NCBI GenBank assembly: GCA_947629045.1
Contig: CANRCF010000034.1
Coordinates: 1-64,000, forward strand
DNA from: an uncultured Clostridia bacterium
GTDB lineage: Bacteria > Bacillota > Clostridia > TANB77 > CAG-508
Direction of reading: 5' to 3'
Length of the DNA stretch: 64,000 nt
The translations under genes were made by a program, and so were the position numbers. Shown one piece after another: positions 1 through 64,000 of this stretch. Each line of letters begins with the position of its first letter. Position 1 is the first letter of the stretch. The notes beneath the pieces were generated by a model. It saw only the letters and a list, made by a program, of their open reading frames with translations, did not search any database and was not told where the DNA came from.

Positions 1-2
1 TT

Positions 3-911
3 TTATATTATTAAAGCTAATACTAATATTCCAATATTATCATTATAAATTTCTTGAAACTGTGAAATCGGAAGTGGATTTTCTCCAAAACCCGCTTCAA
101 TAGTATAACTTGGTTTATTATAATTTTGAATAAACCAATCTTTATACCCTGCAAAACTTGAATTATATGGTACTTCTGTAAGTAGGTAACCTGATGCTTT
201 TGCAAAAGCTTCTCCTATTTCTTTTGCTCCTTGTGGCTCATAATTTAAAAATTGCCAGTAAATTTCCTTTCCTTGTGTATGATATGAAATTGTTAGTTCA
301 AATTTATGTGTTAATGTAAAGTTATAAAGTGCTATTGCTTCTCTTTGAGTCAATGGTCCTGCTCCTACAAAATCTCTGGGTCCTGGCTTTGTAAATCCTT
401 GTGAAAATTTGATGTTTCTAGCATTTCTCCACCCTGCTGGAAATTGCAAATTTAAATCCACACCATTAAAATTTGCTTTCCAACCATTTGGAAATGCGAT
501 GCTCGGATAGAACTTAGATAAGTATACATAATTTTGATATGTGCTACTATTTTTATCTATATTTCCTGTTACTAAATCTACCCCATCAGGATTTACCATT
601 GGAATAATATATAGTGAAGCCTTATTAAATAAATTTTGAGCTGAATAACCATAAATATTAGAATTACTAATATATGCTCTACAAAAGTTTTCTATAAACT
701 TCATAAGTAGAACCGAGGTTATCCACTCGTTTGCGTGTATTGAGCCATGGTATAATACTTGCCTTTCTCCCCTCCCTATCTTTATGTATGGAATTTCCTT
801 TCCTAATATACTATATCCAATAATTCCAATTTCTAAAAATGGATACAGCATTTTTAATTCATCAACATTTTTTCTAAAAATGTCATAATTATAATTTATA
901 TTTGTAGGCAC
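3..911 (-). CDS. M14-family zinc carboxypeptidase, gamma-D-glutamyl-L-diamino acid endopeptidase I-like. The C-terminus runs off the window edge.
   Basis: HGSIHANEW (HxxE zinc ligands) and NPDG motifs typical of M14 peptidases. The ORF reaches position 3 without a stop. Confidence 0.6.
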   Translation of the reverse strand: MPTNINYNYDIFRKNVDELKMLYPFLEIGIIGYSILGKEIPYIKIGRGERQVLYHGSIHANEWITSVLLMKFIENFCRAYISNSNIYGYSAQNLFNKASLYIIPMVNPDGVDLVTGNIDKNSSTYQNYVYLSKFYPSIAFPNGWKANFNGVDLNLQFPAGWRNARNIKFSQGFTKPGPRDFVGAGPLTQREAIALYNFTLTHKFELTISYHTQGKEIYWQFLNYEPQGAKEIGEAFAKASGYLLTEVPYNSSFAGYKDWFIQNYNKPSYTIEAGFGENPLPISQFQEIYNDNIGILVLALII

Positions 912-1067
912 AATGTCTACAATATTTCTCCTGTTTCTAATAAAAATACACCCCTCTCTTACTTTTTATTATTAATACTTTATAATATGAAATATATTTA
1001 ATTATTGATAATTGTTTATTTTTATGTTAGTATAACTAATAGAAAATAAGTAATAAGAGGTAATCTT

Positions 1068-1802
1068 ATGAGTAGAAAAAGACGTAAAAAGCAAAATATC
1101 TACAATGAAATATTAGGTTCAATTGCAATAATCTGTATTATTATTTTTTGTTATCTTACTGGTAACTTTGAAATTTTTGGTCAAGATAATGAAACTACTA
1201 CCTTTGATTTATCTACCATTCCAGAATATTCTGGAAATCCTTATGTCGAAATAAATAATAATATTCCATATTTTACAGAAGAAGATTATACCACAGAGCC
1301 TTTTGAAAATTATAATGACTTAGGAAACGGAAAGGCAGGTGTAGCTTATGCGAATATTTGCAAAGAACTTATGCCAAAGGATGGAGAAGAACGTGGTGAA
1401 ATAGGCAATGTTAAAGACCTTTCTGGCTGGGTTCAAAAAAGGTATGATGATTTAATTAAAGATAAATATTTGTATAATCGTTGTCATTTGATTGGCTGGC
1501 AACTTGCTGGTGAAAATGCAAACAGGAATAATCTAATTACAGGTACAAGATATTTAAATACAGAGGGTATGTTACCATTTGAAAATGAAGTAGCTGAATA
1601 TATACATAAAAATGAAAACAACCATGTTTTATATCGAGTAACCCCTATTTTTGAGGGTAATAACCTTTTGGCAAGTGGAGTTCAAATGGAGGCTTGGTCA
1701 GTTGAAGATTCTGGCAAAGGTGTTCACTTTAATGTTTATTGTTATAATGTTCAACCCGGAATAGTTATTGATTATTCTACTGGTGATAGCCACGCAAAAT
1801 AA
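1068..1802 (+). CDS. Membrane-anchored DNA/RNA non-specific endonuclease (EndA/NucA family)
   Basis: N-terminal TM helix. NRCHLIGWQLAGENANRNNLITGT matches the DRGH-type catalytic motif of EndA/NucA nucleases. RBS present. Confidence 0.7.
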   Translation: MSRKRRKKQNIYNEILGSIAIICIIIFCYLTGNFEIFGQDNETTTFDLSTIPEYSGNPYVEINNNIPYFTEEDYTTEPFENYNDLGNGKAGVAYANICKELMPKDGEERGEIGNVKDLSGWVQKRYDDLIKDKYLYNRCHLIGWQLAGENANRNNLITGTRYLNTEGMLPFENEVAEYIHKNENNHVLYRVTPIFEGNNLLASGVQMEAWSVEDSGKGVHFNVYCYNVQPGIVIDYSTGDSHAK

Positions 1803-1826
1803 GAAAAATAAAGGAGTGATTATTTA

Positions 1827-2549
1827 TTGAATTTAGATATAATAAATGACTTATTTAATAATTTAAAAGAGAATAAATTTGTGCAGAATTTTATAAAAGA
1901 ATTATCAAATTATTTTGAAAAAAATAACAAAAATAATTTAAACTTTGAAAATAAAGGAATACCAATAATTGAGGAAATATTATCTAAAAACAATTTTACA
2001 ACAGCAAATCAAAATTCTATAAGATGGAATTTAAATGACGTTATATCAAAATATGAGCAAAAACATTCAAGCAATGATGCCTTATACTTTATAAAAGAGG
2101 AAAATAGTAATTCTTATAATGTATTAAAAGCAGAAAATGGCAAAATAGAAGAAACAGAAATAAATAAAAAAGATATGCCAAATGAAGTAAAAATAAATGA
2201 CGTTTTAAAAATTAAAGATAATAAATATGTAATTGATAATATTTCTACTAAGGAATTGCAAGAAGATATAAAAAATATGGCAAAAGACATACTAGATAAA
2301 CAGAACATAAACTTAGATAAACATAGAAAAGACGGGCATTTATATATGGTAACCGAAGAATTAGGAAACAATAGATTTTTATGGGATTTAACAGATGCAC
2401 CTAAAACTGAATTTGAGGAGCCTAATATTCCAAACGATTTATTAAGTAAAGCGACAGAAGGAATTGTGCTTAAATATACTAATGGGAAATATGAATACTA
2501 TTCAGATGATGGATTTGAGAGGGCCGAAAAAATACATTCTAAATCTTAA
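1827..2549 (+). CDS. Hypothetical protein immediately downstream of the nuclease, possibly a nuclease-associated or immunity protein
   Basis: TTG start with a good SD (AAAGGAG) 25 nt after the nuclease stop. No recognisable motifs. Confidence 0.4.
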   Translation: MNLDIINDLFNNLKENKFVQNFIKELSNYFEKNNKNNLNFENKGIPIIEEILSKNNFTTANQNSIRWNLNDVISKYEQKHSSNDALYFIKEENSNSYNVLKAENGKIEETEINKKDMPNEVKINDVLKIKDNKYVIDNISTKELQEDIKNMAKDILDKQNINLDKHRKDGHLYMVTEELGNNRFLWDLTDAPKTEFEEPNIPNDLLSKATEGIVLKYTNGKYEYYSDDGFERAEKIHSKS

Positions 2550-2564
2550 TATTCGCAATAAAGA

Positions 2565-2604
2565 ATACACCGTATTTACAATTGTAAATACGGTGTATCT
2601 TTTA
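2565..2604. terminator. Bidirectional intrinsic terminator hairpin
   Basis: Perfect roughly 16-bp inverted repeat ATACACCGTATTTACA/TGTAAATACGGTGTAT followed by CTTTTAC. It sits between convergent genes. Confidence 0.55.
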
Positions 2605-2605
2605 C

Positions 2606-2992
2606 TTACAGAAAAATGCCAATAAAATGCCAAAATTTAGCATACAGCCATTCAAGTCCAACCATAAGACAATCCACAAGGCGGTAAAGAGAAGGTAATT
2701 CCTCACGCAGTTCCGGCACAAAGTGTGCTAAAACTGTAAAAGCTATCGCACCGACAAAAATTCGGGCTATTAACTTTATTACGAGATGTATATACCTCCA
2801 AACTTTCCTCCAATTGACTATCGGTCTGCTTAGTGTTTTGCTTACAGGCGTTCCGATTTCACGTCCCATAGTCATTGAATGAGGAATTGATATGTCTGTT
2901 GACATACTTCCTGTTGCTGTTACAGGAGTCCCACATATTGATGTCCATACCTTCTGAAGTGATGCCTTAACCTTGCTGATGAAATTTGCCAT
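2606..2992 (-). CDS. Small hypothetical protein with a C-terminal TM segment, in a GC-atypical (about 40% GC) segment
   Basis: GGAGGAA SD 7 nt before the second ATG. No known motifs. Composition differs sharply from the flanks. Confidence 0.4.
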   Translation of the reverse strand: MANFISKVKASLQKVWTSICGTPVTATGSMSTDISIPHSMTMGREIGTPVSKTLSRPIVNWRKVWRYIHLVIKLIARIFVGAIAFTVLAHFVPELREELPSLYRLVDCLMVGLEWLYAKFWHFIGIFL

Positions 2993-3138
2993 TAGATGTT
3001 CCTCCATTTAATTTTGTGTTAGTAATAAAATTACTTATGTATATTATACCATATTTTACGCACTATATCAAATCGTTGTTCCATCTATATCTTCGAGAAG
3101 GTCTATTTTAATTATTAATATAGAAACTAAATTTATTT

Positions 3139-4473
3139 CTAATTTACCCATTCAAAAGAATCAGCAATTTTACTTACTGTTTTTTGTAGTTCTGCATCAT
3201 CATCTAAATTAAAACTATATGCATCTATGCTAGCAAGTAAATTACCATTCACCATATAATAAATATACTCTACTTGAGCAGGGTTTTCATTAAATACAAT
3301 TTTTATTTTTAAGCAATCATAACCTTTACTTGATTTTACTATTTCATCTTCATAAATTGATGGCTTCTCTTCTGATGACTCAATAGATTCTTGCATTGTG
3401 TCTTTGATATCCTGTATTGTTTTAAATTTTGAATCATCTATTTCATTATAACCTACATTAAGATATGCAGGATATTTTGAATAATCCCCTTCTTCAATTT
3501 CTTCATCTACTTTTGGCTCAGGTGTGTTTATGTAATTAGTATAACTCCATCCTGATTGATAATAATTCGTAAATTCTTCCCAATTTTTACTTACTTCAAA
3601 ACTTACTACTTCATCTGAAACTTGAACTGGCTTCATGTTTTCATATTGTACATAAGCAAAGTTTCCAACTATTACTAATACAAAAATTATGGCTACTACT
3701 ATAGTTATAATTTTAGATTTTTTCTTCCTTTTTTCTAAAGTTTGCTTACCTTCTGCTTCTTGTGAATAATAAAATCTACCTTTTGATTTTTTTACAATTC
3801 CTAAAGATTTTAAATATGATAATGCTTCTTTTACTTCTGGTTTTTCATTAATTTCTGCATTTAAATCATCTTTTAATATTCCATTTTCTTTTTCAACTGC
3901 ATTATATTTTTCAAAAATAGGTTTTACCTTCTCTATTGCTGAATTTTTAGCTTTTTCTATTTCTTCTGCATTTCCTAAATCAATATTTTCTGTTTGACCA
4001 TTTTTCATTTTTCTCTTAATATTGGCAGTAATTGCACTAGCTCCAAGTAATGTAAATACTACTGATATTAATCCATCTCGTGTTATTCCATCTATAAATT
4101 CAGAATCTGAATATAAAAGCTTCATTGTATCCATACTTACTGTAAGTCCATTATTATGTAATAAAATAGCTGGTATTACAACAAAAGTAGTCAATGCAAC
4201 AATTAATACTGATAGTATCATTATAATTGCAGGCAATGCTTTAGTCATCTTTCCTCTGAATAGTTTGTAACCATAAAATTCACCTGCAGCGATGATTATT
4301 GCTAATGCAGATAACATCATATTTCCATACACATACATTAGTACCCAAGGAACTGTTGCAATTAATCCGCCAATTATTGCACCTATAATTCCTGTAATAT
4401 AACTGCCTTTAACCTTCTTTTTTTCTTCTTTTGTTTTAATAAATTCATTAGAATTGTTTTCTTGATCTTCCAT
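3139..4473 (-). CDS. Hypothetical polytopic membrane protein
   Basis: Several hydrophobic helices at the N-terminus and centre. AAAGGGG SD before the second ATG. Confidence 0.45.
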   Translation of the reverse strand: MEDQENNSNEFIKTKEEKKKVKGSYITGIIGAIIGGLIATVPWVLMYVYGNMMLSALAIIIAAGEFYGYKLFRGKMTKALPAIIMILSVLIVALTTFVVIPAILLHNNGLTVSMDTMKLLYSDSEFIDGITRDGLISVVFTLLGASAITANIKRKMKNGQTENIDLGNAEEIEKAKNSAIEKVKPIFEKYNAVEKENGILKDDLNAEINEKPEVKEALSYLKSLGIVKKSKGRFYYSQEAEGKQTLEKRKKKSKIITIVVAIIFVLVIVGNFAYVQYENMKPVQVSDEVVSFEVSKNWEEFTNYYQSGWSYTNYINTPEPKVDEEIEEGDYSKYPAYLNVGYNEIDDSKFKTIQDIKDTMQESIESSEEKPSIYEDEIVKSSKGYDCLKIKIVFNENPAQVEYIYYMVNGNLLASIDAYSFNLDDDAELQKTVSKIADSFEWVN

Positions 4474-4643
4474 TTTTTCCCCTTTCATATATTTATAATT
4501 TGTTATGCCATCATTATATCATATGTTTTTACATTGTGCTATATTTTTTTATTGATTACGTTAAATATCAAATTTATTCACTTGAAGCAATTTTTGTTTC
4601 TGGGTATTTGTAAAATTAAATAATTTATAATAAAATATTTAAT

Positions 4644-4690
4644 AAAAAAATAGCAAGTATTTTATTACTTGCTATTTCTATTTTTCTAGC
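4644..4690 (-). terminator. Intrinsic terminator downstream of tRNA-Pro
   Basis: Hairpin ATAGCAAGTA-TTTTA-TACTTGCTAT, with a T-run on the minus strand. Confidence 0.5.
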
Positions 4691-4700
4691 CTTTTAAAGC

Positions 4701-4777
4701 TGGTCGAGGCGACAGGGATCGAACCTGCGACCTCATGGTCCCAAACCACGCGCGCTACCAACTGCGCTACGCCTCGA
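4701..4777 (-). tRNA. tRNA-Pro (anticodon TGG)
   Basis: Reverse complement gives a cloverleaf with acceptor TCGAGGC/GCCTCGA, GTTCGATCC T-loop, anticodon loop TTTGGGA and encoded CCA. Confidence 0.85.
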
Positions 4778-4884
4778 TTTTTTAGGTACTTATATACTAT
4801 AACATATTTTTTCTTACTTTGCAAGATTTTTTTGAAATTTTCCATTGAATATTTTTAATGTTCATGCTATAATATTTATGCTAT

Positions 4885-4961
<77 letters not shown>

Positions 4962-4964
4962 AGT

Positions 4965-5010
4965 AGAAAGAGCTTTTGTATTTTATCGCAAAAGCTTTTA
5001 TTCTACTTTT
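4965..5010. terminator. Bidirectional terminator
   Basis: Inverted repeat AGAGCTTTTG...CAAAAGCTTTT plus outer GTAGAA/TTCTAC, flanked by T-runs. It sits between tRNA-Arg (+) and the Rieske gene (-). Confidence 0.5.
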
Positions 5011-5016
5011 AATTAA

Positions 5017-6592
5017 CTATTCTATCTCCACTTTTTCCAACTCATAAATGCTAGGTGCATAAATTGATTTACCTGTATAATCAAACCTTGAACCATGGCA
5101 TGGGCAATCCCATGTTTTTTCTAGGTTATTCCATGTTAGTTCACAGCCTAAATGTGTGCATACTAGCTTAACTGCATATAATTTTCCTTCAGACTCTTTA
5201 AAAATTCCTATCTTTTTTCCATCTACTTCTACCACTCTTGCATCTCCCACTTTTATTTCTTTTATGGTAGCTTCTGGAACTTTAAATTTTTCAATAACTA
5301 ATGATTTTACTACTTCCTTTATCATGTTTCCCATTTCTTGATAGTTTTTAATTGGTTTTAATCTCGTAGCAGTAAATACTTCTTCATCGGCATTTACTTT
5401 CCCTAAAATTTTGTCTACTATAATATTTGCAGCTATATTTGAAGTTGTCATTCCCCATTTTTTATAACCAGTTCCAACATAAACATTTGGCATTAAGCTT
5501 GAAAATTCTCCTATATATGGAATTTTATCTAGTGAAATACAGTCCTCTGTACACCATTTATATTTGATTTTGCTATCTGGATAAATTTGTTTTGCTATTT
5601 CTAAAAGTTTATTATATTTATCAGACATATCATCTTTTTCACCTGTTTTATGGTCCAAACCTGCAACAATTAGTAAGTATTTATCTCCATCTTTTGTCAT
5701 TCTAAAAGACATTGTTGGTAATTCACTATTTATATACATTCCTTTAAATAATTCATTTGGAACTTCTACTGCAATAACATATGACATAGACTGATACATT
5801 TTTAAAAAGTAATATCCCGGGAAGTTTATAATTGGATAATGTGTTGCAATTACAACATACTTTGCTTTTACTTTATTACCACTTTCTGTTATAACCTCAT
5901 ATTCGTCATTTTCTTTTTTTATGTCTACTGCTTTTGTGTTTTCAAAAATCTTGACACTTCCATGATTCTTGCCATTTTCAACAAATTCTGTATCATCCTT
6001 TTTATTTTCAGAAACTTCTGTATTATTACTTCGCATTGAATTTACCAAACCTTCTGCATATTTGCAAGGGTTAAATTGTGCTTGATTTTTGAATTTTATT
6101 GCACCTAAGATTGAAAGTGGAAGTTCTATTTCTTCTACAAATTCTGCATCTAGACCTAAACTATTTACCGCTTCTACCTCTTTTTTTATTTTAGGAATTT
6201 CTTGCTCTTCCTGCGTAAATACATAAGCATCTTGTTTTTCAAATTCACAGTCTATTTGTTCTTCTTTTATAATTTCCTCTATATTTTTAATTGCTTTCTC
6301 ATTTGCTTCTAAATATTGTTTTGCTTTTTCCTTTCCCTGTGAATTTAAAAGATAATCATAAAAAAGCCCATGCTGACTTGTTATTTTAGCAGTTGAATTT
6401 CCGAGTAGTATGTGTACATAATTCTGCTTTTTCTAATAATACTACTCTTAAATTTGTTTTTGATAGATAATATGCTGTTGAAAGTCCTGTAAGTCCTCCA
6501 CCAATAATACATACATCTGCTTCTTCATCTTTTTTTAAGCTTTCAAATTTTTGTTTTTCTTCTTTTACACTATTTATCCAATATGACGCCAT
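5017..6592 (-). pseudogene. FAD-dependent oxidoreductase with a C-terminal Rieske [2Fe-2S] domain (YhfW-like), interrupted by a +1 frameshift near 6403
   Basis: The N-terminal ORF (6386..6592) carries the GxGxxG FAD fold (CIIGGGLTGL). The downstream frame reads open from 6432 with DAO-family sequence (STAKITSQHGLFYDYLL...FNPCKYAEGL) and Rieske CTHLGC...CPCHGS. The two frames overlap at 6386..6432. Confidence 0.65.
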
Positions 6593-6752
6593 TTTTATCC
6601 TCTTTTCTATTTTACATAATTTAATTATGTAAAAATTTCCTTAGATTTCTATTAAATCGTTTTTTAATACATATTGAAATATGTAATTTTGTAATTATTT
6701 ATAAAGAATTATTTTTTATTTTTAATTTTCAATTAAATTAAAAAGTTGCATT

Positions 6753-6792
6753 TTAAAATGCTAATGAAAGTATTCCCTTCATTAGCATTTTT
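6753..6792. terminator. Intrinsic terminator hairpin
   Basis: Perfect 13-bp inverted repeat AAATGCTAATGAA/TTCATTAGCATTT with a 9-nt loop, then TTTATAC. Confidence 0.5.
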
Positions 6793-6802
6793 ATACAAGT
6801 AT

Positions 6803-7243
6803 TTATTTTGCTAATTTAATCTCATTATCTATATAAATTTTATATTTCTTTATTATAAAGCATGAAACAAATATTAAAAATATAGATAAGCTTAATAAAA
6901 AATTTTTTAAACTAAAGTCTTTTTCTGAAATTTTTGATATTAAATTTGTTCCAATTATTTGTTCATAATCTATAGTCGTTCTCTTTATTCCTTTATTTCC
7001 TTTATATATTATATCTATTTTAATATCCTCTATTTGATGATAATATTTATCTTTCATTAGAAATATTATGCCTTCGCAATTTATTTCTGGGCATCTACTA
7101 ATTAAAATATCCTTTACTTCATTATCACAAAAAACAATATTTTTTCTTACAAGGATTAAAAAGCTAAATATCATATAAATTAAAATTATTATAAATACTA
7201 TAATAAGTAAAATTCTATTTAATATAATCCTATTTCTCCTCAT
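6803..7243 (-). CDS. Hypothetical membrane protein, third gene of the HTH-DUF2975 operon
   Basis: Hydrophobic N-terminal segments. Its ATG overlaps the upstream TGA stop (ATGA). Confidence 0.4.
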   Translation of the reverse strand: MRRNRIILNRILLIIVFIIILIYMIFSFLILVRKNIVFCDNEVKDILISRCPEINCEGIIFLMKDKYYHQIEDIKIDIIYKGNKGIKRTTIDYEQIIGTNLISKISEKDFSLKNFLLSLSIFLIFVSCFIIKKYKIYIDNEIKLAK

Positions 7244-7443
7244 CTCTCCATTCCAAAATATCTCCGTGGTTGACAATTTAGTACTTTACAGATTGCATCT
7301 AATGTAGAAAAACGAATTGCTTTTCCCTTATTAGTTTTCAAAATAGATAAATTCGCCATAGAAATTCCTATCTTTTCAGAAAGCTCTGAAGAAGATATTT
7401 TTCTTTTTGCCATCATCACATCTAAATTCACAATAATAGCCAT
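7240..7443 (-). CDS. Small XRE/Cro-type HTH transcriptional regulator (YozG-like)
   Basis: About 67 aa with an HTH signature (SSELSEKIGISMANLSILKTNKGKAIRFSTLDAICKVL) typical of the YozG family. It follows a DUF2975 membrane gene. Confidence 0.7.
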   Translation of the reverse strand: MAIIVNLDVMMAKRKISSSELSEKIGISMANLSILKTNKGKAIRFSTLDAICKVLNCQPRRYFGMER

Positions 7444-7461
7444 CTTCCTCACCCTTTCTTT

Positions 7462-7917
7462 TTAAATAGTTAATTCATTTTCTTCTTTATATTGAATTGC
7501 CTCTTTTAATAATTCTGATAAAATATATGCACCAAGCCATGCCACTGCAAATATTCCTATTATAACTACTGCAAAAACTGATGTGATAAAGAAAATTCCT
7601 ATAATAAACTCTATCATAATTATTAGTGAGCAAATTGAAATTATTTTTAAGTTTTGTACATTCTCTATTTTAAATGGATCTCCTTCTCCTAATGTATGGA
7701 ATATTTTTATAAATCTATATACTATTATAAGTGCTGGGACACCTGCTGCGTATAGTATTGCAAGTGCTGGATAGTAATTAATTTGTGGATGCATCCATTC
7801 TGAATATTTCTGTAATATGTATGGAAGTCCTAATACTACAATAATTCCAATAACAAATAATAATTTTAAGCATAATTCAATAAATGTACTTAAGCTTTTC
7901 TCCCCTTTTACTTTCAT
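7462..7917 (-). CDS. DUF2975-like membrane protein
   Basis: Four TM helices, a GDPF motif, and the conserved pairing with a YozG-like HTH regulator. Confidence 0.5.
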   Translation of the reverse strand: MKVKGEKSLSTFIELCLKLLFVIGIIVVLGLPYILQKYSEWMHPQINYYPALAILYAAGVPALIIVYRFIKIFHTLGEGDPFKIENVQNLKIISICSLIIMIEFIIGIFFITSVFAVVIIGIFAVAWLGAYILSELLKEAIQYKEENELTI

Positions 7918-8016
7918 GTTTTTTCTCCCCTCTCATGATATGTTTATAATGTTTATTTGTGTAAAATATATTTTTATAAACACATTATTTATATTTTAAC
8001 ACCTTCAATTATGTTT

Positions 8017-9531
8017 TTAATATTGTCTTGTAAAATTTGGATTATAACTATTGTTTTCAAGTTTCATATCTTCTAATAATTTTCTAGCATTCCATCTTGA
8101 ATAATTCCATTGAGTGAAGCTATCTTCTTCTGATAATTTTTCCTTTAAGCCTTTAAAATATAATTCTAATTGATATTTTAATTTTACATCATCTGTTTTT
8201 TCATATAATTTTATTACTTCTTCTAATCCATCTTCTTTTGTTTGCATTAAATATACGACATCTAAGGAAACATTGTCAATATCATTTAAATATCTATTAA
8301 TATTTTGTTTAGCTATTATTTGCGATATATTGCTAAAATTCATTACTAAATACATTACTGTTACAATAATTAAGTATGATTTCCATGGCATGAAATTATC
8401 TTTTAAAATATAAATAATAGTTGGAATCATTAATATTCCTTCTGTTATTAATGCAAAGTAAACCAAAATTCTTAAAAATGTATATCCATATGCCTCACCA
8501 TATAAGTTCATTCTTAAAAATGCTGATATTAAAATTATAATTGTAGCAATAGCTAAAACTAAATTCATGAACTTTCTATAATAAATTTGATATTTTGTAC
8601 TTTGAATTGTATTTTTAGTTGTTACTACCATAATTATAAAGTTAATTATGGAAACTGCCATTAGTTGAAAAAATCCTTCTCTTGCATAATGCGCATATGA
8701 AAATGTTCCATTTTCCACTTGAAGTAAGCTTTTTACTTGTATTATACAAAACGCAATATATATAAAGTTAAGAACTGTTACTATTGTGTTTAGAATAATA
8801 GTTTCTATTTTAATTTGTATAGCTTTTTCTTCTTTGTTGCTCCATGGATTTTTCTTTAATAAGTTCATTATGAAGCTTATTAAATATATAGTTAAAACTA
8901 CTGTGATACTTACTCTCATGCAGATTTCAAGCCATACTCTTTTATCTAACATTTGATTAATTTTTTCTATTAATCCCCAAAATATACTGCCTATTCCATT
9001 TGCGAAATCAGCATCAGCAGATGCTAGTAGCATTGTAACTATTATAAGTAATGGTACAGATGCAACAATTCCTACTATAATTTGTTCAATCATTTTTTTA
9101 TTCTTTGACTCTAATTTATCTACGTTTTGCTTTACTGGAAATATCCTTCTTATAGCATGCAAAGCTTTAGAAAAATATATAAACGGCTTTGTAAAAAGTA
9201 TACAAATTCTTCTTATTACAAATTCTAGTTGATATTTTGCTTGCATTACATCAAGTAACATAATACCATATAAGATTAACATAACTAAAATATTTAATAC
9301 TTTAAAAAATGTATTTTGATAAATTGCATATGTAATTGAAAGTAGTATTATGGCTATTCCTACTAAATATCCTCTTCTGTTTTTTACTTTTTTATATTTT
9401 TCTAGTAAGTAAATTGTAAAGCACAAAAATGGTAACACAAATATTAACATTGATATACCTAATTTTTGACCAAAAAATAATATAGTAGCTAAAATACTAA
9501 ATAATAAACTTGCGATAACTGCAAATTTCAT
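8017..9531 (-). CDS. Large polytopic membrane protein (DUF4153/DUF4173-like)
   Basis: About 12 predicted TM helices. The YAREGFFQL motif recalls the DUF4153/4173 families. Confidence 0.45.
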   Translation of the reverse strand: MKFAVIASLLFSILATILFFGQKLGISMLIFVLPFLCFTIYLLEKYKKVKNRRGYLVGIAIILLSITYAIYQNTFFKVLNILVMLILYGIMLLDVMQAKYQLEFVIRRICILFTKPFIYFSKALHAIRRIFPVKQNVDKLESKNKKMIEQIIVGIVASVPLLIIVTMLLASADADFANGIGSIFWGLIEKINQMLDKRVWLEICMRVSITVVLTIYLISFIMNLLKKNPWSNKEEKAIQIKIETIILNTIVTVLNFIYIAFCIIQVKSLLQVENGTFSYAHYAREGFFQLMAVSIINFIIMVVTTKNTIQSTKYQIYYRKFMNLVLAIATIIILISAFLRMNLYGEAYGYTFLRILVYFALITEGILMIPTIIYILKDNFMPWKSYLIIVTVMYLVMNFSNISQIIAKQNINRYLNDIDNVSLDVVYLMQTKEDGLEEVIKLYEKTDDVKLKYQLELYFKGLKEKLSEEDSFTQWNYSRWNARKLLEDMKLENNSYNPNFTRQY

Positions 9532-9732
9532 TTCGAATTCCCTCTTTCTAAATAGTTATATATTTAGAATCTCGCGCGAGTTCCTTCTAACTGTATTTTA
9601 TATTACTATATTATTTTATGTTTGTCAATACTTTTTTATCGTTTTTCAATAAATTTATTTTTTATTTATATTTTTTCACCTCTTATTTTCTTTTTATTAG
9701 TAATATTTATGGGCAAAATTCTTTGCATAAAT

Positions 9733-10878
9733 TTAATTTTTTTTACCTAAAACCACTTGAATATTGACCTCTCTCCTATTCCTAAGTAGTTTAATTTGTA
9801 CAATATCGCCTGTATTTTTACTATAAATATATCTTCTTAAATCACACATTTTATTTATTTCATTGCCATCAACTTCTAATAATATATCTTTTTCATGTAT
9901 TCCATATTGTTCTGCTGGTGAGTTTTTATTTACTTGCACAACATAAACGCCACTTTCTATATCTAAATTAGTTTCTAAATATGGAATTACGCTTTTGTCA
10001 TATGCAAAAATACCTAAATAAGCCTCATCAAATTTTCCAGTCGTTACAAAACTTTGAATAATAACTTTTGCTGTATTTATTGGAATTGCAAATCCTATTC
10101 CTTCTGCAGAAGTTATTTTTACACTATTTATTCCAATTACTTCTCCGTTAATATTTATAAGAGGGCCTCCACTATTTCCCGGATTTATTGTTGCATCTGT
10201 TTGAATTAAATCCTCCATATATGATGTTTTTTCTTCTTCCTCTAATAAAATTGTTCTATTTACTGCACTTACAATACCAGAAGTTACAGTTCTTTGAAAT
10301 TCAAACCCAATAGGGTTTCCAATCGCATAAACATTTTGCCCCACTTTTGTTTGTGAAGAATCTCCTAAGGTTACATATGGCAAATTCTTAGCATTAATTT
10401 TTACAACTGCTATATCTAAATTACTGTCAGACCAAACTACATTTCCCGAATAATTTTTTCCACTGGGAAGTGTGACATAGCAATTACTATACTTTTCTCC
10501 CGAAACATGCTCATTTGTTAATATATATCCATTTTCAGAAACTATCATTCCTGTTCCTATGCCAATTTTAGATATACTATCTTCCAAAAATATAGTTGTA
10601 CCATTATTTTTTAGCTTTGATATTCCTACTATGCTTTTATTTACTTCTTCTATTACTTGCGTTATATCTTTTTCTTCATTTTGAATTTCTTCTACCGTTT
10701 GAGAAAGCCTTGTGGCCTCCACTTTTGGCTGTTCTATCTTACTACTATTGCTAATATCAATATTCATATATAGTGTATATGAAAGTGCTACAATCAATAT
10801 TAGCAGAACAAGTATTATTGTTGTGCAGATATATTTACTTATTCGCTTTCTTTTTGATTTTTTTAAATATTCTTCCAT
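9733..10878 (-). CDS. htrA: HtrA/DegP-family serine protease (trypsin-like S1C plus PDZ)
   Basis: GNSGGPLIN active-site motif, catalytic His (TNEHV) and Asp, a C-terminal PDZ domain and an N-terminal TM anchor. The start is placed at MEEYLKK, which has an AAAGGAAG SD. Confidence 0.8.
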   Translation of the reverse strand: MEEYLKKSKRKRISKYICTTIILVLLILIVALSYTLYMNIDISNSSKIEQPKVEATRLSQTVEEIQNEEKDITQVIEEVNKSIVGISKLKNNGTTIFLEDSISKIGIGTGMIVSENGYILTNEHVSGEKYSNCYVTLPSGKNYSGNVVWSDSNLDIAVVKINAKNLPYVTLGDSSQTKVGQNVYAIGNPIGFEFQRTVTSGIVSAVNRTILLEEEEKTSYMEDLIQTDATINPGNSGGPLININGEVIGINSVKITSAEGIGFAIPINTAKVIIQSFVTTGKFDEAYLGIFAYDKSVIPYLETNLDIESGVYVVQVNKNSPAEQYGIHEKDILLEVDGNEINKMCDLRRYIYSKNTGDIVQIKLLRNRREVNIQVVLGKKN

Positions 10879-11198
10879 AGTTTTCTTCCTTTCGGGACCA
10901 GGTCCCAATCCCCATTTTTGTCCTACTTGGGACAAGTCACCTTTAATTTTCATTAAAAAACTTTTTTATAATTTTTTCCAATTTATATTTTTTTAATCAT
11001 TTCAAATATTAAAAATCAGTTTAAACAATAAAAATCAATTTAATTTGAAGCGCGTAAAAAGTAATTTTAAACATAAAAAATCCCAATAGAATAATTCATA
11101 CTGGGACTTAAAATTTTTTGAAAATTATTAGTTGCTTTTTTATTTTTTAATTCATTAATTATTTCGCTTATTTTTAAAATTACTAATTATTTTTCTAA

Positions 11199-12920
11199 TT
11201 AGTTGCTTTTCTTAATTTCTTCATATCTCTTTACTTTTTGTGTAGTTGTTTTTGCAAGAGGTTCGGTTGTAACTATAATTTCTTTAATATGCTTTACATC
11301 TGGTAAAGTTTGATTTACTTTTTTAACTTCTTGCCAAATAATTTCTCGTTTTTCTTCATCTGTCTTTTCACCATAAAGATTTTTCATTGTTTCTTCATTA
11401 TACACAAGTTTTGCACAAAGAGTAGTGTCCATTGATGTTTTGTTTCTTGCAAATACCATACTTTCTTCTACAACTGGTATTTGGTTAAGTAAAATTTCTA
11501 GCTCTTGTGGATAAACATTTTTGCCGTTTTTTAAAACAATAACATCATTTTTTCTTCCACAAATATATAAGAAACCATCTTTATCTAAATAACCATAATC
11601 CCCTGTTGAAAACCAGCCATCATGCATTGCCTTTTTAGTTGCTTCTTCATTTTCATAATAGCCTAGCATAACACTTGGACCTTTAACAAGAATTTCTCCA
11701 ACTTCTTTTTCATCTGGATTTTCAATTTTTACATCTACATTGAATAATGGAAGACCGATAGAGCCGGGTCTTTTTTCTTTATCTGTTTCAGCAGATACAA
11801 CAGGTGATGTTTCTGTTAAACCATAACCTTGTATTAAATCTACGCCAAAATCATTAAATCCATGTATAATTTTTTTATCTAATGGTGCTGATCCAACAAA
11901 AACTACTCTTAACCTTCCTCCAAAATTATCAATAATTGGTTGAAATACTTTTTTTCTTAAATCTATTCCTATTTTACATAGCATCTTTGTAACAACAACC
12001 ATTGTTTTCATTAAACCTTTTTTGCCTTGTTCTTCTATTCCCTTCCATACTTTTTTATGGATATTTTCTAAAACTAATGGAACTGCCACAAAAACTGTTA
12101 CTTTATATTCATTCATATTTTTTTGAATGTATTTTAATCCATCACAGAATGCAACTGTTACACCAAAATAAATTCCAAAAAGGAAAGTAATAGTACATTC
12201 AAAAGTATGGTGAATTGGTAAAAATGAAAGAAGTGTATCTGTTGGAAACATTTGTACATAGCTTGCAATAGCTTGAATATTACTACAAATATTTTTTTGT
12301 GATAATAAAACACCTTTCGAAATATTTGTTGTTCCAGATGTAAATAGCAAAATTGAAACTGCTTCTCTATCTATTTCAATTTTCTCATAATCGCGATTTC
12401 CTTCTTCCCTTAACTTTCTTCCTTCTTCTAATAAATTAGAGTATGCTAAAATGCCATCTTCGTTAGCATTATCCATACATATAATATGCTTTAAATCACT
12501 ATTTTTTAAATTTAGTAATGTTTTAACATATTTTTCTTCACAAACAATAGCTTCTGCACCGCTTCTAATTACTAAAGATTCTAATTCATTTTCTGGTAAT
12601 GCCTTATCTAATGGAACAATTATCATTCCTCCAGTAGTTACAGCTAAATATGTAGTACACCATTCATAACGGTTATTTCCAACTACTGCTATTTTTTTGC
12701 CAGCTAGTCCCATGCTTAATAGTTTTGTTGATAGTGCTTCTATATCATTTTTAAATTGTGCATAAGTTTTATTTATATATTCTATATTTTCTTTTCCGTT
12801 TTTTGCTTTATATTTATAGGCTATATTTTCTGGGTATTTTTCTGCTGTTTTTCTAATAAGTTCTCTAAAATCCTTAATTTCATCTACCTGATAAACAACT
12901 CTGCTCTTTTCTTTTTTCAT
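11199..12920 (-). CDS. AMP-dependent synthetase/ligase (long-chain fatty acyl-CoA or acyl-AMP ligase), divergent from the NRPS
   Basis: AMP-binding motifs LFTSGTTNISKGV, GYGLTETSP and GWFSTGDYGYLDKDGFLYICGRKND. Confidence 0.8.
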   Translation of the reverse strand: MKKEKSRVVYQVDEIKDFRELIRKTAEKYPENIAYKYKAKNGKENIEYINKTYAQFKNDIEALSTKLLSMGLAGKKIAVVGNNRYEWCTTYLAVTTGGMIIVPLDKALPENELESLVIRSGAEAIVCEEKYVKTLLNLKNSDLKHIICMDNANEDGILAYSNLLEEGRKLREEGNRDYEKIEIDREAVSILLFTSGTTNISKGVLLSQKNICSNIQAIASYVQMFPTDTLLSFLPIHHTFECTITFLFGIYFGVTVAFCDGLKYIQKNMNEYKVTVFVAVPLVLENIHKKVWKGIEEQGKKGLMKTMVVVTKMLCKIGIDLRKKVFQPIIDNFGGRLRVVFVGSAPLDKKIIHGFNDFGVDLIQGYGLTETSPVVSAETDKEKRPGSIGLPLFNVDVKIENPDEKEVGEILVKGPSVMLGYYENEEATKKAMHDGWFSTGDYGYLDKDGFLYICGRKNDVIVLKNGKNVYPQELEILLNQIPVVEESMVFARNKTSMDTTLCAKLVYNEETMKNLYGEKTDEEKREIIWQEVKKVNQTLPDVKHIKEIIVTTEPLAKTTTQKVKRYEEIKKSN

Positions 12921-13126
12921 ATTTTTTCCATCCCTTCTAATGTGCTATAAATACACAAAATCAAGTAAAAATTGAAATTTTATTTTATCAATATATTACT
13001 TATAAAATTTTTCAATCTAATTTTACAATAAAAGGAAATTTTTTGCAATATTTTGATTGATTTTTATATTCAGTTAGTATATACTTTCATTAGTAAATAT
13101 TTAGTATGCGAAGGGGTTTTACTATA

Positions 13127-16100
13127 ATGGAGAAAAAGCTATATTCTTTAACAAATCCACAAAAGTCAATTTATTATACAGAAGAATATTCTAATCACAC
13201 TAATTTAAATAATATTAGTGGAAACATTATAATAAAAGAGAAGGTTAATTTTCCATGTTTGGAAAAGGCCTTAAATTTATATGTTAAAAAAAATGATGCT
13301 ATTAGAATAAGAATTGTAATGTCTAATGGTATTCCTAAACAATATATTCACAATTACGAACCTTTTTCTATTCAACTTGTTGAATTGGAAAATAAAGAAA
13401 ATTTAAAAGAATTAAATAAAACTCTTGTAGAAAAAACTTTTGATTTTATTGACTCAAATTTATTTTCGTTTACTCTATTTAAATTTCCTGATTCTACAGG
13501 TGGATTAAATGTTACTTTCCACCACATTATTTCCGATGCTTGGACTATGAGTTTATTTATTGATGAAGTAATGAATTTATATAATAGTTTAATTAATAAT
13601 GAAGAAATAGATTCTGCTTTGAATCCATCTTATTTAGACTATATTTCTTCAGAAGATGAATATATTTCTTCTAATAAATTTGAAAAAGATAAAGAATTTT
13701 GGAATAACGTTTTTACAACTTCTCCTGAACTTGCAAAAATAACTAATCATGTTGCTTCTTCTACTTCTAAAGCTATAAGAGAAACTTTTCATTTAGAAAA
13801 AGGTGTATATGAGCAAATTGATAATTTTTGCAAAAATCATCGTTGTTCTATCTATACATTTTTTATGTGTATTTTTTCTATTTATCTTTCAAAAATCAAT
13901 AATATTGAAGCACCTATTATTGGTACTCCAGTTTTAAATCGTACTAATTTTAAAGAGAAAAATACAGCTGGTATGTATATTAGTACAATACCTTTTAAAT
14001 CAGTAGTAAAACCTGATACTACTTTTGATGAGTTTCTAAAAAATGTTAATTTAATGCAAATGTCAACTTATAGACATCAAAAATACCCATATACTCTATT
14101 ATTAGAAGAATTAAAAGAGAAATATGATTATACTCAAAATTTATATGATGTTGTATTATCTTATCAAAATGCTCGTGATGATAGTAAAAATTCCAAAGTT
14201 TCTTATGAATCTGAATGGCTATTTACAGGTCAAACAGTAGATACTTTAGAAATACATTTTTATGATATGGATAATACTGGTGATTTTGACATTTTTTATG
14301 ATTATCAAATTTCACAACTAACAAAGGATGATGTACATCAAATTCACGAACGCATTTTAAGTATAGTTTCACAAGTTATCGTGTCTTCAAATATTTTATT
14401 AAAAGATATAAAGATTGTTACTAACAATGAAGAAATTCAAATAAAGCAAAACTTTAATAATTCATTGATTGAATATGATAAAAATAAAAGTATAGTTGAA
14501 GTATTTGAAAATCAAGTAGAAAAAAATGCTGATGACATTGCACTTGTTTTCGAAGATAAAAGTCTTACATATAAAGATTTAAATAAAAAAGCAAATCAAA
14601 TCGCTCATTTTCTAAAAAGTCAAAACATAAAACCTAATGATAAAGTAGCAATATTCTTACCAAGATGTATAGATTTAATAGTATCAATGCTAGCTGTAAA
14701 AAAAGTGGGATGTGCGTATTTACTAATAGAAAGTAGTTTACCTATAGATCGTATAAAATATATGTTAGAAAATGCGAATGCTTCTTTAGTAATTACAAAT
14801 AAAGAATTATCTAATAAAGAGTTCTCTAATTGTGTTATTCTTGATGATATTTTTTTTGAAAACTTACCTATTTCAAATTTAGGTATGCCTTATTTTCCAG
14901 AAGATCCTTTATCAATTGTATATACTTCTGGTTCTACTGGCATTCCTAAGGGTATACTATTAAAAAACTTCAGTCTTTTGAATTTGGTATTAGGGTATTG
15001 TCATTCTATGAATGCTAATAATCTTAATAATTTTATTAGTACCTGTTCAGTTTCATTTGATATGTTTGCTGCCGAAATTTGGATTCCACTTTTACTTGGT
15101 AAAAAATTAGTGCTTGCAAATGATGAAGAATCAAAAAACCCTATTCTTCTTTCTTCTTTAATTGAAAAGGAAGATATAGAATTTATGCTTATTACTTCTT
15201 CTAAAATGAATTTGCTATTGTCAAATTCTGATATTAGTAAATGCTTACAGCATTTAAAAGCTATTCAGTTAGGTGGAGAAGTTTTAAATCCCGAATTCTA
15301 TAATAGGTTAATTCATTATACTAATGCAAAAATTTATAATGGATATGGTCCTTCTGAAACAACATCTTGTGCCACATGTAAATTTGTTAATTCAGCTGAT
15401 AATATTACAATTGGAAGACCTTTACCAAATGTTCAAGTATATATTTGCAATAATTTATTAAACCTATGTCCTCCTAATGTAATTGGAGAATTATGTATTG
15501 CTGGCGATGGAGTTTCTTATGGATATATAAATCAACCGGATTTAACTAAAAAAAGTTTTGTTCCAAATCCTTTTGGTGTAGGATTATTATATAAAACTGG
15601 TGATTTAGCTAAATTTTTACCAAACGGAGAAATTGCATACATTGGTAGAAATGATTCACAGGTAAAAATAAGAGGACTTAGAATAGAATTAGAAGAAATT
15701 AATAAAGTAATTCTTAATTTTCCTAATGTTAATAACTGTATAACTGTTGTAAAAAAGATAAATGGAATAGACAGTATATGTTGTTATATTGTATCCAATG
15801 CAATTAATATAAATGACTTAAAAGAATATGCAAGTAAAAAACTACCATATTATATGGTTCCATCTCATTTTGCTAAGTTAGATAAATTGCCTATTACTCT
15901 TAATGGTAAAATCGATTTAAAGGCTTTGCCAGAAATTACTGTAAATTACAAATATATTGCGCCTGAAACACAAATTGAAAAAGCAATTGCTACATTATGG
16001 GAAAATTTATTAAATTTAAAACGAATTAGTGTTTCTAGTAATTTCTTTGAGCTCGGTGGAGATTCTCTTAATGCAATTAAATTTATAGCTGAACTAGAAA

Positions 16101-19100
16101 ATGAACTTGGCATAAGATTACAAATAAAAGATATATTTGCTTTCCCTACTATTAGTAGTTTATCAAATTATATCGATAAGATGCCATTAAACCAGAAAAA
16201 TAATGAACAGATAGAAAAAGTTCAAAATCAAACTTCTTACATTACAAGCTCTGCTCAAAAAAGAATTTATTTTACTGTAGAAAAAGAAGGGGCTAAATCT
16301 GTAACTTATAACACACCTGGTGGGCTTATGTTCGAAAAAATACCTGATATAGAAAAATTGCAAGATAGTTTCACAAAATTAATTGAAACAAATGAATCTT
16401 TGCGTACATATTTCGTTTTAGAAAATAATGAATTAAAACAAAAAATAATTCCACCTTTTGATTATAAATTAGATGTAGTTCATTATAACTCTACAAATAT
16501 GGATGAACTATTTGATGAATTTATTAAGCCTTTTGATTTGTCAATAGCACCTTTATTTAGAGCAAAACTTGCTATATTGAATAATAAAAAAGCAATTTTA
16601 CTATTAGATATACATCATATTATTTGTGATGGAGAATCTATACAGATTTTTCTAAAAAAATTATCTGCTTATTATGAAGGCAAAATAGTAGATGAAAATT
16701 TAATAGATTATAAGGATTATGCTTGTTGGGAAAACAAAATAATAAATTCTAAGGAATACAAAAAAATTGAAGAATATTGGTTAAAAAAGTTTGAAGGAGA
16801 AATTCCAACTTTAAATATGCCAACTAACTTTACAAGACCTGCTACTCTTTCTTTTGAGGGAAATAAAATAAGTATGAATATGGACAAATCCGATAAAATT
16901 TATGCTTTATGTAATCAATTACATATTACTCCATATCAGTTCTTTTTAAGCATTTATTATATCCTACTTTATAAATATACTGGTCAAGAGGATATAATTG
17001 TTGGTACTCCTGTTGTTGGAAGAGATTTAAAGGAATTACATTCTATTATTGGTATGTTTGTAAATACATTAGCATTAAGAGAAAAAATTATTCCTCAAGA
17101 AACAGTATTTGACTTTATGCATAGAGTTTCACAAAATCTTTTAGAAGATTTTGAAAATGATTCTTTTCCTTTTGATGAATTAATAAAAAAATTAAATTTT
17201 GAAAAAGATGTAAGCAGAAACCCGTTATTTGATACAATGTTTGTTTATCAAAATGAAGGTATGAAGAAAGTAAAACTAGGAGATTTAACTGCAAAATATT
17301 ATTTACCTAAATCTTCTATTTCAAAATTCGACTTTACTTTAGAAATTTTACCTGATGGCAACAATTTCTTATGTAATTTAGAATATAATACAAATTTATA
17401 TACTTCTACTTTTATGCAATCATTGCTAGAACATTACTTAGAATTAACATCTAAAATTACAGAAAATCCTCATATTTTTGTTTCTGAAGTTTCTATGTTA
17501 TCTTCTAAAGAAACAAATCAGATTTTAAAGGATTTTAATTCTAATAGTTCTTGTTTATTTGAGAATGAACAAGTTATATCTCTATTTGAGAAGCAAGTAG
17601 AAGATAATAAAGATAAAACTGCTTTAATATTTGAGAATAAAAATTTATCTTATGATGAAATAAATAAAAAAGCAAATCAGCTAGCAAATTTACTTATCTC
17701 TAAAAAAATTGCAAGAAATTCTATAATTGGTATTTTGCTTCCACGAAGTCCTGAATTAATTATCAGTATGCTTGGTGTTTTAAAATCAGGATCTGCATAT
17801 ATGTTAATTGATTCAAGCTTGCCTTATGATAGAATTTTATATATGTTAGAAAATAGTAATGCTTCCTTATTGCTAACAAATCATAATATGAAAAACATTG
17901 ATTTTCCTAAACAATGTTTTATTGATGATGAAAATCTAAATTTATACAGAAATGATAACCTTTGCTTGTACTCAGAAGATGAAGATTTATTTAGTGTCAT
18001 ATATACTTCTGGGTCTACTGGTATGCCAAAAGGCGTTTTACTAAAACGTAAAGGTGTTATGAATTTATTACTTAACCATCATTTAAAAATGAATATTAAT
18101 GAATGTAACAATTTTATTAGTATTAGCACCATTTCATTTGATATGTTTATGGTAGAAACTTTTATGCCACTTCTTTCAGGAAAAACATTAATTTTAACAA
18201 ATGACGAAGAACAGAAAATACCAGTCACCATGGCAGATATAATAAACAAGTACAATATAGATTTTATTTTAACAACGCCTAGTCGTATCGAATTATTACT
18301 AGATTCAAATATTCAAAATTGCTTAAAACATTTGAAAGTTATTCAACTTGGTGGCGAAGTATTTACTCCTGAACTTTACAGTAGACTTTCTAAAGTAACT
18401 TCTGCTAATATTTATAATGCTTATGGACCTACAGAAGTAACAGCTTGTTGTTCTTGCAGTAGAATTACTGATTCTAGAAATATTACTATTGGAAAACCAT
18501 TTGATAATGCACCTATATATATATGTAATAAAGATATGGGACTTTGTCCTATTGGAGTTCCTGGAGAAATTTGTGTTGGTGGTAAAGGCATAGCAAAAGG
18601 TTATTTAAGTAACCCAGAATTAACTAAAAAAAGTTTTATTGCTAATCCTTTTGGTGAAGGTGTGATTTATAAAACCGGTGATATCGGATATTATACTTGC
18701 GATGGTAATATTGTTTATATTGGTAGACGTGATTTTCAAATTAAAATAAGAGGCTTAAGAGTAGAATTATCTGAAATAGAAAATAAAATATTAGAAATAC
18801 CAAACATAAAAAATTGTGCTGTTATTTATAAAAAAGAGCAAAGCACTTCTTATCTTGCTTGTTTTTATACTGTAAATTCTACTATAGATGCTTCTACTAT
18901 TCGTACGGAGTTGAAAAAAAGCTTACCTTTATATATGGTTCCAAAATATATGATTTGCTTAGATACATTACCTATTACAGCAAATGGAAAAGTAAATAAA
19001 AAATTACTAGAAGAATATAGCATTGAAAAAGGAGAAAATAAAAATTATGTAGCCCCACAAACAGAGCTTGAAAAATTGCTTTGTCATGTTTGGGAACAGT

Positions 19101-20470
19101 TATTAGATACTACTGTTGGAATTGATGATGATGTTTTCGAATTAGGAGCAGATTCATTGTTGGCAATAAAATTTAAAACTGAATTATTAGCTTATAATAT
19201 AAATATACCTTACTCTGATTTATTTAAATATTTAACCGTAAGAGAATTATGTAAAATGCATGGTGAGGAATTTTCCGATAATACAACTATTTATGATGAT
19301 GAAATAAAACAAATTTCGTCTATAGTTGAAAAAAATTGTATAAAAAATATAAAACAATCTTTTATAATAAATAACTCTACGAATAATGTATTATTATTAG
19401 GAGGAAATGGTTTTGTTGGCATTCATATTTTATATGAATTAATTAAGCAAGACAACGGAAATATTTATTGCATTATTCGTGATAAAAATAATAAAACAGC
19501 ATTTGAGCGTTTGACTAATGTTTTGCACTTTTATTTTGGTAATGAATTAGATGAATTTATTAATAAACGAATTTTTATTATTTCTGCTAATGTTACTGAA
19601 GAAAATTTCGGATTATCTGCAAAAAAATTTGAAGAATTAACAAATAATATTTCAATTGTAATTGATTCTGCTGCAATGGTAAAACATTATGGTAATAGTG
19701 AAAAATTTAAACATATAAATGTAGATTTAACAAGAGAATTGGTAAACTATTGTATTAAATATAAGAAACGTTTATTATACATATCAACTACTAGTATTGC
19801 TGGAAATAGCGCTGATTCTAGTCAAAATGTTTTTTCTGAATCATGTTTTTATATAGGTCAGCAATTAAATAATACATATATAAAGAGTAAATTTGATGCT
19901 GAAAAATTGGTGCTTTCTGGTATTTCTAATGGCTTAGAAGCACAAATTCTACGTCTAGGTAATATAACTAGTAGATATAAAGATGGAAAATTTCAAATAA
20001 ATGCAGAAGAAAACGCATTTTTAAACAGACTTAAGTCTTTTGTCCAAATAGGATTAATTCCAAAAAATTTAGAAAAAATGAATTTGGAGTTCACACCTGT
20101 AGATAGTTGTGCAAATGCTATAGTCAAAATTATGCAAAATTATAATAAGAAACTTTCTATTTTCCATTTGTATAATGACTCTTATATTAAAATGAAGGAA
20201 TTTATAAGCTTTGCTAATAAAAATGGTATTTCGTTAAAATTTGTTGAAGATAATGATTTTAATAAAAAAATTAATGATATGCTTAAAGATAGTAAAGAAA
20301 AAGAAAAATTGTCAGGTATTGTAACAGACCTTGACTATATTAACAAAGTATCAGATAATGATACTGCAATAACAACTTGCGAATTTACAAAAATGTTCTT
20401 ACATCAAATTAACTTTAATTGGCCTATTATAGATAATAATTATTTAAAAAAATATTTATCTAATCTTTAA
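13127..20470 (+). CDS. Two-module non-ribosomal peptide synthetase, C-A-T-C-A-T-R (terminal thioester reductase)
   Basis: C domains HHIISDAW and HHIICDGES. A domains YTSGSTGIPKG/NGYGPSETT/YKTGDL/GRNDSQVKIRGLRIE and YTSGSTGMPKG/NAYGPTEVT/YKTGDIG/GRRDFQIKIRGLRVE. T domains GGDSL and GADSL. C-terminal SDR-type R domain LLLGGNGFVGIHIL with YxxxK. The start is placed at MEKK (RBS AAGGGG). Confidence 0.9.
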   Translation: MEKKLYSLTNPQKSIYYTEEYSNHTNLNNISGNIIIKEKVNFPCLEKALNLYVKKNDAIRIRIVMSNGIPKQYIHNYEPFSIQLVELENKENLKELNKTLVEKTFDFIDSNLFSFTLFKFPDSTGGLNVTFHHIISDAWTMSLFIDEVMNLYNSLINNEEIDSALNPSYLDYISSEDEYISSNKFEKDKEFWNNVFTTSPELAKITNHVASSTSKAIRETFHLEKGVYEQIDNFCKNHRCSIYTFFMCIFSIYLSKINNIEAPIIGTPVLNRTNFKEKNTAGMYISTIPFKSVVKPDTTFDEFLKNVNLMQMSTYRHQKYPYTLLLEELKEKYDYTQNLYDVVLSYQNARDDSKNSKVSYESEWLFTGQTVDTLEIHFYDMDNTGDFDIFYDYQISQLTKDDVHQIHERILSIVSQVIVSSNILLKDIKIVTNNEEIQIKQNFNNSLIEYDKNKSIVEVFENQVEKNADDIALVFEDKSLTYKDLNKKANQIAHFLKSQNIKPNDKVAIFLPRCIDLIVSMLAVKKVGCAYLLIESSLPIDRIKYMLENANASLVITNKELSNKEFSNCVILDDIFFENLPISNLGMPYFPEDPLSIVYTSGSTGIPKGILLKNFSLLNLVLGYCHSMNANNLNNFISTCSVSFDMFAAEIWIPLLLGKKLVLANDEESKNPILLSSLIEKEDIEFMLITSSKMNLLLSNSDISKCLQHLKAIQLGGEVLNPEFYNRLIHYTNAKIYNGYGPSETTSCATCKFVNSADNITIGRPLPNVQVYICNNLLNLCPPNVIGELCIAGDGVSYGYINQPDLTKKSFVPNPFGVGLLYKTGDLAKFLPNGEIAYIGRNDSQVKIRGLRIELEEINKVILNFPNVNNCITVVKKINGIDSICCYIVSNAININDLKEYASKKLPYYMVPSHFAKLDKLPITLNGKIDLKALPEITVNYKYIAPETQIEKAIATLWENLLNLKRISVSSNFFELGGDSLNAIKFIAELENELGIRLQIKDIFAFPTISSLSNYIDKMPLNQKNNEQIEKVQNQTSYITSSAQKRIYFTVEKEGAKSVTYNTPGGLMFEKIPDIEKLQDSFTKLIETNESLRTYFVLENNELKQKIIPPFDYKLDVVHYNSTNMDELFDEFIKPFDLSIAPLFRAKLAILNNKKAILLLDIHHIICDGESIQIFLKKLSAYYEGKIVDENLIDYKDYACWENKIINSKEYKKIEEYWLKKFEGEIPTLNMPTNFTRPATLSFEGNKISMNMDKSDKIYALCNQLHITPYQFFLSIYYILLYKYTGQEDIIVGTPVVGRDLKELHSIIGMFVNTLALREKIIPQETVFDFMHRVSQNLLEDFENDSFPFDELIKKLNFEKDVSRNPLFDTMFVYQNEGMKKVKLGDLTAKYYLPKSSISKFDFTLEILPDGNNFLCNLEYNTNLYTSTFMQSLLEHYLELTSKITENPHIFVSEVSMLSSKETNQILKDFNSNSSCLFENEQVISLFEKQVEDNKDKTALIFENKNLSYDEINKKANQLANLLISKKIARNSIIGILLPRSPELIISMLGVLKSGSAYMLIDSSLPYDRILYMLENSNASLLLTNHNMKNIDFPKQCFIDDENLNLYRNDNLCLYSEDEDLFSVIYTSGSTGMPKGVLLKRKGVMNLLLNHHLKMNINECNNFISISTISFDMFMVETFMPLLSGKTLILTNDEEQKIPVTMADIINKYNIDFILTTPSRIELLLDSNIQNCLKHLKVIQLGGEVFTPELYSRLSKVTSANIYNAYGPTEVTACCSCSRITDSRNITIGKPFDNAPIYICNKDMGLCPIGVPGEICVGGKGIAKGYLSNPELTKKSFIANPFGEGVIYKTGDIGYYTCDGNIVYIGRRDFQIKIRGLRVELSEIENKILEIPNIKNCAVIYKKEQSTSYLACFYTVNSTIDASTIRTELKKSLPLYMVPKYMICLDTLPITANGKVNKKLLEEYSIEKGENKNYVAPQTELEKLLCHVWEQLLDTTVGIDDDVFELGADSLLAIKFKTELLAYNINIPYSDLFKYLTVRELCKMHGEEFSDNTTIYDDEIKQISSIVEKNCIKNIKQSFIINNSTNNVLLLGGNGFVGIHILYELIKQDNGNIYCIIRDKNNKTAFERLTNVLHFYFGNELDEFINKRIFIISANVTEENFGLSAKKFEELTNNISIVIDSAAMVKHYGNSEKFKHINVDLTRELVNYCIKYKKRLLYISTTSIAGNSADSSQNVFSESCFYIGQQLNNTYIKSKFDAEKLVLSGISNGLEAQILRLGNITSRYKDGKFQINAEENAFLNRLKSFVQIGLIPKNLEKMNLEFTPVDSCANAIVKIMQNYNKKLSIFHLYNDSYIKMKEFISFANKNGISLKFVEDNDFNKKINDMLKDSKEKEKLSGIVTDLDYINKVSDNDTAITTCEFTKMFLHQINFNWPIIDNNYLKKYLSNL

Positions 20471-20488
20471 AAGAGGAGGAAACAAAAA

Positions 20489-31432: not shown

Positions 31433-31621
31433 CTATTTATCAAATAAAATCTTTATTGCCCATAATCCTGATATACCAACTAGGATGTATATAATTCTAC
31501 TTATTACTGACATAACACCAAAAATTGTATCTACTAAATTAAAATTGAATATTCCAATTAATCCCCAGTTGATTGCACCAATTATAACTAATGCAAGTGC
31601 TATTTTATCTATAACTTTCAT
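31433..31621 (-). CDS. DUF378-family small membrane protein (YuzA-like)
   Basis: KIALALVIIGAINWGLIGIFNFNLV...YILVGISGL matches the DUF378 pattern. A perfect AGGAGG SD precedes the MKVIDK start. Confidence 0.6.
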   Translation of the reverse strand: MKVIDKIALALVIIGAINWGLIGIFNFNLVDTIFGVMSVISRIIYILVGISGLWAIKILFDK

Positions 31622-31734
31622 TTTAGCTAGCCTCCTTTTTTTATAAAAAAATGTCTTCATGATTTAGTATATTCTATTTTTATTTTTTTATTCTTTGTTT
31701 TAGAGGCATATTTATACAATTTTGTATTTTTTTG

Positions 31735-32685
31735 CTATTTTAGCATATTTTGCTTGTTTAGCCACCAAGTTACTACTATTGAAATAAGAATAGAAATTCC
31801 TATTATAATCAAAAAACCAAATGGATTATGTTGAAGTGGAACTGGTACATTCATTCCCCAATAGCTTGCTATCATTGTAGGCACTGATAAAATAATAGTA
31901 ATTGAGGTTAAAACCTTCATAACTCTATTTAAGTTATTAGAAATTATTGAAGCATAAGCATCCATAGTACCATTTAAAATATCACTATATATCTTTGCCA
32001 TTTCAATAGATTGCCTATTTTCAATAATTGCATCTTCTAGCAAATCTTCGTCTTCTTCATAAAGTCTAATTATTTTCCCTCTCATTGTTTTTTCCATAAC
32101 AGATTCGTTTGATTTTAAAGAAGTTGTAAAATATACTAAGCTTTTTTCTAAACTTAATAACTTTAATAACTCTTTATTTCTCATAGAATTTTTTAAATCA
32201 GACTCTGCTATTTCTGTTTCTTTGTTAATTTTCTTTAATAAATTTAAGTAATATGATGAATTTGTATATAAAATTTGTAATAAAAATCTGCTTTTTTTAT
32301 AAGTAGTTACATTTTTCATATTACCTTTTGTAAAGCCTTGAATAATGTCATTTTTTCTAATTGAAACTGTGATAAAATAGTCATCTCTTACTAGAATTAT
32401 ACCAATTGGCATTGTACTGTATACAATATTTTCGTCTTCTTTTTCACGAATTGGAACATCTATAACAAATAATGTGGTTTGGTCATCTTCTTCTACATCA
32501 ATTCTGGCTTTTTCTTCAAAGTCTAAGGCATATCTTATGAAATCGTCTTGTATTTTTACATTTTCACATACTTCTTTTATTTCTTCTTCAGAGGGCGCAA
32601 CTAGATTTATCCAATTACCTTTTTTATATTCTTTTACTTTTGTTGTTTTATTTGTTTCAATATCTGTATTGTACATTTCTAGCAT
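31735..32685 (-). CDS. corA: CorA-family divalent cation (Mg2+/Co2+) transporter
   Basis: Two C-terminal TM helices preceded by YWGMNVP (the GMN signature). About 316 aa. Confidence 0.7.
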   Translation of the reverse strand: MLEMYNTDIETNKTTKVKEYKKGNWINLVAPSEEEIKEVCENVKIQDDFIRYALDFEEKARIDVEEDDQTTLFVIDVPIREKEDENIVYSTMPIGIILVRDDYFITVSIRKNDIIQGFTKGNMKNVTTYKKSRFLLQILYTNSSYYLNLLKKINKETEIAESDLKNSMRNKELLKLLSLEKSLVYFTTSLKSNESVMEKTMRGKIIRLYEEDEDLLEDAIIENRQSIEMAKIYSDILNGTMDAYASIISNNLNRVMKVLTSITIILSVPTMIASYWGMNVPVPLQHNPFGFLIIIGISILISIVVTWWLNKQNMLK

Positions 32686-32803
32686 ACGTTTTCCCTCCTT
32701 TTCTAATTTTTTTTATTATAATTTTTAAACTTTTGCTGTTTTATGTTTACTCCTTTTGCTATTGTTCTTCTTATTATACCCCATTACTATACAATTTAGT
32801 ATC

Positions 32804-35386
32804 TTATTCTGTTCTCAAAGCTTCAACTGGGTCTTTTTTACTTGCCATCTTAGATGGTATTAAACCAGCTATCATAGTAAGAATCATGCTAATTATAACT
32901 AATACAATTCCTGCTTTAAATGGTAATGCAGCAGATACACCACTTACTCCTGAAAGTGCGGCAATTAATGCATTTATTGGTATGCATAATAGTATAGTTA
33001 TTCCAATTCCTAATGCTCCTGCAACTAATCCAACAATTAAAGTTTCAGCATTGAATACTCTTGAAATATCTTTTTTAGATGCACCAATAGCTCTTAAAAT
33101 ACCAATCTCTTTTGTTCTTTCTAATACTGAAATATATGTTATAATTCCTATCATTATTGATGAAACTATTAATGAAATTGAAACAAATGCAATTAAAACA
33201 TAGCTAATTACATCAATTATTACTGATACAGAATTCATCATAATTCCTATCATATCTGTATAAGTAATAACATTTGCTTCTTTTCCATCTTCTCTTTGTC
33301 TTGTATTATAATTCTCAATTTCTTGAGTTATATTCTCTTTTGCTTCAAAATTTGTTGGATAGATGTAAATTGCACTTGGTTCGTCTAAATTTACAACACC
33401 TAATTTTGATAAGTTATCTTCATAACTTGCTTTTGCATTATCTGCATAAGTTTGCATAAGTTTTGCAAGTTCTTCTTGGCTTAATGTAGCAAGTTTCATT
33501 TTTTGTTCAGTTGATAAATCATTAAAGCTAAAACTTGCATCATCTTTGTCCTCAGGGAAATCAATTCCTGTAAATACATTTACCTTTTTATCTTTCTTTT
33601 GTTCTTTTACAATTTCCGCTTCATTTATTTTATTTATAACATATTCTTTTAAATCTTTACTATATCCTATTCCATTTGCTAAGGCCGTATTTATTGATGC
33701 ACTATTTGGTCTTATAATTCCTACTATATTTATGCTTTCTGCCTTGTCAACTAATTTTTTCATATAGTCTTTATCATCACTTTTATCATTCCATACACCA
33801 TGTTCTTTTTTATAATAATCTGTATTTAAAACCAATTTAAAAGATAAATCTAATAAATCATCATAGCTAAAAACTTCTTCTTCAGTTTTCTCTACTTCTT
33901 TGCCGTCTTTAATATCTTGCATTTTATCTTTTAATTCATCTTGATCTTTTATTCCTAATGAATATAGCATATAATCACTAACTTTATTGTTTTCATTTAC
34001 AATTAAAACCACTTCATTATATTTTTCTGGCCATTTTCCTGCTAAAACATCATATTGTGATTTAAGTAATTCTTCATTATCTAACATTTCTTGCCAAATA
34101 TTATTACCGCTCATCATTATTGATGTCTGACCTTGCATTGCTTCTGGTAGCTCACTTTGTAATCCTACGATTTTCATCACTTGATTAGGATTTACCTGAA
34201 CTACTCCATCTTTAGTATTTGAAGAATACAAATTAAGGTTCAAATTATATGCATACTGTATTGCATTGCTATTTTTTGTAATTTCATTTCCTTCAGAATC
34301 TAAATATTTTTTAAATTCTTTTAGATTATTCTTTTCTATCTTGCTAGACATTGTGCTTAGCATATCTCCCATAATTTCTACTGAATAAATTTTTCCATCC
34401 TCATGATTTCTATCTTCATTCAATTCCATAAATGATGTCATTATGCTTGACATATCAACGGATTGCTCTTGCAAAGTTATTGGATATGAAGAAAGTGTAT
34501 CCTCTTGAACTTTATCAATATAGTTTTGTACACCATTTGAAATAGATAATATAAGTGCAATTCCAATAATTCCAATGCTTCCTGCAAAAGAAGTTAAAAA
34601 GGTTCTTCCCTTTTTAGTCATTAAGTTATTTAAGCTAAGCCTTAGTGCTGTAAAGAATTTCATAGATGTTCTTCTCTTTTTAGTATCTTCCTTTTTCTCC
34701 TCTTTTGACTCATAAGGATCTGAATCCTCTATTACTTTTCCATCTAATACTTTTATTATTCTTGAAGAATATTTTTCTGCTAATTCTCCATTGTGAGTTA
34801 CCATAATTATTAATTTGTCTTTTGAAATGCTTTTCAATATTTCCATAATCTGATTACTGGTAACTGTATCAAGTGCTCCTGTTGGCTCATCTGCCAAGAT
34901 TATATCTGGGTTATTTACTAATGCCCTTGCTATTGCAACCCTTTGCATTTGCCCACCAGACATTTGATTAGGCTTTTTATGAATTTGGTCTCCAAGTCCT
35001 ACATTTTTTAAAGCTTCTATGGCTCTTTTTCTTCTTTCTGATTTAGAAACACCTGAAAGAGTAAGTGCAAGCTCTACATTTGATAATACTGTTTGATGAG
35101 GTATTAAATTATAATTTTGAAAAACAAATCCTACTGAATAATTTCTATATGCATCCCAATCTCTATCTTTAAACTCTTTTGTAGATTTTCCATTAATTAT
35201 TAAATCTCCAGAAGTGTACCTATCTAATCCACCTATGATATTAAGCAAAGTTGTTTTTCCACAACCACTTGGACCTAAAATAGATACAAATTCACTTTTT
35301 CTAAATTCAACGCTAATTCCTTTTAATGCTTGAACTTCGTTTTCTCCTGATAAATAATTTTTGGTAATATTTTTTAGTTGTAACAT
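32804..35386 (-). CDS. MacB-like ABC transporter, fused ATP-binding and FtsX-type permease domains
   Basis: N-terminal ABC domain (GPSGCGKTT, LSGGQMQRVAIARAL, ILADEPTGALD), a large extracytoplasmic region, and a C-terminal four-TM FtsX-like domain. Confidence 0.75.
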   Translation of the reverse strand: MLQLKNITKNYLSGENEVQALKGISVEFRKSEFVSILGPSGCGKTTLLNIIGGLDRYTSGDLIINGKSTKEFKDRDWDAYRNYSVGFVFQNYNLIPHQTVLSNVELALTLSGVSKSERRKRAIEALKNVGLGDQIHKKPNQMSGGQMQRVAIARALVNNPDIILADEPTGALDTVTSNQIMEILKSISKDKLIIMVTHNGELAEKYSSRIIKVLDGKVIEDSDPYESKEEKKEDTKKRRTSMKFFTALRLSLNNLMTKKGRTFLTSFAGSIGIIGIALILSISNGVQNYIDKVQEDTLSSYPITLQEQSVDMSSIMTSFMELNEDRNHEDGKIYSVEIMGDMLSTMSSKIEKNNLKEFKKYLDSEGNEITKNSNAIQYAYNLNLNLYSSNTKDGVVQVNPNQVMKIVGLQSELPEAMQGQTSIMMSGNNIWQEMLDNEELLKSQYDVLAGKWPEKYNEVVLIVNENNKVSDYMLYSLGIKDQDELKDKMQDIKDGKEVEKTEEEVFSYDDLLDLSFKLVLNTDYYKKEHGVWNDKSDDKDYMKKLVDKAESINIVGIIRPNSASINTALANGIGYSKDLKEYVINKINEAEIVKEQKKDKKVNVFTGIDFPEDKDDASFSFNDLSTEQKMKLATLSQEELAKLMQTYADNAKASYEDNLSKLGVVNLDEPSAIYIYPTNFEAKENITQEIENYNTRQREDGKEANVITYTDMIGIMMNSVSVIIDVISYVLIAFVSISLIVSSIMIGIITYISVLERTKEIGILRAIGASKKDISRVFNAETLIVGLVAGALGIGITILLCIPINALIAALSGVSGVSAALPFKAGIVLVIISMILTMIAGLIPSKMASKKDPVEALRTE

Positions 35387-35521
35387 ATTTTCTCTCCTTT
35401 TTGTTACTTCCATAGTTTAAATTTTCCCTTTTATTATATGCAATTATAATACTTTTTATTTTGCTTTAAGTCAAGAGAGTTTTTAATAAAAATCGCTAAG
35501 TTTTTTACTTAGCGATTTTTA

Positions 35522-36007
35522 CTATGAATTTTTTTCTTCTAACTTTTTATTTATTTTTCTTATTTCATTTTCTTCAATTATCCATTTAATTGTAGTATAT
35601 ACTATATAAATAACATAAATTAATATTGATACAACAATATTTACAGTTCCGATGTTTTCAGAAAATACATATTTACTTGCCAAGATAGCTGTTCCAAGTA
35701 TATAAATTAAAAATGTAGCTACTATTGTTCCTATTGTTTGATATGGATGCTTTTTATGTCTTTCTACACTATCAAGGTTAGAAAATATATTGTGCCCCAT
35801 GAATATTAAGCAATAAGCTAAACCTGCAGTAACAGTTTGAGAGATCAATGTTTTTATATTTTCTAACTGATTAACTTCATTAACAAATACATTTTCATTT
35901 GTAATAAAATAGATACTAACATAAGCTAACATAAGTAAAGTTACACCAATGGGGAATCCTCTTAAAGATGATACAAGAACTTTTTTTACAAAATTTTCTT
36001 TCTTCAT
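35522..36007 (-). CDS. DUF3021-like membrane protein, partner of the LytTR regulator
   Basis: Four TM helices. It lies immediately downstream of the LytTR gene, matching the conserved LytTR-DUF3021 pairing. Confidence 0.5.
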   Translation of the reverse strand: MKKENFVKKVLVSSLRGFPIGVTLLMLAYVSIYFITNENVFVNEVNQLENIKTLISQTVTAGLAYCLIFMGHNIFSNLDSVERHKKHPYQTIGTIVATFLIYILGTAILASKYVFSENIGTVNIVVSILIYVIYIVYTTIKWIIEENEIRKINKKLEEKNS

Positions 36008-36021
36008 ATAAATCAACTCCT

Positions 36022-36462
36022 TTACAATTCTAAAAAATCTTTTATTTTTGGTATATACCTTCTTGAAGCATATGCTATATTTCCACTCTTGAAATTTATA
36101 ATTAAAGTTCCAAGAATTTTAAAATCAATATTTTTTACTTTTTCAAAGTTAATTATTTCTGAATTTGATATTCTAAAAAATTTTCTTTTATTAAGTAAAT
36201 TTTCTAGTTCATATAATCTACTTTTTATAGTATATATTTCTTTTTCACATCTTACATATATTTTTCCATTTTCAGAATAGATTGATTCAATATCTTTTTG
36301 ATGTAAAATATACATTTTTTCGTCTTTGTAAGCTTTTAAAACTTCTTGATTTACATTAGAGATACTATCTATAATATCAGACACATTCTTGTCTACTTGC
36401 TTTGTATAAATTACAACTTTTGGATTTTCATAATTTTCATCAACTTTTATTTCAATATCCAT
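36022..36462 (-). CDS. Stand-alone LytTR-family DNA-binding protein
   Basis: About 147 aa with the LytTR pattern (FFRISNSEIINFEKVKNI...NIAYASRRY). Confidence 0.65.
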   Translation of the reverse strand: MDIEIKVDENYENPKVVIYTKQVDKNVSDIIDSISNVNQEVLKAYKDEKMYILHQKDIESIYSENGKIYVRCEKEIYTIKSRLYELENLLNKRKFFRISNSEIINFEKVKNIDFKILGTLIINFKSGNIAYASRRYIPKIKDFLEL

Positions 36463-36572
36463 CTTTTTTCTCCATTTCTTCTTTGTTATTATCATGATAA
36501 CATATTATTTACTTTTTTTCATTATTTTTCTATTAGATGGTCAATTTTATAATATAAGTGGTATAAGAACCT

Positions 36573-36606
36573 CACCCACCATCACAATCAAAGATTGTGG
36601 GTGGGT
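36573..36606. promoter_or_regulatory. Strong GC-rich stem-loop upstream of the LytTR operon
   Basis: CACCCACCATCACAATC-AAA-GATTGTGGGTGGGT, a 14-bp stem with a small bulge, in otherwise AT-rich DNA. Confidence 0.4.
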
Positions 36607-36642
36607 ACCCGAGAACCTTGTTGTTTCACAATAAAAAAAGCA

Positions 36643-36680
36643 CTAAGCTATTTAAACTTAGTGTTATTTTATAATTGTCT
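36643..36680. terminator. Hairpin plus T-tract, a possible bidirectional terminator
   Basis: AAAAAAAGCACTAAG-CTATTTAAA-CTTAGTGTTATTTT. Confidence 0.4.
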
Positions 36681-36727
36681 TTAAAATATTTCAAACTGAT
36701 AAAGAATTTTATTAATGTAGTGCTTTT

Positions 36728-36803
36728 TGGTGCGTCATAGAGGAATCGAACCTCCGACCATCAGATTAAGAGTCTGCTGCTCTACCAACTGAGCTAATGA
36801 CGC
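36728..36803 (-). tRNA. tRNA-Lys (anticodon CTT)
   Basis: Reverse complement GCGTCATTAGCTCAGTTGGTAGAGCAGCAGACTCTTAATCTGATGGTCGGAGGTTCGATTCCTCTATGACGCACCA, anticodon loop CTCTTAA. Confidence 0.8.
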
Positions 36804-36853
36804 ATGTGCTAAATTCTTTTTCAAGTCTAGAATTTATTATAATAAAATTCTAA

Positions 36854-37715
36854 TCACTTGTCAAGTGGTAAATTTAGCATATTCGCCATTTGTGCAAATT
36901 GCTCTATTGTTAGTTCTTCCCCTCTTACATTTTCATTTAAATTTAATTTTTCTAATAATTCCCTTACTTTTTCCTTTGGTATAATGCCAGAATTAGAAAG
37001 TGAATTTAACAAAGTTTTTCTTCTTTGCATAAAACTTGCTTTAATAATCTTAAAAAATAATTCTTCATTATCTAATTTTACAGGTGGATTTTTTCTAATT
37101 TTTAAATTTATTACTTCTGAATCTACTTGTGGCTCTGGAATAAATGAGCTATTAGGAACTTTTAAAACCTCCTCTGCCTCACAATAATAGTAAACGCAAT
37201 AAGTAATTGCACCTGTATTTTTTTCACCTGGAATAGCAGATAACCTATCTGCTACTTCTTTTTGTATCATTACAGTTATGCTTTGAATAGGTAATTTTTC
37301 TTCTAATAATTTCATAATAATTGGTGTTGTAATATAGTATGGTAGATTTGCTACTATTTTTACATTATTATTTTCTGGATTTTGCTCTTTTATTAGTTTA
37401 TGTAAATCTATTTTTAATACATCTTCATTTATTAAAGTAAAATTATTATAAATAGAAAATCTATCTTTTAATATATTTTCCATTTTTTTATCTATTTCAA
37501 TCGCAATTACTTTTTTTGCATTTTCTAATAATTTAGTTGTTAATGAGCCTAATCCGTGGGCCTATTTCAATTACAATATCGTTTTTTGTAATTTCAGCAG
37601 ATGTTACAATGGTTTCCATAACATCATCATCTATTAAAAAATTCTGACCTAAATTTTTGTTGGCAGTAATTTGATATTTTTTCATTAAAAATCTAGTTTC
37701 TTGTTCTAAATTCAT
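36854..37715 (-). pseudogene. rsmA: 16S rRNA (adenine1518/1519-N6)-dimethyltransferase RsmA/KsgA, interrupted by a +1 frameshift near 37556
   Basis: N-terminal fragment ...GQNFLIDDDV...EIGPRIRLINN*. Removing one C (CCA C GGA) restores EIGPGLGSLT and joins it to the 209-aa C-terminal ORF. Confidence 0.75.
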
Positions 37716-37786
37716 TCTTACTTCCTTTTATATAATTTATCTTTGAGTCACTATATTTAAGTTTCCACGTTTTGACTTTCTGTATT

Positions 37787-39667
37787 TCAATTTTCAACAT
37801 TTGCATTTGTCTCTTCTGTTGGTTGAGTAGTTGTCTCTGTTGTGGTTTCAGGAGCTTTTGGCACTTCTTTAGTTCCTCTACGTACAATCCTTTCTAATGG
37901 CTTATATGTATCTTTTGATAATAAATCTTGACTAACCACTTTTCCATTTAATTTTAATATACGATATGCTTCACTTCTACATCCATTTGAACCATATTGC
38001 TCAACAACTTCCTTTCCCTTTTCTAAGGTTGGATCATCTTTATATGTTGTTGTTTGATTTATATAAGAAGTTATTTTAGATTGAATTACTACTTCATATT
38101 CTACTTCTTCTTTTATTCCATATATACTTACTTTGCAAACCCCATTTCTTGAATCTGATACTATTTTTATAGGATAACTTCTAGTATTTTGGAACACAAA
38201 ATCTATACTTCCATAATATACAGTTGCATCTCTACTTGCTGCAACATAACCTGTTAAAAATAGATGATTACTTCTATCTATAATTTTTAAATTTGCAAGT
38301 AATGCTGTATTATATAATGTAGTAGATAATTGGCAAACTCCCCCACCTACATCTGGAACTACTTTTCCACCTACATATGCTGTTCCTTCTTTATAGCCCG
38401 CTTCTAAAGTTCTTTTTCCAATTACTGTATTATATGAAAAATTTTCGCCTGGCATTACGACAGTACCATTCATTTTTTTAGAAGCAAGCTCTATATTTGT
38501 ACTTCTATTATAATTGCTTGAATCATAAGTCGTTGAAAATGTTGCTAATAAATTTGGAAATGCTTCATCTCCTAAATCATTTATTGTTATCTTTGGCACG
38601 GTTATTTTTAATGGTATAGTATATTCCTCTTTATCAGTTTCTAGTAGTTTTTTAGCTTCCTCCATGGAAATTTTGAAATCTACACCATTTACATGTCTAT
38701 GAACTGTTTTAGGATTTTCTTCAACATAAGCATTCTGTGGTTCTTTATAAATTTCACTATGTATTTTTTCTAAATCAATATCTCCCGGTTCTTTATATGT
38801 TACAGGAATTTCTATAACTTGATAACTTGTATGAATATTTCTTAATTGTGTATATATACTGTCTTTTAATTTTTCCTCCTCTATAACATAACCAGCTTTT
38901 CCTTTTACTATTATTAAATTTTCGTCTTCTACATAATAGCTATTTTGTACTAATGTATCTGACATTTTTGCCCCAACATCTTTAATTGTAGAATTTAATA
39001 ATTCTTCATCTAAATATAGCGTTGGTTCAACTTGCTTTTTAAATAAATAAGTCCATAAAATAGCATAATTGTTAGTAACTATATTTCCATTTCTTCCAAT
39101 ATTGTATGCCTCTGTAATAGCTGTATCTACATCAAACTTCGCATTAAATGTATTTGCTGTTACACTAGTTTCATTATCATTTCTCTTTAAAATCAAGTTA
39201 TTATTTTCATCATGAAATCTATTATCAATTGCATCATTTATTTTATTTTTTGCTTCATCAACAGTAAGGTTTCCTATATCTATTCCTAACATAGAAATTC
39301 CATTTAATATTTTTTCATTATTCATATTTAATAATGAAAAAATAATTGAAAATATCATTAGAAATAAGATTAAAATTAAAGATATAATTATAGTTCTCTT
39401 TTTTATCTTTTTTGGCTTTTTATCATTATTTTTAACTTTTTTATCGTCTATATTAGATTCTTTTTCATTGTTTATAGTTTTTTCTTTATCTTTTTTATCA
39501 CTATCTTTTTTAGACAATGTTTCTTCCTCTACATCTTTTTGTTTTTCTAATATATCTTCAGTTTTATTTTCATCTTTAATAACTGATACATTTTCTTCTT
39601 TTGAACTTAAAACTTCTTCTGTTTCATTTTCATTTGGTGTTTCTTTTTCAATATTATCTTCTTTCAT
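37787..39667 (-). CDS. VanW-family protein, membrane-anchored with a VanW-like domain and a G5-like C-terminal region
   Basis: GGGVCQLSTTLYNTALLANL matches the VanW domain. N-terminal TM helix after a K/E-rich low-complexity region. Confidence 0.6.
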   Translation of the reverse strand: MKEDNIEKETPNENETEEVLSSKEENVSVIKDENKTEDILEKQKDVEEETLSKKDSDKKDKEKTINNEKESNIDDKKVKNNDKKPKKIKKRTIIISLILILFLMIFSIIFSLLNMNNEKILNGISMLGIDIGNLTVDEAKNKINDAIDNRFHDENNNLILKRNDNETSVTANTFNAKFDVDTAITEAYNIGRNGNIVTNNYAILWTYLFKKQVEPTLYLDEELLNSTIKDVGAKMSDTLVQNSYYVEDENLIIVKGKAGYVIEEEKLKDSIYTQLRNIHTSYQVIEIPVTYKEPGDIDLEKIHSEIYKEPQNAYVEENPKTVHRHVNGVDFKISMEEAKKLLETDKEEYTIPLKITVPKITINDLGDEAFPNLLATFSTTYDSSNYNRSTNIELASKKMNGTVVMPGENFSYNTVIGKRTLEAGYKEGTAYVGGKVVPDVGGGVCQLSTTLYNTALLANLKIIDRSNHLFLTGYVAASRDATVYYGSIDFVFQNTRSYPIKIVSDSRNGVCKVSIYGIKEEVEYEVVIQSKITSYINQTTTYKDDPTLEKGKEVVEQYGSNGCRSEAYRILKLNGKVVSQDLLSKDTYKPLERIVRRGTKEVPKAPETTTETTTQPTEETNANVEN

Positions 39668-39865
39668 ACCTTACCTCTTAAATTAAATATATACTTTTGT
39701 ATGAGATAATATTACCATATATTTTTAAGTTTTACAATAAAAAAAAATTGTATTTTGTTATAATTTATCATTTTTTATTATTTTATACTAGACAAGTTTT
39801 TTATTTTTATATATAATACTTTTGAAACAAAGAGAAAATAACATATATTCGAGAGGGGTATCATT

Positions 39866-40438
39866 ATGATAGGTGAAATGATTGCTTATATTCGTAAGCA
39901 AAAAAAGCTAACAAAGGCAGAAATTGCTAGAGGTGCAAATATAAATACAGGTCATTTAACTCATATTGAAAAAGGTGAAAGAAATCCTAGTCATAAAATA
40001 TTGAAAACTATATGTAAAACTATGGGAATACCTTATCGTCCTTTAATGCATACGTACGATAAAGAACTTACTGAAGAGCATCATTTTTATAAAATAGAAG
40101 AACATATTCCTTATGATAAAATTCCTTCTTTTGATTTATTAGGTACTTTAATTGATTGCCCTTCAACTGCTGCCGGAGCATCTATTGCTGTAAAAATTAA
40201 TGACAAAACAATGGAACCAAAATTGCAAGAAGGCTCTTACGCATATGTTGAATTGAACGCACCTCTTGATAATAGAGACTTAGGACTATTTTCTTACAAG
40301 AATAAAATGATTATCCGTAGATTCATCGTTCGTAAAGATGGCGTAGTTCTAAGAGCAGAAGACAAAAACATCGAAGATATTTGTTTAGATCCTAAAGATA
40401 ATTTTTATATTGTTGGAAAAATTGTCGGAACAAATTAA
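39866..40438 (+). CDS. XRE-family HTH regulator with a C-terminal S24 LexA/cI-like peptidase domain
   Basis: N-terminal HTH_XRE (LTKAEIARGANINTGHLTHIEKGERNPS). The C-terminal beta-rich domain resembles S24, but Thr replaces the nucleophilic Ser. Confidence 0.6.
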   Translation: MIGEMIAYIRKQKKLTKAEIARGANINTGHLTHIEKGERNPSHKILKTICKTMGIPYRPLMHTYDKELTEEHHFYKIEEHIPYDKIPSFDLLGTLIDCPSTAAGASIAVKINDKTMEPKLQEGSYAYVELNAPLDNRDLGLFSYKNKMIIRRFIVRKDGVVLRAEDKNIEDICLDPKDNFYIVGKIVGTN

Positions 40439-40526
40439 AAATTTGTCAAAAACACTTGAATTATATTTTTTTTAATATTATAATATCAAAATAGAGAACA
40501 AGAGACAAAAAATAAGGAGAAGTTAA

Positions 40527-40985
40527 ATGGAATTAGTAAAAAATATTTTTTTTAATACAGATAAATTAGTTGAAAATACGGCTGTAAAGATATCTTATAC
40601 AGGAAATTTATTTCAAAATAATTCAGAAGAAGTTTATCTTCATTATGGATTTGGTCTTAATTGGGATAATGTAACTGAAGTAAAAATGGAAAAAACAGAA
40701 TTAGGTTTTCAAGCTGAAGTAGCTTTACTTGAAGGAGAAACTTTTAATTTCTGTTTTAGAAATGAAAATAATGAATGGGATAATAATGAAGGACAAAATT
40801 ATATATTCCCAATTGAAAAAGTTGAACTTTCACTAGTAGCAGTACAAGATAATGCTGTTACATCTCCTAGAAAGTTAAGAAAATCTTATATTTGGAGCAA
40901 GAAAATTCGTCTAGCTGTATATAAAATTATTACATACATTCCAAAACTAATTTCTGGAAATTATAAAAGAAAAATATCAGAATAA
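40527..40985 (+). CDS. Hypothetical protein, possibly a carbohydrate-binding beta-sandwich (CBM20/25-like)
   Basis: LHYGFGLNWDN...WDNNEGQNYIF aromatic/Asn pattern. The domain assignment is weak. Confidence 0.35.
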   Translation: MELVKNIFFNTDKLVENTAVKISYTGNLFQNNSEEVYLHYGFGLNWDNVTEVKMEKTELGFQAEVALLEGETFNFCFRNENNEWDNNEGQNYIFPIEKVELSLVAVQDNAVTSPRKLRKSYIWSKKIRLAVYKIITYIPKLISGNYKRKISE

Positions 40986-41007
40986 TTTATAATATTATTA
41001 AAATAAA

Positions 41008-41042
41008 AAATTCCAATGAAAAATCATTGAAATTTTTTATTT
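41008..41042. terminator. Imperfect hairpin plus T-tract between convergent genes
   Basis: AAAATTCCAATGA-AAA-ATCATTGAAATTTTTT. Confidence 0.35.
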
Positions 41043-41048
41043 TTAGCT

Positions 41049-41804
41049 TTATATATACCAACCACCATTAATAGAAATAATTTGTCCTGTTGTATATTCA
41101 TCTTCAATTAACCATCTTACACACTTCGCTATATCACTTGTTTTTCCTATTTTATTTAATGGTATTTCCTCCTTCACTTCTTCTATTTCTTCCTTTGTTA
41201 AATATGAATTCATATCTGTATCAATAATTCCTGGTGCAATAGCATTAACTCTTATATTAGATAATCCTAGCTCTTTTGCTAATGCTTTAGTCATTCCATT
41301 TAAAGCAGATTTTGCTACCGAATATGCTACTTCGCAAGAAGAACCAGTTAAGCCCCAAATAGAAGATATATTTATAATTAGTCCCTCTTTTTTATTTATC
41401 ATTGTTTGTAAAACCTCTTGTGTGCAATAAAAAGCTGAATTTAAATTTACATTTATCATATTGCTCCATTCTTCATCTGTTATATCTGTAAATAACTTTG
41501 ACCCTGCAATTCCTGCATTATTTATTAACACATCAATAGTTCCATACTTTTTCAAAGTAAACTCTATTAAGCTCTTAGCATCTTCCCTTTTTGAAACATC
41601 AGCCTTAAAAATTTCAATTTCTATTCCTTCATTTTTTAGTTCTTCTTGAATTTGTTTTGCCTTCTGTTCAGACTTATTATAATTTAAAATAATCCTATAA
41701 TTTTCTTTTGCTAATGTTTTAACAATTTGTGCACCGATACCTCTGGAACCTCCTGTAACAATTACTACTTTATTTTGAATATTTTTTTCTTTGTTTTCTT
41801 CCAT
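41049..41804 (-). CDS. Short-chain dehydrogenase/reductase (FabG-like 3-oxoacyl-ACP reductase)
   Basis: VVIVTGGSRGIG Rossmann motif, NNAG, and catalytic YSVAKSA (YxxxK). Confidence 0.75.
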   Translation of the reverse strand: MEENKEKNIQNKVVIVTGGSRGIGAQIVKTLAKENYRIILNYNKSEQKAKQIQEELKNEGIEIEIFKADVSKREDAKSLIEFTLKKYGTIDVLINNAGIAGSKLFTDITDEEWSNMINVNLNSAFYCTQEVLQTMINKKEGLIINISSIWGLTGSSCEVAYSVAKSALNGMTKALAKELGLSNIRVNAIAPGIIDTDMNSYLTKEEIEEVKEEIPLNKIGKTSDIAKCVRWLIEDEYTTGQIISINGGWYI

Positions 41805-41899
41805 AATTTCTATTTGCTCCTTTATATGTACTTGTAAGTCTTCATAATAAAAAAATAACACCTCATAACAAGTTATAAAACAAGTTAAGAAGCGTTTAT

Positions 41900-41975
<76 letters not shown>

Positions 41976-41979
41976 ATTT

Positions 41980-42054
41980 TGGTGACCCCGACGGGAATCG
42001 AACCCATGTCTCCGCCGTGAAAGGGCGATGTCTTAACCGCTTGACCACGGGGCC
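41980..42054 (-). tRNA. tRNA-Glu (anticodon TTC)
   Basis: Reverse complement GGCCCCGTGGTCAAGCGGTTAAGACATCGCCCTTTCACGGCGGAGACATGGGTTCGATTCCCGTCGGGGTCACCA. Confidence 0.8.
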
Positions 42055-42108
42055 ATAAATTAAAAAGTTTATCCTAGGATTTAAATTTTTAAGGTTTAAA
42101 TCCTAGTT

Positions 42109-42184
42109 TGGTGAGCCATCGCGGACTCGAACCGCGGACAACTTGATTAAAAGTCAAGTGCTCTACCACCTGAGCTAATGACCC
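42109..42184 (-). tRNA. tRNA-Lys (anticodon TTT)
   Basis: Reverse complement GGGTCATTAGCTCAGGTGGTAGAGCACTTGACTTTTAATCAAGTTGTCCGCGGTTCGAGTCCGCGATGGCTCACCA. Confidence 0.8.
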
Positions 42185-42411
42185 AAGTCTAAAGCTTGCC
42201 ACACCCATTTCTGAGTTAACACAAGCTTTATTTTAAACTATTTTTTTGGTTTTGTCAACCTTTTTTTATCATTTTGTGAATTTTTTATGAACTTTTGCTA
42301 TAATTCAAATGAATTTTCTTTATTTTTAATAAATCTTATTAAGAATTTTACTACATTTCAAACAAATTTATTAACTTTATTAGTCCAATTTTTATTAGCC
42401 TAATTTGAAAT

Positions 42412-42597
42412 TTAAGCATTTAGTTTTTCTATTAATTCATCTACATCTATTCCATGTACTTCGCATGCTTCTTCAATTGTTTCTGCTTGTGAAGCAGGAC
42501 AACCTAAGCAATGCATGCCAGCATCTAATAAAATATCTGCCTTTTCTGGAGCTTTCTCTAATAACTCTCCTATTGTCATATCTTTCTTTATATCCAT
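42412..42597 (-). CDS. DUF1858-family small redox protein (CxxC; hybrid-cluster-protein-associated disulfide protein type)
   Basis: 61 aa carrying the GMHCLGCP motif. Confidence 0.6.
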   Translation of the reverse strand: MDIKKDMTIGELLEKAPEKADILLDAGMHCLGCPASQAETIEEACEVHGIDVDELIEKLNA

Positions 42598-42902
42598 AAA
42601 ATTCTTCTCATATAATGTTATAGCATTATATGAAACTCCTTTCTTTTAATATTTTTTAAATTTATTTATAAATTTTACCACAAATTTTCAAAAAAGTATA
42701 GACAAAATTAAAATTTTGTTGTATTATGGTAAAAATTGGAAAGAGGTGGTTTTATATAGAATTAATTGATTATTTCTTTATCCTTCTTATTATAAATTCT
42801 TTTATATTTTTTTATTCACTATATACTTTTATTGATATTAAAATTTTTCATAATCTACAAGGTTCCAAATTGAAATTAAAAAATAATTTTTATAAATAGG
42901 AG

Positions 42903-44729
42903 GTGTATATACTTATTAAGCGTTTTTTATTTACTTTATTTTTTGTGCTCATTTTTTGTTTTATTTTTTATAAAATTTTTTCTCCACTTTATTTTTCAAA
43001 TGAAATTATAATAGATTATGGATTGCATCCATTTAATATCTGCACAGAACAGCCTATTATTTGGAAATATTGTAAAATGTGGTTTTGCATAACAACTATT
43101 TTTACAGCATTTTTTATTTCTAATATGCTTCATCATTTTTTTAATAATTTATTTGCAAATAATTTATTAAAAATAAAAAATGATAATATTAAAAATAATA
43201 AATTAAACAATAAAATAGAAAATAAATTTATTCATAAATTTAATAATCATTTAAAAAATAACGTATCTATAATAAATTCAAATAATATTAAAAATGAAAA
43301 ATATTCTTTTATTTTCCCACCTAATAAGCCTTTACAACTTTTAATAGGTGAAACTGAAGAAAATGCAGAAAAAATTTATTTACCAGAAAAAAGTTTATAT
43401 CAAAATATTTTAATTACTGGAACCATTGGAACTGGAAAAACAAGTAGTGCTATGTATCCATTTACTAAACAGCTCATTTCATATTCACATAATAATGAAA
43501 ACGAAAAATTAGGAATGTTAATTTTAGATGTAAAAGGAAATTATTATAAAAAAGTATTAGAATTTGTAGAGGAATTTAACCGCAAAGATGATGTAATAAT
43601 TATTGAATTAAATGGCAAATTTAAATATAACCCATTAGATAAGCCACATTTAAAAGCTTCAATTTTAGCAGAGCGATTAAAAACAATTTTACTGCTTTTT
43701 TCAAAAAATAATTCTGAATCATATTGGTTAGATAAATCAGCACAAGTTTTAGAAGAATGTATTAAACTTTGTAGACTATACAATGATAATTATGTTACCT
43801 TTGAAGAGTTACATAAACTTGTTAATGAACCAAATTATTATTTAGAAAAAATAAATTTATTACGTGAAAAATTCTTAAAAAATGAATTTCGTGAAAATCA
43901 AGTTTATGATTTACTTTCATCAATAACTTTCTTTGAAAAAGAATTTTTAAGTCTAGATAATAGAACTCTATCAATTTTAAAATCAGAAATTACACGTATT
44001 ACAAATTGTTTTGTTTCAGATTATGATGTCTTAAAAACTTTTAATCCCAAAAAAGAAGAACTTAATTTTTATGGTTTTGAAGAAGTAATATCAAAAGGCA
44101 AAATTGTAGTATTAAATATGAATATAAATGAATATACAAACTTATCTAAAATAATTGCAGCATATTTAAAATTAGATTTTCAAACAGAAGTTATGATTAG
44201 ATTATCAAAATATGATTCTAATAATATTAGACCCGTTTGTTTTATTTCTGATGAATATTCAGAATATTGTACAGAAACAGATGCTAACTTTTTTTCTCAA
44301 AGTAGAGAAGCAAAATGCATAAATATTGTCGCTACACAAAGTTATACTTCTTTATTAAATACACTTCATGATGAATCTGCAGTTAAAGTTATAATTCAAA
44401 ATTTAATAAATAAATTATGGTTTAGAAATGATGATATTTTTACAATAGAAACTGCTCAAAAGCAAATTGGAAAAGAGGATAAAGAAAAAATTTCAAGAGG
44501 CATTTCAGAAAATGCAAAAGAAACAGTTTTTAGTTATTTTACTAATTCTTTAAATTCTAAAAATTCAAGTATATCTGAAACAATTAGTACTTATATTCAT
44601 TCAGATTTTGTTTTCGATACTAATTTTTTCTCACAAGAACTTCAGAATTTTACTTGCCTTGCTTTTTTATCTGATGGCTCTAAAATAATTCCACCAAAAA
44701 AAATTAATTTATTTCCATTTTTTAAATAA
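42903..44729 (+). CDS. Type IV coupling protein (VirD4/TraG family)
   Basis: N-terminal TM helices. Walker A ILITGTIGTGKTS. DVKGN matches the DPKGE-type motif, FISDEY is Walker B, SQSREAKCINIVATQSYTSL is the T4CP motif. The GTG start sits too close to the SD, so the exact start is uncertain. Confidence 0.65.
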   Translation: MYILIKRFLFTLFFVLIFCFIFYKIFSPLYFSNEIIIDYGLHPFNICTEQPIIWKYCKMWFCITTIFTAFFISNMLHHFFNNLFANNLLKIKNDNIKNNKLNNKIENKFIHKFNNHLKNNVSIINSNNIKNEKYSFIFPPNKPLQLLIGETEENAEKIYLPEKSLYQNILITGTIGTGKTSSAMYPFTKQLISYSHNNENEKLGMLILDVKGNYYKKVLEFVEEFNRKDDVIIIELNGKFKYNPLDKPHLKASILAERLKTILLLFSKNNSESYWLDKSAQVLEECIKLCRLYNDNYVTFEELHKLVNEPNYYLEKINLLREKFLKNEFRENQVYDLLSSITFFEKEFLSLDNRTLSILKSEITRITNCFVSDYDVLKTFNPKKEELNFYGFEEVISKGKIVVLNMNINEYTNLSKIIAAYLKLDFQTEVMIRLSKYDSNNIRPVCFISDEYSEYCTETDANFFSQSREAKCINIVATQSYTSLLNTLHDESAVKVIIQNLINKLWFRNDDIFTIETAQKQIGKEDKEKISRGISENAKETVFSYFTNSLNSKNSSISETISTYIHSDFVFDTNFFSQELQNFTCLAFLSDGSKIIPPKKINLFPFFK

Positions 44730-44751
44730 TAATTATTTTTTTATTTTTATT

Positions 44752-44784
44752 AATTAATTATTAATTAATTATTAATTAATTATT
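44752..44784. repeat. AT-only 11-nt tandem repeat (TAATTAATTAT x3)
   Basis: Three perfect copies in the T4CP and VirB2-like intergenic spacer. Confidence 0.5.
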
Positions 44785-44824
44785 TATTTATTATTTTATT
44801 TTTAATTATTAGGAGGTTACATAT

Positions 44825-45181
44825 ATGATTATTTATAAAAAAAATTTAAAATCAAAAATTATTTTAAAAATTTTATTTATTTTATTATTATTTTTATTTT
44901 TTTCTTCAACTTTTGTACATGCTAATATTTTTGATGGTTCGCCAGAAGTAGTAGATAAATTAAATTCAGCTTTTGAAAAAATAGAAAGTTGGATGTTAAA
45001 ATTATCAACTCCTGCAGCAGCTGTTGCAGTGGCTGTTGGATTATTTATGAAAAAATTTAGTTTTGGTGATGAAGAAAGAATTAGAATTGCTAAAAAATTA
45101 ATACGAGGTAGCTTATTTTCTTATGCTTTTATTCTAGTTTTAGATTTAGTATTATCTGCAATTCAAACATTATTAAAATAG
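44825..45181 (+). CDS. Small secreted/membrane protein, possibly VirB2/TrbC-like pilin-type
   Basis: Signal or TM segment, a hydrophobic Ala/Val-rich core (AAAVAVAVGLFM) and a second C-terminal TM. Strong SD. Homology is inferred from topology only. Confidence 0.35.
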   Translation: MIIYKKNLKSKIILKILFILLLFLFFSSTFVHANIFDGSPEVVDKLNSAFEKIESWMLKLSTPAAAVAVAVGLFMKKFSFGDEERIRIAKKLIRGSLFSYAFILVLDLVLSAIQTLLK

Positions 45182-45193
45182 GAGGTATTATAT

Positions 45194-46078
45194 TTGGAAG
45201 AAACAGCATCACTTACAAATGCAATTGTTCAAACAATTAATAATATTTTTCAAACATTATTTTCTTCTATAGATAATAGTGTTTATCAAATATTAGATGA
45301 ATTAACTTTTATAAATCCAAATATTTTAAATGAACCTTTATTAGAAAAATTATTTGGTACAAGTGCTTCTAATGGTTTATTATTGCTTGCTAATTCTTTG
45401 TTATTTGGTTTTGCATTATATTATGGAATTCGTTTAATATATTCTTATTATATGAATTTACAGGTAGAAAGACCTTATCAATTTATTTTTAAATTAATTA
45501 TTTTTGGAATTATTATGAATAGTTCATATTTTATATGCAAGCAATTTTTAGAATTAAACTCTTTACTTTCTGAAAGCATTAGAAGCATTGGTGCTTCTAT
45601 AATTGGGCACGAAATTTCTTTTTCTGAATTAATTAATCAATTAAATAGTGTAATTAGTGTTGGAGAAACTGATTTTAATATTTTTTCTTTTGATGGTTTA
45701 ATTAAAAGTTTTATTTCTGTTGGATTATTTAATTTAATTTTTTCATATTCATTAAGATTTGTAATTATTAAAGTTTTTCTTTTTCTAACACCTTTTGCAA
45801 TATTAAGTTTAATTAATCAATCTACATCATGGTTATTTAAAACATGGATTAGAACTACAATATCTTTATTATTGCAACAGTCATTTATATCTATTATTTT
45901 ATTAATTATTTTTTCTTTTGATTTTTCATCTCAAAATATTTTTTCTAAATTAATGTATATAGGAGGTATTTATGCTTTAATGCACGCAAATTCATATATG
46001 AGAACTTTAATTGGTGGAATTTCTACAGATGTTTCTTCTAATTTACAAATGGGATTATCAAAATTAAAAAATAATTAA
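45194..46078 (+). CDS. Polytopic membrane protein, possibly VirB6/TrbL-like
   Basis: Five or six TM helices. It lies in an operon with the T4CP-like and VirB3-like genes. TTG start with a GGAGG SD. Confidence 0.35.
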   Translation: MEETASLTNAIVQTINNIFQTLFSSIDNSVYQILDELTFINPNILNEPLLEKLFGTSASNGLLLLANSLLFGFALYYGIRLIYSYYMNLQVERPYQFIFKLIIFGIIMNSSYFICKQFLELNSLLSESIRSIGASIIGHEISFSELINQLNSVISVGETDFNIFSFDGLIKSFISVGLFNLIFSYSLRFVIIKVFLFLTPFAILSLINQSTSWLFKTWIRTTISLLLQQSFISIILLIIFSFDFSSQNIFSKLMYIGGIYALMHANSYMRTLIGGISTDVSSNLQMGLSKLKNN

Positions 46079-46100
46079 TTATTTTATTGGAGGTATTTAA

Positions 46101-46385
46101 ATGAAATTTATTTTTCCACAAAATTATCGTTTTAAAAATAAATTATTAGGAATCGTTGATTATTCAACTTTATTTTTTAATATTATTTTTGCATTTTTAC
46201 TTTTTGGATTTATTAATTTATTTTTTGATAATATTAATTTAAAAATATTTATTTTTATTATTTTTTATTTTCCAATTTTATTATTTAGTATAATTGGATT
46301 TAATCATGAAAATATTTTATATATTATTATTTATTTAATAAAATATATAAAAAATAATAAATTATATTTATATAATAAAAAATAA
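46101..46385 (+). CDS. Small two-TM membrane protein, VirB3/TcpE-like
   Basis: 94 aa with two TM helices. It holds the position usually taken by VirB3-like genes beside VirB6/VirB4 in Gram-positive T4SS loci. Confidence 0.35.
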   Translation: MKFIFPQNYRFKNKLLGIVDYSTLFFNIIFAFLLFGFINLFFDNINLKIFIFIIFYFPILLFSIIGFNHENILYIIIYLIKYIKNNKLYLYNKK

Positions 46386-46845
46386 TTATTATATTTTTTA
46401 ATTTTATATAATAAAACATTAGTAAATATTTTTTTATGCAATATTCTTTCATTTTGTCATTTTAACAATATTTTGGTTTTTCTATTATGTTTTTATTCTA
46501 TTTCACTTCTTTATTTAATGTTCTAAACTCTTTTTAAAATATTATGTTAATCAATTTGAGGATTTTTGCTTTTACCTAATAATATTTCAAAAAACATTAA
46601 TTCCGTTAGGTTTTACCTGGTATTTTTTATTCTACTTTATTTCTTTACCAAACATTTATTATAACCTTATTATCTTTTTCATTATTATTCTAATTTCTGT
46701 ATAAAATTTTTCTGTATACTACTATATTTAGTAAGTTGTTTTTTTGACAATTTTATTCATTGTGTTTTTTATTAAATAATAATTTTTTTATTATAATATT
46801 TTTTTTAATAATTATTATTCATTAAAAGAATTATTATTTCTATTA

Positions 46846-46874
46846 TTGTAAAAGCTAAAAAAAAATGATATAAT
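46846..46874 (+). promoter_or_regulatory. Sigma-A-type promoter upstream of the dnaD-like gene
   Basis: TTGTAA (-35), 17-nt spacer, then extended -10 TGATATAAT. Confidence 0.45.
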
Positions 46875-46903
46875 TTGACAAAAGATTACATGGGGGTTTT
46901 TCT

Positions 46904-47869
46904 ATGAAATTAGAACAAAGTGAATTATCACCTTTATTTTTAAATACAAATATTCCAGATATATTTTTTACAGAATATTTACCAGAAGCTAATGGTGATT
47001 TCTTAAAAGTATATTTATATATATTATTTCTTTCAAAATATGATAAAGATATAAAAGTAAATGATTTATGCAAAAAATTAGGTCTTTCTCTTCCAACAAT
47101 TCAAAATGCTATTAAATATTGGGAAGACCAAGGTGTTCTTACAAAGAAAAATACAGGATTTGTTTTTAATAATTTACAAGAATTAGAACTTAATCATTTA
47201 TATAAGCCTCGTGTTGCTTTATCTGCTGAACAACTTAAACAGTCTGCAGAAAGTCAAAGACGTGCAAAAACAATTGAGTATATAAATAACAAATTCTTTT
47301 CTGGTTTAATGCCTACATCTTGGTATCCAGAAATAGAATTATGGTTTAAAAAGTATGAGTTTGACGATGAAGTTATGATTGCCTTATTTGAATATTGTTT
47401 TGATAAATCTGCTCTTCACAAGGCTTATATTCAAGTTGTAGCAGATGCATGGAATAAAGATAAAATTAAAACTTATAATGATTTAGAACATTACTTCCAG
47501 AAAAAAGAAACAGTAACTAAAATTGCAAATATGATTATCAAAAAGCTTTCTCTTAATAGACAGCTTTCTCAATATGAATTTGATTATGTTGAAAAATGGG
47601 TAGTAGACTTTTCTTTTTCATTTGAAATTATCGAAATTGCATTAAAGAAAACTACATCTAAGGTTAATCCTAGCTTTGAATATATTGACAAATTGCTATC
47701 TGATTGGCATGATAGAGGATTAAAAACAGAAGAGCAAGTTCAAAAATTCTTATCTGACATGAAACAAAAAAATAAAGATATTAAAGAATTAGAAAAAAAG
47801 ACTAATTATCAAAAATATGAGCAAAGAAGTTATAATAATCTAAATGATTTATATGCTAATAAAAAATAA
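46904..47869 (+). CDS. DnaD-domain replication initiation/membrane attachment protein (DnaB-Bsu/DnaD-like)
   Basis: N-terminal winged-helix (DDBH1-like) region and two DnaB_2 repeats, with YIQVVADAW and YIDKLLSDW matching the YxxxIxxxW motif. Confidence 0.7.
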   Translation: MKLEQSELSPLFLNTNIPDIFFTEYLPEANGDFLKVYLYILFLSKYDKDIKVNDLCKKLGLSLPTIQNAIKYWEDQGVLTKKNTGFVFNNLQELELNHLYKPRVALSAEQLKQSAESQRRAKTIEYINNKFFSGLMPTSWYPEIELWFKKYEFDDEVMIALFEYCFDKSALHKAYIQVVADAWNKDKIKTYNDLEHYFQKKETVTKIANMIIKKLSLNRQLSQYEFDYVEKWVVDFSFSFEIIEIALKKTTSKVNPSFEYIDKLLSDWHDRGLKTEEQVQKFLSDMKQKNKDIKELEKKTNYQKYEQRSYNNLNDLYANKK

Positions 47870-47886
47870 ATTTTTAGGAGGTTATT

Positions 47887-48879
47887 TTGAATAATTCTAC
47901 TTTAAATATTTTATTAAATGAATATAGAAAAAAAAGATTACTAGCAGAAAAAATAGCAGATGAAAAAAAGCAAGAATTATATGAAGAATTTCCTGAGCTT
48001 GATGAAATTGATAAAAAATTAAGTTCTCTTGCTTTAGGAACAATGAAAGAAATTGCCAAAAATAATAATTTATCATTATTAGAAAATTTAAATTCTAATA
48101 TTAGCGAATTAAAAAAACAAAAAGAAAAAATATTAGAAAAAATTGGTGAAAAAGCAAATTTAATTGTTCCTCAATATGAATGTAAAAAATGCAATGATAC
48201 TGGATATATTTTAAATAATAATTCTTCAGAAATGTGTACTTGTTTAAAGCAGAAAATATATAATATTGAATATAATAAATCAAATATTAAAAATTTAGAA
48301 AAACAAAATTTTAATAATTTTAATTTAAATTTTTATTCTTCAGAAATTAATGAAGAAAAATATAATTCAAAAATTTCTCCAAAAGAAAATATGAAATTAA
48401 TTGAAAATATATGTAAAAATTTTATTAAAAATTTTGATGATGAAAATTGCAAAAGTTTATTATTTACTGGTAAAACTGGTTTAGGAAAAACCTATTTATC
48501 TGGATGTATTGCAAATGAATTATTAAAAAAAGGAAAAACTGTACTATATCAAACTTCTTCTGTTATGTTTGATACTATTATAAATTATCGTTTTGGAAAG
48601 AAAAATGTTTCTGAAACTATTTATGATTCTTTATTAAATGTAGATTTATTAATTATTGATGACTTAGGTACTGAAGGTAAAAATGATATGAAATTAGTAG
48701 AATTATTTAATTTATTAAATACTAGATTATTAAATTCTAAAAAAACTATAATTTCTACTAATTTAAGCCTTCAAACTTTATTTGATACTTATGATGAACG
48801 AATTGTATCTAGAATCGTTGGAAATTATGATATTTGTTATTTCTTTGGTGAGGATATACGTTTTAAAAAAATTAATTAA
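47887..48879 (+). CDS. DnaI/DnaC-family AAA+ helicase loader
   Basis: Zn-binding cysteines (CKKCNDTGY...CTC), Walker A LLFTGKTGLGKTYL, Walker B LLIIDDLGTE. Confidence 0.75.
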   Translation: MNNSTLNILLNEYRKKRLLAEKIADEKKQELYEEFPELDEIDKKLSSLALGTMKEIAKNNNLSLLENLNSNISELKKQKEKILEKIGEKANLIVPQYECKKCNDTGYILNNNSSEMCTCLKQKIYNIEYNKSNIKNLEKQNFNNFNLNFYSSEINEEKYNSKISPKENMKLIENICKNFIKNFDDENCKSLLFTGKTGLGKTYLSGCIANELLKKGKTVLYQTSSVMFDTIINYRFGKKNVSETIYDSLLNVDLLIIDDLGTEGKNDMKLVELFNLLNTRLLNSKKTIISTNLSLQTLFDTYDERIVSRIVGNYDICYFFGEDIRFKKIN

Positions 48880-48907
48880 TATTATTATTTTTTATTTATT
48901 ATTTAAT

Positions 48908-48965
48908 AAAAATTGTCCATAAATTATATTATTTTTAAATATAATTTTTAGGACAATTTTTATTT
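48908..48965. terminator. Long imperfect hairpin plus T-tracts, a bidirectional terminator between the helicase-loader gene and gyrA
   Basis: AAAATTGTCCATAAATTATATT...AATATAATTTTTAGGACAATTTT. Confidence 0.5.
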
Positions 48966-49016
48966 TCTAATTTTTTTATTTTTTGTTTTTTCGCTTTTTA
49001 TTTTCTATTTTATTTT

Positions 49017-51470
49017 TTATTCTTCACTTTCTTCTGGTGCAATAGCTTCTATGCTAACTACTTTTCCTTCATTTGTTCTCATAAGAGTTACACCTTGTGT
49101 TGCTCTTCCTAAAATGCTAATATCTTTTACTTTTAATCTTATAATTGTTCCATTTTCATTAATTAGCATTACATCTTGGTCATCTGTTACTATGCAAATA
49201 CCAACTATCTCACCTGTTTTTGGTGTTATTTTATATGTTGTTACACCTTTTCCGCCTCTTGTTTGTACTCTATATTCTTCTAGTTCTGTTCTCTTTCCAA
49301 ATCCATTTTCTGTAATTGCTAACAATGTTGCGTTTTTATTTCCTTCTATAATTGATTCCATTCCTATTACATAATCGCCTTCATCTAGACGAATTCCTAT
49401 AACGCCTTGCGCTGTTCTTCCCATTGGTCTTACATCTTTTTCACCAAAGGTTATGCAACTTCCTTTTCTTGTTACCATTACAACATTGTCTTGTCCATCT
49501 GTTAATCTAACATCAATTAATTCATCATCTTCTCTTAGTGTAATAGAAAGTAATCCAGTTTTTCTTGATGAATCAAATTCTGTTAATGGTGTTTTCTTAA
49601 TGAAGCCTTGTTTTGTTCCCATTAATAAGTATTTTCCGTCTGCAAATGTACTAATTGGAATAACTGCAGATATTTTTTCTCCACTATCTAATCTTAATAA
49701 GTTTACAATAGCTGTTCCTTTAGCAGTTCTTCCAGCCTCTGGAATTTCATATCCTCTTAGATGATACAATTTTCCTTTATTTGTGAAGAATAAAATTGTG
49801 TCATGTGTAGATGCTGTAAATATTTGTTTTACAAAGTCATCTTCTCTTGTTGCTAATCCTGTAATTCCTTTTCCACCTCTCTTTTGGCTCTTATATGTAT
49901 CTACTGGCATTCTTTTTACATAACCAAAATGAGTTAAAGTAATTACAGTTTGTTCTTCTTTTACTAAATCTTCAATGTCAATTTCTCCTTCTGCTGCAAC
50001 TATTTTAGTCTTTCTTTCATCACCATATTTTTCTTTGATTTCTAATAATTCTTCTTTTATAATATCATAAACTAATTTTTCGCTTGATAAAACTTCTCTT
50101 AAGTGTTCAATTAATTTCATTAATTCGTTATATTCTTCATCTATTTTTTCTCTTTGCAAACCTGATAGAGTTCTTAATCTCATATCAAGAATTGCTTGTG
50201 CTTGAATTTCAGAAAGTTTAAATCTTTCCATTAATCTTTCTTTTGCATCATCATAAGAATTACGAATTATATTAATTACTTCATCAATATTATCCAAGGC
50301 AATTTTTAAACCTTCTAATATATGTGCTCTTGCTAATGCTTTATCTAAGTCGAATTGAGTTCTACGAAGAATAACAGTTTTTCTATGGTCTAAATAATAA
50401 TCTAAGCATTGCCTTAGTGTTAATATTTTTGGCTCTCCATTTACTAATGCAAGCATAATAACACCAAATGTATCTTGTAGTTGAGTATGTTTATATAATT
50501 GATTTAAAATAACTTGTGGATTTACATCTCTTTTTAATTCAATTACTATTCTTACTTTAGACTCTCTATCTGATTCATCTCTTATTTCAGATATTCCCTC
50601 TATTCTTTTTTCTTTAACTAAATTAGCAATATCTTCAATTAATTTTGCTTTATTTACTTGGTAAGGAAGTGAGTTAACAATTATTCTTTGCTTATTATTA
50701 GCCATCTCCTCTATTTCTGCTTCTGCTCTTACTGTAATTTTTCCTTTACCAGTTGTATATGCTTGTTTAATTCCTTCTAATCCTAAAATTACACCTTCTG
50801 TAGGAAAATCTGGACCTTTTATTACTGACATTAATTCTTCATCTGTTACATTATCTTCATCAATAATTTTTATAATTCCATTTATAACCTCTGTTAAGTT
50901 ATGTGGTGGAATATTTGTAGCCATTCCTACTGCAATACCTGAAGAACCATTTATTAAAAGTGATGGTATTTTAGAAGGAAGAACTGTTGGTTCTTGTAAA
51001 CGGTCATCGTAGTTTGGCATAAAATCAACTGTATTTTTTTCAATGTCTTCAAGCATTGTTTCAGCTATTTTTGCCATTCTTGCCTCTGTGTACCTCATTG
51101 CAGCTGCACCATCTCCGTCGATTGAACCAAAGTTTCCGTGTCCATCAATTAGTGTATATCTTTGAGTAAAATCTTGTGCTAATCTAACCATAGCATCATA
51201 TACTGAAGAATCTCCATGTGGATGGTATCTTCCTAAAACTGAACCAACTGTATTAGCACATTTTCTGTATGGCTTGTCCGATGTTATTCCATCTTCATAC
51301 ATTGAATACAAAATTCTTCTGTGTACAGGTTTTAAACCATCTCTAACATCTGGAAGAGCTCTTGATACAATAACACTCATTGCATAGTCAATATAGGCTG
51401 TACGCATTTCTTTTTCAATATCACGCTCTATAATTTTTCCGTCATTTCTTTTCTCGTTATCCTCTGCCAT
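49017..51470 (-). CDS. gyrA: DNA gyrase subunit A
   Basis: 817 aa. Active-site region AMRYTEARM, GyrA-box QKRGGKGITG, beta-pinwheel C-terminal domain. Confidence 0.95.
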   Translation of the reverse strand: MAEDNEKRNDGKIIERDIEKEMRTAYIDYAMSVIVSRALPDVRDGLKPVHRRILYSMYEDGITSDKPYRKCANTVGSVLGRYHPHGDSSVYDAMVRLAQDFTQRYTLIDGHGNFGSIDGDGAAAMRYTEARMAKIAETMLEDIEKNTVDFMPNYDDRLQEPTVLPSKIPSLLINGSSGIAVGMATNIPPHNLTEVINGIIKIIDEDNVTDEELMSVIKGPDFPTEGVILGLEGIKQAYTTGKGKITVRAEAEIEEMANNKQRIIVNSLPYQVNKAKLIEDIANLVKEKRIEGISEIRDESDRESKVRIVIELKRDVNPQVILNQLYKHTQLQDTFGVIMLALVNGEPKILTLRQCLDYYLDHRKTVILRRTQFDLDKALARAHILEGLKIALDNIDEVINIIRNSYDDAKERLMERFKLSEIQAQAILDMRLRTLSGLQREKIDEEYNELMKLIEHLREVLSSEKLVYDIIKEELLEIKEKYGDERKTKIVAAEGEIDIEDLVKEEQTVITLTHFGYVKRMPVDTYKSQKRGGKGITGLATREDDFVKQIFTASTHDTILFFTNKGKLYHLRGYEIPEAGRTAKGTAIVNLLRLDSGEKISAVIPISTFADGKYLLMGTKQGFIKKTPLTEFDSSRKTGLLSITLREDDELIDVRLTDGQDNVVMVTRKGSCITFGEKDVRPMGRTAQGVIGIRLDEGDYVIGMESIIEGNKNATLLAITENGFGKRTELEEYRVQTRGGKGVTTYKITPKTGEIVGICIVTDDQDVMLINENGTIIRLKVKDISILGRATQGVTLMRTNEGKVVSIEAIAPEESEE

Positions 51471-51563
51471 TTTTATACCTCTTTTCTCATTTTTTTCTAC
51501 CTACTTATTATACTAAAAGAGAAAAAAATATGCAAGCAAAAAACGCGAAAAAAACTATATAAA

Positions 51564-52310
51564 CTATGGATTTACAAGCATTCCTGCAAGCTCCATTTGC
51601 TCTTTAGATAAATTAAAATCATGACCATTATTTTTTATTAGAATATGTAGGTTTTCAATCTCTCTTGCCTGCTTTATTGTAGTTTCCATTGGTAAAATCT
51701 CTTTTAATTTTTCTTTTATTTTTTCATATTCTCTTTCCATTCCATCAAAATCTTGTGCTTTATAATAATCCCTCCAATTATTTTCATATTTTGATAATTT
51801 TTCTACAGAATTTAACTGGCTTACAAATTCATCTTCAATATTACTACTTATATTATCTAATATTGCATTTTTTCCCTGTCTTATTACACTTGTAACATTA
51901 TTAGGTAACCATCCATTTTTACTTGTTATAGATAAAGCTGAATCTATTGCATCAGAAATTCCATCTATTATTCCACCACTTTTTATAGCATTTTGTGCCT
52001 GAGAAATATTTTCAAATTTTCCTGTAAAAATTCCAAGTACACTTTTTCCAAGTTCTGTAGCACCTTGAATTGCTTTACTAATTCCTTCTTTTAAACCTCC
52101 TCTAATTAAACTATCTTTTACATCAATAATTTGATTTTCAACAAAATCAGGTAAAACCCATCTTAATCCTAAATCCACTGCAGAATTTATTACTTTTCCT
52201 AAGGTACTATCTAAAAAATTATTTTGCTCTATTTCTAAATTATCTGAGTTTAAATTATTTTCCTGTAAATTTTGATTTAATTCTTTTTCATTATTTAATA
52301 CATTTTCCAT
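51564..52310 (-). CDS. Hypothetical protein
   Basis: 248 aa with no recognisable motif. N/E/Q-rich N-terminus, Gly/Ser-rich middle. Confidence 0.4.
   Translation of the reverse strand: MENVLNNEKELNQNLQENNLNSDNLEIEQNNFLDSTLGKVINSAVDLGLRWVLPDFVENQIIDVKDSLIRGGLKEGISKAIQGATELGKSVLGIFTGKFENISQAQNAIKSGGIIDGISDAIDSALSITSKNGWLPNNVTSVIRQGKNAILDNISSNIEDEFVSQLNSVEKLSKYENNWRDYYKAQDFDGMEREYEKIKEKLKEILPMETTIKQAREIENLHILIKNNGHDFNLSKEQMELAGMLVNP

Positions 52311-64000: not shown

Follow-up and report, generated by a model that had tools for sequence, protein, structure and literature searches.

The locus studied here lies in a window of 64,000 nucleotides (the whole stretch of DNA that was analysed) from an uncultured Clostridia bacterium. 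It raises the question of what would be made by a nonribosomal peptide synthetase (NRPS) that begins with a starter condensation domain and ends in a reductase, and how that product is related to the histidine kinase encoded directly downstream. We propose that NRPS and kinase form a two-gene operon, with a ligase as an accessory, and that the NRPS product is sensed by its own kinase, as a private signal with its receptor. This reading, for which a single estimate covers biosynthesis and sensing together, could as well prove wrong as right, and the sensing is inferred, with no experiment behind it. In relatives of the locus, the sensor domain of the kinase was shown to co-diversify with A-domain specificity.

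The synthetase and its predicted product

The NRPS is encoded in a single uninterrupted 7.3-kb frame in DNA of 26% G+C, with domain E-values down to 1e-177, and chance is therefore implausible as its source (Table 1). The probable start is ATG 13127, behind GAAGGGG (CDS 13127-20470, + strand), and the resulting 2447-aa product matches a protein-collection entry exactly. Pfam (Condensation x2, 3.8e-177; AMP-binding x2, 5.2e-149; PP-binding x2; NAD_binding_4, 1e-43) and motif reading showed the domains to be ordered C-A-T-C-A-T-R, with every catalytic motif preserved; no epimerisation domain was found in the NRPS. More than 100 database proteins of 2450-2490 aa have the same layout at 43-51% identity.

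Table 1. Features of the NRPS-kinase locus and its neighbours (positions in the window)
Feature	Position (nt)	Strand	Evidence and remarks
HtrA-type serine protease	9733..10953	-	Trypsin_2 + PDZ; Pfam and NCBIfam HtrA matches
Acyl-CoA-ligase-like adenylating enzyme	11199..12920	-	573 aa; divergent from NRPS; AMP-binding 6.1e-68, AMP-binding_C_3
Divergent ligase/NRPS intergenic region	12921..13126		206 bp; presumed promoters (inferred); sequence read
NRPS open reading frame	13106..20470	+	2454 aa as open frame
NRPS ribosome-binding site GAAGGGG	13110-13116	+	Sequence read
C1, starter (lipoinitiation-type) condensation	13127..14419	+	Pfam Condensation; N-terminal
C1 motif HHIISDAW	13520-13543	+	Motif read
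A1, adenylation	14483..15955	+	Pfam AMP-binding; code DMALQGGSCK
T1, carrier	15983..16174	+	Pfam PP-binding, residues 960-1023 of the 2454-aa frame
T1 motif GGDSL	16055; Ser 16064-16066	+	Motif read
C2, elongation condensation, LCL type	16226..17527	+	Pfam Condensation 1041-1474
C2 motif HHIICDG	16613-16633	+	Motif read
A2, adenylation	17585..18991	+	Pfam AMP-binding 1494-1834, AMP-binding_C 1890-1962; code DMVLQGAACK
T2, carrier	19080..19290	+	Second Pfam PP-binding stretch; boundaries approximate
T2 motif GADSL	19145; Ser 19154-19156	+	Motif read
R, terminal thioester reductase (extended SDR)	19385..20470	+	Pfam NAD_binding_4 1e-43
R motifs GGNGFVG; STTS; YIKSK	19400-19420; 19778-19795; 19877-19891	+	Motif read
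Histidine kinase	20489..22306	+	605 aa; Pfam HisKA_7TM 4e-38, PAS_9, HisKA, HATPase_c
Terminator hairpin, AT-rich, then U-run	22318..22367	+	Just past kinase stop; RNA fold
Response regulator, REC + HD-GYP	22517..23569	+	RpfG-like; Response_reg 2.7e-17, HD_5 1.1e-36

An earlier note on this DNA had claimed a starter C domain (HHIISDAW), an SDR-type terminal reductase (GGNGFVG, YxxxK) and a divergent fatty acyl-AMP/CoA ligase, and had predicted a lipoinitiated N-acyl dipeptide aldehyde. All the sequence features that it named were found where it had placed them, and those of its tests that are feasible in silico all favoured its interpretation. C1 aligned end to end with P0271, a B. subtilis SrfAA-type N-terminal C domain (31% identity over 426 aa, 246 bits), whereas C2 reached 97 bits with the surfactin/lichenysin-type starter domain, and C1 and C2 scored only 101 bits with each other. 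C1 also aligned with 30 other N-terminal C domains; its residues H132, H133, D137 and W139 are invariant in 12 relatives among one-, two- and three-module enzymes, with HHxxxD conserved. These similarity scores place C1 with the surfactin/lichenysin lipoinitiation domain and not with the elongation type. C2 scored 314 bits with TycC6 (2jgp), 269 with the internal C domain of AusA and 189 with the LgrA C domain.

The R domain matched a PCP-R structure (6vtj, 178 bits), the AusA R domain (4f6c, 140 bits) and MxaA (95 bits) with aligned motifs, keeping GxxGxxG and the Thr/Tyr/Lys residues of AusA-R, so the Tyr/Lys check was passed. YxxxK is present in 114 of 118 homologues, and LGGNGFVG is a common variant in the family. 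A1 scored 290-570 bits with LgrA/GrsA-type A domains in the PDB. The Stachelhaus codes of both A domains, extracted against GrsA positions 235-517, belong to one unusual shared class (DMxLQG..CK); neither was found in the literature searched, and no substrate can be assigned. Small residues line both pockets, which hints at bulky side chains, as a possibility inferred from the code residues only.

An N-acyl dipeptide with reductive release is likely and well supported, because C1 groups with the lipoinitiation C domain and R aligns with AusA-R including Thr/Tyr/Lys; this is inference from sequence alone, with no chemistry. The acylated amine means that such an aldehyde cannot cyclise to a pyrazinone, and the analogy that the earlier note had drawn with pyrazinone-forming assembly lines fails for the acylated product, applying only if C1 is bypassed. 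A different chemistry remains possible: C1 might be skipped, giving a free dipeptide aldehyde and then a pyrazinone, or a four-electron R domain might give an N-acyl dipeptide alcohol. In its favour, two- and four-electron R domains, and hence aldehyde and alcohol products, are indistinguishable by sequence, and R also resembles MxaA and a Mycobacterium NRP R domain. Heterologous expression of gut-family clusters reportedly gave mostly pyrazinones, and the ligase is dispensable in most two-module relatives. Against it stand the clear conservation of C1 with its invariant catalytic motif, its grouping with a proven lipoinitiation domain type, and AusA, the closest characterised R domain, which makes an aldehyde (PMC8210680).

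The ligase gave long-chain-fatty-acid--CoA ligase PRK06187 as its best NCBIfam match, below cut-off, and its best PDB relatives were the CoA ligases MenE, MatB and FadD13 (about 125 bits), against 86 bits for the FAAL 3pbk. It is thus probably nearer to CoA ligases than to FAALs, as judged from these scores, and the claim of an acyl-AMP/CoA ligase held in the CoA-ligase-like form. Of 49 scorable clusters, 20 have an orthologue (55-80% identity) immediately upstream of the NRPS; the arrangement is common with one-module NRPSs (16/21) and rare with two-module ones (4/26). Its absence from 22 of 26 two-module clusters despite a conserved C1 means that the ligase is not essential to the family.

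The linked kinase and regulator in relatives

The kinase start, ATG 20489, lies 18 nt past the NRPS stop and is preceded by AGGAGG; the two genes are translationally close-coupled. According to Pfam and hydropathy, the 7TM sensor of the protein occupies aa 7-227 and is followed by PAS at 230-346 and, from aa 350, by the DHp/CA core; the H-box AHNLKTP lies at nt 21620, with N, G1 and G2 boxes after it. No terminator was found between the NRPS and the kinase; the hairpin after the kinase (-17.8 kcal/mol, z = -5.5, with 0/200 shuffles folding equally well) is likely to be the intrinsic terminator that closes an NRPS-kinase bicistron. It was missed by the consensus terminator scan because that scan requires three G-C pairs. 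A consensus promoter scan was uninformative in such AT-rich DNA (108 sites, 96.7 +/- 9.9 expected), and an Rfam search of the divergent intergenic region found no element.

The regulator frame is listed from TTG 22496, with ATG 22517 as the probable start. Its REC, HD and GYP parts are intact (LMILD, FHDIGK and GTGYP), and it scored 208 bits, below cut-off, with the NCBIfam model of NosR-family response-regulator c-di-GMP phosphodiesterases. It is predicted to be a c-di-GMP phosphodiesterase and is the likely partner of the kinase. Most relatives have an orthologue downstream of the kinase; in some loci (e.g., L023 and the L033 group) none is near it. Since the regulator is an enzyme and not a transcription factor, no transcriptional autoinduction loop is evident.

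Genome and metagenome scans yielded 58 clusters (94 loci) of relatives in low-GC gut Clostridia, all from one clade with shared ancestry. In 54 of the 55 scorable clusters, the gene next downstream of the NRPS codes for a kinase whose core is 57-90% identical, and in the only locus without it the NRPS is frameshifted. The pair is kept in unrelated genomic contexts (L019, L023, L106), and a reverse search from the kinase core led to the same NRPS type in 3/3 picks. The sensor type tracks module number: an 'alt' sensor is found in 25 of the 26 clusters with a one-module (C-A-T-R) NRPS, and the 7TM sensor in 25 of the 26 two-module clusters (including L047, with its 7TM match further downstream; the exception, L002, has no kinase) and in 3/3 three-module ones. 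Several widespread relatives have the kinase split into separate sensor and core ORFs, possibly by decay. In 40 of 58 clusters an HtrA gene is found no more than 4 kb from the NRPS or kinase, and in the rearranged locus L019 it still adjoins the kinase; it is often a conserved neighbour, and its membership in the system is possible and uncertain.

Covariation of the sensor with A-domain specificity

The earlier note had read the kinase position as a sign of co-regulation. The position held and the linkage is conserved; co-regulation understates a link in which sensor and A-domain specificity change together. Near-identical strains diverge in only two islands, the A domain and the kinase sensor. 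In strains whose C1 domains are 95-100% and kinase cores 96-100% identical, the same A-code goes with a sensor 97-100% identical and different A-codes with a sensor 39-70% identical, except for one pair (A1 codes Val-like and Thr-like) at 89%. Sliding identity placed one island at A1 and the other at the R end together with the 7TM region; the roughly 4 kb that separates them is 96-100% identical. Between L070 and L071 the difference is a single cassette that starts where C1 ends and stops at the sensor/DHp junction. Partial Mantel tests controlled for core and C1 identity gave r = 0.56 and 0.63, and 0/5000 permutations reached the observed value; Mantel tests are liberal with such relatedness. 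The covariation was seen in relatives, the clade of the window itself being too sparsely sampled (70% relatives only).

Linkage and strain history could produce the A-code correlation while the kinase senses a precursor (free amino acid or fatty acid) or envelope stress, or while the 7TM part diversifies under phage or immune pressure. We consider this unlikely. It is supported by the short distance between the islands (only about 4-5 kb), by one long tract covering both islands in L041 and L038, by the origin of all loci in one clade and by L035/L037, where A1 is swapped with little sensor change. However, when L033 and L034 are set against L035, the islands stand apart, with about 4 kb of DNA at 96-100% identity in between. 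For the two to change in step, therefore, either recombination must occur twice or matched pairs must be selected. The edge of the cassette coincides precisely with the sensor/DHp junction, and the correlation persists after the control for core and C1 identity.

A second alternative is an ordinary gut-Clostridia peptide aldehyde that inhibits host cathepsins or bacterial proteases, with the kinase incidental or sensing an unrelated cue. We hold it to be a serious competitor, but less likely than the signal reading. Published work on the family stresses protease inhibition, its members being peptide aldehydes with selective cathepsin inhibition (PMC12282076, PMC10794557), and ruminopeptin has been described as a dipeptide aldehyde that inhibits proteases (PMC12327764). 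The frequent HtrA neighbour fits this view too, and A-domain swapping by itself also diversifies inhibitor specificity. It leaves unexplained why the kinase sensor is the sole other hypervariable segment in near-identical strains, why sensor and A-code match, and why NRPS and kinase stay together when moved to unrelated contexts.

Known systems and the proposed signal

The NRPS core is already known in type, from the gut-Clostridia peptide-aldehyde family, reportedly of 47 BGCs (Donia/Guo et al. 2017), and ruminopeptin (rup, Ruminococcus bromii), which likewise have a gut Firmicute NRPS ending in a reductase and release dipeptide aldehydes. N-acyl tails were reported for some members (PMC8210680, PMC12327764, PMC12282076), and acylation as such is therefore no novelty; what the locus has in addition is an acyl-CoA ligase gene in divergent orientation, rare among its two-module relatives. 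The new point is the kinase coupling, since neither a linked kinase nor its covariation with the NRPS is mentioned in the literature searched.

AusA/PznA, the aureusimine synthetase of Staphylococcus aureus, was the best NCBIfam model for the NRPS (1504 bits, residues 379-2451), with a score far below the 2500 required of an equivalog. Common to both are the A-T-C-A-T-R core, the LCL C domain and the aldehyde-forming R; AusA, however, lacks an N-terminal C domain, and the dipeptide aldehyde that it releases is free and cyclises to pyrazinones. The starter C domains of surfactin and lichenysin synthetases (SrfAA/LchAA), fed by fatty-acyl-CoA ligases, resemble C1, and an acyl-CoA ligase gene adjoins the NRPS here; their product is a macrolactone heptapeptide, in contrast to a reductively released dipeptide. 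MxcG (myxochelin, C-A-T-R) is like the one-module relatives and scored 839 bits with module 2 plus R and 92 bits, through its N-terminal acyl-accepting C domain, with C1. It differs in acylating lysine with dihydroxybenzoate for a siderophore, and no aryl-carrier or DHB genes were found at the locus.

In the agr (AgrBDCA) and ComCDE systems of Firmicutes, the signal-producer gene also adjoins a polytopic-membrane histidine kinase, and a hypervariable cassette ends at the sensor/DHp boundary, the kinase core being conserved while producer and sensor change together. The likeness, drawn by analogy, is in how the system works and not in homology: no AgrB/AgrD or ComC genes were found at the locus, its signal would be nonribosomal, and its regulator is not a LytTR transcription factor. 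Also by analogy, the Rpf/DSF system of Xanthomonas (RpfB acyl-CoA ligase, RpfF, RpfC, RpfG) has in common a lipid-derived signal, a fatty-acyl-CoA ligase gene, a multi-TM kinase and a REC-HD-GYP regulator, whereas its synthase is the crotonase RpfF in place of an NRPS and RpfC is a hybrid kinase, which the locus kinase is not. This comparison rests on established facts about Rpf and not on sequence tests; an RpfG-type REC-HD-GYP regulator would degrade c-di-GMP.

In the reading that we propose, the ligase would supply the acyl-CoA starter, C1 would transfer the acyl group to the T1-bound amino acid, C2 would add a second L-amino acid and R, using NAD(P)H, would release the N-acyl dipeptide as an aldehyde, which may be further reduced to an alcohol. 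This lipopeptide aldehyde or alcohol would be the ligand of the cognate kinase, a strain-specific self-signal with pherotypes, and the kinase would signal to the adjacent REC-HD-GYP regulator and so change c-di-GMP levels. If this is true, the NRPS-kinase pair is a chemical signal and its receptor and not just the source of a protease inhibitor. Protease inhibition by the product is also possible, and the roles of signal and inhibitor are not mutually exclusive.

Synthetase architecture and the first condensation domain

The 2447-aa NRPS is present verbatim as an entry in the protein collection. Pfam detected the order Condensation, AMP-binding, PP-binding twice, followed by NAD_binding_4 (E-values 1e-177 to 1e-26), and the type I NRPS criteria were met, with 7/7 domains in C-A-T-C-A-T-R order, two HHxxxD motifs, the A3/A4/A10 cores and two carrier Ser residues. 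The earlier note had claimed a lipoinitiated two-module synthetase ending in a reductase. All the motifs it quoted were found at their place in the translated sequence, which confirms the observation; both carrier serines, the A3/A4/A10 cores and HHIICDG in C2 are additional to them. The biosynthetic interpretation, an acylated dipeptide with reductive release, is supported as an inference, without product or enzyme data.

More than 100 database proteins have the same architecture (2450-2490 aa, 43-51% identity), and three-module versions of ~3510 aa are also in the database. The gut family of 47 NRPS clusters produces cathepsin-inhibiting peptide aldehydes, some with N-acyl tails, and ruminopeptin of R. 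bromii is another (PMC12282076, PMC10794557, PMC8210680, PMC12327764). In view of these published peptide-aldehyde NRPSs and the many proteins built alike, the biosynthetic core is a further member of a known family. The AusA equivalog (NCBIfam NF047350) was not met (1504 bits versus the cut-off of 2500); the match begins at residue 379, and the protein has an additional N-terminal C domain.

This domain, C1 (residues 1-431), is located at the extreme N-terminus ahead of the first A domain, likewise in all one-, two- and three-module relatives, and a C domain in the first module has long been taken as a sign of N-acylation (PMC2812497). The SrfAA N-terminus used as the query was validated in the database (B. 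subtilis entries 97-99%, a protein named lchAA 52%). C1 aligned end to end with P0271, the B. subtilis SrfAA-type N-terminal C domain (31% identity, 246 bits), and scored 210 bits against the 'lchAA' protein P0274; C2 reached 97 and 88 bits, respectively, and C1 against C2 101 bits. Against 30 other N-terminal C domains, C1 scored 170-400 bits and C2 85-118 bits. The NCBIfam model for the MxcG N-terminal C domain points the same way (92 bits for C1, 48 for C2), the model for the AusA internal C domain gave 269 bits for C2, and by structure comparison C2 is LCL-like (TycC6, 314 bits). The C1 motif HH[LI][IV]xD[AS]W is invariant in 12/12 aligned relatives and was found in 110/118 homologues by simple pattern search. 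Since its SrfAA/lchAA scores are above those of C2 and the motif is conserved, C1 is a starter-type domain and looks active, although this rests on pairwise scores, not a full phylogeny, and acyl transfer is inferred. The clustering of C1 with inactive or non-starter C domains, which would have refuted the claim, was not borne out: by pairwise score C1 groups with SrfAA-type starters.

The PDB ranking of C1 would suggest an LCL affinity, with the LCL domain of TycC6 on top (122 bits) and starter structures at 44-47 bits. We rejected it as a test and regard it as misleading, because the starter C domains in the PDB are Gram-negative or actinomycete only, with no Firmicute one. PDB 8f7f was taken to be the SrfA-C elongation domain, its register being the same as in 2vsq. 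The exhaustive database search with C1 was uninformative on the subtype; giant NRPSs were ranked by the sum of their scores, and their top-matching stretches were N-terminal as well as internal.

Predicted product and acyl donor

The closest structure relative of the reductase domain is the PCP-R didomain 6vtj (178 bits), with AusA-R 4f6c at 140 bits. The GxxGxxG motif (GGNGFVG), the Thr of STTS and YxxxK (YIKSK) align with both, so the other potential refutation, a terminal domain without the catalytic Tyr/Lys, was not borne out either. The unusual form LGGNGFVG is a common variant within the family. The 6vtj entry is labelled only 'Non-ribosomal peptide synthetase' in the PDB, and we take it to be the Methanobrevibacter ruminantium enzyme; a C-A-T-C-A-T-R NRPS of this organism is said to be of bacterial origin (PMC2812497).

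The Stachelhaus codes are DMALQGGSCK (A1) and DMVLQGAACK (A2). The class DMxLQG..CK is very common in the NRPS family, and no published substrate for it was found in the literature and supplements searched; the sole family code found with a published assignment was DVWYLGGICK, for Met (PMC12283262). Residues 301, 322 and 330 are small, from which bulky side chains are inferred. Both residues are expected to be L, because C2 is LCL-like and there is no E domain. The likely product, inferred from sequence alone, is an N-acyl-(L-Xaa)-(L-Xaa') aldehyde; aldehyde and alcohol are indistinguishable by sequence. The pyrazinone analogy of the earlier note does not hold for such a product, since its acylated amine cannot cyclise.

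The ligase scored ~125 bits against CoA-forming ligases in the PDB and 86 bits against FAAL 3pbk, and all its NCBIfam matches were under the cut-offs. It is assignable to class only, apparently more like a CoA-forming ligase than a FAAL; this inference does not cover the FAAL insertion or the chain length. A ligase was detected upstream of the NRPS in 4/26 two-module clusters, that of the window included, versus 16/21 one-module clusters. Being rare beside two-module relatives, it is accessory, and elsewhere the acyl donor must derive from general metabolism. The ligase claimed beside the NRPS is present, and its proposed role in fatty-acid activation has class-level support only.

Operon structure and chromosomal setting

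The kinase gene starts 18 nt past the NRPS stop, behind AGGAGG, and RNA folding detected a strong hairpin with a U-run just past the kinase stop (z = -5.5). The short gap and the hairpin suggest that NRPS and kinase form one transcript, with the regulator gene apart. In the consensus promoter and terminator scan, promoter-like sites were not enriched in this AT-rich DNA, and the hairpin, itself AT-rich, went unnoticed until the folding step; Rfam detected neither a riboswitch nor a leader in the vicinity of the operon. The kinase belongs to the HisKA family by its H-box, N, G1 and G2 motifs (AHNLKTP, NNMISNAIQ, DNAGGL, GTGLGL), with the Pfam domains HisKA_7TM, PAS, HisKA and HATPase_c. The regulator is of the REC-HD-GYP (RpfG) type (LMILD, FHDIGK, GTGYP; Pfam Response_reg and HD_5), and its phosphodiesterase activity is a prediction from sequence alone.

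The G+C content is 24-30% over most of the window, and the presence of dnaA, dnaN, recF, gyrB and gyrA at 49-64 kb identifies it as a chromosomal segment of a low-GC Firmicute, close to the replication origin. The NRPS, kinase and regulator genes are on the plus strand, whereas almost every other gene as far as dnaA is on the minus strand. The GC skew changes sign to match, and transcription of the operon probably runs against the direction of replication. Recent horizontal acquisition of the operon was considered and rejected, its G+C content (25-27%) being the same as that of the surroundings. Of the regulator, Tex and ABC-F genes, all considered as cluster members, Tex and ABC-F were rejected: they are housekeeping flanks, 75-93% identical, and stay unmoved when the NRPS block relocates.

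Coordinates of the features in the window and in related NRPS loci
Feature	Location	Position	Strand	Remark
DUF4153 membrane protein, DUF2975 protein, small HTH gene	window	7240-9531	-	
HtrA-type serine protease	window	9733-10953	-	
Acyl ligase ORF	window	11199-12920	-	573 aa
NRPS ORF	window	13106-20470	+	2454 aa; 2447 aa from ATG 13127 behind GAAGGGG
NRPS-kinase-regulator genes	window	13127-23569	+	
Kinase	window	20489-22306	+	
Regulator	window	22517-23569	+	
Hybrid signalling protein	window	24134-27016	-	960 aa
Tex	window	27205-29380	-	frame change near 29260 (tblastn); listed ORF begins only at 28857
Four tRNA genes	window	41903-42184	-	
tRNA genes and low-G+C stretch	window	41900-48900		20-24% G+C past the tRNA genes
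gyrA	window	49017-51470		
TraG-like and ParA-like genes	window	51500-57500		17-24% G+C
gyrB	window	57573-59504		
dnaA	window	62440-63780	-	
Frameshifted NRPS	L002	356-7691		ORFs of 1864 aa and 594 aa
Schlafen-like gene	L002	8269-9642		Schlafen/AlbA_2-HTH
A1 replacement	L035	11490-12900		
Split kinase	L104	7818-9831		
Split kinase	L105			
Split kinase	L106	7965-9783		
Split kinase	L107			
Split kinase	L108			
Split kinase	L022	18559-20356		

The hybrid between the regulator and Tex (HisKA-HATPase-REC-weak HPt-HD/HD-GYP) is a second HD-GYP signalling protein beside the cluster; it looks inserted, because the 70%-identical relatives have no counterpart at that position. The Tex gene seems disrupted (listed ORF of 550 aa versus 718-735 aa in relatives), possibly as a pseudogene or possibly by assembly errors. 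The low-G+C stretch past the tRNA genes is likely an integrated element; it codes for replication proteins of DnaB_2/DnaC-like type and a TrwB-like coupling protein. The region between gyrB and gyrA looks like a mobile element that has entered the gyrBA region close to the origin.

Related loci and a putative signal-receptor pair

Related loci were gathered by species-genome protein search, exact homologue look-up, a metagenome scan with the C1 alignment, and a reverse search from the kinase core. The 94 loci obtained, which fall into 58 clusters when grouped at 95% nucleotide identity, all have 24-32% G+C. An exact look-up of the NRPS among contigs returned no hit, and the species representatives searched do not include the window's own genome. 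Its nearest relatives (~70% protein identity) are rabbit and human gut MAGs labelled 'uncultured Clostridia/Clostridium', those nearest, 70% identical, being rabbit-gut MAGs.

A kinase follows the R domain directly, on the same strand and within ~200 nt, in 54/55 clusters with enough downstream sequence, and the DHp/CA cores of these 54 are 57-90% identical to that of the window. The sole scorable relative without a kinase, locus L002, has a frameshifted NRPS and the Schlafen-like gene where the kinase would stand. The NRPS-kinase pair is kept in differing contexts (rearranged in L019, elsewhere in L023 and L106), and the reverse search from the kinase core found this type of NRPS adjoining in 3/3 picks; some loci lack a regulator gene in the neighbourhood of the kinase.

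The same chromosomal site carries a one-module (C-A-T-R), two-module or three-module enzyme in different species. Behind one-module enzymes, the kinase has ~6 TM segments and an extracytoplasmic loop (25/26 clusters); the HisKA_7TM-PAS sensor was found behind all scorable kinase-bearing multi-module enzymes (24 two-module and 3 three-module clusters, plus L047 by hand inspection). The two sensor types have no sequence relationship to each other, and their kinase cores are 67% identical.

Co-variation of the A domain and the sensor is seen in a group of eight human-gut strains (L033-L038, L041, L042). Their C1 domains share 95-100% amino-acid identity (~80% for L042), their kinase cores 96-100% and their PAS domains mostly 96-99%; A1 is only 40-70% identical and the 7TM sensors 48-70%, with A1 codes for Val, Thr, Gly-like, Pro and one unassigned class. 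Two strains with a common Val code have 100% identical sensors despite a 5-8% flank difference. Sliding-window comparison detected exactly two divergent islands, A1 and the end of R with the 7TM region, separated by ~4 kb of DNA at 96-100% identity; L038 has one single island from T1 to PAS. Co-divergence was also found in the independent pairs L091/L093 (C1 and core 100%, sensor 39%) and L077/L083, and the one-module pair L070/L071 differs by the replacement of a 4.2-kb cassette that reaches from the C1 end as far as the sensor/DHp junction, the flanks being 90% and 99% identical.

With core and C1 identity regressed out, sensor identity correlated with A-code similarity (partial r 0.56 for 28 loci, 0.63 for 24 loci), and in the partial Mantel test on de-duplicated loci 0/5000 permutations reached the observed value, the test being liberal for related sequences. 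L035/L037 is a counter-example, with different A1 codes and 89% identical sensors. The co-variation was shown in relatives only; the window's own lineage is represented only by 70%-identical loci, whose codes are identical to its own or almost so. The kinase linkage from which the earlier note inferred co-regulation is real and conserved in 54/55 scorable clusters, and in relatives the sensor co-varies with the A-code.

Two further observations concern the relatives. The A1 replacement in the eight human-gut strains is ~1.4 kb long and breaks off sharply at the borders of A1 with C1 and T1, so that A domains are swapped here in nature. A number of widespread relatives have two ORFs in place of a single kinase gene, one for the sensor (339-404 aa) and one for the core (204-276 aa), with a ~30-nt overlap or a 16-nt gap. 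These are not random sequencing errors, because the same alleles recur in dozens of samples; a two-polypeptide design, programmed frameshift and decay are each possible.

The relatives thus show two of the three marks of a signal-receptor pair, adjacency across contexts and co-variation beyond background divergence. This is a genetic signature only; the product binding or activating the kinase is inferred, without biochemistry. As is generally known, agr and com pherotypes have an adjacent producer and polytopic kinase and a hypervariable cassette stopping at the sensor/DHp junction, and the loci described here are alike in this. Only the working logic is in common, however: the ribosomal pro-peptide criterion is not met, since no AgrD/ComC pro-peptide with a processing enzyme was found among window ORFs of ≥100 aa, small ORFs being outside the scan. 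The DSF system likewise includes an acyl-CoA ligase, a multi-TM kinase and RpfG, a REC-HD-GYP protein as is the window regulator, but the synthases are not homologous.

In the account we favour, the N-acyl dipeptide aldehyde (or alcohol) would be sensed by its own downstream kinase, which would act through the RpfG-like regulator on c-di-GMP turnover. It is favoured because of the adjacency and the hypervariable cassette shared with agr/com pherotypes and the REC-HD-GYP regulator shared with RpfG. The steps from production to sensing to c-di-GMP are inferred, not shown, and we consider the account as a whole no more probable than its negation. A bolder reading, which on balance we slightly doubt, would make these loci an undescribed quorum-sensing-like family of uncultured low-GC gut Clostridia, with an N-acyl amino- or peptidyl-aldehyde (or alcohol) from the NRPS as autoinducer, the downstream kinase as its specific receptor, pherotypes arising when strains swap a cassette extending over the A domain(s) and the sensor of the kinase, and HD-GYP output to c-di-GMP. 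No description of NRPS-kinase coupling of this type was found in the literature searched.

Until now the peptide aldehydes of gut Clostridia have been interpreted as protease inhibitors aimed at the host, and inhibition may coexist with signalling; lantibiotics are known to act as both weapon and inducer. The HtrA-type protease gene is within 4 kb of the NRPS/kinase in 40/58 clusters and remains beside the kinase in the rearranged L019. Its frequent adjacency leaves protease inhibition open and could be suggestive for a peptide-aldehyde producer, but plain synteny may explain it. The DUF4153, DUF2975 and small HTH genes upstream of HtrA are conserved as well (loci L017, L020, L107).

Even read conservatively, the locus offers a clear case of a reductive, lipoinitiated NRPS accompanied by an acyl-CoA ligase of its own, and of one-, two- and three-module forms of one enzyme at a single syntenic site. 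It is the conserved, co-diversifying kinase that makes the locus worth experimental follow-up, with a testable ligand-receptor hypothesis of a synthetic N-acyl dipeptide aldehyde versus a defined kinase. If each synthetase has a co-evolving receptor kinase, the primary role of these abundant molecules may be that of strain-specific signals between bacteria. If true, this would explain the rapid A-domain swapping between strains, tie a secondary-metabolite cluster to c-di-GMP control, and give agr pherotypes a nonribosomal counterpart among never-cultured organisms.
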